Shown: piece by piece, positions 1 through 64,000 of the stretch | How the letters are laid out: the number at the start of each line of letters is the position of its first letter | Position numbering within the stretch: position 1 is the stretch's first letter | Virus record (IMG/VR): IMGVR_UViG_3300045988_066710 | DNA from: a virus | DNA: 64,000 bases | Strand: one strand, 5' to 3' | Position numbers and translations under genes: made by a program | Notes under the pieces: model-generated | Seen by the model: only the letters and a program-made list of their open reading frames with translations | What the model was told of the DNA's origin: nothing | The model's database searches: none

Positions 1-177
1 ATTTATAAAAATAGTTTTAAAGTTACTGATGCTAAGTATTGGAAACCAATTACACGTAATCAATTTAATGCTTTATATCAGGCTGTATTAATAGATTTAA
101 ATGATTCTAAATATCATTTGGAACATAATACAAACTGGGATAAAGAAATAAAGAACCTTTTATAAAATAAGTAATTT

Positions 178-390
178 ATGGAAGATATTAATGCAGTAGT
201 AACCTCATCTGGTGTATCACTTGAAGAAGTCTTAACTAAAGAAGTAGTTAAGGCGCTCAATGAAGAAGCTTCCATCTATATGAATTATGAAATCCCAGAA
301 GTAAAGCTTGCTGGCAATCCTCCTAGTGGTAAAGAAAATCGCAGAACTAGAAGAAGGTCAGAACTTAGAAAAAAGAAAGGCAGATTATGA
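178..390 (+). CDS. hypothetical small protein with basic C-terminal tail
   Basis: ATG-initiated 70-aa ORF. The C-terminus RRTRRRSELRKKKGR is strongly basic. The stop overlaps the next start (ATGA), which suggests translational coupling. Confidence 0.5.
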   Translation: MEDINAVVTSSGVSLEEVLTKEVVKALNEEASIYMNYEIPEVKLAGNPPSGKENRRTRRRSELRKKKGRL

Positions 391-746
391 TAGACGATGA
401 TAAGATTATAAAAGCTGCTAGTGAGCTTTGTGATTATGGTTCAATTCATGATAGTGAATATAGAATAGAAGGATTTAAAAAATGTGCTAAATGGATGCAA
501 GAAGAGTTCTTAAAGGATTTGTGGCATCCTGCTAGCGAAATGCCTGATAAAAATAGAACATGCTTGGTAAGAGTTGTTTATCATCCTAATCATGGGATGT
601 TTCAAGATGAAGAAAGAATAGAACAATCATCTTTTCACGATTTTGGATGGTATGATTACGATTTCAAATATATTGGAACTAATTATGATATTATTAGCTG
701 GCTCTATATTAGTGATTTACTTCCAAAGGAAGGAGGTGAACAATGA
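387..746 (+). CDS. hypothetical protein
   Basis: ATG ORF of 119 aa, coupled by 4-nt overlaps to both neighbours. No recognisable motif. Confidence 0.55.
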   Translation: MIDDDKIIKAASELCDYGSIHDSEYRIEGFKKCAKWMQEEFLKDLWHPASEMPDKNRTCLVRVVYHPNHGMFQDEERIEQSSFHDFGWYDYDFKYIGTNYDIISWLYISDLLPKEGGEQ

Positions 747-1000
747 ATGCATTAGCAATTATTGGTTTTATTATAGTTACTATTGTAATAGTACTTTGTA
801 TAATTGAAATAAAAGAAGAAGGTAATATTGTTCTATCTAAAGTGCTTTTAATTATTGCAATTATCGGGTTGTTATTTATTATAGTATCATATATAAGCAA
901 TGCTCCTACTGCCTTAGATGTATATAAAGGTAAGACAGAATTAAGAATTACTTATGAAGGTAAAACTCCTGTAGATTCGGTTGTAATTTATAAGAAATGA
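743..1000 (+). CDS. small membrane protein (two hydrophobic segments)
   Basis: 85-aa ORF. ALAIIGFIIVTIVIVLCII and VLLIIAIIGLLFIIVSYI look like transmembrane helices. Confidence 0.55.
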   Translation: MNALAIIGFIIVTIVIVLCIIEIKEEGNIVLSKVLLIIAIIGLLFIIVSYISNAPTALDVYKGKTELRITYEGKTPVDSVVIYKK

Positions 1001-1008
1001 AATGAGTA

Positions 1009-1170
1009 ATGGAAATATTTACATTTGACATTATGCTTAATGGAAGATTTATTTGTACTTTAAAATATAAATATAATTCAATCTTCCCTATTGATTTAGA
1101 AGAATTAGAAAAATTTATCTTAAATAAGAGACCTACTCTTAAAGGTAAAGATTTTAGAATTAAATTTTAA
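1009..1170 (+). CDS. hypothetical small protein (53 aa, below the ORF-track cutoff)
   Basis: Translated by hand: MEIFTFDIMLNGRFICTLKYKYNSIFPIDLEELEKFILNKRPTLKGKDFRIKF. It fills an otherwise unexplained gap in a tightly packed + strand gene array. Confidence 0.35.
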   Translation: MEIFTFDIMLNGRFICTLKYKYNSIFPIDLEELEKFILNKRPTLKGKDFRIKF

Positions 1171-1175
1171 CAATT

Positions 1176-1340
1176 ATGAAAGTATTTAAATTATGTATTA
1201 TTCTTGTTGCTTACTTATTAATAGGAGTATTAGAAATATATAGTTACTATTTATTTAAAAATGATGCTATAGGAATCTTTACATTCTTTACTCTTCTTGG
1301 TTTTATATTAACATTTGGAATAGAAGTATTAAATGAGTAG
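1176..1340 (+). CDS. small membrane protein (54 aa, below the ORF-track cutoff)
   Basis: Translated by hand: MKVFKLCIILVAYLLIGVLEIYSYYLFKNDAIGIFTFFTLLGFILTFGIEVLNE. It has two hydrophobic segments. Its stop overlaps the next ATG (ATGAGTAG). Confidence 0.4.
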   Translation: MKVFKLCIILVAYLLIGVLEIYSYYLFKNDAIGIFTFFTLLGFILTFGIEVLNE

Positions 1341-1593
1341 AAAATTAATGAGTTTATTTTCAATACTAAATATGCAGTCTGCACTGGATTATCAAATGGG
1401 TGATGATTTTCCTTTTGGTTCTCCATGTATTAGATTCAATGTACCAAAAGGAAATGTTCCTTCTGATAAACAAAAGTGTCAGCCAAAAGCACAACATGAG
1501 TTTATTATTAAAGGTATGAAGATTACAGCAGCTTCTAAGAAAGATGCTATTAAAAAGTATAATCATAGAAAGAATCAAGCAAATACCTTTTAA
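1333..1593 (+). CDS. hypothetical protein
   Basis: ATG ORF of 86 aa. It overlaps the next ORF by 50 nt in a different frame, so one of the two start assignments is uncertain. Confidence 0.4.
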   Translation: MSRKLMSLFSILNMQSALDYQMGDDFPFGSPCIRFNVPKGNVPSDKQKCQPKAQHEFIIKGMKITAASKKDAIKKYNHRKNQANTF

Positions 1594-1801
1594 AAGTAAA
1601 GATGGTAGCTTATATGTCTGTGGTAATTGTAAACATAGATGTGTATGGTATTCTGATATAGGATTATGTTGTGAATATAATGAAGACCCTGTAATAAAAA
1701 CAGACAAAAGAGATAAAAGAGCCTTTATTTGTTCTCATTTCTCCTTTATAGGAGATGAACAAAGAGAGGCTCTTTTAAGGAGTTTAAATTTATTAAAATA
1801 A
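1544..1801 (+). CDS. hypothetical Cys-rich small protein
   Basis: 85-aa ORF with CGNCKHRC...CC...C, which is a possible metal-binding cluster. Confidence 0.45.
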   Translation: MLLKSIIIERIKQIPFKSKDGSLYVCGNCKHRCVWYSDIGLCCEYNEDPVIKTDKRDKRAFICSHFSFIGDEQREALLRSLNLLK

Positions 1802-1808
1802 TCATTGT

Positions 1809-2183
1809 ATGAAAAAATATATCACTGGTGATTTATTACATTATAAAATATGTAATGCTAAATATTTAATAGAAGTAACTAATACTTCAAAGCATGGATA
1901 TTGTTTTAAAGGAGTTAAAGATGATTTTAATGGAGTTATCTGTGATGAATTTATTGAAGATATACCTCTTACTCCAGAAATTCTTGAAAAAAATGGATGG
2001 AAGAAAGATAAAGATGGTTATTTTAATGATTCTTACCATATAAGACTTTGTGAAAGTAGTACTAATTATGCTGCTTATAAAGTAGTAAATAAGTCTATTG
2101 TATGGTTAAGAGCTGTAGAAAATGTTCCTGATTTACAACATCTTTTATTTGGTCTTGATATTTCTTTAAAAATAGAAGTATAA
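1809..2183 (+). CDS. hypothetical protein
   Basis: ATG ORF of 124 aa. Its stop overlaps the next start. Confidence 0.55.
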   Translation: MKKYITGDLLHYKICNAKYLIEVTNTSKHGYCFKGVKDDFNGVICDEFIEDIPLTPEILEKNGWKKDKDGYFNDSYHIRLCESSTNYAAYKVVNKSIVWLRAVENVPDLQHLLFGLDISLKIEV

Positions 2184-2548
2184 TGGAAATGGAAAGTATA
2201 GAATTTTATAAATGGGAAAAACAAAAAGCACTTATTATTAAATACAATACAGTAGACCCATATAATGAGATTTATTTTGCACATTATATTCCCTTTCAAC
2301 AAATAACAAAAAGTGGATTCAGTTCTTCTGATTTTGATATTTTTGAAGAAACTAAGTATGATTTTATAATAAATTGTCCAAGAATTTGTAAGGAATATAA
2401 GATTGTTGTTTCAAAAGTTCAAATAAAGAAAATTACTATTAAAGAACCTAAAGAGTTATTTGATATTCTTTCTTATATTGAAAACTTTAATGAAGAAGCA
2501 AAAACTAGGATTAATAAAATTATACATACGTATTTAAATATTTCATAA
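2183..2548 (+). CDS. hypothetical protein
   Basis: ATG ORF of 121 aa, coupled to the upstream ORF. Confidence 0.55.
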   Translation: MEMESIEFYKWEKQKALIIKYNTVDPYNEIYFAHYIPFQQITKSGFSSSDFDIFEETKYDFIINCPRICKEYKIVVSKVQIKKITIKEPKELFDILSYIENFNEEAKTRINKIIHTYLNIS

Positions 2549-2549
2549 T

Positions 2550-2693
2550 ATGAATATAAGGGAAGTTACAAAAATATTATTTAAAATTAGAAGTAATCTT
2601 ATTGACCCTAAACAAAAACATGCTATTTGGGTAGCAATTAAAGCTATTAAGTATTGTAGTATAATAACTAAATCAATTAAAAATAATGAATAA
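2550..2693 (+). CDS. hypothetical small protein (47 aa)
   Basis: Translated by hand: MNIREVTKILFKIRSNLIDPKQKHAIWVAIKAIKYCSIITKSIKNNE. It starts 2 nt after the previous stop. Confidence 0.3.
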   Translation: MNIREVTKILFKIRSNLIDPKQKHAIWVAIKAIKYCSIITKSIKNNE

Positions 2694-2773
2694 AAATATA
2701 GAAAGAAACCAGTTACCATTAAAGCTATTATAAAGCAGTTAAGCTAACCGCCTTCTGGCATAAAAGATAGAAT

Positions 2774-2929
2774 ATGACAGTAGAAGAATTAATTAACGAA
2801 TTATCAAAGGTAGAGGATAAGACTATGGAAGTTTACTTTCCTTATTCTCATGGAACACAAGAAAACGGAGAGCCTCTAAGTATAGCTGAAGTATCTGTGT
2901 ACAATGATTGTGTTATAATTTATGATTAA
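2774..2929 (+). CDS. hypothetical small protein (51 aa)
   Basis: Translated by hand: MTVEELINELSKVEDKTMEVYFPYSHGTQENGEPLSIAEVSVYNDCVIIYD. It is preceded by the purine-rich leader aaaagatagaat that is shared with neighbouring genes. Confidence 0.35.
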   Translation: MTVEELINELSKVEDKTMEVYFPYSHGTQENGEPLSIAEVSVYNDCVIIYD

Positions 2930-2960
2930 CCATCCTGCAAAGGATATAAACAAATAGATT

Positions 2961-3353
2961 ATGATTAAAGAAGTTCCAAATCCTACATTAGAATGTATAG
3001 GATGTATATTTAAAGATGCACTTCAATGTCTTAGCATGCCTTGTTTTGCAGATAAAAACAATCCAATTAAATACATTGAAGTAAACGAAGACATAAATGA
3101 GAATAATATGAATAAAAAAGTAAGTGAATTTGTGCGTAAGTATGTTGAGGAACACTTAGATAAGAGTGACCCAAAACAAGAGTTTGAAGTGTTTGTAGTA
3201 TGGCAGTGCTACATTCTTGGTAATACAAAGTGGCTTCTTTCAACAACACTACCTGATGGTATGTACTATGAGGTAACATACAACAAAGCTAAAGACGAGT
3301 TTTATCTTGATGCTTACAAGAAATTTGAGAATCGTTGCATTCAAAACAAGTAA
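2961..3353 (+). CDS. hypothetical protein
   Basis: ATG ORF of 130 aa. No recognisable motif. Confidence 0.55.
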   Translation: MIKEVPNPTLECIGCIFKDALQCLSMPCFADKNNPIKYIEVNEDINENNMNKKVSEFVRKYVEEHLDKSDPKQEFEVFVVWQCYILGNTKWLLSTTLPDGMYYEVTYNKAKDEFYLDAYKKFENRCIQNK

Positions 3354-3388
3354 CTAATCAATTTTTACGAGATATAAATATAAATAAT

Positions 3389-3568
3389 ATGGAAGATAAA
3401 GATATTATGTCAGAGTTAAAATTGGAATATAGAAACAATATTGTATATTTTAATGGGTTAAAGATTAATGCTTATACAGCAGAAGGAATGCGATTGATAA
3501 GCAACCTTCTTAAAAAGGGATTATACAAAATTGGAAAAGAATTGGAGAATATTTCTAACTCTAAGTAA
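3389..3568 (+). CDS. hypothetical small protein
   Basis: The track ORF 3335..3568 begins at TTG. The first in-frame ATG is at 3389 (MEDKDIMSELK...), which gives 59 aa. Confidence 0.4.
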   Translation: MEDKDIMSELKLEYRNNIVYFNGLKINAYTAEGMRLISNLLKKGLYKIGKELENISNSK

Positions 3569-3614
3569 CTAACCACCCTCTTCTGTAAAAGGGAGATAGT
3601 AAAAAGAAGAGAAT

Positions 3615-3800
3615 ATGTTTTGGATATTTATGTCAGGATTAATGTGCTCTATATGCTCATTTGCTATAGGTACGTTATACGTAATGAAAGATGTTAGAGA
3701 CAGAAAGTTGGTGTTACCAATTTATGTTATTCTAGGTTTTTGTGGCTTGTGTATAATGCTTCTATACACAATGGCTATTCAAGGAAGGGTTAATGTTTAA
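3615..3800 (+). CDS. small membrane protein
   Basis: 61 aa with two hydrophobic segments (FWIFMSGLMCSICSFAIGTLYV and LPIYVILGFCGLCIMLLYTMAI). Confidence 0.45.
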   Translation: MFWIFMSGLMCSICSFAIGTLYVMKDVRDRKLVLPIYVILGFCGLCIMLLYTMAIQGRVNV

Positions 3801-3818
3801 TAAACAAAAGAAAAGAAT

Positions 3819-4067
3819 ATGAGATTAAGTGAATTTAAAGCAGGTACTATCTTAGTTGATGGTGATGACAAGGTGTTTATCCATGATGGCTTCATCAATG
3901 CTGATGGATATGGTGTAATTATCGGTGAGGATTCTGATGGAATGATTCAGAAATCCAATGGTATTGGCAATTGGATGAAAGAAGGTATTTATCGTGAAGC
4001 TACAAGAGAAGAAATACAAAATTTCTTTGCCAAGATTCGTAAGACACAGAAGATTATCAATTACTAA
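3819..4067 (+). CDS. hypothetical protein
   Basis: ATG ORF of 82 aa with a purine-rich leader. Confidence 0.5.
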   Translation: MRLSEFKAGTILVDGDDKVFIHDGFINADGYGVIIGEDSDGMIQKSNGIGNWMKEGIYREATREEIQNFFAKIRKTQKIINY

Positions 4068-4088
4068 GGAGGGTAAAAAGAAGAGAAT

Positions 4089-4397
4089 ATGGCAGATATA
4101 GAATTTGGAAAGTGTGATATTTGTGGCAAAGAGGCTGCTTTATCACGTACATATTTTAAATACAGAATAGGTAGTTGTGAGTGTTGTGGAAGCAAATTGC
4201 GTGATGGCTCAAATGGACATTTTGAGGTTGTGCATCATTGCAATAAATGTGTTCCTCATTTACCTACTGTTATTCATCCTTTATTAAAGGCTTTAGATGG
4301 TAAAGTTTATAGAGCAAATATTACTAACGTTTTACCATTTGAAATTGAAGGTAATTTCATTATCGAAGAACCAGTAATTGTGGAGGATAAGCAATGA
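4089..4397 (+). CDS. hypothetical zinc-ribbon-like protein
   Basis: CDICGK...CECCGSK...HHCNKC. These Cys/His pairs are typical of a zinc ribbon. Confidence 0.55.
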   Translation: MADIEFGKCDICGKEAALSRTYFKYRIGSCECCGSKLRDGSNGHFEVVHHCNKCVPHLPTVIHPLLKALDGKVYRANITNVLPFEIEGNFIIEEPVIVEDKQ

Positions 4398-4759
4398 ATA
4401 AAGTAAATGTCAAAGAGTCTCTTTTAGAGGTTGTTAATGGCAACAACTTAGAGATACTTAAAATAGATTTATGCAATGATGAAGAATCTTTTGCTAGGTC
4501 TTATAACAGAGAAAGAGACGAGTATTGTAAAACTTATACTACTCTAAAGGACTTAGATTTTGAGGTAGAATTTATCTTTATGTATGATGTAGTTCGTGGT
4601 ATGGTTTATTGTCAAGATAAAGATACTAAAGAACCAGTATGGATTGTATCTAGTGGTGATGAAGGAGGTTCTTGGTGGGAAGTCAATAGAGTTCCAGACT
4701 TTTATAAAAATCAATTTAAAAAGTTAGAGGATGATACAAAAGCAGACATGGAAGGATGA
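4394..4759 (+). CDS. hypothetical protein
   Basis: ATG ORF of 121 aa, coupled by an ATGA overlap to the upstream gene. Confidence 0.55.
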   Translation: MNKVNVKESLLEVVNGNNLEILKIDLCNDEESFARSYNRERDEYCKTYTTLKDLDFEVEFIFMYDVVRGMVYCQDKDTKEPVWIVSSGDEGGSWWEVNRVPDFYKNQFKKLEDDTKADMEG

Positions 4760-5078
4760 AATCAGAATTTTAATAACTGATGAAGAAAATCTCAGTTCGG
4801 TTCAAATATTTATTCCATTATATGTTAGTAATCTTTTCGGCAAAGCTGATGCTCTAATATATGCACTCTTTGTAGATAATAATCATAGAAGAAAGGGTGT
4901 CGCACAACACTTATTGCAACTAGCAGAACAACAAGCTAAGTTGAATGGAGTGAAGGTAATCGGATTAGAATTTGTTAAAGAAGAATCTGATGAATTTGTT
5001 CTAGATTGGTATCTCCGTAGTGGTTATAAACTATTTGATAAGAAAAGTAATTTATTAATTAAAAAGTTGGAGGATTGA
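4731..5078 (+). CDS. GNAT-family N-acetyltransferase-like protein
   Basis: VDNNHRRKGVAQHLLQLAEQQAKLNG matches GNAT motif A (R/Q-x-x-G-x-G/A followed by a helix), and a YLRSGYK-type C-terminal strand follows. The protein is short (115 aa), so it may be a minimal GNAT. Confidence 0.55.
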   Translation: MIQKQTWKDEIRILITDEENLSSVQIFIPLYVSNLFGKADALIYALFVDNNHRRKGVAQHLLQLAEQQAKLNGVKVIGLEFVKEESDEFVLDWYLRSGYKLFDKKSNLLIKKLED

Positions 5079-5080
5079 TT

Positions 5081-5455
5081 ATGGACAGAAATCAAGCTAA
5101 AGAATTTTATCCTATTCTGCAAGCATTTGCAGAAGGAAAGGCAATTGAATGTAGAACTAAACCAAGTGCATTAAGCAAAAGCTGGCAAGGTATGAATGAT
5201 TGGACGGAAATAAAAGAAATAGGGTACTGGGATAATATAGAATACCGAATTAAGCCAGAACCAAAGTACCGTCCATTTAAGGATGCAAAAGAGTGCTGGC
5301 AAGAAATGCAAAAGCATCAGCCATTTGGATGGGTGAAATATGCAGATAAATATATTTCTATATCAGCAATAGACTCAAACAATGATTATGAAATCGATTT
5401 TGATGATTATACTTTTGCTGATAGTACTCCATTTGGTGTGAAAATAGAGGAATAG
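5081..5455 (+). CDS. hypothetical protein, paralog A of a duplicated pair
   Basis: The track ORF starts at TTG 5075 and the first ATG is at 5081. It shares YRIKPEPKYRPFKDAKECWQEMQKHQPFGWVK and TPFGV with the product of 5690..6076. Confidence 0.6.
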   Translation: MDRNQAKEFYPILQAFAEGKAIECRTKPSALSKSWQGMNDWTEIKEIGYWDNIEYRIKPEPKYRPFKDAKECWQEMQKHQPFGWVKYADKYISISAIDSNNDYEIDFDDYTFADSTPFGVKIEE

Positions 5456-5479
5456 TTATGGAAATTAATGAAAAAATAA

Positions 5480-5659
5480 ATGAAAATTAAAAATAAAATG
5501 ATAAAATATCTTATTATTATATTAGGATTAGTAGGAGGTGTTCTTATTGCTTCTAGTATAATCCTATTTGCATTTAGATTAGATTCCTTGTTTGGTTTAT
5601 TTATAATAGGGGTATTTATTCTTTTAGCTGATTATATTATATTTGACATTATATCTTGA
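5480..5659 (+). CDS. small membrane protein (59 aa)
   Basis: Translated by hand: MKIKNKMIKYLIIILGLVGGVLIASSIILFAFRLDSLFGLFIIGVFILLADYIIFDIIS. It has two hydrophobic helices and lies between the two paralogs. Confidence 0.4.
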   Translation: MKIKNKMIKYLIIILGLVGGVLIASSIILFAFRLDSLFGLFIIGVFILLADYIIFDIIS

Positions 5660-5689
5660 AGAATCAAACTAATTTAAATAGAAAGTAAC

Positions 5690-6076
5690 ATGAATAAAGA
5701 TAAGGTAAAAAAGCTAGCTGAAATATTACAGGCTTATTTAGCTGGAAGAGAAATTGAATTTTATTCTTCTATCTTTAATGAATGGAAGCCTGCTTTTATA
5801 ACTGATATTAGTAGCTTGATAAAAAATATTGATAATTATAGAATTAAACCAGAAGTAAAGTATAGACCTTTTAAAAATTTAAAAGAATGTCTAGAAGAAA
5901 TGCAATGTCATATTCCTTATGGTTGGATAAAAACAAATAATAATGTTCATCGTTTAATAACCCTTTTAGATGAAGATAGAACACTAATAGGTCATCAAGA
6001 GACAAGTTGGACTTATGAAAAACTATTTGAGAGTTTTACCTTTATGGATGGTAAACCTTTTGGTGTAAGATATTAA
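5690..6076 (+). CDS. hypothetical protein, paralog B of a duplicated pair
   Basis: YRIKPEVKYRPFKNLKECLEEMQCHIPYGWIK and KPFGVRY align with the product of 5081..5455. Confidence 0.6.
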   Translation: MNKDKVKKLAEILQAYLAGREIEFYSSIFNEWKPAFITDISSLIKNIDNYRIKPEVKYRPFKNLKECLEEMQCHIPYGWIKTNNNVHRLITLLDEDRTLIGHQETSWTYEKLFESFTFMDGKPFGVRY

Positions 6077-6540
6077 CTTATTTAAATTAGAGTATATGGA
6101 ATATATTATAGTTCTTTTATGTATTTTTATAATTATATTAATGATTATTAATTTACCCTAAATTATATGGCAATAATAGCTAGTATATTTTGTTTTATTT
6201 ATATATGTATGATAATATATGTATTAAATGAAATATTTAAAATGAAATAGAAAATACTAATAATTATAACATAACAAATAAAGAAATTATTCGAGTAAAA
6301 ATTTTTGGTCTACTATTTTTGAATACTCGCTAATCACTAAAAATAGAGTAATAATAGTATTTTCTATAGTCCATAAATGCAAAAATTAGTAAGACTATAA
6401 ACTCTAATTTACGTGATTTTGAAACTAAGATTTTAAGAGAAAAAGCTAGTGAGTTCTTACTATTTCTTATTATTAAAGAAAAGTGACTTTTACATAACAG
6501 TTTTCAATAGTAAAACTGTTAATTTTAATATTTATAATAT

Positions 6541-6753
6541 ATGAAGAATAAGAAATTACATGACATTATGAAGCATAGTAATGATGTCACTAAAAAATTA
6601 GTAGAGGTTAATAACTTAGATAATCCTAAAGAGATTGCTAAAATTAATCAGATTACTGATTTATTTATATCAGTTAAAAATAATACAAAATTACTGCAAT
6701 TATTAGTAGTTGCAGTAGATATGGTAGTAGATTACATTAATAAAAATAAATAA
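6541..6753 (+). CDS. hypothetical small protein
   Basis: ATG ORF of 70 aa, the first gene after a roughly 460-nt region with no substantial ORF. Confidence 0.4.
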   Translation: MKNKKLHDIMKHSNDVTKKLVEVNNLDNPKEIAKINQITDLFISVKNNTKLLQLLVVAVDMVVDYINKNK

Positions 6754-6760
6754 GAAAACT

Positions 6761-7057
6761 ATGGAAATTAAAGCTAGTGTGAAGATTATTGAAGGAGGAT
6801 TTGAAGAATCAGTAAATTTCTCTGTTAAAGGTAATTTTAATATTAATTTTAAAATAACTCGTACTCCTGTAAGAGTAAGAGTGCTAAATATCTCTAATGA
6901 ATCATATGATTATATGACTTCCAAAGAGTGCCCTGAATGGAGTAAAAAGGCAGAATGGCTTTCTATGTCTAAAAAGAAGAGATTTGAATCTCATCTTAAT
7001 AGAATAGCACACGATTGCTTGGGAAAGGTTATGGATTATGAAGTTTTTAATGATTAA
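6761..7057 (+). CDS. hypothetical protein
   Basis: ATG ORF of 98 aa, followed by a strong intrinsic terminator. Confidence 0.5.
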   Translation: MEIKASVKIIEGGFEESVNFSVKGNFNINFKITRTPVRVRVLNISNESYDYMTSKECPEWSKKAEWLSMSKKKRFESHLNRIAHDCLGKVMDYEVFND

Positions 7058-7101
7058 ATATGTGAAATAGACGGTTTGTTTATAAAGTTTTTTTACTCTT
7101 A

Positions 7102-7140
7102 GATAGTAGTCTGTTGTGAAACACACTACTATCATTTTTT
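7102..7140 (+). terminator. rho-independent terminator
   Basis: Perfect 9-bp stem GATAGTAGT (7102-7110) / ACTACTATC (7125-7133), with 3 further inner pairs, followed by TTTTTT (7135-7140). Confidence 0.7.
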
Positions 7141-7153
7141 AATAACTAAAAAT

Positions 7154-7333
7154 ATGATAAAGATTATAATAATAATATGTATTATTATTCTTTTATTATT
7201 CCTATATAATAAATATAGTCCTAAAGTAGATGTTATATTGTCTAATGGAAATTATGTATTTATTATGTGGTATAATGATAGAGATAATAATGGAAATTAT
7301 GTAAGAACTTATAAAAGATTACTTACATTATAA
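7154..7333 (+). CDS. small N-terminally anchored membrane protein (59 aa)
   Basis: Translated by hand: MIKIIIIICIIILLLFLYNKYSPKVDVILSNGNYVFIMWYNDRDNNGNYVRTYKRLLTL. Confidence 0.35.
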   Translation: MIKIIIIICIIILLLFLYNKYSPKVDVILSNGNYVFIMWYNDRDNNGNYVRTYKRLLTL

Positions 7334-7344
7334 AAGACTTAATT

Positions 7345-7755
7345 ATGAAGAATATAAGAATTAGTTGTGGTTTTGCATTATATATGCTTATTATAGTAGC
7401 AATGTTATGTTTTACTACTATTAAATGTTGTGCACAAACTATAACTCATGTAACTTTGACATGTTACCAACCAGTTAAAAGCCAATGTGATAAGAATCCA
7501 TTGATTACTGCTGATGGTAGCAAGATAAATCTACATCATTTAAAAAATAATAAGATTAAATGGTGTGCAATCTCTAGAGACTTACTATGGTTATTTCCTA
7601 AGAATAAACCTAAGAAAGTATATATTGAAGGATATGGAATATATCTAGTTAAAGATGTTATGAATAAAAGACATAAACATAGAATAGATATACTTATACA
7701 TCCCAAAAGTTCAAAGAGAATTAGTATTAATAATGTTAAAGTAAAAATATTATAA
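7345..7755 (+). CDS. secreted 3D-domain (MltA/RlpA-like double-psi beta-barrel) protein, putative cell-wall hydrolase
   Basis: N-terminal signal-like segment ALYMLIIVAMLCFTTIKCCAQ. TCYQPVKSQCDKNPLITADGSKIN, then WCAISRDLL and YIEGYGIYLVKDVMNKRHKHRIDIL, resemble the 3D-domain pattern (T-x-Y...D..P.iTAsG...vAv...G.y.v.D.m....riDi). Confidence 0.55.
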   Translation: MKNIRISCGFALYMLIIVAMLCFTTIKCCAQTITHVTLTCYQPVKSQCDKNPLITADGSKINLHHLKNNKIKWCAISRDLLWLFPKNKPKKVYIEGYGIYLVKDVMNKRHKHRIDILIHPKSSKRISINNVKVKIL

Positions 7756-8183
7756 TGTGTTTTAATAAAAGAATATCCTTAAGTAACTATCAGGAAAGTG
7801 AGTATGAAAAAATAACAGAAATTCTTGAACAGGATACAATAGTATATAAAATTGTAGTTAAACATACTGGATTATTTCCTTTTCTTACTAAGAATTCCTA
7901 TTTTGCACCTTTTTATGATTATAAATATAAGAAGAAAAAGATATGTACTAGTCCTTTACAGATAGAATTTAGAAAGGAGGATGAATATATTGATATTATA
8001 GTTAAGAATGGTTTTCATAGTTTTAAGACTCTAAAAGATCTTAAGAAATCTGTATTTTGGTCTTCAGAGTATGCTGTTGCCAAATTCATTATTCCTAAAG
8101 GTAGTACTGTAATTATTAATAATACTCAAGTAGTATCAGATAAAATTATGTTTTATAAAGAAGTAAATCCATATAATGACTAG
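7755..8183 (+). CDS. hypothetical protein
   Basis: ATG ORF of 142 aa, coupled to its neighbours by overlaps. Confidence 0.5.
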   Translation: MCFNKRISLSNYQESEYEKITEILEQDTIVYKIVVKHTGLFPFLTKNSYFAPFYDYKYKKKKICTSPLQIEFRKEDEYIDIIVKNGFHSFKTLKDLKKSVFWSSEYAVAKFIIPKGSTVIINNTQVVSDKIMFYKEVNPYND

Positions 8184-9393
8184 AGAAGAAGCTGCTAATA
8201 ATGCTTTAAATAAAGTATTATTAGTAAAATCTACTATCTTATATTTGGGTACAGGTTATGGTAAGTCAAAACTCGCTATTGACTGTATTAATAAGATAGC
8301 AGATTTTAATTTTAAACAAAATGAAGAAGAAACTACTGTTAGTATTATTGTTCCCAGACAACCATTAATAAATAATTGGAAAGAAGAAATAAAGAAATGG
8401 GGATGTAATACTGATAAAATAGAGATTCTTTGTTATAATAGTATTCATAAACTTAATAAATATTGTAATTGTATAGTATTTGATGAAGCTCATCATTTAA
8501 GTGAACTTAAAAGGGAAATTCTTGATGATATTTTTAAGGTTAATCCTAATGTTAAATTACTATTTTTAAGTGCTACAATTCCTCGTGATATTATGGATTA
8601 TATGAAATCTTTGGGTACTTATAATATAGTTAAAGGTAACATTGCTGATGGTATTAAAGATGAAGTATTACCTACACCTATAATTTATACTATTCCTTTA
8701 TATTTAGATAATATTAAAAGTGTAGCAGAGATAATAAAGAATCCTAGATGTAGTAATCCTGTTACTTGTAATTATGATGAAAGATGGAATTTTATTAAAA
8801 GATTTACTACAAGAAAGATAATTATCAAATGTACCCAAAAGCAATATTATAATGAGTTAAGTGATAAAATAGACTGGTATAAAAGAAAATTTATGTTTAA
8901 TAAAACTGTAGTCTTTAAGAATAAATGGCTTAGAGCAGCTTCAGAAAGATTAAAATGGCTTTCAGAACAGAAGGTAGATATATGTCAGTCTATTATCTCT
9001 ATCTTACAGGACCAGAGAGTACTCTTATTCTGCAATAATATTGAGCAGTCTTTAAAGTTTAAGAATTATGCTCCTATTAATAGTAAGAATAAGAACTCTT
9101 TACAGAATCTTGATGATTTCAATAATAGTAAGATTAATCATATATCTAGTGTTAATATGCTTTCAGAAGGTATGAATTTAACTAATTGTAGAGTAGGATT
9201 ATTCTGTAATTTAAATGCCTCAGAAATTCTTTCACAACAGAAATTTGGAAGGTTATTAAGACATCCTAAACCAATAGTTATTATACCTTATTTTAAAGAT
9301 ACTAGAGATGAGGAATTAAAAGATAAAATGCTCAAGGATTATGATAGTTCTATGATAAAAGAAATTACTGATATTAAAGATATTAAGCTATGA
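8176..9393 (+). CDS. SF2 (DEAH-box / SNF2-like) helicase
   Basis: Walker A GTGYGKSK, Walker B/motif II FDEAHH, motif III LSATIP and motif VI QQKFGRLLRH. Confidence 0.85.
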   Translation: MTREEAANNALNKVLLVKSTILYLGTGYGKSKLAIDCINKIADFNFKQNEEETTVSIIVPRQPLINNWKEEIKKWGCNTDKIEILCYNSIHKLNKYCNCIVFDEAHHLSELKREILDDIFKVNPNVKLLFLSATIPRDIMDYMKSLGTYNIVKGNIADGIKDEVLPTPIIYTIPLYLDNIKSVAEIIKNPRCSNPVTCNYDERWNFIKRFTTRKIIIKCTQKQYYNELSDKIDWYKRKFMFNKTVVFKNKWLRAASERLKWLSEQKVDICQSIISILQDQRVLLFCNNIEQSLKFKNYAPINSKNKNSLQNLDDFNNSKINHISSVNMLSEGMNLTNCRVGLFCNLNASEILSQQKFGRLLRHPKPIVIIPYFKDTRDEELKDKMLKDYDSSMIKEITDIKDIKL

Positions 9394-9995
9394 AATTTGT
9401 TATAGATGATACAGTATGTGAGAAATATAATCTTACTGCTCAGCAAGTATTTATATTACTTGCTTTACAATGCCAAAATGATAAACTGTATGAAGATTTA
9501 ATTGAGAAGGGGTTAATTACTAAATGTAATTGTTCTCTTTTTGAATTAAATAAGAAATATAGTGTTATTAATAAAGGTATTAACCTCTGTAATTCTGTAT
9601 TACTTGATAGTAGTAAAGATACTAAGAAAACAATTAATATTGTTAATCTTAGATGTCAGAATTTAGCAATAAAACTAAGGGATATATACCCTAAAGGTAA
9701 AATGCCTGGAACTAGTTATTATTATAAAGGTAATATAGAAGATATTAGAAAAAAGTTACAGAGTTTCTTCTTAAGATATCCAAATTATACAGATGAGCAA
9801 ATAATTACAGCTACTCAGAAGTATATTAATTCTATGAATGGTGATTATACTTATCTTAAATTATTAAAGTATTTTATTTGGAAATCTGAGGTAAAAGATG
9901 GAGAACAGGTAGTAACTTCAATTCTTTCTGATTATATAGAGAATGAAGGTCAGGAAGATAATATTAATAATGATTGGACATCAGAGTTAAAATGA
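9390..9995 (+). CDS. hypothetical protein
   Basis: ATG ORF of 201 aa, coupled to the helicase gene. No motif recognised. Confidence 0.55.
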   Translation: MKFVIDDTVCEKYNLTAQQVFILLALQCQNDKLYEDLIEKGLITKCNCSLFELNKKYSVINKGINLCNSVLLDSSKDTKKTINIVNLRCQNLAIKLRDIYPKGKMPGTSYYYKGNIEDIRKKLQSFFLRYPNYTDEQIITATQKYINSMNGDYTYLKLLKYFIWKSEVKDGEQVVTSILSDYIENEGQEDNINNDWTSELK

Positions 9996-10089
9996 AAGAA
10001 GAATTTACAACATATGAGTATTTTAAGGAAGATACTCCTATTAATATTAAGAAATAAATTATTGTTTAATTAATTAAATATAAAGTAAA

Positions 10090-10443
10090 ATGAATAACAA
10101 CATTGAAACATTTAAGCTACAGCATGTAGCTCTTGAGTTTAAGGTAAATGAAGTAAAGCAGACTGTAACTGCTATTGAGAAGTTTATTGTACCTAAGTTT
10201 AAGCTTAGATTTACAACAGTAGGTGTATCTAAGCTTAATACAGAGAAGGGTGATACCTTTGATGTAGAAACTGGTAAGAAACTTGCTAGAGCTAAAGCTG
10301 AAAAGGAAGCTTTCTCTAGATTCAAGGCAGAGTTGAAGAAGTTCCTTAAGTGGAATATGGCTCTTAATGATAAACTTAATGCTACCATTGAGAAGATGAA
10401 CAATTATATTGACCATCAGAAGGAGTATATTAAGACATTCTAA
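10090..10443 (+). CDS. hypothetical protein
   Basis: ATG ORF of 117 aa. Two antisense ORFs in the track are low-complexity artefacts. Confidence 0.55.
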   Translation: MNNNIETFKLQHVALEFKVNEVKQTVTAIEKFIVPKFKLRFTTVGVSKLNTEKGDTFDVETGKKLARAKAEKEAFSRFKAELKKFLKWNMALNDKLNATIEKMNNYIDHQKEYIKTF

Positions 10444-11624
10444 TGAGTTTAAGAGAGAGAGTATATGATAATCTAGTTAAAAGAAGAAACAGAATACTTG
10501 AAGGTAAAATTAATTGTATTCCTTCTTCTTTTACTAGATTTAAAGATGACTTTATTGGTATAGAACAAAGTACATATTATTGTATATCGTCCTTTACTAA
10601 AGGTGGAAAGTCTCAATTTACTTCATATACTTTTATCTATAAACCACTACTTTATTGCTATTACCATAAAGAAGTAGGAGCAAATCTTAAAGTCTTATAT
10701 TTTCCTTTAGAAGAAACACCTGAAAGAATTCTTCAAAGGTTTGAATGTTGGCTTCTATACGAGTATAGTAATCATACAATAAGAGTATCTCCTAGAGATT
10801 TAAGAAGTACTACTACTGCTATTTCACAGGAAGTATTAGATTTATTACAATCTGATGAAGTTCAGGATATTATTAAGTATTTTGAAGAACATGTTATATT
10901 TCCTGAAGAAAAGCCTAATCCTACTGGTATTCTTAATTATTGTAAAAGTTATGCTAGACAACATGGTACTGAATATACTAAAAAGGGTAAATATAAAGAT
11001 GAATGGGGACAAATAAAAGAAACAGAAGTATTTGACCATTATGAACAGGATGACCCTAATGAATATAGGTTAATTGTTATTGATACTATGAATCTTATAG
11101 ATACTGAAAGAGGTATGACTCTTAAACAATCTATGGATAAATTGTCAGAATATTTAGCTAAATATTTAAGAAATAGATATAAGTTTTCTCCTGTAGTAAT
11201 TCAGCAACAAGCTTTTGAATCTGAAGGTAATGATGCTTTTAAATTAAATAGATTAAGACCTAGTGCTCAGGGTTTAGGTGATAGTAAGTATATATCAAGA
11301 GACTGCAATGTACTATTAGGATTATTTTCTCCATTTAGATTTAGTTTAGATACATATTTAGATTATAATATAAAGAAATTTAAGGATAATATTAGATTTC
11401 TTGAAGTATGTATAAATCGAGATGGTGAAATGGGAGGTATTGCTCCTTTATTCTTTGATGGTGCAGTATGTGCTTTTGATGAATTACCATTACCTAATAA
11501 TAAAGTAGAATTAGAAAAGGTATATAAGTATTTAGATAAGATAAGAAATAAACAAACAGTTAATACTACTATAAGTATGTTTGTTTGTGGTATAATAAAA
11601 AGAGTTAAAGATTTGCTAGAGTAA
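10443..11624 (+). CDS. DnaB-like replicative DNA helicase (RecA-fold domain)
   Basis: Walker A SFTKGGKSQFT and Walker B LIVIDTMNLI. VVIQQQ...RPSAQGLGDSKYISRDCNVLLGLFSP resembles the DnaB H3/H4 motifs (SQL..R...dLreSg.ieqDAD.v..l.R). Confidence 0.8.
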   Translation: MSLRERVYDNLVKRRNRILEGKINCIPSSFTRFKDDFIGIEQSTYYCISSFTKGGKSQFTSYTFIYKPLLYCYYHKEVGANLKVLYFPLEETPERILQRFECWLLYEYSNHTIRVSPRDLRSTTTAISQEVLDLLQSDEVQDIIKYFEEHVIFPEEKPNPTGILNYCKSYARQHGTEYTKKGKYKDEWGQIKETEVFDHYEQDDPNEYRLIVIDTMNLIDTERGMTLKQSMDKLSEYLAKYLRNRYKFSPVVIQQQAFESEGNDAFKLNRLRPSAQGLGDSKYISRDCNVLLGLFSPFRFSLDTYLDYNIKKFKDNIRFLEVCINRDGEMGGIAPLFFDGAVCAFDELPLPNNKVELEKVYKYLDKIRNKQTVNTTISMFVCGIIKRVKDLLE

Positions 11625-11643
11625 AATAAATATATTACTTTTG
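11612..11643 (+). promoter_or_regulatory. Bacteroidota-type sigma-A promoter (TTTG -33 / TAnnTTTG -7)
   Basis: TTTG at 11612-11615, a 20-nt spacer, then TACTTTTG at 11636-11643, about 27 nt upstream of the ATG at 11671. Confidence 0.5.
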
Positions 11644-11670
11644 CAATTCATTTAAAGAGTAGAAATTAAA

Positions 11671-12405
11671 ATGGCAAAGATTTTAGTACTTGCAAAAAGT
11701 GGATTTGGAAAAACTACTAGTTATTGTGGTAGAAAGAAGTTAGGTATTAAAGGTTTAAATCCTAAAGAAACTTTTGTAATACAATGTATTGGTAGAGCTG
11801 TTCCTAATCCAGAATTTAAGTTATGTCCATCTACTAATGTGATGGATATGGTTAAAGGAAATAGAATGCAGATTGATAGTCTTAATGGACTTGAAAGATT
11901 TAAGAAAGTAGCAGAAGTTATTGATACTTTTAAGAATCCTAATTGCCCTTATAAGAATATTGTAATTGATGATTTTAATTATCTTGCACAAGATTTTTAT
12001 ATGGCAAATGCAATGAAGGGAGGATGGGATACACCAAAACAAATAGGCTATGGAATGGGTCTTATCTTTGATTCATTTAAAGGATGCCCTGAAAATAAGA
12101 ATATTATCTGTTGTGCCCATTATGAAGAGTATAAAGATAAAAATGGTGATTCTATTTCCTATAAGTTTAAGACTACAGGTAAGATGGTGGATGATTATAT
12201 CACACCTGAAGGGAAGTTTGACATTATTCTCTTTGGTAAAGTAGGTTATGATGCAGAAAATAAGAAACCTATCAAGCATTTTGTTAAAGAGTTTGATGGA
12301 GAATATCCTGCTAAGGATAGCTTAGGAGTACTTGATGACTTACCTGATGAAATTCCTAATGATTTATCTATTGTAATGGATAAAATTAAAGAGGTGTATG
12401 GATAG
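11671..12405 (+). CDS. P-loop ATPase (Sak4-like / RecA-like AAA family)
   Basis: Walker A LAKSGFGKTTS near the N-terminus and Walker B-like NIVIDDFNYL. Its position next to the helicase and primase genes is typical of phage replication and recombination ATPases. Confidence 0.7.
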   Translation: MAKILVLAKSGFGKTTSYCGRKKLGIKGLNPKETFVIQCIGRAVPNPEFKLCPSTNVMDMVKGNRMQIDSLNGLERFKKVAEVIDTFKNPNCPYKNIVIDDFNYLAQDFYMANAMKGGWDTPKQIGYGMGLIFDSFKGCPENKNIICCAHYEEYKDKNGDSISYKFKTTGKMVDDYITPEGKFDIILFGKVGYDAENKKPIKHFVKEFDGEYPAKDSLGVLDDLPDEIPNDLSIVMDKIKEVYG

Positions 12406-12697
12406 AAATAAAATAGTTAGTATTGCTACTTCTATATTAATATCTGGACATATTGCTTTACAAGATATTATCTTATTATTAGATAGTTATTGTATTGAAA
12501 AAGGTAAAGAAAGAAAATATATAGATATATTTGTTAAAACTATAATTTCCTTTCCTTATGAAATGTATAGTGAATATGTAAAGATAGCTCTTGAATATTA
12601 TATGTGTAAGTATGCAATACATACATTAACTAAACAAGAAAGCCTTAATTCTATATTTAATAGAAACACAAAAGAAAACATATTATTAATATATTAA
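12398..12697 (+). CDS. hypothetical protein
   Basis: ATG ORF of 99 aa overlapping the upstream stop. Confidence 0.45.
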   Translation: MDRNKIVSIATSILISGHIALQDIILLLDSYCIEKGKERKYIDIFVKTIISFPYEMYSEYVKIALEYYMCKYAIHTLTKQESLNSIFNRNTKENILLIY

Positions 12698-12711
12698 AAA
12701 TAAAAGTAAAA

Positions 12712-13170
12712 ATGAAAGATTTAACAAAGTTGACATCACGTCAGATTTCTCAGATTAAGAACATTTATAAGGCTAATTCTAGTATTTATAGTAGAATTGA
12801 GACTTTGGAAAAGCACCTTAATAAAATTCAGGCAGAGCTTGATGAACAGTTAGCTATTATTGAGGCTAATGAAGCAGGTGTTAAGATGCTTACTGGTGGT
12901 TTTATTTCAAAGCAACTTATTAAGGATGAGCAGATTCCTCAGTTTAATGAGGATGGTACACCTAAGATGGATAAGGAAGGTAAGTATCAGCAGAAGAAGA
13001 GAGTCCTTACCTTTGTTGTTCCTGTACAGGAGCCAACAGAAGAAGTAGAACCAGATGGAACTACTACAAATATTGATACTACAGGTACTGATGAAAATGC
13101 TTTGAAATCTGAGGAAGAAGTATTCCCAGATAATCTTGGAAATGCAGATAATAATGATAATATTGATTAA
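12712..13170 (+). CDS. hypothetical protein with coiled-coil N-terminus and acidic C-terminus
   Basis: 152-aa ORF with a heptad-like LEKHLNKIQAELDEQLAIIEANE and an acidic tail ending DNLGNADNNDNID. Confidence 0.5.
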   Translation: MKDLTKLTSRQISQIKNIYKANSSIYSRIETLEKHLNKIQAELDEQLAIIEANEAGVKMLTGGFISKQLIKDEQIPQFNEDGTPKMDKEGKYQQKKRVLTFVVPVQEPTEEVEPDGTTTNIDTTGTDENALKSEEEVFPDNLGNADNNDNID

Positions 13171-13198
13171 TTATTAACAATTAAATAAAATAAAAGAA

Positions 13199-14131
13199 AT
13201 GAATACAACAATTAGTTTGATGGCATTTGGTAAAATTCAGGAGTCTACAGAAGCTACTGAATATAAGAAGTATATTGGTATTGCAGGCTGTAAAATAGTA
13301 GCCTTTAATCCTTCTAAGGAAGAACTTAGTAATCTCTATGGTAGAGATATTACTAAGGACCCTGAGTATTATGGGGTTATGAAGGATAATGATGGGAAGG
13401 AAATTCAGATGGCTTATCCTACATTTATCTTGAAGTCTGACCCAGAAACTAATAATGGTATTGAGGAGTTCTTCCAGGCTAGATTCTCTATTCAGAATAA
13501 TATCTTTACTAATAAGGAAAATACTAAGTGTCAAGTAATTGATTCTTATGGTAGAACTGCTTGGGCTACACAGGATGATGTTAAGAATAAAGCTATTCCT
13601 ACATATACTGATAAAGAGACAGGTGAAGTTAAACCTTTTAGTATTAGTAATAATTATAGACCAGCTTTTAGGGGTGAAGAAGCTCTTACTATGTTCTTGC
13701 AGAACTATTTGAATATTCCTTCTTGTCAGAAGTATGTTAATGGTTCTTGGGTTATGATTGATAATCCACAGGATGCAGAATGTAGACTTGACCATATTAC
13801 AGATTATTTCAAGGGTAATATGTCTGAACTTAAAGATTGTATTACTTTGCAGCCTAATAATAAAGTTAAGGTTGCTATTGGTGTAAGAACTACTGATGAC
13901 GGTAAGCAATATTCTAGTGTTTATACTCACTTTACTATGAAGAATAGTAGTAATTCTACATCTAAGCTTGAAGCAGATATCCAGAATAGAAAGAATAATG
14001 GTGGTCTTGCTACTACAGAATTTGACTTTAAATCTCTTCATGAGTATACTGTATCAGAGACTAATTTTAGTGCTGAAAATAAGGAACTTCCTTTTGCAGC
14101 ACCAACAAATAACCCTTGGGCAAACGCTTAA
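13199..14131 (+). CDS. hypothetical protein (possible ssDNA-binding protein, by position only)
   Basis: ATG ORF of 310 aa with complex composition, located between the ATPase and primase genes where phages commonly encode an SSB. I recognised no diagnostic motif. Confidence 0.6.
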   Translation: MNTTISLMAFGKIQESTEATEYKKYIGIAGCKIVAFNPSKEELSNLYGRDITKDPEYYGVMKDNDGKEIQMAYPTFILKSDPETNNGIEEFFQARFSIQNNIFTNKENTKCQVIDSYGRTAWATQDDVKNKAIPTYTDKETGEVKPFSISNNYRPAFRGEEALTMFLQNYLNIPSCQKYVNGSWVMIDNPQDAECRLDHITDYFKGNMSELKDCITLQPNNKVKVAIGVRTTDDGKQYSSVYTHFTMKNSSNSTSKLEADIQNRKNNGGLATTEFDFKSLHEYTVSETNFSAENKELPFAAPTNNPWANA

Positions 14132-14143
14132 TATACTAATAAT

Positions 14144-15166
14144 ATGATTAGCAATGGATATACTTCAATAACTTTAAAAGATATATTAAACAAAGTAGAT
14201 GAGGGTCAAATACTTAATTTCTACTTTGGTATTACACAAGTTCCTTTTAGAATGAATAGCCCTTTAAGGAATGATTCTAAACCTTCATTTGGATTATATT
14301 CAAGTGATGGTATACATATACATTATAAAGACTTTGCAACAGGAGAACAAGGGTCTTTATTTGATTTACTTATGCAAATCTACAATATTAGTTTTATAGA
14401 ACTAGTAGATAAGATAAGTAAAGATATGAATATTAATACTAAGCAGATTAATATCTCTAAATCTCAAATTAAACATAACTCAGCTACAATAAGTAGTAGT
14501 CAAATCAGACTAGAGGTTAAAACTAGAGAATGGAGAAATTATGATGTTGAGTATTGGGAATCTTATGGATGTAATATAAATCTATTAAAGTATGTTGAAG
14601 TATATCCTATTAGTCATAAAATTATATATAAAGATAATAAAAGATATACCTTTGCTTGTGATAAACTAGCATATTGTTATATTGAAAGAAAAGAAGGGAA
14701 TATCACCAAGAAAATTTATCAACCCTATAATAAAAATGGTTACAAATGGACATCTTCCAATGACAAGAGTGTTATTGGTTTGTGGTCTAAAATTCCAGAG
14801 ACAGGAGATACATTGCTTATATGTTCATCATTGAAAGATAGTATCTGTCTATGGTCTAATGTTAATATACCCTGTATATATGTTCAATCAGAAAATACAG
14901 AGTTAAGTGATTCTGCAATTAATTGTTTACAAAAAAGATATAATCATATTTATATAGCATTTGATGGAGATTCAGCAGGTGAAATAGATGCCTATAATCT
15001 TAGATTAAAAACAGGTTTTGAGATAATTCATTGTCCTTTAATTGATAAGGCAAAAGATTATTCAGATATATATCATTATTTTGGTAAAAAAAGACTTATT
15101 GAAGAATTTAATAATGCTTTTAATAAGACTAAAGCACCAGATATGGATGATGATTTACCTTTTTGA
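14144..15166 (+). CDS. DnaG-like DNA primase (degenerate zinc-finger region plus Toprim)
   Basis: SPLRNDSKPSFGLYSSDG...YKDFATGEQGSLFDLL resembles the CHC2 zinc-finger region of DnaG with the cysteines lost. For the Toprim domain, I identified the DxD-type motif IAFDGDSAGE, preceded by LLICSSLKDSICLW; I did not identify the N-terminal Toprim acidic residue (normally a conserved Glu). Confidence 0.75.
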   Translation: MISNGYTSITLKDILNKVDEGQILNFYFGITQVPFRMNSPLRNDSKPSFGLYSSDGIHIHYKDFATGEQGSLFDLLMQIYNISFIELVDKISKDMNINTKQINISKSQIKHNSATISSSQIRLEVKTREWRNYDVEYWESYGCNINLLKYVEVYPISHKIIYKDNKRYTFACDKLAYCYIERKEGNITKKIYQPYNKNGYKWTSSNDKSVIGLWSKIPETGDTLLICSSLKDSICLWSNVNIPCIYVQSENTELSDSAINCLQKRYNHIYIAFDGDSAGEIDAYNLRLKTGFEIIHCPLIDKAKDYSDIYHYFGKKRLIEEFNNAFNKTKAPDMDDDLPF

Positions 15167-15212
15167 AATAACACAAATAATTAAAGTTTAATATATTAAA
15201 ATTTAAAGAAAA

Positions 15213-15926
15213 ATGGAAAAAAGAAAGATTACAGTGATTCCTACAAAGACTCACAAGACACAAGTTATTGAAAGTGCAGCAACAACATTGGCAGAACTCA
15301 AAGCAGACCTTACTAAGGCAGGTATTAATTATACTGATTGTACATTCTTTGAGGGTCTTACTAAGATTGAATTGAAGAATGATGCTGCTATTCTTCCACA
15401 TGATGTTCCTTATAAGGGAACTACTACTAATAACTTAGTATTTATGATTACTAATGCTTCAAAGAAGATTAGAAGTGGAGCAAAGCTTGATAGAAAGGCT
15501 ATCATTGAGGAGATTAAGAGTAAGAATCTTACAGAAGTAGTTAAGAAGACTTATGGTAAGAATTATACTAACTGTAAGACAGAAGATTTGCAGAAGATTC
15601 TTAACAAAGAAGCAGCTTCTACAACAGCAGATGCTTCAGCTCCTACAGCTAAAGCAGCTCCTGCAAAGAAGGAAGCTCCTAGTAAGCCTGTAATGAAGGC
15701 TGATGACCCTAGTAACTATGTTACTAAAGCAGAACTTAAGAAAGTTATTGAAAGTCTTTTGGAAGAAATGGAGAATGCAGGTATGGATTATTCTGATGAT
15801 ATTGATATTGATAATATTGCTATTATTGGTAATGTCACTTCAGATACTTCAAATGCTTCAAAGGAAGAGGAATCAGATTCTCCATATTCATCAAATGAAC
15901 TTGATGATATGTTTAAAGATATGTAA
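15213..15926 (+). CDS. hypothetical protein with possible N-terminal beta-grasp (Ubl-like) domain, HeH-like segment, Ala/Pro-rich linker and acidic tail
   Basis: The N-terminal roughly 88 aa (KITVIPTKTHKTQVIESAATTLAELKADLTKAGI...NLVFMITNASKKIRSG) has a strand-strand-helix-strand pattern and ends in R-S-G. The tail ...SNELDDMFKDM resembles the acidic/aromatic tails of replisome-interacting proteins. The fold is not verified. Confidence 0.6.
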   Translation: MEKRKITVIPTKTHKTQVIESAATTLAELKADLTKAGINYTDCTFFEGLTKIELKNDAAILPHDVPYKGTTTNNLVFMITNASKKIRSGAKLDRKAIIEEIKSKNLTEVVKKTYGKNYTNCKTEDLQKILNKEAASTTADASAPTAKAAPAKKEAPSKPVMKADDPSNYVTKAELKKVIESLLEEMENAGMDYSDDIDIDNIAIIGNVTSDTSNASKEEESDSPYSSNELDDMFKDM

Positions 15927-15943
15927 TTTATAAAAAATCTAAT

Positions 15944-15986
15944 AGGGAGTAAGTATAGTAATATATTTGCTCCCTTCTTTTTTATT
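15944..15986 (+). terminator. putative rho-independent terminator
   Basis: Stem AGGGAGTA (15944-15951) / TGCTCCCT (15968-15975) has one G-U pair and a 16-nt loop, followed by the T-rich tract TCTTTTTTATT. The long loop lowers confidence. Confidence 0.45.
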
Positions 15987-15990
15987 ACTT

Positions 15991-17106
15991 ATGGATATAA
16001 AAGAACAAATAAGAAATAAGTATTATACTCCTACAGAAGAAGCTCTTAAAGTATATGAAATATTTAAAAGTTTCTTTGGTGAAACTAAAGTAGACTTTCA
16101 AGTAGATAAAGATTTTAAAGATGCTGTAGAAACTTTAATAGCAGAAGATGAAAACTTGGAAGATACTTTAAACCTTCCTTTACTTCCATTATGTGAATTT
16201 TCATATATTATATTAGTTCATTTTCCAAATGTAACTATTACTAATGAAAAAGATAATAATGTAGATATTCATGATTTATATGTTAAAGTACCACTTGATT
16301 ATACAGGAAAACAAGCTAAAAGATTTGAAATGATTGTTACTACTTTCACTAAAGTTTTATATGAAAGTCATTATACACATTCCCATTTACCTTCAGGTTC
16401 TTTAAGTCATGGTAAAGCTTATTTTAATAGACCTTGTTTAGGAGAAGGTCCTATTGGAGACACTTGTAATATTCTTGGAGATGAAAATAATGAAAATATA
16501 TGGAAATTATTCTGTGTGGAATTAGCTAGATATGTTACAGTAGAATCTATAGCAGGAGTTCCTTATTACAGAATGGAAAATATTGGTAGAAATAATAGTA
16601 ATAAAGAAATAATTCTTTCAGATACTTGTTATACAGTCTCTTCAGAAATTTCATTTATTATAAAAGAAGCCATACGTAATCTTATAAATAGAAAAGTATT
16701 TACTTTTAAATATGTAAATAATACTTATAGCTTTGCTGCTAATGATGCTTCTTTAATTAGATTAATAAGCAATGAGTTTATAACAATTTATAATAAAAGA
16801 TTTAATAATAAAGAACTTTCTACAAATTTAAATGAATTAATAAGAGCTAAAATTCTTATAAAAGCAGTTTTTTATAAAGGATGTTTTACTGAAGAAGATA
16901 GTAATAGACACAGTTCTTGTAGTCCTAGTACTGATGTCTTATTTACATTTAAGAATATACCTGTTAAAATGAAGATTATAGATACTGATACTACTATTGA
17001 ACCTGTATATATTCTTAATGTAAAATATATTAATGTGGCAATACGAAATATATTAGAATTTATAAATTACAATTATGGACAAGAATATATTAAAGAAACA
17101 AGATAA
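15991..17106 (+). CDS. hypothetical protein, possible E2/UBC-like component
   Basis: The track ORF begins at TTG 15967 and the first ATG is at 15991 (MDIKEQ). A beta-rich stretch (YIILVHFPNVTITNEKDNNVDIHDLYVKVPL) is followed by HYTHSHLPSGSLSHGKAYFNRPCLGEGP, that is, a His followed by a Cys in a C-L-G context. It overlaps the JAB gene by 32 nt. The E2 assignment is an inference only. Confidence 0.55.
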   Translation: MDIKEQIRNKYYTPTEEALKVYEIFKSFFGETKVDFQVDKDFKDAVETLIAEDENLEDTLNLPLLPLCEFSYIILVHFPNVTITNEKDNNVDIHDLYVKVPLDYTGKQAKRFEMIVTTFTKVLYESHYTHSHLPSGSLSHGKAYFNRPCLGEGPIGDTCNILGDENNENIWKLFCVELARYVTVESIAGVPYYRMENIGRNNSNKEIILSDTCYTVSSEISFIIKEAIRNLINRKVFTFKYVNNTYSFAANDASLIRLISNEFITIYNKRFNNKELSTNLNELIRAKILIKAVFYKGCFTEEDSNRHSSCSPSTDVLFTFKNIPVKMKIIDTDTTIEPVYILNVKYINVAIRNILEFINYNYGQEYIKETR

Positions 17107-18211
17107 TACATATAAGTTAATTATTACTCCAGAACTAGAAGAAAAGATTAGATTCTTGTGTGCTAGATTTCCTAATAATGAATATAGTGGAGTATTATTC
17201 TATGATTATACTGGTAGATTTGAAGATAATTCTTTAGTATTAACTGCTAAAGATTTCTGTCTTATGGATTATGGTTCTGCTACTTATACTGAGTTTGATA
17301 AGAGTGCAGAAATCTGTAATTATATGATAGAACATGATTTATTAGAATGTCAGCAAGGTTTAATGCATTCACATGACCAGATGTCAACGTTTTTCAGTGG
17401 AACTGACCTTGGAACTCTTCAAGAAGAAGGTTCTGATATGAATAATTTCTTATCTTTAATTGTAAATAATGCTGGTCAATATACTGCGGCAATTACAAGA
17501 AAAGTTAAACATATTCCTCATGTAACAGAAGTACTTGAATATGAGTTCTTTGGTGAAGAAACTATTAATATAGGTAATGATGAATATGATGCTATAGAAT
17601 CTTATGAAATAGAATATTTCTTCTTGAATATTGAAAAGCCTACTGTAAATATTGGTTATACAGACCTATTTAATAGAATTGAAGAAATTAGTAAGGATAA
17701 GACTAAAATTACAAATATTAGTAGAGAACCTCGTGCTAATCTTATTGTTGACTCTACTTTAAAGGCAACACCTTTATATAAGGAAACAAATATACCTTTC
17801 TCTAAGGCTAATACTGCTGTTCAAGCAGGAGTAGATACAGATGAATCTATTGATTATAATAAGTATAAATTTAATGAAACAGACTTAAATAATATTGTTA
17901 AACAATTACTTATAGGTAGTCCTATATTTACTCCAAAAGACCTCAATGAATGGGTTCAAAAAATGCCTACAGTATTTTCTAAGAGATTTGGAGAAGGACA
18001 AAAAGGTTTAGCGAATTATAGAGCTTTTATTGGTTATTTTGTAGAATTTCTTGTAACAGAAGCCTTTGATGATAATTTAGCAGAAGAAGGTTATCTTGAA
18101 GATTCACAAATGGCTATATGTGCTTATGGTGTATTACAGAAATTACATACATTTAAAACTAATTCCTTTATTGAAGTTATAGAGGATGAAATAGAACGTT
18201 TTATTATTTAA
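17075..18211 (+). CDS. JAB/MPN (JAMM) metallopeptidase-domain protein with a roughly 230-aa C-terminal extension
   Basis: Upstream Glu in NNEYSGVLFY (E-x-x-G) and an exact JAMM signature HSHDQMSTFFSGTD (H-x-H-x7-S-x2-D). Confidence 0.8.
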   Translation: MDKNILKKQDNTYKLIITPELEEKIRFLCARFPNNEYSGVLFYDYTGRFEDNSLVLTAKDFCLMDYGSATYTEFDKSAEICNYMIEHDLLECQQGLMHSHDQMSTFFSGTDLGTLQEEGSDMNNFLSLIVNNAGQYTAAITRKVKHIPHVTEVLEYEFFGEETINIGNDEYDAIESYEIEYFFLNIEKPTVNIGYTDLFNRIEEISKDKTKITNISREPRANLIVDSTLKATPLYKETNIPFSKANTAVQAGVDTDESIDYNKYKFNETDLNNIVKQLLIGSPIFTPKDLNEWVQKMPTVFSKRFGEGQKGLANYRAFIGYFVEFLVTEAFDDNLAEEGYLEDSQMAICAYGVLQKLHTFKTNSFIEVIEDEIERFII

Positions 18212-18215
18212 AATT

Positions 18216-19166
18216 ATGAATGAAGAATCAACTATAACTCCACCTTTGGAGGTTAATATGGAACAAATAGTAAATACTACAGCTAATGTTCCAGAAGTTG
18301 CTATTGCTCCTTTAGAGATAACAGAAAGAGAAACAACATCAATATTAGAACCTGAAGAAGTAGTAGAAGAAGAATCAGAATCTATATTATCAGAAGAAGA
18401 TGAAGCTTTTTTGAATGAAGTTATTGAAAACCAACATCAGGAAATTCCTCTTATAAGTGAAGATTATCATGATGAAACTGCTAGATTTTCAGGAGCAGAA
18501 TGGTTTAATAAAATTAAAGAGAAAATTATTATTGTAGGAGGTGCAGGAGGTATTTCTTCAAATGCTATATTTCAATTAGCTAGAATACACCCTAAGAGTA
18601 TTTATATCTTTGATAATGATAAAGTTGAGGAAGTTAATCTTGCTGGACAAATGTTTGGTATCAAGGATATAGATAAATATAAAGTGGATGCCATAGCAGA
18701 AACTGTTAACCATTATAGTAAATATACTGATGTGTTTGCTATGCGAGAATTATATACTAGTAATAGTTTTACTTCTGATATTATGATTTGTGGCTTTGAT
18801 AATATGGAAGCTAGAAAGGTATTCTTTAATAACTGGAAAAAACATGTAGAATTGCAGAAAGATAAATCTAAATGTCTATATATTGATGCCCGATTGTCAT
18901 TTGATACTTTACAAATACTCACTATTGTAGGTACAGATACATATAATCAGGATAGATATGAAAAAGAATTCTTATTTTCTGATGAAGAAGCAGATGAAAC
19001 TGTATGTAGTTTAAAACAAACTACTTTTATGGCATGCATGATAGCTTCTTTTATTGTAAATAATGTAGTTAATTTCTGTGCTAATGAAATTGTTCCTATG
19101 ATAAAGCAATTACCTTTCTTTATAGAATATGATTGTAATATGATGTACTTAAAAGAAGAAGATTAA
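18216..19166 (+). CDS. ThiF/MoeB/E1-like adenylyltransferase with acidic N-terminal extension
   Basis: IIIVGGAGGISSNAIFQLARI...IYIFDNDKVEEVNLAGQMF matches the E1/ThiF Rossmann signature (GxGxxG...D.D.Ve.sNL.RQ). The N-terminal roughly 90 aa are Glu-rich. Confidence 0.75.
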   Translation: MNEESTITPPLEVNMEQIVNTTANVPEVAIAPLEITERETTSILEPEEVVEEESESILSEEDEAFLNEVIENQHQEIPLISEDYHDETARFSGAEWFNKIKEKIIIVGGAGGISSNAIFQLARIHPKSIYIFDNDKVEEVNLAGQMFGIKDIDKYKVDAIAETVNHYSKYTDVFAMRELYTSNSFTSDIMICGFDNMEARKVFFNNWKKHVELQKDKSKCLYIDARLSFDTLQILTIVGTDTYNQDRYEKEFLFSDEEADETVCSLKQTTFMACMIASFIVNNVVNFCANEIVPMIKQLPFFIEYDCNMMYLKEED

Positions 19167-19834
19167 TGATAAGTGAAAATATTAAAAATAATATAAATAG
19201 CTTTCTTGGTGTTACGTCAGCCTCTCTCTGTTCAACAGGTATACCTTTATTAGGAACAGAGAATAATCAATTCTCTCTATATATGACAAATCATATATTT
19301 AATGGTAAGATTACAGAGATTCCTATTTATAATTCTTTATCTTCGAGAGGAATAATTCCACTATTTACTTTTTCTTCTACTAGTATAAATGAAAGAAAAA
19401 CTTTTGGTCCTCTCTTAAAAGAGTTAAGTTTTACTAGAGGAGCAGGAGCATTAAATAGAGTTAGAGATAAAGATGGTAATCTTTATTATGGAATGAGAGG
19501 TTTAATACTTAATAGTAATTTAGAGCCATTAGTATTATGTACTATTAGACCTCCTAGAACATCATCAGCTACCACAGAACTTATACTTAGAGTAAGTCCT
19601 AAAGTTTTTAATAGTGATAATGTTGTATGTAAAGGTATTCAAAAGTATCTTATTGAATATTGTAGTACTGTCTCTAGATATTTTTCTATAGTAAGTGGTT
19701 TTACTACTATGACAGTTATCATTAACAATGATATTGATAAGTTTATAAGACATGCCAAGGCTCCTACCAATATTAATGTTAATGAGGAAATACAACAGCT
19801 TCTTGTAGATAATATAGATAAATTATGTCTTTAG
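19166..19834 (+). CDS. hypothetical protein, coupled to the E1-like gene
   Basis: ATG ORF of 222 aa. Its start overlaps the E1-like stop by 1 nt (TAATG) and its 3' end overlaps the UDG start. Confidence 0.55.
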   Translation: MISENIKNNINSFLGVTSASLCSTGIPLLGTENNQFSLYMTNHIFNGKITEIPIYNSLSSRGIIPLFTFSSTSINERKTFGPLLKELSFTRGAGALNRVRDKDGNLYYGMRGLILNSNLEPLVLCTIRPPRTSSATTELILRVSPKVFNSDNVVCKGIQKYLIEYCSTVSRYFSIVSGFTTMTVIINNDIDKFIRHAKAPTNINVNEEIQQLLVDNIDKLCL

Positions 19835-20430
19835 AGGAATATTTTGGAGATTGGTTAAAAGTAATAGATAAGAAAGTATTATATGAGACAATTAATACAC
19901 TTAATTCTAGCAATACTGTTAATTTGTGTCCTAATTATAATGACATCTTTAATTGCTTTAAAGCTTGTAAATTATCTAAATTAAAGGTAGTTATATTAGG
20001 TTTAAGTCCTTATCCACAATTAGGTAAGGCTACTGGAATTGCTTTTGGTAACAATATAAAAACACTTGATAAAGATCTATCACCATCCTTACAAGTTATA
20101 AAAGAATCAGTTATCAATTATGAAATTCCACAAAATAGTAGTATCTTTGACCCCAGTTTTGAAGATTGGGAGAAGCAAGGAGTATTAATGTTGAATTGTG
20201 CATTGACATGTAAAGCAGGTCTCCCTAGTTCTCATTTAGGACTATGGAGACCTTTTATATCTAAACTAATATATAATATGTCTAGATATATGACTGCTTG
20301 TGTATATGTATTATTTGGTGAAGAAGCTAAAACTTTTGAACCTTATATCTCTCAATATAATTATGTAATTAAAGAAAAACATCCTTCATATTATGCTAGG
20401 AATCATAAGAAACTTAGATATAATTTGTAG
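19825..20430 (+). CDS. ung: uracil-DNA glycosylase (family 1-like)
   Basis: VILGLSPYPQLGKATGIAFG compares with the canonical VILGQDPYHgpgQAhGLaFS. GVLMLNCALT compares with GVLLLNtvLT. KHPSYYA compares with HPSPLS. Confidence 0.75.
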   Translation: MSLEEYFGDWLKVIDKKVLYETINTLNSSNTVNLCPNYNDIFNCFKACKLSKLKVVILGLSPYPQLGKATGIAFGNNIKTLDKDLSPSLQVIKESVINYEIPQNSSIFDPSFEDWEKQGVLMLNCALTCKAGLPSSHLGLWRPFISKLIYNMSRYMTACVYVLFGEEAKTFEPYISQYNYVIKEKHPSYYARNHKKLRYNL

Positions 20431-20474
20431 GATGAAATAAATAATCATTTAAACAATAAAATAAAATTTAAAAG

Positions 20475-20792
20475 ATGAAAAAGTATTATTTTAAAGGTAC
20501 TAATCAAGAAGTTAAATTAGGTGATAAGATTACACAGATTATTACCTGTAGTAATGGTAAGCAATTTAAGTGTAATAGTACTGTAGATGAAGCTACTATT
20601 GAAGATTTACTTAATAGAAATTCTATTGAAGCTAAGGAAGTTATTCCTGTACAGAAGAGTATATATAGAAAACATGGTAAAAGAGGTCCTATGCCAAAAG
20701 AACCTAATATTAAGGTAATTAATCTTAATAATAAAGAAGAATTTAAAGAGTTTATTAATGTTTTAACTGGTATTATTAGTGGCAAATGTTAA
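20475..20792 (+). CDS. hypothetical protein
   Basis: ATG ORF of 105 aa. The antisense ORF in the track is low-complexity. Confidence 0.5.
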   Translation: MKKYYFKGTNQEVKLGDKITQIITCSNGKQFKCNSTVDEATIEDLLNRNSIEAKEVIPVQKSIYRKHGKRGPMPKEPNIKVINLNNKEEFKEFINVLTGIISGKC

Positions 20793-21282
20793 TAAGAAGA
20801 TTAGGAATGCTACTGTAAATAAACAAGGTAATATTACCTTTAAAAGTATATTGGAGAAAACCTGTTTCAATACATTAATTGAGGCAGGTTTTAATCCTCT
20901 ATATGAACCTAAGAAACATGTAGTATTTCCTTCATTTAAACCTATTACTCCTTTTTATGATAAGGAAACAGATTCTCAACATGAAAAGAGAGTAAAAGAG
21001 TTAGGTAAACCTTCACCTAAATTACTTAGATTATGTGATGGACTTATACAGCCTATTACATATTTACCTGACATATATCTTAAATATAAAGATATAGATG
21101 TATGGATAGAATGTAAGGGATTCTCAAATGAAGTTTTTCCATATAAAAGAAAACTATTTAGGAAATACCTTGATAATATTCTTACTGCTACAGGACAAAA
21201 GAGTATTTATTTTGAAGTTTATAGTAAAAAACAGCTTTTACAAGCTATAGAAATATTTAAAGAATATGCTGAAAAGTCTTAA
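20779..21282 (+). CDS. T7 endonuclease I-like Holliday-junction resolvase (PD-(D/E)XK fold)
   Basis: FKSILEKTCFNTLIEAGF...YEPKK, then ITYLPDIYLKYKDIDVWIECKGF, parallels T7 endo I (S.LE....L...G....YE ... YTPDFLLPNGIFVETKG). There is no in-frame ATG near the 5' end, so a GTG start at 20779 is assumed. Confidence 0.65.
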   Translation: MANVNKKIRNATVNKQGNITFKSILEKTCFNTLIEAGFNPLYEPKKHVVFPSFKPITPFYDKETDSQHEKRVKELGKPSPKLLRLCDGLIQPITYLPDIYLKYKDIDVWIECKGFSNEVFPYKRKLFRKYLDNILTATGQKSIYFEVYSKKQLLQAIEIFKEYAEKS

Positions 21283-22312
21283 AGATATATCTTGGTTAGT
21301 GACAGAAGAAACCTATAGAGCTGATAAAGCTCTTAGTTATTCTACTATATCTAAATTTAAGAGAGAAGGATTTGAACATTTAGATACATTATTTGATAAG
21401 GTTGAAAGTCCTTCTTTATTGTTAGGTTCTTTAGTAGATTGTTTAACTACTGACCCTCCTGAAGAATATGAAAGAAGGTATTTAGTAGCAGAATTCCCTC
21501 CTATTACTGATAAAGTAGAAACTATTGTAAAATCTTTATTTAATAGTTATTCAAGTACTTATGATTCATTATATAAGATACCAGATAATCTTATTATAGA
21601 TTCTACAAATATTAATGGATTTCAGTTAAATTGGAAACCAGAAACTAGAGCAAAAGTAATTAAGGAAAAAGCATCTGATTACTATAATTTATTGTACTTA
21701 GCTAAAGATAAAATCTTAATAAGTACAGAACTTAATGATATAGCACATCAGATGGCTAATGCTCTTATTGAAAGTTCTCAAACTGCATTATATTTTAAAA
21801 AGAATAATCCTTTTGATGATTGTGAAAATCTTTATCAATTAAAGTTTAAAGCAGAAATAGATGGTGTTCCTTATAGATGCATGATAGACGCTTGTAGAAT
21901 AAATTATAAAGATAAGACTATTCAACCTATAGATGTAAAGACATCATATAAACCTACATATAATTTCTATAAGTCATTTATAGAGTGGAATTATGCATAT
22001 CAATGTAGATTATATGCAAGAATTCTTAAACTTAATATTGAAAAAGATGAATACTTTAAAGACTTCACAATTTTACCTTATAAAGATATAGTAATTTCTA
22101 AGTCTAATATGATTCCACTTGTATGGGATTGTGATTTTACTTTTGTAGAAGGTACATTATATCTTGGTAAAAATAATCAAATTAAACTTGAAGCACCTTG
22201 GGAAGTAGGTAAAGAACTTTGGTATTATATCTCTACAGGAGCCACAGTTCCTATGGGAATAAATATTGAAAGTTCAAATGATTTGAGAACTTGGATAGAT
22301 AAAATGGAATAA
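21266..22312 (+). CDS. RecB/Cas4-like PD-(D/E)XK nuclease (putative recombination exonuclease)
   Basis: MIDACRINYKDKTIQPIDVKTSYKP (D...D-x-K-T) followed by YAYQCRLYARIL (a Q-x-x-x-Y-type motif). Confidence 0.65.
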   Translation: MLKSLKDISWLVTEETYRADKALSYSTISKFKREGFEHLDTLFDKVESPSLLLGSLVDCLTTDPPEEYERRYLVAEFPPITDKVETIVKSLFNSYSSTYDSLYKIPDNLIIDSTNINGFQLNWKPETRAKVIKEKASDYYNLLYLAKDKILISTELNDIAHQMANALIESSQTALYFKKNNPFDDCENLYQLKFKAEIDGVPYRCMIDACRINYKDKTIQPIDVKTSYKPTYNFYKSFIEWNYAYQCRLYARILKLNIEKDEYFKDFTILPYKDIVISKSNMIPLVWDCDFTFVEGTLYLGKNNQIKLEAPWEVGKELWYYISTGATVPMGINIESSNDLRTWIDKME

Positions 22313-22331
22313 TGTTTAATTAAAATAATAT

Positions 22332-24449
22332 ATGACATATGTAATAAAAAGAGATGGTAGTAAAGTTAAATGGGATTCAAATAAAATAGTAAATGCTATT
22401 AGGAAGGCTTTTGAGTCCTGTAAGGAAGAAGACAAATTTAATGAGAATGAGTTTAAAGAATTTGCTAATAACTTTACTGCTGATACTATTGATATTGAAA
22501 GTATTCAAGATACAGTAGAATATTATCTTATGGGTAATTATCCTAATATTGCTAAAGCTTATATTATACGTAGAAAAGAAAGAGCTAAAATAAGGGACTT
22601 TAAGTATAATAAAACTTACTATAATACAGTATTAGGTCTTCTTAATGGAGAAACTAATGATGTTAGTAAAGAAAATGCTAATAAAGACCCTAAACAATTC
22701 TTTACTATGAGAGATTTAGTAGCAGGAGAAACCTGTAAGAAAATATATAAGGATTTCATTATGGATCCTAAATTGCTTGAATTACATAATAAAGGTATTA
22801 TTCATGTACATGATACTGATTATAGAGCTATGAAAGGAATGACAAATTGTTGTCTTATAAATCTTAAAGATATGCTTATTAATGGTACTTGTGTACAGGG
22901 TAAAAGAATTCATGATATTCATTCTTTAATTGTAGCTTCTAATGTTACTACTCAGATAATTGCAGCAGTAGGAAGCAGTCAATATGGAGGTATTACTATT
23001 GATATTTCTCATTTATCTCCTTTTATTGAAAGAAGTAAAATTAAGTATAGAGATATTTTTAAAGAACTTGATAGTCCTATACAGGAGAAATATGTAAATA
23101 CTTTCATTAAAAAAGAAATAGTAGATTCTATTCAACTTATTCAATATCAACTTAATACTTTAACTACTACTAATGGTCAAAGTCCTTTTATTACAATAGC
23201 TTGTAATACTAATGGTCAGAATGATGAATATCCTGAATATACTGCAATGCTTATTGAAGAATTCTTGAAACAGAGAATTAAAGGTATGGAAGGACCAAAT
23301 GGTAATAATATTAATCCTTCTTTTCCTAAGATTGTATATATACTTACTGAAAATAATATTAAAGAAGGAACTAAATATTATTACCTTACTAAACTTGCAG
23401 CAAAGTGTACAGCTAAAAGAATGGTTCCAGATTGTATGTCTGAGAAGATTTGTAAGCAATATAAAGAAGGTAGAGTAATCCCTCCTATGGGTTGTAGGTC
23501 TATACTTACTCCTTGGAAGAATAAAGAAGGAAATTATCAGGAATTTGGTAGATTTAATATAGGAGTATTTAGTATTAATCTTCCTTATTTAGCACTAGAT
23601 TCTACTACAATAGAAGAATTTAAAGAGAAACTTGTTGATATGATAGATTTTCTATCAGAGCAACAATATAAAGTATACAAAACTATATGTAACCAACCAG
23701 TAGATATAGCACCAATTCTATGGATGGATGGAGCTTTCTTTAGAGCTAAATCTGGACAGAAGATAGGAGAAATCTTACCTAAAGGTTATTGTACTGCATC
23801 TATTGGTTATATTGGTTTAGCAGAATGTGCTTATAGATTTAATATTGACTATCCTACAGAAGAAGGACAGAAATTTGGATTAGATATTATGAAAGTATTC
23901 TATGATAGAGTACAATTTAATGCTAAGAAATATGAACTTTCTTTAAGTATTTATGGTACTCCTGCTGAAAATACTACTACTACTTTTGCTAAAGCTTTAA
24001 AAGTATTTCCTACTATTAAGAATGTTAATGATAAAAATTATGTAACTAATAGTTATCATGTTCCTGTATGGTATAATATAGATGGTTATAACAAAATTAA
24101 ATTTGAAGCTCCTTTTCAAAAATATAGTTCAGGAGGTTGTATTTCTTATATAGAAATGCCAGATATTAATCACAATACAGAAAGTGTACTTAATATAATG
24201 CAGTATATTTATGACCATATGATGTATTGTGAATTAAATACTACTTCTTGTGATGTATGTTATAAATGTGGTTATCATGGTCAAATAGAATTATTAGGAG
24301 ATAATAATTTTAGATGTCCTAATTGTGGTAATACTAATAGTTTATCTTTATATGTTCAACGTAGATTATGTGGTTATCTAGGCACATTAACTAATGGTAC
24401 TTCTATTGGTAGAGAAGGAGATATTATGGATAGAGTAAAACACTTTTAA
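22332..24449 (+). CDS. nrdD: anaerobic (class III) ribonucleoside-triphosphate reductase
   Basis: N-terminal ATP-cone (VIKRDGSKVKWDSNKIVNAIRKAF), C-terminal zinc site CDVCYKCGY...CPNCG and a glycyl-radical motif RRLCGYLG. Confidence 0.9.
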   Translation: MTYVIKRDGSKVKWDSNKIVNAIRKAFESCKEEDKFNENEFKEFANNFTADTIDIESIQDTVEYYLMGNYPNIAKAYIIRRKERAKIRDFKYNKTYYNTVLGLLNGETNDVSKENANKDPKQFFTMRDLVAGETCKKIYKDFIMDPKLLELHNKGIIHVHDTDYRAMKGMTNCCLINLKDMLINGTCVQGKRIHDIHSLIVASNVTTQIIAAVGSSQYGGITIDISHLSPFIERSKIKYRDIFKELDSPIQEKYVNTFIKKEIVDSIQLIQYQLNTLTTTNGQSPFITIACNTNGQNDEYPEYTAMLIEEFLKQRIKGMEGPNGNNINPSFPKIVYILTENNIKEGTKYYYLTKLAAKCTAKRMVPDCMSEKICKQYKEGRVIPPMGCRSILTPWKNKEGNYQEFGRFNIGVFSINLPYLALDSTTIEEFKEKLVDMIDFLSEQQYKVYKTICNQPVDIAPILWMDGAFFRAKSGQKIGEILPKGYCTASIGYIGLAECAYRFNIDYPTEEGQKFGLDIMKVFYDRVQFNAKKYELSLSIYGTPAENTTTTFAKALKVFPTIKNVNDKNYVTNSYHVPVWYNIDGYNKIKFEAPFQKYSSGGCISYIEMPDINHNTESVLNIMQYIYDHMMYCELNTTSCDVCYKCGYHGQIELLGDNNFRCPNCGNTNSLSLYVQRRLCGYLGTLTNGTSIGREGDIMDRVKHF

Positions 24450-24450
24450 T

Positions 24451-25023
24451 ATGAATATAATTGATTTAAAACAATATGATGTAATTAATGGTTTAGGAAT
24501 AAGAACTTCTATATGGTTTGCAGGTTGTAGTAATCATTGTGAAGGTTGCTGGTCTCCTAATACTTGGAATCCAAATCAAGGTAAGACATTAAAAGATTGT
24601 TTATCTAGAATTGAAGAGTATCTTAAAGATGAAAAGACTGATGGTGTATCTATATTAGGAGGAGACCCACTCTATTCTATCTTCTCTGGTATAGGAGCCT
24701 CAGAATTAATCCAACTGCTTAAATTATGTAAATCATATAATAAGAATATATGGCTTTGGACAGGATATACTCTAGATAAAATTGTAGAGAAATGTCCTGA
24801 AGTATTAGGTTATATTGATGTACTTATTGATGGTAAATATATTAAGGAGAAAAGAGATTTAAATCTTTATTTTAGAGGTTCTAGAAATCAAAGAATCATA
24901 TTCTTTGATAAGCCTAAAGAAGAATATAAATTTAAGTATTATGTAGCTACTTATGTTAATGATATTAGTATTGGGGGTCCACATTATTTAATGACAGAAT
25001 ATAATAAAGAAAGTTTATTATGA
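24451..25023 (+). CDS. nrdG: anaerobic ribonucleotide reductase activating protein (radical SAM)
   Basis: CSNHCEGC (CxxxCxxC) near the N-terminus, plus ILGGDPL. It lies immediately downstream of nrdD. Confidence 0.85.
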   Translation: MNIIDLKQYDVINGLGIRTSIWFAGCSNHCEGCWSPNTWNPNQGKTLKDCLSRIEEYLKDEKTDGVSILGGDPLYSIFSGIGASELIQLLKLCKSYNKNIWLWTGYTLDKIVEKCPEVLGYIDVLIDGKYIKEKRDLNLYFRGSRNQRIIFFDKPKEEYKFKYYVATYVNDISIGGPHYLMTEYNKESLL

Positions 25024-25394
25024 TACAATCTAAAAGAATAGGTGTATTAGAATTTAGGGAGGCTAGTTATGTAGATAACAAGCCTCCTTTTGTATCTTAT
25101 GATATAGTTAAATGGTATCCTAATCTTTATTATGGTAAGGAAAATGAATATATAAAACTAAATCATGAATTTTATTGTTATCCTAAGAATACTGGTTGTA
25201 GAATACATAAGGATTTATTTAAAAGTAAAGAATTATGTATAGTATTAGCTACTTTTAGATATGATTATCAAGAAGAATGCTATAATTTTGAATTTATAGG
25301 AGACAAACCCCTACAATTAGATACTTGGGATAATTTTAAAGAGTTAGTTAAATATGGATTTGAGCAATTAAATCCTCAATGGTATGAAAAATGA
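25020..25394 (+). CDS. hypothetical protein
   Basis: ATG ORF of 124 aa, coupled by ATGA overlaps to both radical-SAM genes. Confidence 0.55.
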   Translation: MIQSKRIGVLEFREASYVDNKPPFVSYDIVKWYPNLYYGKENEYIKLNHEFYCYPKNTGCRIHKDLFKSKELCIVLATFRYDYQEECYNFEFIGDKPLQLDTWDNFKELVKYGFEQLNPQWYEK

Positions 25395-25888
25395 AATATC
25401 AATATGCAAAAGTAACATTTCAAGAAATTCCTGATGAAATCACTTTATGTATTGCTATATCTGGATGTAAAGTTCATTGTAAAGACTGTAACCAGAAAAA
25501 TCTTTGGAAAGATGAAGGTAAAGATTTAAATATACAGGAATTAGATAATCTTATTAATGCTAATAAAGGTATTACTTGTGTATGCTTTATGGGAGAAGGG
25601 GAAGAATTACCTATGTTATGGTACTATATTAAGATGACTAAAGAAGATAGTAATCTTAAAACTGCCTTATATATAGGTAGAGACTTTAATATGACTATGA
25701 AACTATATGGGGATTTCTTTAGTTGTTTAGATTATCTTAAAGTAGGTTCCTATATATCTAATCTAGGAGGTTTAGATTCAAAGACTACTAATCAAAGATT
25801 ATATAGTCTTAAAGGAATAAAAACAGAAGGAGAGTTTACAGATTATGAAACTGTCTTTACTGATATAACTTATAAATTACAAAAATAG
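25391..25888 (+). CDS. second NrdG-like radical-SAM activase paralog
   Basis: ISGCKVHCKDCNQKNLW contains CxxxCxxC at the same N-terminal position as in NrdG, plus CFMGEGE (a GGE-like SAM motif). 165 aa. Confidence 0.6.
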   Translation: MKYQYAKVTFQEIPDEITLCIAISGCKVHCKDCNQKNLWKDEGKDLNIQELDNLINANKGITCVCFMGEGEELPMLWYYIKMTKEDSNLKTALYIGRDFNMTMKLYGDFFSCLDYLKVGSYISNLGGLDSKTTNQRLYSLKGIKTEGEFTDYETVFTDITYKLQK

Positions 25889-25912
25889 TTTAATATTTTA
25901 AATTAAAAAAGA

Positions 25913-26392
25913 ATGAAATTAAAGATTAAAGTTAAGGAGATTACTAAAGGCTGTATGCCAGAAATCATTGAACAGGGTGATTGGATTGATTTAAAACTTG
26001 CAGAAGATGTAAGATTTACAGGTCCAGAAGTACAATCTAGAAAGATTAAATATCTTCCTTTAGGTATTGCTATGGAACTTCCTAAAGGATTTGAAGCTTA
26101 TGTACTTCCTAGAAGTTCTACACCTAATAAGTGGAATATTGAACTTGCTAATTCTCAAGGAATTATTGATGAGTCCTATAAGGGAAATGATGATGAATGG
26201 AGATATATTGCTAAAGCATTTAAAGCTGTGGAAATTCCAAAGGGTACTAGAATTTGTCAATTTAGGATTATGCCTAAGATGAATGCAAGTATTTTAACTA
26301 AGCTTAAATGGTTATTTAGTAATGGTGTAGAGCTTATTAAGGTAGATAATCTTAATAATGATAATAGAGGGGGTATTGGTAGTACAAACTAA
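25913..26392 (+). CDS. dut: dUTP diphosphatase (trimeric dUTPase)
   Basis: GIIDESYKGNDDEW (motif 3, G-x-ID-x-x-Y-x-G) and C-terminal NRGGIGSTN (motif 5, RG-x-x-GFGSTG). Confidence 0.85.
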   Translation: MKLKIKVKEITKGCMPEIIEQGDWIDLKLAEDVRFTGPEVQSRKIKYLPLGIAMELPKGFEAYVLPRSSTPNKWNIELANSQGIIDESYKGNDDEWRYIAKAFKAVEIPKGTRICQFRIMPKMNASILTKLKWLFSNGVELIKVDNLNNDNRGGIGSTN

Positions 26393-26880
26393 TGATTTAT
26401 ATTGGTATTAGTATTATTGTTCTTTTAGCAGTTATGGGAGCATACATTATGTATGCTGCCTATGCTAAAGGTAAAGATGTAATGTCTTTTAAACAATCAA
26501 TAGAATTATGTGATCTACCAATAATAACATTCTATATTGGAGAAAAGAAATTAAACTTTATATTAGATACAGGCTGTATACAATCTATGCTTGATGCTGA
26601 TATTATAGATAAATATAAATTAAATGTTTCCTATATTGGAAAAAACTTTGAAGTATGGGGAGCTAACGGTAAATGTTCTACAGATAAAATGGGTGTTTTA
26701 GGTCTTTATTATAATAATAAGAAATTTGAAGAAACATTTGTTTGTAGTAGTACAATTAAACATACATTTAGTTGGCTTAAGCAGAATAAAGGTGTAATAG
26801 TACATGGTTTATTAGGTTCTAATTTCTTTAATACATATAAATATATATTAGATTTTAATAAATTAGAATTTAAAAGATGA
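26392..26880 (+). CDS. membrane-anchored retropepsin-like aspartic protease
   Basis: N-terminal TM segment IYIGISIIVLLAVMGAYIMYAAY, catalytic-type FILDTGCIQSML (D-T-G) and C-terminal GLLGSNFF (compare the retropepsin iLG.dfL). Confidence 0.55.
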   Translation: MIYIGISIIVLLAVMGAYIMYAAYAKGKDVMSFKQSIELCDLPIITFYIGEKKLNFILDTGCIQSMLDADIIDKYKLNVSYIGKNFEVWGANGKCSTDKMGVLGLYYNNKKFEETFVCSSTIKHTFSWLKQNKGVIVHGLLGSNFFNTYKYILDFNKLEFKR

Positions 26881-28754
26881 TAATTAAGGATTTAATAGTT
26901 CAAGTATATGATATAGAAATATTTCCTAACTGTTTTAGTTTGACTATTAAAAATACTGAAACAAAAGAATTTCAATTTTTTGAGTTATCTAATAGAAAGA
27001 ATAATTTAGTTGATTTAGTGCCTCTTTTTCTTGATAAAAGATATATATTTTGTGGATATAATAATATCCACTATGATAATCCAATAGTTAATTTTATAAT
27101 TGAATATAAAGAAACATTAAAAAAGAGTACTAGGTTAGATATAGAATATAACTTATTTCAATTAAGTCAAACTATTATCAAAGGTGATTTAGAGAAATGG
27201 AAAAGATGGAAATATGCTAATAACTTTGAAACGTTAGATTTGCTTACAATGTTATTTTCACAGAAACTTAGAGTTGGTTTGAAAGAAATGCAAGTTACTA
27301 TGAAATATTCTAATGTACAAGAATATGATGGTGATTTTGAGGCTCCTATACCAGAAGAGGATATTCCAAAGATGATACAATATAATATTAATGATGTTAA
27401 TTCAACTGAGGAATTACTTTATAGATGTGAAAATGATATTAAATTGAGACTTAATATTGAGGAAGAATATGGAATTAAAGCTTTAAATAAAGATGGTGTT
27501 AATCTAGGTATGGAGATTCTTAAAACTAAATATCTAGAGAAAACACATAAAACTTGGAATGATATAAAAGATTTAAGAAGTCCTTGTGATAAGATAGCAT
27601 TAAATGAAATTATTCTTCCTTTTATTAAGTTTGATAATCCTATACTAAAAGATTTACTTAATGAAATGAAACAACAAGTTGTTTCTCCTGATAGAAAAGG
27701 TTATAATAAACATTTTCTTATGGATAATCTTGAGTATTCTGTTGGAGTAGGAGGTATTCATTCTGTTAATAAACCTAGTATATTTATTGCCAAAGAAGAT
27801 GAAGTAATTTCAGATGTGGATGTTGCCTCATTGTATCCAAGTCTTATTATTGAATATGGCTTTTATCCTCCTCATCTTGGTAAAGAATTTCTTGAAGTAT
27901 ATAAAGGAATTAAAGATGAAAGAATTGAAGCTAAACATAATGGTAATAAGCTTAAGAACTTAACATTAAAGTTAAGTATTAATGGATTAAGTGGTAATCT
28001 TCAATCAGAGTTTTCTTGGTGTTATTCTCCTAAGACAGTAATGAGAATTAGAATTAATGGACAGCTTTTATTATTAATGTTAGCTGAAAAGTTAATATCA
28101 ATAGGTTGCCAGATTATTCAAGCAAATACTGATGGTTTATTTGTTCTTAGAAAAAAGAAAGATGAACAGAAATTTAAGGATGTATGTAAATGGTGGGAAA
28201 ATCTTACTAGACTAGAACTTGAAGAAGATAGATTTGAAAGATTTTATCAATTTGCTATTAATGATTATTTAGGTGTTATTGAAGGATATAAAGATAGTAA
28301 AAATCCTAAATTATTAAAGAAAAAAGGTTTATTTATTGATAGTGTAACTTTAGGTAAAGGTATGCAACCAATGATTATTCCTAAAGCAATTAATGCTAAT
28401 TTAGCTGATAATATACCTGTAGAAGAAACTATTAGAAATTGTAAGGATATTAATGAATTTATTACATATCAAAAAGTAGATAAAAAGTTTGCTGTACAAT
28501 ATATGAATAAGTTTATTACTCATATTAATAGATATTATGTATCTACTAATGGTGGTTATCTTTATAAATGTGAAGTAGAAGGTAATAAAATAGTAAAATT
28601 TGCTAATATGCTTACAGCATCTGGAGTTACATTATGTAATGATATTACAGCTATAAAAGAATTCCCTAAAAATATTAACTATAAATATTATATTAAAGAA
28701 GCAAATAAAATCTTAGCTAAATTGAAAATTCAAGAACAAGGATTATTTTGGTAA
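26877..28754 (+). CDS. family B DNA polymerase with 3'-5' exonuclease domain
   Basis: Exo I YDIEIFPN (DxE), Exo II YNNIHYDNPIV and Exo III YNINDVNSTEEL (YxxxD). Pol motif A is DVASLYPSLI (DxxSLYPS), motif B is KLSINGLSGN (KxxxNSxYG-like) and motif C is QANTDGLFV (DTD). Confidence 0.9.
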   Translation: MIIKDLIVQVYDIEIFPNCFSLTIKNTETKEFQFFELSNRKNNLVDLVPLFLDKRYIFCGYNNIHYDNPIVNFIIEYKETLKKSTRLDIEYNLFQLSQTIIKGDLEKWKRWKYANNFETLDLLTMLFSQKLRVGLKEMQVTMKYSNVQEYDGDFEAPIPEEDIPKMIQYNINDVNSTEELLYRCENDIKLRLNIEEEYGIKALNKDGVNLGMEILKTKYLEKTHKTWNDIKDLRSPCDKIALNEIILPFIKFDNPILKDLLNEMKQQVVSPDRKGYNKHFLMDNLEYSVGVGGIHSVNKPSIFIAKEDEVISDVDVASLYPSLIIEYGFYPPHLGKEFLEVYKGIKDERIEAKHNGNKLKNLTLKLSINGLSGNLQSEFSWCYSPKTVMRIRINGQLLLLMLAEKLISIGCQIIQANTDGLFVLRKKKDEQKFKDVCKWWENLTRLELEEDRFERFYQFAINDYLGVIEGYKDSKNPKLLKKKGLFIDSVTLGKGMQPMIIPKAINANLADNIPVEETIRNCKDINEFITYQKVDKKFAVQYMNKFITHINRYYVSTNGGYLYKCEVEGNKIVKFANMLTASGVTLCNDITAIKEFPKNINYKYYIKEANKILAKLKIQEQGLFW

Positions 28755-28809
28755 TATTCTTCCTCCTTACAGAACCAAAGAGTATTTTAACAATTAAATA
28801 AATAGTAAT

Positions 28810-29235
28810 ATGATTATTAAAAAAGGAGATAAATTCGAATGCATTAAAGATGTTATAATGGATAATAATCCAAAAGATATAGCTTATACTTCAGGTAAAA
28901 TTTATATTAGTGAATTAGATGGATGTATAACAGATGATCAAAATAAAGCTAACCATTATTGGTCTAATGAAGAAAGTGAACAATATTTTATAAAATTACC
29001 AAAAAATAAAAAAGAAATGGTTAATCATCCTTCTCATTATAAAAATAATAAGTATGAATGTATTGATGTAATGCTTGATATATTTGGTAAAGATAAAACA
29101 GCAGCTTTCTGTGAGTTGAATGCTTTTAAATATCTATGGAGAGCCAATAATAAAGGTACTGATATTCAAGATAAGAAAAAAGCTGAATGGTATATTAATA
29201 AATATATTGAATTAAAAGAAAATAAGAATGATTAA
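28810..29235 (+). CDS. DUF3310-like phage protein
   Basis: VNHPSHYKNNKYECIDV...FCELNAFKYLWRANNKG resembles the DUF3310 pattern as I remember it (HPsHY...ecid....f...nv.KYl.R...K). Assigned from memory of the family, not from a search. Confidence 0.5.
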   Translation: MIIKKGDKFECIKDVIMDNNPKDIAYTSGKIYISELDGCITDDQNKANHYWSNEESEQYFIKLPKNKKEMVNHPSHYKNNKYECIDVMLDIFGKDKTAAFCELNAFKYLWRANNKGTDIQDKKKAEWYINKYIELKENKND

Positions 29236-29641
29236 CTATTTAAATATTTATTTAGTAAAGAAGGAGAGTTCAAAAGATTCTCCTTTATTATTTATGTCTT
29301 TTAGTAGAAATCATCCTATTTATAGAGCAGTAGTAGAAGCTATTGCTCCTATATGGACAGGTTATGAAGATGGCTATACAGAATTGACTTATGATAATTT
29401 AACTGAATGTATTAATTCTTTAGATAAAGAAACTAATCATATTGTAAATAAAATAGTAGAATATGAGAAAGCTGTACTGAAGAATCCTAAAAGTGATATT
29501 ATTGAACAGTTAATTGAATATAAGGAGATTTATAAAGAAATGGAAGAAAATAATCATAATCTTGCATTTATAAGACGGTTTACTAATGATATTATTAATG
29601 GATATTCAGATTTTAGTAAGGTATTATGTAATATAACTTAA
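29228..29641 (+). CDS. hypothetical protein
   Basis: ATG ORF of 137 aa overlapping the upstream stop. Confidence 0.5.
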   Translation: MINYLNIYLVKKESSKDSPLLFMSFSRNHPIYRAVVEAIAPIWTGYEDGYTELTYDNLTECINSLDKETNHIVNKIVEYEKAVLKNPKSDIIEQLIEYKEIYKEMEENNHNLAFIRRFTNDIINGYSDFSKVLCNIT

Positions 29642-29642
29642 T

Positions 29643-29807
29643 ATGACACAAAAAGATAAATTAAGAGAGTCTTTTTTAGCTTTAGTATCCATTAAAAGTA
29701 CTGCTAATAATATTATAGATTATTGTAGTGAATATAGTAGTGAAGCTGCTAATTATGCTCAAGAAATTAAACATAAATGTGAAGAAGTTCTTAAATTATT
29801 AAAATAA
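29643..29807 (+). CDS. hypothetical small protein (54 aa)
   Basis: Translated by hand: MTQKDKLRESFLALVSIKSTANNIIDYCSEYSSEAANYAQEIKHKCEEVLKLLK. It starts 1 nt after the previous stop. Confidence 0.35.
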   Translation: MTQKDKLRESFLALVSIKSTANNIIDYCSEYSSEAANYAQEIKHKCEEVLKLLK

Positions 29808-29983
29808 TGGGAAATAATAGGAAAAGACTTATTTATAATATGGCTAAGAAGATATGTGATGCTTATATGACATATACTTGTAGTTGTGCATTTGTTGAAA
29901 ATAATTTAGTAGATAAAAAAGTATCTCAGAAGTTTAAAGAACTTAAAGATGCTATTGTAGAACAATCAAATAGTATAAAATGA
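29807..29983 (+). CDS. hypothetical small protein (58 aa)
   Basis: Translated by hand: MGNNRKRLIYNMAKKICDAYMTYTCSCAFVENNLVDKKVSQKFKELKDAIVEQSNSIK. It has a TAATG overlap upstream and an ATGA overlap downstream. Confidence 0.35.
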   Translation: MGNNRKRLIYNMAKKICDAYMTYTCSCAFVENNLVDKKVSQKFKELKDAIVEQSNSIK

Positions 29984-30450
29984 AAAGAATAATTCTTACA
30001 AGAGGTATTCCTGCCAGTGGTAAGAGTACTTGGGCTAAACAAGAGGTTCTTAAAGACCCAGAACATTCTATTAGAATTAATAGAGATGATTTAAGAAATA
30101 TGAGTGGTCAATACTGGGTTCCTGCAAGAGAAGATTATATTAAAGCTTGTACAGGTACTATGTTGATGAATGCTATAAACTTTAAGTTTGATACTATCAT
30201 TATAGATGAAATGAATCTTAATCCTAAAGAAACTGGATATTTAAAAGAAGTAGTTTCAATGATGAATGATACTTTCAAAGATAATAATGATAAGTATATA
30301 ATTGAAATTAAAGATTTTACAAATATACCTTTAGATGTATGTCTTGAAAGAGATAGTAAAAGAGAAAATCCTATAGGAGAAAATGTAATTAGGGGTATTT
30401 TTAATAAATATAAAGAATTATATAATTTAAAAGAAACCAGTGATGAGTAA
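29980..30450 (+). CDS. P-loop kinase (polynucleotide kinase / AAA_33-like)
   Basis: Walker A RGIPASGKSTWA at the N-terminus, RINRDDLR as in T4 Pnk-like kinases, and Walker B-like IIIDEMN. Confidence 0.65.
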   Translation: MKRIILTRGIPASGKSTWAKQEVLKDPEHSIRINRDDLRNMSGQYWVPAREDYIKACTGTMLMNAINFKFDTIIIDEMNLNPKETGYLKEVVSMMNDTFKDNNDKYIIEIKDFTNIPLDVCLERDSKRENPIGENVIRGIFNKYKELYNLKETSDE

Positions 30451-30757
30451 TACACCAACATTAATGCAGAGTGAAGAAAGAAGTCTTAATGAATTAAACT
30501 CTGAACCAAAGAAAATTAAAGTAGATGTTACTGTAAGTATTATTATGAGTAAAACTACTACTATTGAAATTAGTGAAGGGGATGAAAATGATGATAATAA
30601 ATTGCTTACAGCATTTGATTCTCAGAAGTATTCTCCTGAACAGATTAGAGCTATTCTTGAAGAATATAAACATAGAAAGAGTATTAATAATTTCCAAACT
30701 AAACTTAATGATTTAAGTGGTTGGGTAGTTGATGATAAATGTATTAATTTAGAATAA
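30443..30757 (+). CDS. hypothetical protein
   Basis: The track ORF starts at GTG 30440. An ATG follows immediately at 30443. Confidence 0.45.
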   Translation: MSNTPTLMQSEERSLNELNSEPKKIKVDVTVSIIMSKTTTIEISEGDENDDNKLLTAFDSQKYSPEQIRAILEEYKHRKSINNFQTKLNDLSGWVVDDKCINLE

Positions 30758-30758
30758 T

Positions 30759-31628
30759 ATGAGGTTAATTAATCAAAGTTATGAAATCTGTAATCAGATA
30801 GATTTTAGTATGTCTGGTATCTATAAACATATAGAGAAATGTACTAGAGTAGCTTATAAGAGTGAAGATAAAATTACAGAAGATAGTGCAGCATCTTTCA
30901 TAGATAAGCTTCTTAAGATGAAGCATCTTGCTCCTATGGAATTTGGTACTATTCACTTTAAAATTCCTACTACTTTACTTAAGACATTTGCTGAAGATTT
31001 AATCTTTTGTAATTTATATAATATAGAATGGATTAAATGTAAAACAGTAGATAATTATGCCTACTTTACTACTAATTATAGACATTGGCTAGAGTTAGAA
31101 AAGAAAGTATCATATATTAGAGAGTACTTTAATTCAGAAGATAATGAATATTATCCTAAAAGATATACAGTAAAACTTATTACTAATAGAGCTGTAAGTC
31201 ATGAAGTAGTAAGACATAGAACAATGTCTTTTATTCAGGAATCTCAGCGTTTTTGTGCCTATAATAAAGATAAGTTTAATAATGAAGTTACATTTATTAA
31301 ACCTTGTTGGTTAGCTATAAAAGAAGGTACTTATACTGAAAAGAATTATCATGATAATTTCTATACTAGTAAAAATGTTGAGTATGATTTTATGATACAT
31401 CTTCTTACAGCAGAGGCTACCTATTTTAAGCTTCTTAAAGAAGGTTGGAAACCACAACAGGCTAGAGTAGTATTACCTAATAGTACTAAAACAGAATTAT
31501 ATATGTGTGGATTTAAAGAAGCTTGGGAACATTTCTTTGAACTTAGAGATAACAAGATAGTTGACCCACAGATGTATGATTTAGCACATCCAATGCATCA
31601 AGATTTTATTAATAATAAATATTTATAA
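30759..31628 (+). CDS. thyX: flavin-dependent thymidylate synthase
   Basis: The ThyX signature RHRTMSFIQESQRF (RHRxxSxxxxSxR). Confidence 0.85.
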   Translation: MRLINQSYEICNQIDFSMSGIYKHIEKCTRVAYKSEDKITEDSAASFIDKLLKMKHLAPMEFGTIHFKIPTTLLKTFAEDLIFCNLYNIEWIKCKTVDNYAYFTTNYRHWLELEKKVSYIREYFNSEDNEYYPKRYTVKLITNRAVSHEVVRHRTMSFIQESQRFCAYNKDKFNNEVTFIKPCWLAIKEGTYTEKNYHDNFYTSKNVEYDFMIHLLTAEATYFKLLKEGWKPQQARVVLPNSTKTELYMCGFKEAWEHFFELRDNKIVDPQMYDLAHPMHQDFINNKYL

Positions 31629-31630
31629 TT

Positions 31631-32263
31631 ATGTTTGAAAAAGGAATTATGATTGAAAAAGAAATTAAAAAAGGTGATATTCTTAGTGAAAGTTCTCATT
31701 ATAGAGTAAAGAATATTCTTGGTAGTAGTGTTATTCTTGAACACTTTGAAAGTAAAAATGAAGTAGCTATTGATAAGGATTATCTTCATAATTTCTGTAA
31801 TACTGCTGATGGGTATACTACAGAAATAAAAGTTACTAAAGAAGACAAGAAAGATGGTACTCCTGGAATTAGAAGTATATGGGAGAATATTCATAGTAGT
31901 AAGGTATTTACTGTATGTTTTAAGAAGCAAGATATAGCTAAAAGTGCTAAACAATTTAAAACAGAAGTAGATATTCTAGCTGAACAAATATGCCAAGAAA
32001 TTGATAAGGTTAAAAATTCAAAGAAAGGTGTAGCAGATTGGGCTAAGAAAACTCTTTATACTCTTATGAATAATCCTATTCCTAAGATTGTTGAAGGAGA
32101 AGATAGAGTTCTTAGAGGATATAAAATTCAATTTGAATCTAGAGATGGTAAGTATCAGTGTATTGATATGGATATTGAAGATTCAGAAAACAATGTAAGA
32201 TTAGTCAATATTAATACTATTAAATGGCTTATTATTGATAATACTAAATACATTGTTCAATAG
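31631..32263 (+). CDS. hypothetical protein
   Basis: ATG ORF of 210 aa and the last gene of the replication module. A strong terminator follows it. Confidence 0.55.
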   Translation: MFEKGIMIEKEIKKGDILSESSHYRVKNILGSSVILEHFESKNEVAIDKDYLHNFCNTADGYTTEIKVTKEDKKDGTPGIRSIWENIHSSKVFTVCFKKQDIAKSAKQFKTEVDILAEQICQEIDKVKNSKKGVADWAKKTLYTLMNNPIPKIVEGEDRVLRGYKIQFESRDGKYQCIDMDIEDSENNVRLVNINTIKWLIIDNTKYIVQ

Positions 32264-32286
32264 TTTTAATTGTTAATAATGTTAAG

Positions 32287-32327
32287 AAGGTACTATAAGC
32301 GATTTGTTTATAGTACCTTTAATTTTT
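32287..32327 (+). terminator. rho-independent terminator
   Basis: Perfect 12-bp stem AAGGTACTATAA (32287-32298) / TTATAGTACCTT (32308-32319) with a 9-nt loop, followed by TAATTTTT. Confidence 0.8.
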
Positions 32328-32337
32328 ACTAAAAAGT

Positions 32338-32368
32338 TTTGCAACTAACTATAAAAGTTGTATCTTTG
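32338..32368 (+). promoter_or_regulatory. Bacteroidota-type sigma-A promoter (TTTG-N19-TATCTTTG)
   Basis: TTTG at 32338-32341, an exact 19-nt spacer, then TATCTTTG at 32361-32368, 31 nt upstream of the ATG at 32400. It shares the 12-mer TGTATCTTTGCA with two - strand promoters in this window. Confidence 0.7.
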
Positions 32369-32399
32369 CAAACAAATAATTTAATTAAATATAAAGAAT

Positions 32400-35300
32400 A
32401 TGGCAATACATTGTATGTTACTCACTGGAGATAATATTAGAATAGTACAGAATTTCTTAAGTGAGTTTAAAGACAAGTATGATTGTATGCAGACTTTTGA
32501 TATGGTAAGGTCTATGATTAGTGCTTGGCAAAGTGCTAATTTTAAAGATGGTGAAGAACCTACAATGCCTACAAAAGATGAGATAGAGAAATTTATACAA
32601 TCACAATTAAGTAAAGATAAACAAAGTTCTGTGGCTCCTGTAAGAGGAACTTATGAAGTATCTACTGCTGGAGATAAAAGATTTTCAGCTTTAAATGCTA
32701 CTTTTGCTGAAGGGACTATCATTGATGGTGTAGATGTTAGTGGTAAAACCATTGAATATGTTTATCAAAACGTTATCAAAAAGAGTAGTAAAGGTAAAGC
32801 TCCTTCTCAAAAATCTAGATTAAATTTAAATCCTACAAATGTTTCTGAAATTAAAAGAGAAACTTTTAAACAAGAAGTTATTAATAAATATGGTAAACCT
32901 TTAAATTATTCTGTTGAAGAAGGTATTATTACTTTAAATTTAGAAAAAGGAACTTTAGAATTAATACCTTTTGCAGGTTCAGTTAAAGATGATAAAGGAG
33001 CTTCAATGGGTAATAAAGATATTAATTACTTTGTTGGAGGTTTAAAAATAGTAGAAGATTTAGCTGAAGGTTATGAGAATTATTCTTATTATGAAGGCTA
33101 TTTACCTCTATGGCAAGAATGGGCTAAACAAAATCCTGCTTTAATTAGCGAACTTAAAGCTAAGTCAGCAGGTAAAACTCTTACAGATAAATTTGCTAGA
33201 ACAAAAGTAAGTCAAGCTAGAGCATTAACTGATATTCTTAATAATTTTAATGAATCAGAATTTACTAGAAAGATAGATTCTATAGATAATCAAATTACAG
33301 ATGATATGGATGAATCAGATATAGTAAATCTGTTAGTTAAAAATGGTATTATAGAGAAAGGTTACTGGGGTATTCTTGGTAGAGAAATCATTATGGCTAA
33401 TATAAATGGAATTAAAATTCCTTTTTATAGAAGTAGTAATGGTACTAGTGGTAAGAAAGCGGGTAAATGGTATCAGTTCTTTGGCTTTGGTAATATGAAT
33501 TCTTCTAGTAAAGATAATGATTGGTTTATAAAGGGTAGTAGTAAGAATAATAATGAAATAGAAAATGGATATGGTTCTATAGATATTCAAAGGCTTACTG
33601 CTTTATTTAATAAATATCTTAACTGGACAGGAAAGCATGATAAAAATGATATGCATAGCGTATATGATTTTACTAAAAAAGGTACAGAAGGTGGAAATCA
33701 TGACTTTCTTGGTCCACAAAGAACAGAAGATATAAATACAATATTATATGGTACTAAAGATAAAGATTTAACTGGTATAAATGCCAGAAAAGCTTTAGAA
33801 GAGAGAGTTAATATGATTAAAGCTAATTCTAAAGCTTTATCTCCTGTACAGGAGAATGGAAAAATAACTCCAGTAATTACTACAGAAGCAACTCCTTATA
33901 CTAAAGGATTACCTCAAAAGAATCCAAATACTGCATATTTATTTACTGAAAATGCTCAAGCATATGTAACTTCCCTACAATTAGATGATTCTTGGATAGA
34001 AAGAGGTTATAATAAAGGTAATAGTGTAAAGACAGGAGTATCTGATGTAAGAGGTACAAATCAAGCAGGTATTAGAGCTTCTAGTTATAATACTTATGGA
34101 GCTACTAATATTAGTAGAAATGCTTTTGGTATTATAGTAAAAAAGTATCAGCAAAAACTTAGTCAATCTTCTTTTTTATCAAAAGAAGGACAATTTGAAG
34201 ATATTGATTCTGATTTTGAATTATTTAAGCAATTAAACTTACATATGTTTAATAATCTAAATAATTTTAATGCAGAAAATATAGTATTACCAAATCAAAT
34301 AGCATTAGGAAAGTCTGCTTTACCTCTTAGATTTACAGAATGGTTAAAAGAAGAATTAAGTAAAAGATTTAATGCTAATTTTATAATAGAAAAAAATACT
34401 AGAGCTGATTATGATGGTTATGGTATTAGAGTTATAAATACAAATATTAAAGTAGAAGAAGCTCCTATACAGGAAGATAATAAATCATATGCTGAGGATT
34501 TAGCTAGATGTGCTAGACAGATGTCTCCTATAGAAAGAAAACATAGAGTAGAAAGAATTACTAGAATGTTTTCATCTATAGTAAATAGTAAATTAAAGGA
34601 TAAGTTAGCTGCTTATAATGATAAAATTCAAGCAGAAACTAATCCTAAAGTAAAGAATGATTTATTATTTGGTAGAAAGAAAATTACTAGATTCAGTGTT
34701 ATTAAGTCTGAAGGTGTACAGAGTATTATGCTGGAAGTAAGAAAAGCCTTTCAAGTATATGCTGAGGCTCCTTTAGAGGCAAAGATAGCTATAGAAAAGA
34801 AATCTATTAAAGATGCTTTAATTAATAGACAAAAAAAGAAGGGTTATTCTATTGATGAAGAAGCTATTGATAGAAAAGCTACTATTATGGCTAAAGCAGT
34901 TGTTGAAAGAAAAGATGCAGCTTTTAAGAATGTACTTAATAACTTTCAAGTATTAGCAGAAGAAGCATTAGGAAACTTAGCATTAACTGAGGGTATTTCT
35001 GTTAACTTAAATAGTAACTTTGTACTTAATACTCAAGAGAATAGTGATACTTTCAATGAGGATGGTAAACAAACTAATCAAGGAGATGTATTTGAGAAAG
35101 AAGAATCTTTGAAAGATGGATGGATGACTGATGTTAGACAGGTAGCTACTTTTGATAGTCTTACTGCTAGAGTTAGACAAGCCATAGGTAATATGGTAAG
35201 ATATGATTCTACAGGCAATGTTGATAGAGATGATTTAGGAGATAATATCTATCTTAATGCAGGTTATGTACATTCAGAATTAATACAGGCTCTTAGAAAT

Positions 35301-38300
35301 ATGATTAGTGCTGAAGATATGATTCCTATGCTTGAACAACTTAGTAAAAAGAAGGTTTGGGTAAAGCAGATTATTAATGAATTAAATAATGATAATCAAC
35401 TGTTTACTGAGTTTTATAGAGCATATAGAAAGGATTATGTCAATTACTTTATTCAGAAAGTAAGTACTAATAGTGATACCTCTACAAGTACTAAAGTAAT
35501 GTCTATTAATGGTGCAGAAGGTACTTCACATTATTTTGATGAATGGAGAGATAACTATGAATATGGTAATGTTCTTACTACAAATAGTATATATGATAAG
35601 AATGGAGACATTCAATTAAAGAATGCTAAAGTAGGTCTTGATTTAGTTAATGAATTACTTGATATATTTGAAGACAGAGAAACTATTGCTGAAAATCTTA
35701 CTGATGAAAATATAGCAAGAATTAAGAAAGCTATGAATATGTTAGGTGCTAGTGTAGATTCAGAAACACTTGAAAATGCATTAAAGTTTAACTTAGATAA
35801 TAAAGCTTTCAAGCCAGCAGTTAATGTCTTATTAAGTAATTTAAGAACTATTTATTATGACTTAAATAAAGGTAATGAGAAAGTTAAAGATGGTGAATAT
35901 ATAGACTTACTTAATATTCATGGTACTGCCTTTAATAATATTGCAGAGGTAATCAATAAAGTAGATGAAGATACTATTGAATCTAGTGTAAGACAAGGTG
36001 ATAAAACTATGTATGCTCATATTAATCCTTCTTATGTAACAACTCTTATTAAGAAGTTACAGAGAGAAGATACTTATAAACAGGTACTTGATGATTATAG
36101 AGTATGTAATTGGTTTAATAAGAATGGTAAATGGAGAAATAGTATATTAGAAGAAATTGAAAATAATGCAGAAGTAAGAAGTAATTTAAAGCATGTAGTA
36201 CTCCTTCAATATAATAGAAAGGAATATAATGCTTGGACAGATTTAGATGCTACATTAGCCTTATATAATATGTATATGACTGGTGCAGCAGATAGAAGTG
36301 GAAGTGAAACTTATGGTTATTATCAAGTACCTATGTTATCTGATGCACAATCTGCTGAGTTTATTAAATTCAAGAGATATAAGAAGGGATATGAAGAGAA
36401 GTTACTTGATAAGTTTAAAGACTTAGTATATCAGGAGATTGATAGAATTAATCTTGTTAAAGAAAGAGCTACTACAGATAATCATATAGACCCTATTGCT
36501 AACTTTGATATGAATGGTAAAAAGATGGGAGGTGCAGAATTTAAGTTCTTCCCTGAATTAAATCAGAAAGGTCAAAGTGGCAAAACATTCCTTCAAGCTA
36601 TAGATGAAGCTAAACAGATATCTATGGATGAAGTTGATAACTTAATTAAAAATACTATTAAGTCTATAATGGATAGTAGATTTAAAGAGGCTATTCAACA
36701 CTATAAGGATATTGGTCTTTATGATAGAATTGGTACAGAGAAGAATGCTAGATTTAAGCATGTAAATGTTTATTCTGAGGAAGGAATGAATGATAGAATG
36801 AGAGAATGGTTCTGGAATAGTACTTATTTTACTTCTCAATTTATTGAACTTACAACTACTGATTTAGCTTATTATAAAAATCTTGAGGATTTCCAAAAGA
36901 GAAATAAGCAAGACCATGCACCAGCAGAAAGACTTAATACTCTTGCTACTTGGAATGGTAAACCAGTATTAGTAAACAATGATGGAAGTAGAAGAACTAC
37001 TAGAAGAGTTATTTATCTTAAAGATAATATTCTTCCTGCTAATAGTATGGATAGTATTAATGAGATACTTGAAGCCAGAGTTAAAGATAAGAATGATGCC
37101 TTTACTGCTTATGATAAAGCTGCTATTATGTCTATATTTAATAAAGTCAATGTAGCAGATGCACAAGCTTATAATACATTACCATCATTTAGGTCTACTC
37201 AAATTATGGCAGGTATGTGGTCTGATGCAGAAGAAACAGCCTACAATAATATTATGAATAATAAGTGGACTGCAAGTGATTTCTTAGTACTTTGGAATAC
37301 AAGAAAACCATATCTTTATACTCAGAAGAATCAACCTGATGGTATGGGTGGAATTATGAAAGTTCCTACTCAACATAAGAATTCTGAGTTCCTTCTCCTT
37401 ACAGGAGCAATGTTTGGTCAAATACTTCATTCAAGTAAATTGCAAGCTCTTAATGACTTTATGGTAAAGAATAATATAGATTCTGCTATGTTTGAAAGTG
37501 CTGTAAAGGATGGCTTACAAGGTACAATTAATCTTAATGATGCTACAAATTATGCTTCTACTATGACTGTCCTGGAAAATGTAACCAGGCTTAATGGTAA
37601 AGAAAATCCAAATGTAGTACATGAATTTGATTATAATGATTATGGTATTCAGACATCTACTCCTGAACATGGTATTGATAAAGTACAACTTGTAGGTACT
37701 CAGATTAGAAGATTAATTAGTTCTGATATGAATCCTAATAGAGACCCTAACTTTAAATTAAAATATAAAGATAGGGAATTTACACAAGAAGAATGGATGA
37801 ATTATTTTAATGCTATCAATACTGCTAATATTCAAGAAGCTTTTAAGGAAGTATCTGATAAGTTTAATGATATTCATGAAGTTGAGAAAGAACTTATAAG
37901 AGAAGTAAGAAGTAATCCTAGATATGGAACAGACTTAATTAGAGCATTAACTCTTGATGAGAATGGTAACTTTAATATTCCTCTTATAGACCCTTCACAG
38001 ACTTTAAGGATACAAGCATTACTTAACAGTATATTAAAGAATAGGGTTACTAAGCAGAAGATTAATGGTGGAGCATTAATTCAAGCTTCTCCTTTTGGTC
38101 TTGATGAAAGTAAACAACCTCAAATTGTTTATAATGAAGATGGCTCTATTAAATATTTTGAAGCTTATCTTCCTTGTCCAACAGAAGAATTATATAATGC
38201 TTTATTAGACCCTAATACTCATGAACTTGATATTAATAAAAAGAATAGTAAAGGTAATTATATAGTACCAGAAAAGTATAGAGAAGTAATAGGTTATAGA

Positions 38301-38303
38301 GTT
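32400..38303 (+). CDS. crAss-type virion RNA polymerase giant protein, exon 1
   Basis: A 1,968-codon ORF ending at V (GTT 38301-38303) just before a TGA that lies inside a group I intron. It continues in frame in exon 2, which carries the catalytic DxDxD. The gene's size and its position next to the virion block fit the crAss-like phage virion RNAP. Confidence 0.75.
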
Positions 38304-38551
38304 TGACTAAAAGTTGAGACTCGCTTTAGTAGAAATACTAATGAATAATAAATTGGGTGAATTGCTGGGAAATCCTATATGGATAATCAGCAGCCAAGCT
38401 AAACTTAGGTTAAAAGAGTTTAGAAGGTTCAGAGACTAGAAAGGTGAGCCTAACAATAATCCTTTCCACGAGTGCCCAACATCCTATATGGATGAAGATA
38501 TAGTCCGTGCTTCATAGTAATATGAAGAATTACAGTATAAACAACTGTAAG
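38304..38551 (+). ncRNA. group I (subgroup IA-like) self-splicing intron, ORF-less, 248 nt
   Basis: Conserved core strings match the Tetrahymena intron as I recall it: AATTGCTGGGAAA (J3/4-P4), GCAGCCAAG, GGTTCAGAGACTA (P7 5') and GAAGATATAGTC (J8/7-P7 3').
Pairings found by hand:
- P1: exon GAGTT 38299-38303 with IGS GACTC 38318-38322, including a U-G wobble at the splice site.
- P2: 38326-38341, with a GAAA loop.
- P3: 38353-58 / 38474-79.
- P4: 38363-67 / 38388-92.
- P6: 38399-405 / 38417-423.
- P7: 38434-38 / 38501-05.
- P7.1: 38439-44 / 38461-66.
- P8: 38480-84 / 38490-94.
- P9: 38510-16 / 38521-27, with a GTAA loop.
- Terminal hairpin: 38531-36 / 38544-49.
- Omega-G: 38551. Confidence 0.85.
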
Positions 38552-41419
38552 ATAACAAAACAACCAACTGAGGATAAGTATTCTATGCAACATATTAGAA
38601 TAAAGGGATTCTTACCTAGACAAGTAGGTAGTGTAATTATATTACCTAAAGAGATTACTTCTTTAGCAGGAAGTGACTATGATGTTGATAAGGTTTATGT
38701 AATGTTTCATAGTTTATTTACTAAGAATAACTATAACATTAAGAAAGCTTGGGATGATTTTTATCAATTAGAATCAAGTAAAGATATTCTTGAAGAAATT
38801 GATAAGAATTATGGTGAGGCTTTACAGCAATATATTGCTGAACAAACTGAAGGAGAACCTTTAGATTCTGAGGATTTAAATGATTTAGCAGAAGAATTTA
38901 AAGGCTGGTTAAAAGATAATAATGTCAAGAGATATAATTTATCTGAAACTGCTCAAACAAGATTCTCTGAATGGTTTAATAAAAACAAATCCAAGTACTT
39001 AATAAATAGTTCTTTTAGTACATATGATTATGACTTTGATAAAATAAAAGGAAATGACAAGTTAAGTATTTATAATAATGCAAAGGCTAATAGTAAGAAA
39101 CAAAGAGATTCTTTGATGATTGACCTTATGTGGAGTGTATTATCACATAAAGATACTGCTAAGAGTATTCTAGAACCTGGTGGTTTTGATAAACCAAAAA
39201 AGGCTGCTAGAATTAATACTATCTTATATAATATTGATAAAGAAACTCTTACTAAATTAGGAGGTTTAAAAGGACTTGAGAAACTTAGTCTTGATGAACT
39301 TGATAATTTAGCAGATAAATATAAGGAAAAACTTAATCCATTAGTACCTACTACTTGGGTTACTCTTCATCAAAGAAATATGTCTGGTGCATCACTTATC
39401 CCTATGGCTGCTACTAATAATGCTTCTCATGCATTAATGCAGCAGACTAAACTTGGTATTAAAGGTGAATATCAGTTGACATTTAATGGTCATAAATATA
39501 ACTCTTTACATGATATTAAGAATGCAGATAATGAGTTTATTACCAGAAATATTGCTAGTTTCTTAGCAGCCTTTGTAGATAATGCAAAAGACCCTATTGC
39601 AGGTGATATGAACTTCAATGAAATTACTGCTTCTAGTGCATTTGCATTATTAAGAATGGGTGTAGGAATTAATACTATGTCACTTATAATTAATCAACCT
39701 ATTGTAAGAGATATAGTAAAAGAAGTACAAAATAATAGAGTATCATTAGCAGAAGCTATTATTAATACTATTAATAAATATAAGAACTATAATAATGGTA
39801 CTAATGTTAATAGTTACTATACTAAAATAGAAGATTATAATTTTAAAGATGAAGACTTAGCAAGTAATATTATAGCAAGAAAAGATGCAGATACAGCTAA
39901 TACTAGTGAAGGTCATGAATTCTATGCTAATCAATTAAAAGTAGGCTTTATGTTTGCAAGACTTAATAAATTAGCAGGTGATTTGAATGAATTTACTAAT
40001 GCTACTAGAGCTGATACTCAAAATGGTGGAGCAGGACCTTATATCTCTTCAGATATAATTAATATTGAGAAAGTTGAAAAATTATTGATGGCTCCTATAA
40101 AAGATGCTAATTACTCTCTTACAGGAACATTAGGATTACTTTCATTTAATTTAAATGAAGAAGGTATTATTAATAGTCCATTACCTATATTACAGGCATT
40201 CTTTACCTATGGTGTAGAATCTACTGAGAAGTTATTCAATAAGTATTTTCCATACTATAATAATACTTATACTAGTATTATAAGTACTATAAAAGATATG
40301 ACTAGATATGGTAATTTAAATGAAAAGCAGAGAAATAGTATATATAATGATTTTATCAGTTATATGCTAGCAGAAACTAGTGAATATAATTATAAAGATG
40401 AGGAAGGTAATCCTATATCTGAAAGAAAATATTATATCACTAAATTCCCTGCTGAGTTTGATGCTTTCAAAAAAGCTCATCCAGAGTTATCTCAGTTACC
40501 TATTATAAACAGAGTAAAATATAATAAGTTTACTAAATATAATCCAGCACCATCTCTTACCTTTAGTAATGTAGGTAGAATTACTGATATACAGAAGCAA
40601 GACTATATTAGAAGTTGGGAAACACTTATGAATATTAATGATGAATGTAGGGATATGGCTATTAAGTTATTTCTTTACTGCAATTATAAAGGTTTAGGTT
40701 TTAGTCCTAATGGATTTAGTCATTTAGCTCCTGTAGCAGTAAAAGAGAATACTGGTAATTATATAGAAACTCTTGAAGATATGTACTTTGAGAAAGCTGA
40801 TGTAACTACTTTTATAGGTCAATATTTTAGAAATCATTTAGATGATAGAACATTAGTACCAGATATTACTGGGGCATCTTATGTAAGTGAAGTTAATCTT
40901 GAAACAGAAAATTTTGATGTTAAAGTTGATTTCAATTCATCTATGGATGATAAAAAAATTGCTAAACCATTTGATGATAAAAGTGCTCCTGAATATTTAC
41001 CTTATGTTCATATTAATTATAAGGGGGCTGATTTATACTTTGAAAGAGTAAATGAAGCTAAAGATTTAATAGCTTCTTATCAAAGAATACAACCTTTAGG
41101 AGTAAAGAATCAATATGTAGAGTATGATAGTAATGCTAGTGAAGATATGGAATCAGTAGTACCTAAACCACAAGCATATAAAGCTAATCTTAATGATTAT
41201 GTTGATAATACAGATATTACAGATAATCAAGATATGGCTAATTTTGTTATGGAACAACAGCAATCTGCACAAGCAAGTTTACTTGCTGTAATTAAACAGA
41301 AAGCTGCTGAAAATGGTTATACTGAATCACAACCTATTGATAAACTAGAGCAACTTCCTCCTATAACAGAGGATGAACAAGGAAATAAATTCTGTGATAA
41401 TGTAATAGCAAGATTATAA
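38552..41419 (+). CDS. crAss-type virion RNA polymerase giant protein, exon 2 (carries DxDxD)
   Basis: The predicted join ...VIGYRV|ITKQPTEDKYSMQH... is in frame. The metal-binding motif AGSDYDVDKVY (GAC TAT GAT GTT GAT, 38675-38689) is typical of double-psi beta-barrel RNAPs. The track start at 38507 is a GTG inside the intron and is not a real start. Confidence 0.75.
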   Translation: MTKQPTEDKYSMQHIRIKGFLPRQVGSVIILPKEITSLAGSDYDVDKVYVMFHSLFTKNNYNIKKAWDDFYQLESSKDILEEIDKNYGEALQQYIAEQTEGEPLDSEDLNDLAEEFKGWLKDNNVKRYNLSETAQTRFSEWFNKNKSKYLINSSFSTYDYDFDKIKGNDKLSIYNNAKANSKKQRDSLMIDLMWSVLSHKDTAKSILEPGGFDKPKKAARINTILYNIDKETLTKLGGLKGLEKLSLDELDNLADKYKEKLNPLVPTTWVTLHQRNMSGASLIPMAATNNASHALMQQTKLGIKGEYQLTFNGHKYNSLHDIKNADNEFITRNIASFLAAFVDNAKDPIAGDMNFNEITASSAFALLRMGVGINTMSLIINQPIVRDIVKEVQNNRVSLAEAIINTINKYKNYNNGTNVNSYYTKIEDYNFKDEDLASNIIARKDADTANTSEGHEFYANQLKVGFMFARLNKLAGDLNEFTNATRADTQNGGAGPYISSDIINIEKVEKLLMAPIKDANYSLTGTLGLLSFNLNEEGIINSPLPILQAFFTYGVESTEKLFNKYFPYYNNTYTSIISTIKDMTRYGNLNEKQRNSIYNDFISYMLAETSEYNYKDEEGNPISERKYYITKFPAEFDAFKKAHPELSQLPIINRVKYNKFTKYNPAPSLTFSNVGRITDIQKQDYIRSWETLMNINDECRDMAIKLFLYCNYKGLGFSPNGFSHLAPVAVKENTGNYIETLEDMYFEKADVTTFIGQYFRNHLDDRTLVPDITGASYVSEVNLETENFDVKVDFNSSMDDKKIAKPFDDKSAPEYLPYVHINYKGADLYFERVNEAKDLIASYQRIQPLGVKNQYVEYDSNASEDMESVVPKPQAYKANLNDYVDNTDITDNQDMANFVMEQQQSAQASLLAVIKQKAAENGYTESQPIDKLEQLPPITEDEQGNKFCDNVIARL

Positions 41420-41420
41420 T

Positions 41421-44400
41421 ATGAGTAAATGTACATTTATACCAACAAATAAAGAGGGGAATATCCCCTCTTTATTTACACAATTAAAAAGTTATTTTGG
41501 AAATACTAAACAAGCATTATATTACTGGCAGAGAGTTAAATCTCCAGAGTTTAGTAAAACATTTCCAAATGTTAGATATGATAATGAAGGTAATCCATTA
41601 ATGGAAGACCTAATGTATAAAGTTGGCTTGGATGGTCTTAAAGATGAGCTTAGCCAGCTAAAAAATTTGAATCAGCATAATAGTCCTGTAGCTAGAAATT
41701 ATACTAATGTAATGAATCTAGAGGAACAAGCTGTGTCATTTAATAGAAATAGTCCTTATAGAAGTAAGTTCTTTGCAACAGTAACTAATGTAGAGGATAA
41801 AGTAAAGTTATCTATAAGACCTATAAGAGAAAATAAAGAAGATATAACTCATAAGATTGAATTCAATAGTAAGTTAAATAGGAGATTAGAAGGACTATTA
41901 TCTGACTGGGGTATAGGAGTCGGTGCATTAAGTGAACTTGAAGAAAAACAAGGAATTAATGGTATAACAGATTTTGATTGTGCAATAACTACTGCTAATG
42001 GTTTAAAAACTTTAATTAGAGTAGCTAAAGGTCAAAGAGGTCAAGATGTATTACCAGAAGAGTTTGCACACTTTGCAATAGAAGCAGTAGACACTCCATT
42101 AAAAGCTAGAATGACTAATGTACTTAGTGATGAGAATATACTTGAGAGAATCTTTGGTGATACATATCAAGATTATATGAATAAGTACAATAATAATCTT
42201 GACTTAATGGCTGTAGAAGCATTAGGTAAGATTATGGCTGATGTACTTAATGATAAGGAAGTATTTAATCCTAATAAAAGATTATTTGATAGGTATCTTA
42301 ATCAAGTAAAAGATAAATTCAAAGATAAGAATACTGATGATATTGATAAAATAATTAATGAAGTTAAAGTTCAAGTATATGATTTAGCTAATGATATAGT
42401 AAATAACAGATATACTATGAATATTAGTACTAAAGAACATAATACTAAGTTATATAATCTTACAAGTAATGTTAATAAATCAGCTAAAATACTTGAAAAA
42501 ATTCTTGAACAAGAGCTAAAGAGATTGAAAGTATATGGTGATAAGAAAGATTTTGGTGCTGCTCAGCAAGTATTTATAAATAAATTACAAGCAGATTTAC
42601 AGAATCATCAAGAGATACAAGGTATTCTTGAATATATGGATAATAGTCTTAGTGTTCTTGGTAATCTTGAAAAGAGAATGGCTAAAATTGGTAGTGGTGA
42701 ATTATCAAAAGAAGAAGAATTTAAAGCTCTTAGAAATGTAAGAAACTATCTTAATTCATATGGTGTCATTATGAATGACATTAGAAAACAGATGAATGAA
42801 GCTTCTAGAGAAGGAGATGATAGCATTAAAGAAAATATTAAGGATATTCTTAATCAGAATGATATTATAATAAAGGACTTATCATCAGATTTCTATGAGA
42901 TAGCTAAAGATAAGTTTACTGAATTTATAAGACCATTTGTTGGTGACGGTTTAGCTATAACTATTGGTAGAGATAGATATAAGAAAACTTATACAGCAGA
43001 AGAATTAGTAACTTCTATGGATAGAGATATTACCTTAGCTGATAGATGGTTAGATTCAATGGCAGATTCTTCTGACCCTATGTTACAGATTTATGACCAA
43101 GTTGTAAAGAAACAAAAAGGGGAAGCTAGACTTGATACTATTGAAATGGCTAAAGAAATTCAAGCTAAAGTCAAAGAACTTGAAGATAGAGGAGTAACTG
43201 ATACTTCCTTTATGTATGAAAGAGATGAAAATGGTAATCTTACAGGTTATTTTGTACAAAAGATTTGGTGGAGTAAATATAAGAATGCTAAGAATACATT
43301 CTTTAAAAAGTTAAAAGAGAAATATGGAGATAATCCTGAAGGCTTTGAAAAGATTGCAAGAGATAATGAAATCAATGAATGGTATAAGGAAAATACCTAT
43401 AAAGATAAATTTGGTAATAGAAGACCTCTTATAGAAAAGTATGCTAATCCTGCTTGGAATAAACTTACAGAAGCACAGAAAGAATATCATAGTTATATGA
43501 TGGAATTAAAGTCTAAACTTGATGGTGTATTACCTAATTCTTCTAGTGTATCTGTAGGTAAAGCTCCCCAGATAAGAAGAGATTTCTTACAGAGATTTAC
43601 TGGTTCTTCATTATCTAGTCAAGGTAAATACTTCTGGGAGAATATGAAAGATTCTCTTGTAAGAAGAGAAGATGATGTTGAGTATCTTGATAAATCTGTA
43701 GTAATGGATTTTGAAGGTAATCAGGTAATGATGTTACCAGTATATTATACTAAGGATTTGCAGGATATGAATGACTTATCTCTTGATACTACATCATCTA
43801 TGATAGCTTATATGGCTATGGTAAATGACTTTAATAGAATGAATGAAGTTATTGATACTCTTGAAGTAGGAAGACTTGTATTAGCAGAAAGAAGAGTTAA
43901 TCAGACAGAAGGTAATAAGACTAAGACTGAACATTTTAATGTATTAGGAAGACAGATACATAATGTACTTACTAAGAAAGGAGATTCTACATACTTTATA
44001 CAGAAATTAAATACATTTATGGAAATGCAAGTCTATGGTATTACTCATAAAGATGAAGGTTCTTTAGGTAAAGTAGATGTAGCTAAAGGTGCAGATTTCT
44101 TGAATAGAATGACATCATTAGGTACTACAGCTTTAAGTGTTCTTACTGGTACTGCTAACTTATTACAGAACTTAACTATTGATAGAATTGAAGCTACTAG
44201 TGGTAAATTCTTTAATCATTCAGAGTTAACTAAAGCAGAAGCTATATATGCTAAGGAATTACCTGCATTCTTAGGAGAATTTGGTAATAGAATAAAGACT
44301 AATAAACTAGCTTTATTCAGTGAATTATTTAATGTTCCTCAGAATTATAAGTCAAGTGTAAGAGATGTACAATGGAATAGAAAGACTTGGGCTTCAAGAT

Positions 44401-45356
44401 TATTTAATAGTAATGCTCTTTGGTTTACTACCAGTGCAGGAGACCATTTTGTACAACATAGAGCTGCTATTGCTTTAGCATTAAGATATAAATTAAAGGA
44501 TAAAAATGGTAATTCTATTGATTTATGGGATGCTTTAGAAGTAGTTCCTATTAATAAAGATAAACCTAAATTAGGTGCTAAGTTACAGATAAAACCAGGT
44601 ATTACCAAGATGGATGGTAGTGCTTTTACTAGAGCCGATATTATTAAATTCAGTAATCAAAATAGAGCAGTTCAGAATATGAATTATGGTATCTACAATG
44701 ATGAAGATAAAAATGCTTTACAACAAAGAGCAGCAGGAAGACTTATAATGTTCTATAGAAACTGGATGAGACCTTTATATCTTAATAGATTTGGTAGAGG
44801 TAAATATAATTATGATTTACAGGACTATACTGAAGGTTATTATATGACTATGGGTAGATTTATATATCAATCTATGAAAGACCTTAAACAATCAGAGTTT
44901 GATATTATCAGGCAATGGAAACATTTATCTGATATTGAAAAGGGTAATATAAAGAAAGGTCTTACTGAATTAGGTTTCTATTGGTCATTATATGCTATTA
45001 TTGCTGCATTAGGTGTAGCAGGAGGCGATGATGGTAAACATAAACCTTGGTTTGCAAGAATGTCAAGTTATGCTTTACTTAGATTAAGAACTGATATGGG
45101 AGTATTATTACCTAGTCCTTCAATGATTGATGAGGGATTGAAGTTCTTTAAATCTCCATTTGCATCAATATCTTATATAACTAAATTAAGAAAGATATTA
45201 AATTTAGTTGACCCATCTGTATATACAACTACTGTTAATAGTGGTATATATAAAGGATATACAGAAGCAGAAAAGATTGGTTTAGATTTATTACCATTCA
45301 GAAAACAGATTGTTAATTCATTAAATCCAGATGAACCAGCAAGATATTATAAATAA
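41421..45356 (+). CDS. large (1,311 aa) protein of the RNAP/virion-cargo block, function unknown
   Basis: Its ATG lies 1 nt after the RNAP stop. It is long and helical-looking, with one hydrophobic segment near the C-terminus (GFYWSLYAIIAALGVAGG). Confidence 0.7.
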   Translation: MSKCTFIPTNKEGNIPSLFTQLKSYFGNTKQALYYWQRVKSPEFSKTFPNVRYDNEGNPLMEDLMYKVGLDGLKDELSQLKNLNQHNSPVARNYTNVMNLEEQAVSFNRNSPYRSKFFATVTNVEDKVKLSIRPIRENKEDITHKIEFNSKLNRRLEGLLSDWGIGVGALSELEEKQGINGITDFDCAITTANGLKTLIRVAKGQRGQDVLPEEFAHFAIEAVDTPLKARMTNVLSDENILERIFGDTYQDYMNKYNNNLDLMAVEALGKIMADVLNDKEVFNPNKRLFDRYLNQVKDKFKDKNTDDIDKIINEVKVQVYDLANDIVNNRYTMNISTKEHNTKLYNLTSNVNKSAKILEKILEQELKRLKVYGDKKDFGAAQQVFINKLQADLQNHQEIQGILEYMDNSLSVLGNLEKRMAKIGSGELSKEEEFKALRNVRNYLNSYGVIMNDIRKQMNEASREGDDSIKENIKDILNQNDIIIKDLSSDFYEIAKDKFTEFIRPFVGDGLAITIGRDRYKKTYTAEELVTSMDRDITLADRWLDSMADSSDPMLQIYDQVVKKQKGEARLDTIEMAKEIQAKVKELEDRGVTDTSFMYERDENGNLTGYFVQKIWWSKYKNAKNTFFKKLKEKYGDNPEGFEKIARDNEINEWYKENTYKDKFGNRRPLIEKYANPAWNKLTEAQKEYHSYMMELKSKLDGVLPNSSSVSVGKAPQIRRDFLQRFTGSSLSSQGKYFWENMKDSLVRREDDVEYLDKSVVMDFEGNQVMMLPVYYTKDLQDMNDLSLDTTSSMIAYMAMVNDFNRMNEVIDTLEVGRLVLAERRVNQTEGNKTKTEHFNVLGRQIHNVLTKKGDSTYFIQKLNTFMEMQVYGITHKDEGSLGKVDVAKGADFLNRMTSLGTTALSVLTGTANLLQNLTIDRIEATSGKFFNHSELTKAEAIYAKELPAFLGEFGNRIKTNKLALFSELFNVPQNYKSSVRDVQWNRKTWASRLFNSNALWFTTSAGDHFVQHRAAIALALRYKLKDKNGNSIDLWDALEVVPINKDKPKLGAKLQIKPGITKMDGSAFTRADIIKFSNQNRAVQNMNYGIYNDEDKNALQQRAAGRLIMFYRNWMRPLYLNRFGRGKYNYDLQDYTEGYYMTMGRFIYQSMKDLKQSEFDIIRQWKHLSDIEKGNIKKGLTELGFYWSLYAIIAALGVAGGDDGKHKPWFARMSSYALLRLRTDMGVLLPSPSMIDEGLKFFKSPFASISYITKLRKILNLVDPSVYTTTVNSGIYKGYTEAEKIGLDLLPFRKQIVNSLNPDEPARYYK

Positions 45357-45361
45357 AAAAT

Positions 45362-45398
45362 AAGGGAGGAGGTTTACACCTTCTCCCTTTTTTATTTT
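45362..45398. terminator. bidirectional rho-independent terminator at the convergence point
   Basis: 12-bp stem AAGGGAGGAGGT (45362-45373) / ACCTTCTCCCTT (45378-45389) with one G-U pair and loop TTAC. A-rich sequence lies 5' of it and the T-rich sequence TTTTTTATTTT lies 3'. It sits exactly between the + strand stop (45356) and the - strand stop (45397). Confidence 0.8.
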
Positions 45399-48300
45399 AG
45401 CTTAAACAATTAAGTTCTGATTCTCTTTGCTTTGGTAACATATTGTTCCAATCTGTTTCATTCATATTCATAAGTTTAAGTAAGTCTCTAGTATCATTAC
45501 TTAATTCATTCCACTTCTTTAATGCTTCAGGATTATCTACTACAATATTACCATCTACATTTCTACCAGTTTGTTCTTCTACATCTGTTCTAGGCTTTAT
45601 TTCTTCTTTACCCAATGTACCATCAGGAGCTTCCTTATTATAAGTATTGAGTAAACTCATTGCTTTTAATAAATCTTCCTCAGCACTCTGTGGTCCTGTA
45701 GGAGTAGCATTAGACTTAGTATTATCTACAACATTAATAGGAGTAGCTGAAATTACAGTTTTAGTATTAGAATTATTTAATATATCTAATACTTGTTTAG
45801 TTACTTCTTCTTTACTATTACTAAAATCAGTATTAATTAAAGTATTCTTTATATATTCTTTATTTGAATCTGTAAGAGTACCTTTTACATTAATAATAAT
45901 ACCATTAGTACCTCTATTATTACCAAACTTCTCTGCATTTCTATAAGATATAATAGTTACTACACTACCATCTTTCATCTTAACTTCACTAAATACAGGA
46001 ACTGTTTTATCTTTACTCCAAACTCTAGGGTCTTCACTAACACCTCTCCAACCATCAGTAATATTAATAGTGCCAGTACCAAATTCACCACCTATAAATA
46101 CATTATTAGTATCATAATTAATTTTAACTTCTGGTTTAATTTCTGGTTTAATTTCTTCTTGAGGTTTAGCATTAACTATACCTGCTTGAATAAATGCAGC
46201 TTTATTAGCCTGTATAGTACTAGCCCAAGTACTTTTACTTTCTTCTAATTGTTTATCAGTAAGTAATTCTCTTCTACCATTCATATAAGTAACTTCACCA
46301 TTAGGAAATACCATATAAGGGGAATAGAAAGTAGTAATTTTCTTGGTAGAATTATTAGTAGATTTAACTTCTTCTATATAAGCTTTAATTTCACTACCAT
46401 TAATAGTAGTTACTACAGGTAAAGTACTTATATCTACTTTAACTTTCTTAGTAGGACTTAATTCTAATGTTTTAACATTACTTACAGGAATAGTATTGTT
46501 ATCTACTTTAGGAGTACTTACAGTAGTACCTTGCATAAATTCACTAGGTTGATAGGTAATATTGACTGTTGGTTCTGCATTAAATGCAGTAATACCTTTA
46601 TCATTATAATTGATAATTAAAGGTATTAAAGCCATATCAACTATAGGTGTACCATATCTACTAGTAAATAAGTCATTATAAGCACTTAATTGTCTAGTAT
46701 ATTGCTCTTGAGTACTTCTTATTTGTCTATTATGCCATACAGTAGTATAATGAGTATCAAGCTTACCTTCATCAGTATAGAATCTATACTTAGATGTCTT
46801 GAAATCATAGAATCTAAATTCTCCTGTATATTTATTATAAGTCAACAAGTCTAACTCTCCAGCAATTCTCTTATCACCAATCTTATTAAATACAACTATA
46901 CCATTAGCAATAGGAATTTCACCATTATTATCAAAGTATTCCTTCAATGATTTAGCTCTTGATTTAAATCTTTCAAATACTTCATTAGACATATTATCTG
47001 GCTTCTGTATAGCATCAATTTCTCCTTCAAAAGATTGTCTCATTAAATCATCAAATTCCTGACCATATTGTAAAGCTAAAGTATTAGGAGTTTGATTCTC
47101 ATCTCTCTTCCAAGATTCACCTATTACATTATGTACACCTTCATACTCATGATATTGACCATCATCTTCAAGTATTTGATATATATGTCCTTCTCTACCT
47201 TCAATAGTATTATCAGGTCTTCCATTATCTAATCTCTTAACTTTAGCTTGGTCTTCCTTTAATCTATTTAAAGTATAATTCATTTTATCTATAACAGTAG
47301 GTCTATTATTCATATTATCCTCATACATCTGCTTCTGCTTTTCAGTAGCATAAGATTTATGAGTTACATCCATATAATGACCATTAACTTTAGTAATACC
47401 ATTATAGATATAAGGACCATTTACTGCATTACCATTAAGCTCATAAGCAGCAGCTAAATCAAATATTAAATTAGTTCTTTTAGGTACTACAACACTTTCA
47501 CTACTGTCATAGATTTTACCATCTCTTACAAAGTAAGTATTCTTACCTAATGTTACTTTAGTACCTTCCTTATTTCCTGTAGGAGAGAATGTACCTTTAG
47601 GATTAATAGCATCTTTCTGATTACCTTCTTCATCATAATAATTGGTAGTAAACCAACTATTAGTCATTTGAGTATCTACTAAGTGAGTATAAAGTATATC
47701 ATCATTAACTAATTTTTCATTGTAATCTCCCTTATTAATCTCATTCTTATCAATATTAAAAGGAGTATTTAATGAATATAAATATTTAAGTATTTCATTA
47801 TAAACATGAGTAGGGTCTGTCTGAGTAGCAGCACTACCTCCAATAGAACCATCTACATTTAATGTAAAACTACCAGTGTTATTTTCTAAGTTAATATTCT
47901 TTGTACCTTGAGGACCACCTTTAAGAGATAGGAATATAGTACCTTTATAGCTGAATATATTCATATGAAAGCTATTAGGTAAATATAATTGCTGACATAA
48001 ATCTATGAATAATTCAGTACACTTATCAGGATTAGTAGTTTTACTTAATTCATCAATAATTCTATGTATTTCTCTTGCTCTAGAATTATTAGTATCCTTT
48101 AATTTATTTAAATCAAATTCTTCTTCATTGAAATGTTTTACTCTAATAGGTTTAGGAGAATAAGTACTTCTACTATTCTTTAATAATAAATATACCTTAC
48201 CATCAGCTTGACTTCTATTATAAGGTTTCTCAGTAGTCAAATCCTTATTGGTTATTAACTCTCTGTTACTAACTATACCTAACTGTATAGGAGTACCATT

Positions 48301-51300
48301 CATAAGGTCTTTAATAGGTCTTGTCTGGTCTTCAGTATATTTAAACTGACCTAACATAATCTTAGAAACATTAAGTTTTATTTCTTCTCCTTTTATTACT
48401 CTTTCTCTAACATTTTTAAGACCTACATAATTACCTTTTATAGCTGTAGCTGTAGATGGTAGTATACCTACCACTTGGTCATTATGATACATTACTACTT
48501 CATCATAATTACCTATCTTCTCATGCTTTAAAGTGAGTTCATCACCTACTTTTAAGTTACCCTTATTAACATAATCAAATGCACCTTTACTAACTAAATA
48601 CTGATAAATATCCTTATAATTAGGATTAGCTATATCAAAATTAGTAAATGTATTAGCTGCATATTCAGAAATAGCAGGTTTATAATAATACTTTTCTGCT
48701 GACTTTTCTACATTTTCTACATCAGTTTTTAACTCAGTCAAGTTATTAGTATTCTCTTGTCTTTCAGTTAATACTGGTCTATCAGGTTGAATACTATTAA
48801 GCACTTTATTTACTTCTTCATAAAGAGTATCTCTAGTCTTAGCATCTACTTCTTTAGCATATAAGTTATATAAATCTTCAATAGCTTTTCTAACTTCTTC
48901 ATATGTAGCTTTATTACTATTATAATTATCTATAATCTTATTAGCTTTATCCCAGAAATTCTTTGCATTAGGTCTATTAATATTTTCTGTTGCAGTTCTT
49001 AATGGTGATAATATATCCTGTTTCTCCTGTACAGGAGCAGTAGAATTATCATCAGCTCCAGTCTTTTCACCATTAGTATCAATAGTAAACTTTGAATGCT
49101 CTACTTTCTTATCATCTGGAATAGACTGTTTATCAGACATATCTTTAATAGCAGCAACCATAGCATTATTCAACTGCTGAGTATAATAATCATTGGTCAA
49201 TAAATCTTCATTATCTGTTATCTGATAATCAGGATTAGTTAACTCTTCATAAGAAGTACTATTATTATATTTCTCTTGTGCATAAGTCTTTAATTGTGCT
49301 TTATCTTCATCATCAATATCAAGTTTATCAATAGCATTATTAACACTATTCATAAAGCTTTTAGACTTAGCATAAGTACTACCTAATTCAGTATTATTAT
49401 TAGTTAATATACTTGCATCTTCAATATTCTCTTCTTTAAATATATTATCAATATCTTTATAAGTAGTAGCATTGCTGACCTTATCAAGTATTCTTCTTAC
49501 ATCTAAGTCTTTCTGTTTTCTTTGATTCTGATTATCTATATTAGCATGAGCTTCATCTATTTTACCAGGATTAAGCATATATTCAATAAGCTTTTCCTTA
49601 TATGATTTTCTAGCTTTACCTATCTTAATTAAATCATTTAAATCTTTACTAAATCTATTATATTCATCAGCATCAATACCTAAAGAATTCTTTGCTATAT
49701 CTTTAAGGGATTTTACATTAAGACTCTTATCTGATATAAGTAAATCTGGATTTTCACTATTATTGAATAACTCTAATACTTTTATAGTATTTTCTATATC
49801 ATTAAGCTTTCTCTTATTACTATTATATTCCTTAGCATCTTTCTCAGATGTAAGTTTAGTATTATTATCATTAAGCACAGTTCTTACATCAGTAAGCTGC
49901 TTAATAATCTTTGATATAGTATTCTTATTGTTATCTCTGATAGAAGAACCTCTTTCTTTCCAGTCATTAAGACTACTCTTTAAATAGATAAGCTCATTTA
50001 ACTGTTCATCACTTAATGTATTATTTGAAGCTTCAATTAAGTCATTCTTAGTCTGTTTATATTCATTAATCTTATCTAAGAATTCAGTCTTAGCTTTATT
50101 CATCTGATTAGTTATTTCTTCATCAGACAATTTATTACCATTCTCATCAGTATAAGGACTTATATAATAATCTTTTGCAGTATTTATTTTATGCTGAATA
50201 TCTACTTCTTCCTGCTTTAATCTAACAAGTTCACTAGCATCATTAGTATTTGCTTGTGCCTGTTGATTAGCATTTAACTGTTCTGTAAGTTGATTTACCT
50301 GTTCATCCTTAGATACTTGTCTACCTGTATTTTTAATAATAGATTCTATGTTTTCATTGGAAGTATCACCTAGACCTTGATTAATCATTTCAACTAAATC
50401 ATCAAGTTTACCTACACTATCAAACATAGTTATATCTGATATTAATTGTGAATTCTCTGCATTCTTAAATTCAAATTCATCATTATTTTGTGTAGCATTA
50501 TTCATTGCTTTCTGGAAACCTTGATGTCTTACATAACCATCATAATAAGCTTTAAATTCAGGTGAATTTACTCTTTCATTAAGTTTATCTGCTATAGCTT
50601 GTTCTCTAGCAATTCTTTGAGTAACATCTCTATATTCTCCTAAAATACCACCTTCAATAGTAATAGGACTTTGGAATTTACCTTCTTTAGTAAATGACCT
50701 AAATCTAGGCATACCCATAGCACCCGTCATAGCACCTACTAAGAATTGTTCCCAAGTAGATTGGTCTCCCATAGTTTCAGTAAAAGCTTGCATAGAAGCT
50801 TTTAACCAAGAATTAGCCTCCTGTCTATTATTAGGGTCAGTAAGTGCTTTATAATAATTATCTACATCAGTCTTATAATAATCAGCAGATATATTACTTG
50901 CTAACTGCTGATTAACTTCTTCCATACCTTCTGATATAGGATTTTTTAATGCAGCAGTATATATTTCACTCTTAGTAGTTTTAGGTGCATATTTACCTAA
51001 AGTACCTGTTATTCCTCTACCACCAATATTCTCTTCTATCTGTTGTGCTCTTCTTGCAGTTTTAAATCCTCTACCATACATCTTACCAAACTGTATTAAG
51101 TTTGATATAGTAAGTATAGGAATATTTAAAGCTAAATCCACATTACCCATATGAACTCTATCCTCAGATAATTTAGTCATAGCTTTATTATAATTATCAT
51201 TTTCCTGTGCTACAAGATTATTATACATTTCAGTACCATAATAATTATCTTGTATTGACTTTAATCTTTCATTATGTTGATTAAGTAAATCAGATGATAC

Positions 51301-52119
51301 TGCTTTATAATATTCTCTACTATTATTTAATGCTTCTATTCTACCTTCATTAACAGCACTGGTAAAGGAACCTAAAATTGAAGCAGTAGCTTGTGAAGTC
51401 TGAGCAATATTCTTTATAGTACTTATAGTAGCACCTAAATTCTTTGCTCCAGTCATAGCTAATCTACCTAAACCTCTTATAGCTCCTGCTTCTAAACTAC
51501 CACTATAGAATGCACCTACAGTAAATCCTAAGTTCTTAATAAAACTATCACCCCAAAAGTTAGCTGTAAATAATTTATCCCATATACTAGCATCTTGCTC
51601 CTGTGAAGTATAATAGTTAGGTAATTCTCTTTCAGACCAATCATTTATAGATTGCATAGCTTTTGAGAAATCATTATCCCATAATTTACTTACATCTCCA
51701 TCTCCTATAGCTTTAGCACCACCATATAATAAACCCATAGTACCATCAAGAAAAGTAGTACCTGTGAGTACTGCACCTTTAGCAATACCAGCACCTAATT
51801 GAGAATACCAAGGTTGATTTTCTGCTCTTACATCTGTTGCATCTTGAAATTGCTCAGGGGAATAAATATCCTCATCAAACATTGATTCCCCTAATTTAGT
51901 ATTAGTATTATAAAGAGAAGACTGCACTACATGAGGTGCAGCCTCTTCTGGATTCATCATATGTCTTAAAGGTCTCTTTATATCTAATTCCTGTAAATAT
52001 TGAGCTACTTCAGGGTCATATCCACTTTGAATAGCATTATTCTGTTGCTGTAATTGTTTCCAATTCTGCAATCCACTCTTTCTTATATCTACTGGTTTCT
52101 GTTTCTTTATTTGTACCAT
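45397..52119 (-). CDS. giant (2,240 aa) virion protein with embedded RecB-like PD-(D/E)XK nuclease domain (putative ejected cargo protein)
   Basis: ATG at 52119. A Gly-rich hydrophobic N-terminal region (GAGIAKGAVLTGTTFLDGTMGLLYGGAKAIG) is followed by long coiled-coil-like stretches. Nuclease motifs lie around residues 1755-1815: IAGELDLLTYNKYTGEFRFYDFKTSKY and TRQLSAYNDLF. Confidence 0.75.
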   Translation of the reverse strand: MVQIKKQKPVDIRKSGLQNWKQLQQQNNAIQSGYDPEVAQYLQELDIKRPLRHMMNPEEAAPHVVQSSLYNTNTKLGESMFDEDIYSPEQFQDATDVRAENQPWYSQLGAGIAKGAVLTGTTFLDGTMGLLYGGAKAIGDGDVSKLWDNDFSKAMQSINDWSERELPNYYTSQEQDASIWDKLFTANFWGDSFIKNLGFTVGAFYSGSLEAGAIRGLGRLAMTGAKNLGATISTIKNIAQTSQATASILGSFTSAVNEGRIEALNNSREYYKAVSSDLLNQHNERLKSIQDNYYGTEMYNNLVAQENDNYNKAMTKLSEDRVHMGNVDLALNIPILTISNLIQFGKMYGRGFKTARRAQQIEENIGGRGITGTLGKYAPKTTKSEIYTAALKNPISEGMEEVNQQLASNISADYYKTDVDNYYKALTDPNNRQEANSWLKASMQAFTETMGDQSTWEQFLVGAMTGAMGMPRFRSFTKEGKFQSPITIEGGILGEYRDVTQRIAREQAIADKLNERVNSPEFKAYYDGYVRHQGFQKAMNNATQNNDEFEFKNAENSQLISDITMFDSVGKLDDLVEMINQGLGDTSNENIESIIKNTGRQVSKDEQVNQLTEQLNANQQAQANTNDASELVRLKQEEVDIQHKINTAKDYYISPYTDENGNKLSDEEITNQMNKAKTEFLDKINEYKQTKNDLIEASNNTLSDEQLNELIYLKSSLNDWKERGSSIRDNNKNTISKIIKQLTDVRTVLNDNNTKLTSEKDAKEYNSNKRKLNDIENTIKVLELFNNSENPDLLISDKSLNVKSLKDIAKNSLGIDADEYNRFSKDLNDLIKIGKARKSYKEKLIEYMLNPGKIDEAHANIDNQNQRKQKDLDVRRILDKVSNATTYKDIDNIFKEENIEDASILTNNNTELGSTYAKSKSFMNSVNNAIDKLDIDDEDKAQLKTYAQEKYNNSTSYEELTNPDYQITDNEDLLTNDYYTQQLNNAMVAAIKDMSDKQSIPDDKKVEHSKFTIDTNGEKTGADDNSTAPVQEKQDILSPLRTATENINRPNAKNFWDKANKIIDNYNSNKATYEEVRKAIEDLYNLYAKEVDAKTRDTLYEEVNKVLNSIQPDRPVLTERQENTNNLTELKTDVENVEKSAEKYYYKPAISEYAANTFTNFDIANPNYKDIYQYLVSKGAFDYVNKGNLKVGDELTLKHEKIGNYDEVVMYHNDQVVGILPSTATAIKGNYVGLKNVRERVIKGEEIKLNVSKIMLGQFKYTEDQTRPIKDLMNGTPIQLGIVSNRELITNKDLTTEKPYNRSQADGKVYLLLKNSRSTYSPKPIRVKHFNEEEFDLNKLKDTNNSRAREIHRIIDELSKTTNPDKCTELFIDLCQQLYLPNSFHMNIFSYKGTIFLSLKGGPQGTKNINLENNTGSFTLNVDGSIGGSAATQTDPTHVYNEILKYLYSLNTPFNIDKNEINKGDYNEKLVNDDILYTHLVDTQMTNSWFTTNYYDEEGNQKDAINPKGTFSPTGNKEGTKVTLGKNTYFVRDGKIYDSSESVVVPKRTNLIFDLAAAYELNGNAVNGPYIYNGITKVNGHYMDVTHKSYATEKQKQMYEDNMNNRPTVIDKMNYTLNRLKEDQAKVKRLDNGRPDNTIEGREGHIYQILEDDGQYHEYEGVHNVIGESWKRDENQTPNTLALQYGQEFDDLMRQSFEGEIDAIQKPDNMSNEVFERFKSRAKSLKEYFDNNGEIPIANGIVVFNKIGDKRIAGELDLLTYNKYTGEFRFYDFKTSKYRFYTDEGKLDTHYTTVWHNRQIRSTQEQYTRQLSAYNDLFTSRYGTPIVDMALIPLIINYNDKGITAFNAEPTVNITYQPSEFMQGTTVSTPKVDNNTIPVSNVKTLELSPTKKVKVDISTLPVVTTINGSEIKAYIEEVKSTNNSTKKITTFYSPYMVFPNGEVTYMNGRRELLTDKQLEESKSTWASTIQANKAAFIQAGIVNAKPQEEIKPEIKPEVKINYDTNNVFIGGEFGTGTINITDGWRGVSEDPRVWSKDKTVPVFSEVKMKDGSVVTIISYRNAEKFGNNRGTNGIIINVKGTLTDSNKEYIKNTLINTDFSNSKEEVTKQVLDILNNSNTKTVISATPINVVDNTKSNATPTGPQSAEEDLLKAMSLLNTYNKEAPDGTLGKEEIKPRTDVEEQTGRNVDGNIVVDNPEALKKWNELSNDTRDLLKLMNMNETDWNNMLPKQRESELNCLS

Positions 52120-52131
52120 AATTATATAAAT

Positions 52132-53931
52132 TTATTCATATGCCTGTGCAGCAAAATCCTGTGTTGATGTATTATTTAATACCCCTAATTGAGATTGGAA
52201 TAAGTAAGCTTGTTGTATAGCATTATTATAAGCTTGTCTTAATTGAGCTTTTTGTACATCAGTTAAAGGTTTACCATTTAACTTACCACTCTGAAGTGTT
52301 TTGCTTATATTCATTGCATCTTCAGCTCTCTTATCAATATTCTTTTCAACATTAGGATTAATTCCTATAGGCATTACAAATCTTATTACTTTTCCATCTT
52401 TATTCTTTGCTATATAAGTTCTTCCTTGTGCTCCAAATCTAGCATTGGTAACTGTCCATTTATTATCTTCATTTAAGAAATCTGCTAAATCAATATCTTT
52501 ATCTTTCTTCCAAGTACCTGATTTTTTATCAAACTTAGCAGCATAAATTCTATCTCTACCAATATTAGCAGCAGCTATCTGATTTTTATAAGCTGTTTGT
52601 TGTGTAGGACTTAAAGCATAATCATATTCCATAAATTGTTTAGCATCACCTCTAACACCAGTATTTATGTATTTACTCCATAAGTTACCTATATTTCCAG
52701 GCTGCCAATTATTACCTTTACCTAAGTATTTTTGTGCTCCTAAAGAATTTAATAAGTCTGAGAATTCACTATTAAGATTGTTATAGTAGTATCCTTCTTT
52801 ATCCTTCTGTATAGATACTACAGTAGGCTTACCACTTATATTGTCTCTTATTGTAAATTGCCCATAACCATATTTACCTTTACCTTCATGCTGATATCTT
52901 GCTAAATCAGTAGCTTTTATTCTAGTTTTACTTTCATAGGCTTCTCTACCTTTCTGGCTTAAATAAGTTCTACCATTCTTAGTATAGAAATATTGCTTAT
53001 ATTTCTCTTTCATTTTATCAGCTTCATTCTGCTCTTCAGGAGTATAAATAGGTACTTCATTTATAGCAGCTAATTGATTTTGCTGTTGTTGAGCTTGTGC
53101 TAAAGCTAATTGTTGCTGCAATTTATAATTCTCTCTAGCTTCAAAGTTCTCCATAGCTTGAACAGTATCTTGACCTATAGCAGACCACATACCTTGTTTA
53201 ATAAAGTTAGCTGCTTGTCTTCTTTGATTTTCATTAGCCCAGTTACCTATTTGACTAGAATCATAAACCTGTTGATAAATAGCACCTAATACTTTATTAG
53301 TAGCAGTAGTTTCTCCATTAAGATACTTTTGTATATCATTTCTAGTTAAACCATGTTTCTGTATAAATGTATTAGTATAACTATCAATAGGTTCTCCCTT
53401 ACCATAGCTACTTAAAGTTTTAGCTAAATTCTGTGCAGCTTGTGCTGATTGTGCAGTTAATAATTTACCACTATAACTCTGTGGTGTATAACTAGGATTC
53501 TTCATATAATAACTAAGACCTAATTCACTAGGGTCTTGAGCAATTAATGTAGGGTCTTGTAATCTAGCTTGCCATAATACTTGAGCTTGTTGTTGTCTCT
53601 TATTATAAGCTTCTTCAATAGGTATTATGTTACTAGCATATTGTGCTCTCATATTCATTAAGTTTCTTCTACTAGCAGCATTAATACCATTATTAAGTAC
53701 ATCATTAGCAGCTTCCTTTAATTGATTTGAATATGATTTATACTTACTATAAACATCAGCATCTTGTGCATTATTAGCTAACTTTTCCCATTGGTCTGCT
53801 TTCATCTGTAATTGTGAGAAAGCTTCTTCTGCTTGATATTGTGCTTGAGCATTAGCTTGATATATAGGAAGTAACTCCTGTAAGGAGTATGGATTAAACG
53901 AAGATGAAATCATTAAACTATAATTAGACAT
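52132..53931 (-). CDS. Gln/Ala-rich virion-associated protein (599 aa), function unknown
   Basis: ATG at 53931, overlapping the upstream gene by 8 nt. Q-rich helical repeats (QQLALAQAQQQQNQLAA). Confidence 0.7.
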   Translation of the reverse strand: MSNYSLMISSSFNPYSLQELLPIYQANAQAQYQAEEAFSQLQMKADQWEKLANNAQDADVYSKYKSYSNQLKEAANDVLNNGINAASRRNLMNMRAQYASNIIPIEEAYNKRQQQAQVLWQARLQDPTLIAQDPSELGLSYYMKNPSYTPQSYSGKLLTAQSAQAAQNLAKTLSSYGKGEPIDSYTNTFIQKHGLTRNDIQKYLNGETTATNKVLGAIYQQVYDSSQIGNWANENQRRQAANFIKQGMWSAIGQDTVQAMENFEARENYKLQQQLALAQAQQQQNQLAAINEVPIYTPEEQNEADKMKEKYKQYFYTKNGRTYLSQKGREAYESKTRIKATDLARYQHEGKGKYGYGQFTIRDNISGKPTVVSIQKDKEGYYYNNLNSEFSDLLNSLGAQKYLGKGNNWQPGNIGNLWSKYINTGVRGDAKQFMEYDYALSPTQQTAYKNQIAAANIGRDRIYAAKFDKKSGTWKKDKDIDLADFLNEDNKWTVTNARFGAQGRTYIAKNKDGKVIRFVMPIGINPNVEKNIDKRAEDAMNISKTLQSGKLNGKPLTDVQKAQLRQAYNNAIQQAYLFQSQLGVLNNTSTQDFAAQAYE

Positions 53932-56536
53932 TGTTACCTCTCTTTCTTGATTTATACTTAGACTCTCCCTTATTTGTCATAGCCCAAGGGAATGCAGCAC
54001 TAGTATTTAATATATTAAAGTTCATATTCTCTCTACCAATATTACCAATATTATTAAACAGATTAGTAAGATTAGCACTTCTCTCTGCTGCAAGTTGTTG
54101 TCTAGCAGCTTGTCTAAGTCTTTCTGCCTGCATAGTACCTTGTAATAAAGTATTTCTAACTTGCATCTTAGCAGCTTGATTAGCAGCATCAGCTTTAAAC
54201 ATACCTTCAGTATTAAACATATTAGTACCTCTATTAAATTCTGCTACTTTCTGTCTTTGTGCTAAGTTATACTCTTCAGCTTGTCTAGCTAATGCTCCTA
54301 ATTGATTCTGAGCATTATAATCTGCTGCTAATATACCTGCCATAGCATTACCTCTATTGCCACTAGCTTGATTAATTATTGCTCTTCTAGCTGCACCACT
54401 TTCAGCATTTAATTTATTAATATAATAGTCTCTATCAAATGGATTATAAGTCATATAATCTCCAATAGGATTAAAGGATATTGGTGTATATTGACCAGCT
54501 TCTCTTGCAGCAGTTAATATTGCATCAGCACTACTTTCATCAGGTTTACTCAATAAAGAACTTGCTGCTCCTATAGCAGAACCTACAATGGGAGCATATC
54601 TCATCCAAGTAGGTAATAAGCCATTATCTTCTTTATTATTAGTTTTCTTTTTAGTATCTGTTGATATAAATTCTTTATTCTTTAAATCTATAACAGTATT
54701 ACCATTAGCATCCACCCTATCACTAAAAGGTACTATATCATTTGCACTATATCCCATACCATAAGGTGATAACATATTAAATGGTTTCTGATTGCCAAGT
54801 GCATCTAAAGGTTGATATATAGTAAATGGAGTATCAGCTTGAGTACTAATATTATTAAACTTAGGAGTTCTATGTACCCAACCTAATTTACCATCATTTC
54901 TAAGTCTCTCATAATTGTTCTTCAAATAAGTAACATCTTTACCTGTTTTATTACTTAATGTCTGCCAATAATTATGATTATCAGGTAATGTTAAAGCATA
55001 TTTAGTAAAGTTCTTATAGTTATCAGTACCTTCTATGTCTTTAACACTATAACCCTTGCTACTTACTTTACCTTGATAATAAGGAATATTACCTTTTAAA
55101 TAACTATTCTGATATTCAGGTGCTCCTTCCCACATATTATCAAACATCCAACCACCATCATCAAATTGTTGAGGTTCATTAGAAACCATTTCATTAGGAT
55201 TAGATAGCATAGTATTATCTCCTTGTACAGGAGTACCATTAAGTATTCCTAATTGTTCTTGTGGACTTAACTTATTAAATTGTCTCTTAGCCTTAGCTAA
55301 TTCCTTTTTAGCTTTAACTTCTTCCTGTGATTGTTGTAAATCCTGCATAAATGAATTAAATGTTCTTTTACTAATAGGGTCATTAGGAGTTTCTTCTATT
55401 TCCTTACCTAATTTCTTACTAGCTTCTGCAAAGGTTATATCTTTACTTAATTTATATTTATCTGTTAATGTTTCAGGTACTTTAAGTCTATTACTGAATA
55501 CATAATCATTCCATATAGTCTCTCCTTCTTCTACTAAATTAGGAGTACCATTTCTATCAGTACCCATAGGTACACCATTGAAAGGATTCTGCTCATGTGT
55601 ACCACCATTATCTATATATTCTAGACTACCATTATAAGTACCACCATAAGTATTTAAATCTCCACCAAAAGCATTCCATTTAGCTGCATTCCTAGCAAAA
55701 TTAGCTCTCTTAATTAATGTTGGAGAATAATCTTCCTTATTGGCTAATATATGTCTAGCATACTCTTGTACACCCATATTAGCTCTATTTGCACTTTCAG
55801 TAAATTTACCTCTATTTTCTTTCTTAATCATAATTCCACCTTCTTTAAATAAAGGACCACCAAAGGCTTCTACATTATACATACTTTGAAGAAATTGATT
55901 TTCATTAGTAATATCAGCAGCTTGGTTAAAATTATTATATAATCTAGTATTAGCTGCTTCTGCCTGTGCTCTTAATTTATTAGTAAGATTCTTAGCTTTA
56001 TGACTAAACCAACCATCTTTACCTATATTACTTCTATTAATATTTCCTAACATAGAAGCACCAGATAATTGACTCATTAAGTCATCCGCACTACCACCAA
56101 AAGATGTATTAGCAGTAGAAGATATATTACCTTTTACTTGATTAATATTCTCTTGGTTTAACTTAGAGCCAAACATTCTATTTGTTAAACCTCCTATTAA
56201 TCCTGAACCAACAGAAACCATGCCTCCTACTAAAGGATTAACAGTAGATATTGCACTACCAACTGTACTGCCAATACTACTAATAGTATTACCTGCTCCA
56301 GATTGTAATCCACCACCAATAAGATTTCCACCTACTTGTCCTACTATAGAACCTAAAGCCCCAATACCACCTTTAGCTATATCTGTTAAGTTTTGACCAC
56401 TAAAGGTATTCTTTAAACTAAAACCATTACCATTAGTTAAAGAATCTAGTAAAGTAGTATTCTTTTCTATATCACCTCCATTAGGATATAAATTAATAGA
56501 TTGTTTTATTGTATATAACTTATCTTTCTTTCTCAT
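53924..56536 (-). CDS. virion-associated protein (870 aa) with glycine-zipper-like N-terminal region
   Basis: ATG at 56536. The N-terminal GGIGALGSIVGQVGGNLIGGGLQSGAGNTISSIGSTVGSAISTVNPLVGGMVSVGSGLIGGL resembles membrane-active or internal virion proteins. The C-terminus is Q/A/N-rich and helical. Confidence 0.7.
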   Translation of the reverse strand: MRKKDKLYTIKQSINLYPNGGDIEKNTTLLDSLTNGNGFSLKNTFSGQNLTDIAKGGIGALGSIVGQVGGNLIGGGLQSGAGNTISSIGSTVGSAISTVNPLVGGMVSVGSGLIGGLTNRMFGSKLNQENINQVKGNISSTANTSFGGSADDLMSQLSGASMLGNINRSNIGKDGWFSHKAKNLTNKLRAQAEAANTRLYNNFNQAADITNENQFLQSMYNVEAFGGPLFKEGGIMIKKENRGKFTESANRANMGVQEYARHILANKEDYSPTLIKRANFARNAAKWNAFGGDLNTYGGTYNGSLEYIDNGGTHEQNPFNGVPMGTDRNGTPNLVEEGETIWNDYVFSNRLKVPETLTDKYKLSKDITFAEASKKLGKEIEETPNDPISKRTFNSFMQDLQQSQEEVKAKKELAKAKRQFNKLSPQEQLGILNGTPVQGDNTMLSNPNEMVSNEPQQFDDGGWMFDNMWEGAPEYQNSYLKGNIPYYQGKVSSKGYSVKDIEGTDNYKNFTKYALTLPDNHNYWQTLSNKTGKDVTYLKNNYERLRNDGKLGWVHRTPKFNNISTQADTPFTIYQPLDALGNQKPFNMLSPYGMGYSANDIVPFSDRVDANGNTVIDLKNKEFISTDTKKKTNNKEDNGLLPTWMRYAPIVGSAIGAASSLLSKPDESSADAILTAAREAGQYTPISFNPIGDYMTYNPFDRDYYINKLNAESGAARRAIINQASGNRGNAMAGILAADYNAQNQLGALARQAEEYNLAQRQKVAEFNRGTNMFNTEGMFKADAANQAAKMQVRNTLLQGTMQAERLRQAARQQLAAERSANLTNLFNNIGNIGRENMNFNILNTSAAFPWAMTNKGESKYKSRKRGNNV

Positions 56537-56555
56537 AGTTAATTATTTTATTTTG

Positions 56556-56586
56556 CAAAGATACACAAATTATTTAATACTACAAA
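56556..56586 (-). promoter_or_regulatory. Bacteroidota-type sigma-A promoter (TTTG-N19-TATCTTTG)
   Basis: The - strand reads TTTG (56586-56583), an exact 19-nt spacer, then TATCTTTG (56563-56556), about 20 nt upstream of the ATG at 56536. It contains the 12-mer TGTATCTTTGCA. Confidence 0.7.
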
Positions 56587-56596
56587 TAAAATTAAT

Positions 56597-56639
56597 AAAA
56601 AATAGCAGAATACTAAGTAAATACTTAATATCCTGCTAT
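56597..56639 (-). terminator. rho-independent terminator
   Basis: The - strand has an 18-bp stem ATAGCAGGATATTAAGTA / TACTTAGTATTCTGCTAT with two G-U pairs, followed by TTTTTT. It lies directly downstream of the 1,788-aa gene stop (56643). Confidence 0.8.
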
Positions 56640-56642
56640 AAT

Positions 56643-59600
56643 TTAACTATAGTAAGCCACATTAATATCATAAATAGATAAAGGAGAATTATATTTTTTA
56701 CTGAGCTTTATCTTAGCCCACATATTTCTAATTCTATCTCTATTAGTTATAATACCATCTTCATTCTTTTTACTGTTTCTAGGTATCTGCCATCTCCAAG
56801 TTCTAAATTTCTTTTTTACATTAATAGAAGAAGCCTCATTCTTACCTCTCTGATATTCATTACTTACTTCTAGAGTATCAAATGGATAATAATCTGATTT
56901 CCAATTATTAATCTTAGCAATATCACTTGTAGTAAGTTCTACTGTTTCAAATATCTTATCTAAATCAAACTCGCTATTAACTATAAATTCTATATCTGCA
57001 AAAGAGTACTTATTATATATAATACCATAATTTCCTTTATAGGCTTCATAAATACCATCTTTATTTATCTGTAAACTCTTATCATTAAGGTTTACCCAAT
57101 ATAAAGTAGAACCATAATCATAGAATGAAGTAAATTCACCTAATAACTCATTATAAGCTAAAGCTGTATCTCTACTTACTATATATAAATCGTAAGTAGT
57201 ACTATCATACTCAAGTTTAATAGAATCTATAAAGTTACTGCTATTCTCATAATTCCATAATGAAGGAGACCATATATTAGAACTTAACTGAGTAAAATAG
57301 TTTTTAAACTTATTTTGAGATATAGGAGTAATACCTTTATCATTTATCTTATAAAGTTCACTATTATAAGTATCTATAAAATAAATACCTTGAGAAGTAG
57401 ATTTAATAGCCCATTTATTTTGGCATCCTATTGAATCTGATAAGTATTGTTTATCTTGTAATTTAGCACTATTAGCTATTTCAATAGGTACACCATCAGA
57501 AGTATTAATCTGTACTCTAGAATTGTAAAGTAATCTTGATATACCATTATCTTGAAAACAATAAAGGTCATTATTAATCTTTCTTATTGCATTAAGTTTA
57601 CCTTTATCTCCATCTAAATCAAATACACTTGCAAGAGTAACATTAGTCCATGAATCTACATCTTCTCCTAATACTTTAGTTTTAGATATAGTTATTTGAT
57701 TAGGAAAGTTTATAACACCCTCATCTTCTATCTGTCTATAATTAAAGAAATTATTTCTTTGTGTATAAGATTTATTTATAAGATTAAAGTTAGTATTAAG
57801 TACTCCAAGATTATATTTTAAACCTCTTTGTTTATCATATCTACCATCAAGATTTATTCTAGATTCTACAAAGAAAGAAGTAATATCTATATATTGATTC
57901 TTATCATCAGTACTATAAGGGAAAGTCTTTAAACAATCCCATCTTTGATAATAAGTATCTCCATGATTACCTCTTAATGATACAGTTTCTCCTGTAAGTT
58001 TAATAGCTTCTCCTGCGGGTATAAAAGAATACTGAGATATAATACTTTCGTTACCATTACTTAATTCATAAGGAGAAGTATCAGGGTCCTGTACACATAA
58101 ATCAGCTAAATAATAATAATCATTTATACTAGGATTAGCATTATAGAAGAAATAATTAGTTTCTATATTTGTAGGATTCATATAATTAGCATATTCATTA
58201 ATATACTTAGTCCATATAAAATCCTTTGTATAAGAATTATTTTCTGTATTCCAAAATAGTTTTCTAGTTACAGCATCTTCTCCTACCCTATCTATTTCAG
58301 ATTTATGCTTAATACTCATTCTAGGAAGTTTAATAGTACTATTATTTTTAGAACCAAAAGATATAATAGCATGAGGTGTTTCTTTATATTTAATTCTTAT
58401 AGGGTCTTTTGAAGTAACTGCTTTATCATCTACTATAATAGTATCATATGTTATATAATCACTTATAAAATCTTCATTATAAGCATAATACTGTCTTCCA
58501 TATATAGGATATTCATTATTAGAAGGAAATAATTTATTAACATCAGAAGTATAAGATAATGTTTCTATATAACTATCTCCCATATTACTATTTAGTTTAT
58601 AAATATCATCACTATTTGTAGTAATAACCTTAATATCATCTATAGGTAATTCATAATAATTGAATTTATTTATTTCTTCTATATTATCTATATAGCTTAA
58701 ACTATCTCTAAGATAAGAAGTAGCACATTCTCTAGTGTTAGAAATTATTTTCTTAACAGGTTTAGACCATACTTTTCTAGAATTTCCATTACTATTCTTT
58801 TTTTCTATACCATTATCTGAATAACTAGTTTCTCTATGCCATAAATAAGTAGCAAATAACCAATCCTTATTAGCATCGTAATTACCTAAATTATCCCAAC
58901 TGGAATCCATATCTCTCCATAATAAATCAGAAGTAAAATCTTTAATATTCTTTGTTGGAACATTTCCTTTTGAAGGGTCATTTAAATCATTTCCCTGAAT
59001 CAGATAATTAGAAAATAAAGGCTTGGACTTTAAAATACCTATTATTCTTAATTTAGTATTTTTATTTATGTTATTATATTGATTTTCAATATCTGGTGAA
59101 TTAAATGTTACTAAAGATTCATCATAAGCAAAGCATTCTCCAAAATCATTTACAATAGTATCTACTCCATTGATTTCTATTTCTTGATGTATAGTAGCAC
59201 TATTTTTCCAACTGTCGTCAGGAATTTCATTTATATTTATACTTGAATTCCAATTTTTTAAATTTTCTTTTGCTTTGATAATAGTTGAAGTACTCCTGTC
59301 ATATAATACAATATTATTTTCAGAAACTACAATAGTTCTATAATGTCCTAATTGTATAGTACATTTAATATAAATTTGAGTGTGAGTACTTCCTCCTATA
59401 ATAGGAGATTTAGAAAATTCTATATTCTGAATTTCCCCCCATGAAATAGAATTCCCATATAATGCCTTTAGATGCTTTCCTAAAGAAGTCATTCTCCAGG
59501 AAGACATAGTAAAAGGAGTATTATTATATCTATCTCTATAATTAAATACAGTAGAAGATATAATACCTTGACATAAAACTGTTTTTAAATTATTAGTAGG

Positions 59601-62009
59601 ATTAACTATTAAAAGTCTAGCTTTAACCCATATATTAGTATCAATAATTTCTACTAATTTTGCTATATCAATATCTAAATTTAATTCTCCTCTATTTACG
59701 CCAATTATTTCTGAAAAATTATAATCTATTATACTAGGAGGAAAATAATTTCTTGTAGAGCCTAAATATATAGGAGAACTAAATCTTCCATTTCTATTCT
59801 GAAACTGAATAGCTACACCATACCATTCCATATATTTAAATCCTGCTACATCACTTTTACTTAATTGTCCTTCATAATTATAATAATCATTTTTTCCTTT
59901 ATAAGATATACTAGTAGCTTTATATTTAAATTTTAAATTACTACCTAAAAGATTTCTTATATTAATAGCAGTTTCTTTAGATATATCATTGTTATTAATT
60001 GTGTAATTACCCATAAATAAAGTACCATCTTTTTGTTCAAAAGTATTAGGACATATAGTATTACCTCCTAAATATAATAATTCTGTAGGGTCTATAATAT
60101 CTCCTATAGAACCATTATCTATAAATGATATGTCTGCTTCCCCTTCTGGGATAGAAGGTTCAGAAGGTGGTACAGTTATATCTCCTCCACCCTTAAATGA
60201 TATATTCCATAAGGTATAATATCTCCAATTATAAACAGTTGCTGATAAATACAGATTATCCTTATAGATATAAGGACTTTCTAACTCTTCACCTAAACCT
60301 ACTAATTGTGTTTTAGGAAATCGATAACTATGGAATATCTGCTTAGTACTTAGGTCAATGCAATCTAAAAATTCATCATATATATCTTCACGGTCATATC
60401 CAAAACATTGATATAGTTTATTATTTCTGATAACCATACCCTGAGTACCTTTTTTAAAAGGTAAGATAAAAGAATCTAGAACATTATTATAAGAAAAATA
60501 AACTTTCTTTTCAGAAACAGAAGGTAATTCATACTTCTTATAAATAAGTTTATTATTATCATAAGCCCCTACATTATTATTAAAACTTTCCATAGTATAT
60601 CCAGATACCCAAATACAATTATTCTCTGCATCTATACAACCATTCTGATAATAATGTTTAAAAGTTGTTGATGTATCTATACTTCCATTCTGAGAATTTC
60701 CACCATTACATTCTGGTAAATATATTGTCTGTACTAATTCCCCAGTCCATTGATTACTATTTGTATTAGAACTAATTATCTTCATTACTAATATTTGAGG
60801 ATTACTGTTATTTTCACAAGAGTAATACAAGTAAGGAAAGTTACTATCAGGTGCAATATTTTTACCAAAAGATAATACATTACCATGATATGCTTGTGTA
60901 TTAACATCTATATTAATAGTAAGTAAAGCTTGTTTTTGGTTAGTCTCTAAATCAATAATATCAATAAATTTACCACCAATATAAGCCTGAAAGAGATATT
61001 TATCATAGCAAGCAGCTCCTTGAACATAAAGACCATTATTATAATTATCAATCTGCTCAAACTTTGCAATATTACTGATTTTCATAGTTTTACCAAAATC
61101 ATCTAAATTACTATATGTATTAAGAGTACTAACTTTAGCTAAACTAGTTTCATTTTTATTAATATTTGAAATAGGTAAATCTATTACTCTCTTTATAATA
61201 GGAGTAGTATCTTGAGAAGTTCTTATAATAGAATATACTCTAATATAGTCAAATTGTTTATCTACATTATAGATGCTAATATTAAAACTACAATTAACTT
61301 TTTCTTCAGGACTAACTCCTTTATCATAAGCTAAGTATTGTAAATCAGATTGTGCAAATAAGTTAGATTGCCTACCATGCTTATCATAATATGAAAATAC
61401 ATATTGTATAGTACCTTGTGGAAATTCTCCAGTACCTATAATTTTATGTATGTATACCTCTTCATTAAGTTGTAATTCGGCAATAAAATCAAATGCTGTT
61501 TTTTTATATTCAGATAAAGTATCTTGATATTTAAGATTATAATCTTCTAATATATTTATCACTCTAGCTTGATTTTTACCATCTATAAAATACACTTTTT
61601 GTATATTTTCATTTTCATATACACCTAATGTTTCTAATGGATACTCTGTATCAAAATTAAGATTTCCTGTAAATATTTCTACTATATTTAAATCTTCATT
61701 TATTATCTCTAATCTATATATATGGTCAGTTTTAATAATAACAATTTCACCATTAGGTCTTCTATGTGCATTAGTTTCTTGTGTAAATAATACAAGATAT
61801 TTATTTAGTACACAAGTACCTATTACACATCCTTTTATATCTAGATTTAATCGTTTATTTCCTCTTTCAAACTGTAAAGATAATATACCATTATTATCCT
61901 TAGTTATTCTAATATTATTCATGTAAGTAGCATATTCATTAGATTGAAACTTAGGAGACATATTGGTATTCATACCTTTAGGTTGAAAATTAAAATATTT
62001 CTTCTGCAT
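56643..62009 (-). CDS. large (1,788 aa) tail-associated structural protein
   Basis: ATG at 62009. The composition is beta-rich (Y/N/I/T-rich), with no enzymatic motif seen. Its position downstream of an IHF-like gene and upstream of the cargo-like proteins matches the large tail (muzzle/hub-type) protein in crAss-like gene order. The role is inferred from position. Confidence 0.7.
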   Translation of the reverse strand: MQKKYFNFQPKGMNTNMSPKFQSNEYATYMNNIRITKDNNGILSLQFERGNKRLNLDIKGCVIGTCVLNKYLVLFTQETNAHRRPNGEIVIIKTDHIYRLEIINEDLNIVEIFTGNLNFDTEYPLETLGVYENENIQKVYFIDGKNQARVINILEDYNLKYQDTLSEYKKTAFDFIAELQLNEEVYIHKIIGTGEFPQGTIQYVFSYYDKHGRQSNLFAQSDLQYLAYDKGVSPEEKVNCSFNISIYNVDKQFDYIRVYSIIRTSQDTTPIIKRVIDLPISNINKNETSLAKVSTLNTYSNLDDFGKTMKISNIAKFEQIDNYNNGLYVQGAACYDKYLFQAYIGGKFIDIIDLETNQKQALLTINIDVNTQAYHGNVLSFGKNIAPDSNFPYLYYSCENNSNPQILVMKIISSNTNSNQWTGELVQTIYLPECNGGNSQNGSIDTSTTFKHYYQNGCIDAENNCIWVSGYTMESFNNNVGAYDNNKLIYKKYELPSVSEKKVYFSYNNVLDSFILPFKKGTQGMVIRNNKLYQCFGYDREDIYDEFLDCIDLSTKQIFHSYRFPKTQLVGLGEELESPYIYKDNLYLSATVYNWRYYTLWNISFKGGGDITVPPSEPSIPEGEADISFIDNGSIGDIIDPTELLYLGGNTICPNTFEQKDGTLFMGNYTINNNDISKETAINIRNLLGSNLKFKYKATSISYKGKNDYYNYEGQLSKSDVAGFKYMEWYGVAIQFQNRNGRFSSPIYLGSTRNYFPPSIIDYNFSEIIGVNRGELNLDIDIAKLVEIIDTNIWVKARLLIVNPTNNLKTVLCQGIISSTVFNYRDRYNNTPFTMSSWRMTSLGKHLKALYGNSISWGEIQNIEFSKSPIIGGSTHTQIYIKCTIQLGHYRTIVVSENNIVLYDRSTSTIIKAKENLKNWNSSININEIPDDSWKNSATIHQEIEINGVDTIVNDFGECFAYDESLVTFNSPDIENQYNNINKNTKLRIIGILKSKPLFSNYLIQGNDLNDPSKGNVPTKNIKDFTSDLLWRDMDSSWDNLGNYDANKDWLFATYLWHRETSYSDNGIEKKNSNGNSRKVWSKPVKKIISNTRECATSYLRDSLSYIDNIEEINKFNYYELPIDDIKVITTNSDDIYKLNSNMGDSYIETLSYTSDVNKLFPSNNEYPIYGRQYYAYNEDFISDYITYDTIIVDDKAVTSKDPIRIKYKETPHAIISFGSKNNSTIKLPRMSIKHKSEIDRVGEDAVTRKLFWNTENNSYTKDFIWTKYINEYANYMNPTNIETNYFFYNANPSINDYYYLADLCVQDPDTSPYELSNGNESIISQYSFIPAGEAIKLTGETVSLRGNHGDTYYQRWDCLKTFPYSTDDKNQYIDITSFFVESRINLDGRYDKQRGLKYNLGVLNTNFNLINKSYTQRNNFFNYRQIEDEGVINFPNQITISKTKVLGEDVDSWTNVTLASVFDLDGDKGKLNAIRKINNDLYCFQDNGISRLLYNSRVQINTSDGVPIEIANSAKLQDKQYLSDSIGCQNKWAIKSTSQGIYFIDTYNSELYKINDKGITPISQNKFKNYFTQLSSNIWSPSLWNYENSSNFIDSIKLEYDSTTYDLYIVSRDTALAYNELLGEFTSFYDYGSTLYWVNLNDKSLQINKDGIYEAYKGNYGIIYNKYSFADIEFIVNSEFDLDKIFETVELTTSDIAKINNWKSDYYPFDTLEVSNEYQRGKNEASSINVKKKFRTWRWQIPRNSKKNEDGIITNRDRIRNMWAKIKLSKKYNSPLSIYDINVAYYS

Positions 62010-62011
62010 AA

Positions 62012-62695
62012 TTAAACTATTTTATTATGATTAGAATTTCCATATTTAAAATCTCTTACAAAATGATTATTATATTGTAATAATGAAGTCCACATATTTT
62101 TAATAGATTCCATTTCCTGAACACTAGGAATATTAAATTCACTTTGTAATTGCCCTACATTCCAAGCATATTGTTGTTCAATATGAGTAAGTACATTTTG
62201 ATTTAATTTACCTTGTGCAAATAAATCTCCATATACTTCTTTCTTAATATATAACTCTAAAGTTTTAAGATAAAGAGGATTATCTATAAGTAATGGAAAT
62301 CCATCATCATCTACAGGTATAGCTTTATAAGCTAATCTAACTTCACATTCTTTAATAGAAGTATATAATACTCTGCCTTGTGTTTTAAAAGTTAATTCAT
62401 AATCTCTATCATTATCTGTTGGAATATAACTTGAAGTCATTTGTCTAAAGCATAAACCACTTTTACAGTCTTTTAACTGCATTATTCTAATTAAATCACA
62501 AGGAAGTAAAGCTCTGTACTCCTGTACAGTAAGAATAGTCTCTTTATCTTTATATATATTATTAACTCCAAATTTAGCCATAAAATCTAATACATGCCTG
62601 ATAATCTGTTCAATATTAACATCACTAAGTAAAGTGTTGTCTAATACTCTTGAAGCTAATTCATTTATGCTTATATAATTTATTTCATTTACCAT
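62012..62695 (-). CDS. hypothetical structural-module protein
   Basis: ATG at 62695, 227 aa. It is separated by 1-2 nt from both neighbours. Confidence 0.6.
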   Translation of the reverse strand: MVNEINYISINELASRVLDNTLLSDVNIEQIIRHVLDFMAKFGVNNIYKDKETILTVQEYRALLPCDLIRIMQLKDCKSGLCFRQMTSSYIPTDNDRDYELTFKTQGRVLYTSIKECEVRLAYKAIPVDDDGFPLLIDNPLYLKTLELYIKKEVYGDLFAQGKLNQNVLTHIEQQYAWNVGQLQSEFNIPSVQEMESIKNMWTSLLQYNNHFVRDFKYGNSNHNKIV

Positions 62696-62696
62696 A

Positions 62697-63230
62697 TTAC
62701 TTATATTTTAATATTGCATCAATATTACCTTTTTGTATTTCTTTTGATATACCTTGTTTAATATCTCTTATAAACTTAAACTGAAATATAGTCTTATTAT
62801 TAAATTTAGCTTTATAAGGATTATACTTTAATTTATAGATATAATCTAACTCATATCTTAACACAGTTTTATCTCTAAAAGCTTCTTTATCATTCTCCCA
62901 TAATTCTAAGGTTCTATTCCAATCTATAGGTAAATTAGTTTTTAGTTTACCATTCTCAAATTTAATACTAGACTTATATTTAATAGTCTCAAAAGTACCC
63001 ATAAAACTAGGCAGTTCTATAGTATTACCTTTCTTAATATTATCTGCAATGCTATTATTAACTTGTCTTATAATAGTATAGAATTCATGCTCAGTTAAAG
63101 GTCTTCCTATGTTTAACCATTTATTCTTCCTAAGTATTTTGTATATGTCATATATACCTATACTATTTCTTATTTTATGTAGATGTCCTCCATCATCTAC
63201 CTTCAATATTTTTCTTCTAAAATTATCCAT
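62697..63230 (-). CDS. IHF/HU-like DNA-binding protein
   Basis: LTEHEFYTIIRQVNNSIADNIKKGNTIELPSFMGTFETIKYK matches the HU/IHF pattern (helix, then l..G..v.l.gfG.F.....). crAss-like phages are known to carry IHF-like genes in the tail module. Confidence 0.55.
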   Translation of the reverse strand: MDNFRRKILKVDDGGHLHKIRNSIGIYDIYKILRKNKWLNIGRPLTEHEFYTIIRQVNNSIADNIKKGNTIELPSFMGTFETIKYKSSIKFENGKLKTNLPIDWNRTLELWENDKEAFRDKTVLRYELDYIYKLKYNPYKAKFNNKTIFQFKFIRDIKQGISKEIQKGNIDAILKYK

Positions 63231-63930
63231 CTATCTGTTTTTGAAAGTCTGATTTCATATTATTTCTAAGATAATTAGCTAAATTAGCTAATGTATCATT
63301 AGCATCATTACTATCATCTTTAGGTTTGTAAACACTATTAGTCAATACATTATAAATACTATCACACATCTGAGGTACTAAACTATCTTCAAATGGAAAC
63401 TCTGCATCTAATATATCACATTGTTTATTACTATCACAAGATAATTCAAATGCTTTTTCAAAGTCTTCAAATACTCCTTCTAACTTAATACTCTTTAAAT
63501 GAAGGTATTGAGGATTATTTGACTTCATTAATAGCTTATTATTTTCTCCTATACAGGAGTAGAGAATATTTCTCAGGAACTTATTACTGCCAACAAATCT
63601 AAATCTGTCTCTATTAGTAAAGACAATTTTAGTATTCTCATATTCTGTATGTAAGATGGGTTTACTAATATTAATAATGTTAGGTATTTCTTGTTTACTT
63701 CTAAGAATAATACCTTGACATAAACCTTTATTCTCTGTTTCTAAGTCTAAACATATAGTCTGATAATTACTATATGGAATTTCTTTCTTTACATCTTTAT
63801 ATGTCTGTTTCAACATATAACTTCTGTATTTATTAATTAAGAATAATATATGTTCCTCAGTATAACTGAAATCATCTGAAGTACCTTTTATTCTATCTAA
63901 TATAATGTATATAATTTCTTTAACTTTCAT
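63223..63930 (-). CDS. hypothetical structural-module protein
   Basis: The track ORF begins at TTG 63987, which lies inside the predicted promoter. The first ATG is at 63930 (MKVKEIIYIILDR...), giving 235 aa. Confidence 0.6.
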   Translation of the reverse strand: MKVKEIIYIILDRIKGTSDDFSYTEEHILFLINKYRSYMLKQTYKDVKKEIPYSNYQTICLDLETENKGLCQGIILRSKQEIPNIINISKPILHTEYENTKIVFTNRDRFRFVGSNKFLRNILYSCIGENNKLLMKSNNPQYLHLKSIKLEGVFEDFEKAFELSCDSNKQCDILDAEFPFEDSLVPQMCDSIYNVLTNSVYKPKDDSNDANDTLANLANYLRNNMKSDFQKQIDG

Positions 63931-63956
63931 AATATTATAAAATAAAAATCTTGATG

Positions 63957-63987
63957 CAAAGATACAAAATAATATCTTATACACCAA
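63957..63987 (-). promoter_or_regulatory. Bacteroidota-type sigma-A promoter (-7 TATCTTTG, imperfect -33)
   Basis: The - strand carries TATCTTTG at 63964-63957 within the 12-mer TGTATCTTTGCA. The -33 position at a 19-nt spacing reads TTGG, which is 3 of 4 matches. It lies 27 nt upstream of the ATG at 63930. Confidence 0.55.
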
Positions 63988-64000
63988 GATTTTAATTAAT

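Follow-up and report, generated by a model that had tools for sequence, protein, structure and literature searches.

The DNA analysed here (the window) is a 64,000-nt stretch of virus sequence, IMG/VR record IMGVR_UViG_3300045988_066710. An ORF check placed five coupled genes, A to E, on its plus strand at 15213-19834, flanked by a DnaG primase gene and a UDG gene:

15213-15926, plus strand: gene A, ORF of 237 aa, orthologue of crAss001 Gp79
15967 (TTG) or 15991 (ATG) to 17106, plus strand: gene B, ORF of 371 aa from the ATG, orthologue of crAss001 Gp78
17075-18211, plus strand: gene C, ORF of 378 aa, crAss001 Gp77 'metalloprotease'
18216-19166, plus strand: gene D, ORF of 316 aa, crAss001 Gp76 'ThiF'
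19166-19834, plus strand: gene E, ORF of 222 aa, orthologue of crAss001 Gp75

The overlaps given in the initial annotation were recovered (32 nt for B/C, 1 nt for D/E and 10 nt for E/UDG), as were the motifs it had quoted: NEYSG and HSHDQMSTFFSGTD in C, VGGAGGISSN...FDNDKVEEVNLAGQ in D, HSHLPSGSLSHGKAYFNRPCLG in B, and KKIRSG at residues 84-89 of A. The primase is DnaG-type (PHROG, 1e-46) and the UDG belongs to family 1 (NCBIfam, 1.5e-32). Because of these flanks, and of the AAA_24, PD-(D/E)XK and NrdD genes nearby, the cassette can be assigned to a replication and nucleotide-metabolism module, as had been proposed. The middle genes of crAss001 start at 10-30 min and have largely replication, recombination and nucleotide-metabolism functions (PMC8375218); gp75-79 go unmentioned in that paper, and we found nothing in the searchable literature that addresses genes A-E.

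The crAss001-like phages are a family of abundant gut phages that carry the conserved five-gene block. Searches of 50,697 phage records with C and with D returned 74 records each, with an equal organism breakdown. There is no variation in the order A-B-C-D among crAss001, DAC15, Flavobacterium FpV4 and 80 metagenomic relatives. The longer order primase-A-B-C-D-E-UDG is seen in crAss001, a bajarodcaudo virus and the 80 IMG/VR loci, with the exception of loci truncated by a contig end and of two that gave no E match. The JAB and E1-like genes thus strictly co-occur, and their order relative to A and B does not change, as expected if the genes form the cassette first suggested. The catalytic residues of C and D are invariant at 25-50% overall identity and, judged from their retention among distinct orthologues, the cassette motifs are not due to chance. 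The sites considered below are:

17180-17407, plus strand: JAMM residues of C (E36, 17180-17182; H98 and H100, 17366-17374; S108, 17396-17398; D111, 17405-17407)
18483-19007, plus strand: E1 site residues of D (R90, G109xG111G112, D133, N141, G144, K156, D195, R200 and C264, the last at 19005-19007)
15213-15479, plus strand: N-domain of A, residues 1-89, a putative beta-grasp (Ubl-like) domain ending KKIRSG
15474-15479, plus strand: Ser88-Gly89 codons of A, the domain junction and proposed site of JAB cleavage and E1 activation
16378-16437, plus strand: H130 to C149 of B (HSHLPSGSLSHGKAYFNRPC), a candidate active or metal site, from invariant columns in alignments A2 and A6

In the gene C product an intact N-terminal JAMM/MPN+ domain (approximately residues 1-190) is joined through a variable linker to a C-terminal helical domain that is conserved. 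The catalytic residues are all invariant in alignment A3, and 71-72 of 74 orthologues retain the JAMM motifs. Matches were obtained to Pfam Prok-JAB (E 0.008), the PADLOC JAB model (3e-5) and, amongst PDB profiles, P. furiosus JAMM1 (1.2e-4) and CSN5. These searches confirm the JAB assignment at the level of sequence: C is predicted to be a JAMM/MPN+ peptidase with closest solved relatives of the deSAMPylase/CSN5 type. A RadC-like identity was rejected since those relatives are Ubl-specific JAMMs. A group I intron interrupts the HSH codons of one relative (L006), a position typical of an indispensable active site.

The gene D product has an intact E1-like adenylation domain, preceded by an N-terminal extension (residues 1-85) that is acidic and variable. 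It passes the Pfam ThiF cut-off (57.6 bits against 28.1; 1.3e-15), falls below the NCBIfam cut-offs for ThiF (4e-17; 62.5 bits, equivalog cut-off 159) and PRTRC_ThiF (1.5e-9; 37.6 bits, cut-off 144.75), and matches PDB profiles of UBA5, MccB, PaaA, TcdA, UBA3, ThiF and Cap2. The site residues listed are invariant columns in alignment A4 and include the R90 Arg finger, the G-loop, the ribose Asp, Lys156 and the Mg Asp195. The G-loop, N..GQ and C[ST].KQT motifs are each kept in 79/79 orthologues and FDN...R in 78/79; the invariant Cys264 aligns with what we take to be C184 of E. coli ThiF and C187 of MoeB. At position 144, a Gly replaces the near-universal Arg of NLxRQ in all 79 orthologues, and CxxC zinc motifs are absent. 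A non-E1 Rossmann protein was discarded as a candidate because the Pfam ThiF cut-off is passed and the adenylation residues are conserved; the E1-like reading of D as a predicted ThiF/E1-family enzyme is therefore confirmed.

The product of gene A begins with a conserved N-domain and ends in an acidic tail (SPYSSNELDDMF); between them lie a helical HeH-like segment and a variable linker. Mean identity to the window's protein is 62% over the N-domain versus 27% over the remainder. The N-domain is carried by 730 clusters (50% identity) and is N-terminally placed in the best 150 matches. All 72 orthologues retain K.[IV].SG at the junction, with the Ser near-invariant and the Gly invariant (alignment A1), and the tail before that Gly is basic/hydrophobic (KKI[KR]SG; compare LRLRGG). 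One distant cluster has NG at the junction. In two relatives (L035 and L060) an HNH endonuclease gene, a homing-endonuclease insertion, splits gene A exactly after SG, and in a third (L071) the split at SG remains whilst the endonuclease gene has decayed. The splits leave a stand-alone 91-aa protein that ends in SG plus two residues; no intron was detected. Since natural gene splits fall there, a domain boundary lies at SG, and to this extent the earlier proposal of an N-terminal Ubl is strengthened. Its beta-grasp component fared less well. The AlphaFold secondary structure, b(4-9) b(17-21) a(26-35) ... b(76-79), matches the beta-grasp order and hints weakly at that fold, but the model has low confidence (pLDDT 29-45 for residues 46-92). 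Ubiquitin-fold proteins (UFM1, ISG15, FERM F1 lobes) make up at least 9 of the 50 best Foldseek matches in the PDB, all with E >1, and hhalign comparisons with Ub, ThiS and MoaD were not significant (probabilities <1%). The tail is also SG rather than GG and, because the 148-residue segment after the Gly is conserved, A might remain uncleaved as a protein of two domains. Gene A is nevertheless a probable Ubl precursor: residues 1-89 are a strongly conserved domain for which a Ubl role is plausible.

Gene B, found only in phage-like contigs at 371-450 aa, has invariant Y128, H130-S131-H132, C149-x-G151 and G153-P154 in the alignments and conserved W171, C175 and E177; the motif HSH...C.G is kept in 75/75 orthologues. 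Gene position, secondary-structure order and the invariant His...Cys favour B as an E2. However, despite a confident AlphaFold model (pLDDT 84.7, pTM 0.71), Foldseek against the PDB found no UBC fold and matched no solved structure (best E 0.67). Pfam gave no Prok-E2 match, PADLOC no UBC/E2 similarity, the PDB profiles no match and hhalign against E2s a probability of 0.1%. Matches in BFVD were to uncharacterised phage proteins only, three of five being named crAss-like or cr128_1. A UBC/E2 fold for B is accordingly not supported by these tests, nor is the suggestion that it might carry a UBC-like active-site Cys.

Gene E is probably translationally coupled because it overlaps both D and UDG. 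It had no match in Pfam, NCBIfam, PHROG, PADLOC or the PDB, its alignment contains no invariant Cys or His, and BLAST found no orthologue in FpV4, L066 or L081.

Of the known systems, BilABCD is reportedly a bacterial ISG15-like antiphage ubiquitination pathway, from the 2024 work of Hor and colleagues. Bil/6C operons have the gene order Ubl-E2-DUB-E1 and a Ubl with one conserved Gly followed by extra residues (BilABCD/CEHH-6C; Chambers et al., PMC10557695). The cassette has the same four-gene order, with B in the E2 position and a JAB-type DUB, a putative Ubl with a single conserved Gly and extra residues needing removal, and an E1 and a JAB that are separate proteins. It differs in being phage-encoded in a replication module rather than a host defence island; in the PADLOC scores (BilA, BilB and BilC not significant, BilD only E 0.0038); in D, a short single-domain E1 without IAD, CYS domains or zinc site; in the size of B and its undetected UBC fold; in the conserved extension of ~150 aa on the Ubl precursor; and in having a fifth gene, E.

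The closest non-phage relatives found for C and D (hhalign 85-89% and 94-98%) are in Bacillaceae megaplasmid cassettes of the form Prok-E2_D - JAB - ThiF (L089-L092, e.g. B. cereus pPER272). These share the JAB motif type HSHN.M..FFS.TD, an E1 without the NLxRQ Arg (NLSNQ in Sporosarcina ThiF) and surrounding replication genes (Rad52, DnaN, DnaX, 5'-3' exonuclease). In contrast to the phage, they have a recognisable Prok-E2_D (against which B scores 0.25%), no counterparts of A or E, and a JAB domain that is C-terminal rather than N-terminal.

Type II CBASS (Cap2/Cap3) likewise encodes an E1-like adenylation domain adjacent to a JAMM isopeptidase, and no models in the defence library match better than its PADLOC E1-E2 and JAB models. 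Here, however, the genes are phage-encoded, there is no E1-E2 fusion (the matches cover the E1 core only) and no CD-NTase to conjugate among the genes scanned. Iyer-Burroughs-Aravind type 6d/PRTRC systems resemble the cassette in their stand-alone E1, JAB, small Ubl with a C-terminal Gly, E2-like protein and mobile-element setting, and in the PRTRC_ThiF match to D; unlike them, D is well short of the model's cut-off, no cassette protein matches the PRTRC A, B, C, D, E, F or ParB models (NCBIfam), ParB is absent, and the JAB-N domain reported for type 6d is missing from C. No cassette member reached family-specific cut-offs for Bil, Cap2/Cap3 or PRTRC (NCBIfam, PADLOC). Lambda/T1 TAPI has a Ubl-like domain predicted to be released by the adjacent TAPK JAB peptidase (Iyer 2006), which parallels a phage Ubl-like domain ending in Gly and fused to a downstream domain beside a JAB; there, though, no E1 is present, the genes lie in the structural (tail) module rather than a replication module, and the JAB is fused to NlpC/P60.

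We favour, with a probability a little under one half (about 0.45), a phage-borne Bil-like pathway of Ubl activation and conjugation in which a novel protein fills the E2 slot. More broadly, the phage itself probably runs Ubl-type protein tagging; if so, tagging of a kind known mainly as bacterial anti-phage defence would be virus-encoded. Gene A would be expressed as a middle gene, together with replication proteins, and would yield a precursor. JAMM peptidase C would cut this after the invariant Gly89 (KKIRSG/A), separating a Ubl-like domain of 89 residues from a C-terminal module, which may bind DNA or the replisome given its HeH-like helix pair and SSB-like acidic tail. D would then adenylate the Gly89 carboxylate with ATP and probably take it onto Cys264. 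The Ubl would be handed to a second protein, most likely at Cys149 of B, which would occupy the E2 slot with a different fold, and from there to lysines of phage or host targets. C would also reverse the modification, and E may be an accessory protein or a substrate.

JAB proteins unmask sulfur carriers in CysO-Mec+ and QbsE-QbsD. By analogy, the N-domain of A could be a ThiS/MoaD/TtuB-like carrier, JAB-unmasked and D-adenylated, its thiocarboxylate leading to a thio-modified nucleotide, tRNA base or cofactor with B as the sulfur-using enzyme. ThiF models are the best NCBIfam matches for D (4e-17), Cys264 aligns with what we take to be the acyl-disulfide cysteine of ThiF, Cys184, the A tail in FpV4 (...GDFTVFMRPKQVKSGG) is similar to MoaD/ThiS C-termini, and nucleotide-metabolism genes surround the cassette. 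Sulfur operons combining JAB, ThiS/MoaD and E1 genes have also been described (Iyer et al. 2006). We nonetheless consider this scheme unlikely: D has no rhodanese domain (Pfam, NCBIfam) and lies far under the ThiF equivalog cut-offs (62.5 versus 159 bits), the ORFs scanned around the cassette include no cysteine desulfurase, PP-loop or ThiG/MoaE-like partner, B matched no sulfurtransferase family (Pfam, PDB profile, Foldseek), and the putative Ubl forms one protein with a conserved, replisome-like module.

It is just as doubtful that only the JAB-E1 pair performs Ubl chemistry, on host components, with A, B and E being unrelated replication accessories that share the operon. Possible activities would be the hijacking of a host Ubl, or a counter-defence in which CBASS (Cap2) or Bil conjugates of the host are removed. 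Such a division would suit the match of C to the CBASS-type JAB (PADLOC, 3e-5) and of D to the E1 part of Cap2 E1-E2 models (PADLOC, 7e-10), the undetected homologues of A, B and E in the related Bacillaceae cassettes, and the putative status of the A and B folds. Yet both the crAss-like phages and the distant FpV4 lineage have A and B together with C and D in fixed order, the B/C overlap is 32 nt, the invariant Gly of A lies at a proven domain boundary and has no obvious need in an unrelated replication protein, and deconjugating counter-defence needs no E1.

Less probable again is non-Ubl adenylation, in which D would act like MccB, PaaA or TcdA on a peptide C-terminus or nucleic-acid-linked carboxylate to make a modified peptide, nucleotide or base, with the JAB as a processing hydrolase. 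Those enzymes are among the best PDB matches of D (8e-10 to 1e-6), which is itself atypical in its missing Arg and absent zinc motifs, but the matches span only the shared Rossmann core (positions 90-185), Pfam detected no MccB-type peptide clamp or RRE domain in D, C groups with Ubl isopeptidases, and an E2-family protein adjoins the nearest non-phage relatives of the C-D pair. That there is no functional cassette at all, with adjacency by descent only and the A/B motifs reflecting ordinary structural conservation, would fit evidence that is all comparative and a literature silent on these genes, but is very improbable given the equal C and D search results, the overlapping start and stop codons, the invariant catalytic residues at low overall identity and the independent recurrence of JAB-E1 adjacency in megaplasmids.

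In GenBank, crAss001 Gp76 and others are labelled 'thiamine biosynthesis protein'. D does resemble the ThiS-ThiF pathway in its E1-like fold and in having a Cys at the ThiF C184 position, but it is under every ThiF equivalog cut-off, has no zinc motifs, and has no ThiG/H/S/E genes near it; the label names a family and does not amount to support for that function.

We examined the cassette within a crAss-like phage genome with a GC content of ~28%. The proteins of the window share 41-55% identity with those of the phages crAss001, DAC15 and cr85_1, and 94-100% with those of several IMG/VR contigs. The five open reading frames of the cassette are on the + strand with exactly the coordinates assigned in the initial annotation:

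5' of the cassette: DnaG-type primase (PHROG DNA primase, 1e-46)
15213-15926, + strand: gene A, ORF, candidate precursor of a ubiquitin-like protein (Ubl)
15991-17106, + strand: gene B, ORF in the E2 position, with an alternative TTG start upstream at 15967
17075-18211, + strand: gene C, ORF, JAMM/JAB peptidase
18216-19166, + strand: gene D, ORF, E1-like/ThiF protein
19166-19834, + strand: gene E, ORF, 222-aa protein
19825-20430, 3' of the cassette: family-1 UDG (NCBIfam profile match)
3' of the cassette: PD-(D/E)XK exonuclease and anaerobic ribonucleotide reductase (gene scan)

Genes B and C overlap by 32 nt, D and E by 1 nt, and E and the UDG gene by 10 nt. The orthologue alignment of B makes the TTG the less likely start. 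In crAss001, the middle genes, which mostly serve replication, recombination and nucleotide metabolism, are switched on at 10-30 min post infection; gp75-79, the equivalents of E to A, are not themselves mentioned in that expression study (PMC8375218).

The product of gene D was identified as E1-like, as first proposed. It passed the Pfam cut-off for ThiF (PF00899; 57.6 bits versus 28.1, E 1.3e-15, residues 92-307), and the adenylation residues are invariant amongst orthologues: the Arg finger R90, the G109xG111G112 loop, the ribose Asp D133, K156, the Mg-binding Asp195 and R200. These adenylation-site residues align with those of ThiF and MoeB. With a profile built from 16 diverse orthologues, the PDB matches were UBA5, MccB, PaaA, TcdA, UBA3, UBA6, ThiF and Cap2. 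A cysteine, C264, is kept in 79/79 orthologues and aligns with C184 of ThiF and C187 of MoeB; canonical E1s insert their catalytic-Cys domain at the ThiF Cys184 position. In the pathway proposed below, C264 is the candidate acceptor of Gly89 of A. Two features of D are atypical of the family: Gly144 (N-[LM]-[AS]-G-Q) replaces the phosphate-binding Arg of NLxRQ in 79/79 distinct orthologues, and CxxC zinc motifs are absent. Residues 1-85 (window 18216-18470) form an acidic, low-complexity N-terminal extension (…EPEEVVEEESESILSEEDE…) that ranges from 0 to ~170 residues across the orthologues.

The assignment of C as a JAMM peptidase also held. Its catalytic signature (E36, H98-x-H100, S108 and D111) is invariant in the orthologue alignment, and of the 74 orthologues compared 71-72 retain it. 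C missed the Pfam gathering score for Prok-JAB (PF14464; 16.5 bits versus a cut-off of 25, E 0.008) and matched the PADLOC JAB model at 3e-5. When the family profile was compared with the PDB, the only relevant matches were the Pyrococcus furiosus deSAMPylase JAMM1 (1.2e-4) and CSN5; RadC did not appear, ruling out a RadC-like JAB, and C groups instead with the Ubl-processing JAMMs. In a 98% identical relative (locus L006), the JAB gene at 4694-6996 is broken by a group I intron at 4978-5197 (Rfam Intron_gpI, 68.7 bits). The intron lies inside the catalytic H-S-H codons, exon 1 ending ...ATG CAT T and exon 2 beginning CA CAT GAC..., and such a location is the usual mark of a site unable to drift. 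The same interruption contains an antisense 296-aa LAGLIDADG ORF (5155-6045). In another relative, L014, the JAB ORF lies at the same displaced coordinates as in L006, 6166-6996.

Gene A encodes a conserved N-terminal domain, residues 1-89 having a mean identity to orthologues of 62% versus 27% for the remainder. K-[IV]-x-S-G closes the domain, and the residue after it is small and hydrophobic; in the orthologue alignment and the homologue clusters, Gly89 is invariant and Ser88 near-invariant. A phmmer search of 1.84 billion representatives found the domain in 730 clusters, and in the best 150 of these 730 matches it is N-terminal, in proteins of 146-261 aa. In two related loci (L035 3186-4487 and L060 3216-4429), an intact HNH homing-endonuclease gene is positioned directly after the SG codons; the 5' ORF stops after ...KKIRSGIC or ...KKIKSGKF and the remainder of the gene starts at its own ATG. 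In a third (L071 3503-4432), the endonuclease gene has decayed and the split is still present. Each split leaves an N-terminal ORF of 91 aa and a C-terminal ORF with its own start. Rfam revealed no group I intron at that site in any of the three loci, so we read the interruption as a free-standing homing-endonuclease split. These natural gene splits, the strongest new evidence, show that the domain ends at Gly89 and argue that residues 1-89 function on their own, as a polypeptide that stops two residues beyond the Gly in the manner of a Ubl carrying a short pro-peptide.

Evidence for a beta-grasp fold in this domain is weak. The AlphaFold model has the order b-b-a...b, compatible with a beta-grasp, with pLDDT <50 over residues 46-92. 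At least nine of the best 50 Foldseek matches are ubiquitin-fold proteins (UFM1, ISG15 and FERM F1 lobes), all with E >1. Using hhalign with 47 and then 191 sequences, comparison with Ub, NEDD8, SUMO, ISG15, FAT10, ThiS, MoaD, UFM1 and URM1 gave <1%, which is not significant; there was no match to a Pfam Ubl family, and profiles of A, B and E had no matches amongst PDB sequences. The initial suggestion that A supplies a Ubl gains new support from the gene splits, and we consider A a plausible Ubl precursor.

C-terminal to the junction lie two conserved helices of A, HeH/SAP-like by pattern only and without a Pfam match; a linker of variable sequence leads from them to an acidic tail (SPYSDDEIDDMF) ending ...SNELDDMFKDM (window 15885-15926). 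The primase ends in an SSB-like acidic tail, ...DMDDDLPF (window 15137-15166), and the tail of A resembles both the primase and SSB tails; gp49 of the Flavobacterium phage FpV4 ends ...EDLPF. Through tails of this kind, several of the module's proteins may bind a common replisome hub. A close homologue of A, P0044, carries the precomputed Pfam accession PF27945.1, which is absent from our local Pfam matches for A; the family may have been given a Pfam entry recently, probably as a DUF. A database protein, P0452 (164 aa), joins the N-domain and helix of A to a primase-like C-terminus ending ...YDDDLPF, and is probably an assembly or gene-call chimera.

Gene B was initially suggested to encode an E2/UBC-like enzyme, and here neither profile nor structure comparison found a UBC fold. 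Y128, H130-S-H132 and C149-x-G are invariant and W171, C175 and E177 conserved, the set being kept in 75/75 orthologues. The AlphaFold model is confident (pLDDT 84.7, pTM 0.71), with a helix, a three-strand meander (72-120), a His...Cys loop and helices at 154-181. As a pattern only, the order of these modelled elements and the placement of the His and Cys resemble UBC. In the PDB, Foldseek matched the model at best with E 0.67, and the top 50 matches listed included no E2; in BFVD the matches were uncharacterised phage proteins only, three of five being named crAss-like or cr128_1. With E up to 1 allowed, neither B nor any of 15 orthologues matched Pfam Prok-E2 or Metal_CEHH, PADLOC gave no E2 match, and a PDB profile search returned nothing at E up to 10. 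The hhalign probabilities were 0.1% against eukaryotic E2s and 0.25% against a Prok-E2_D protein, and comparison with plasmid relatives of the latter was negative. By these searches B is not a recognisable E2, and that assignment was set aside. The Y-x-H-S-H motif also raised the idea of an HUH Rep nuclease, which was rejected since the motif is in a loop rather than a strand and no Rep fold was among the Foldseek matches listed. In bacterial assemblies, homologues of B occurred on five MAG contigs only, two of them crAss-like in size (94 and 111 kb), and the gene is confined to phage-like contigs. B has a confidently predicted structure without a known relative, and could represent a new class of Ubl-transfer enzyme. 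In protein E, no Cys or His is invariant, and searches of Pfam, NCBIfam, PHROG, PADLOC and the PDB gave no match.

We compared the cassette with known E1/JAB systems. Bil and CEHH/6C operons have the order Ubl-E2-DUB-E1, and in the Bil/6C Ubl as many as nine extra residues come after a single conserved Gly (PMC10557695). The A-B-C-D order is the same by position for the Ubl candidate, the JAB and the E1, with B a candidate only; the cassette differs in being phage-encoded, whereas Bil is a host-encoded antiphage system. Amongst the PADLOC Bil families, BilA, BilB and BilC had no match and BilD reached only E 0.0038. Matches to the PADLOC E1-E2 models of CBASS Cap2 span just the E1 core of D (query 98-213, profile 334-446), and no CD-NTase was present among the cassette and neighbouring genes scanned. 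Membership of PRTRC was excluded, D scoring 37.6 bits versus a cut-off of 144.75 for PRTRC_ThiF with no match to any other PRTRC model; a tblastn search of 72,556 plasmids with D found no PRTRC ThiF. By sequence, then, the cassette does not qualify as Bil, Cap2/Cap3 or PRTRC, nor D as a thiamine ThiF (scores for the last below). The lambda TAPI protein is a Ubl fused to another domain and adjoining a JAB (Iyer 2006), an arrangement that gives a precedent for a cleaved Ubl fusion.

The best-supported reading, to which we give a probability of roughly 0.45, is that the cassette is a Bil-like Ubl pathway. In this pathway, the JAMM peptidase C would cut A after Gly89; D would adenylate Gly89 and probably move the Ubl onto Cys264; the Ubl would then be relayed, most likely via Cys149 of B, to phage or host targets; and C could reverse the modification. 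A narrower claim, and one we regard as rather probable, is that the N-domain of A works together with C and D as some kind of Ubl-peptidase-E1 triad.

Four other explanations were weighed. A sulfur-carrier pathway we consider improbable. The reading of D as the ThiF of thiamine biosynthesis was rejected: D scored 62.5 bits versus 159 and 51.9 versus 152 for the equivalog cut-offs, and there are no thiamine genes near the cassette. Equally improbable is that the JAB-E1 pair works on conjugates of the host while A and B have no part in it; the invariant Gly89 and the splits beside it speak against this idea. Adenylation of a non-Ubl substrate, as by MccB or TcdA, both amongst the PDB matches of D, is less probable still, given a JAMM partner that groups with Ubl-processing enzymes. 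That the genes have no functional link we think very improbable in view of their co-occurrence.

Searching 50,697 phage records by tblastn with D and with the JAB domain gave 74 records each with an identical organism breakdown (29 Bacteroides crAss-like phages, 29 Flavobacterium Fipvunavirus, 12 uncultured 'cr' phages and a few others). The cassette was present only in these 74 phage genomes and in phage-like contigs. The order primase-A-B-C-D-E-UDG recurs in 80 IMG/VR loci (exempting loci cut by a contig end and two without a match to E), in crAss001 (Gp79-Gp75) and in bajarodcaudo virus, and A-B-C-D is also found in the distant FpV4. The shared breakdown for C and D and the recurring gene order bear out the co-occurrence originally proposed. 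Overall, the observation made in the initial annotation is confirmed and its interpretation partly supported. In GenBank the genes are labelled only 'thiamine biosynthesis protein', 'E1 enzyme family protein', 'metalloprotease domain' or 'hypothetical', and among the literature open to searching no paper was found that discusses the cassette; the labels 'thiamine biosynthesis protein' and 'metalloprotease' are misleading.

The closest non-phage JAB-E1 relatives found were on Bacillaceae megaplasmids (Sporosarcina pSP10-266k, Lysinibacillus, Bacillus cereus pPER272 and Cytobacillus; loci L089, L090, L091 and L092, respectively). The ThiF there likewise lacks the NLxRQ Arg (NLSNQ in the Sporosarcina copy), and the JAB has the same HSHN.M..FFS.TD motif as phage C; L089 and L090 each gave a JAB match and L092 a weak one, while none was detected in L091. 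The plasmids differ in carrying a genuine Prok-E2_D protein, whereas the phage cassette has no recognisable one, and only the phage lineage has A, B and E. The plasmid Prok-E2_D and ThiF genes sit among those for Rad52, DnaN, DnaX and a 5'-3' exonuclease, and the Prok-E2_D family matched 154 plasmid records, 113 of them from Bacillus. With both plasmid and phage cassettes so placed, it looks as if mobile elements more widely carry E1/E2/JAB cassettes within their replication modules, a theme as yet uncharacterised.

A bolder proposal is that crAss001-type gut phages and FpV4-type Flavobacterium phages run their own complete Ubl conjugation during genome replication, with the modifier cut from a replisome-associated fusion, B replacing a UBC-type E2 with a previously unseen fold, and the tags placed on replisome or host proteins. 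This is tentative and, we think, somewhat unlikely. Eukaryotic ubiquitin is likewise cut from ribosomal-protein fusions. If the proposal is true, Ubl conjugation would be an offensive or regulatory tool of bacterial viruses as well as of their hosts. To our knowledge, all characterised bacterial E1/E2/JAB/Ubl systems (CBASS Cap2/Cap3, Bil and Bub) protect the host from phages. A conserved phage-carried version expressed with replication genes would reverse that picture and suggest that Ubl tagging is a viral strategy in prokaryotes. What appears to be new here is that a virus encodes a putative Ubl cassette among its replication genes, and that a protein of predicted novel structure occupies the E2 position. 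The crAss001-like phages are among the most abundant human gut viruses, and the availability in culture of crAss001 with B. intestinalis and DAC15 with B. thetaiotaomicron makes the hypothesis directly testable.

Two further features of the region were recorded. GC skew and AT skew flip sign at window positions of about 44000-46000, which suggests a switch from a rightward replication/middle-gene block to leftward-transcribed genes. The UDG gene is uninterrupted in the window; in five related loci (L035, L018, L022, L063 and L080) an insert of 0.5-1.1 kb breaks it at roughly residues 59 to 62, which in L035 coincides with a group I intron (9691-9934, 84.8 bits), and three more (L033, L081 and L082) have the same displaced UDG ORF of 152-164 aa.
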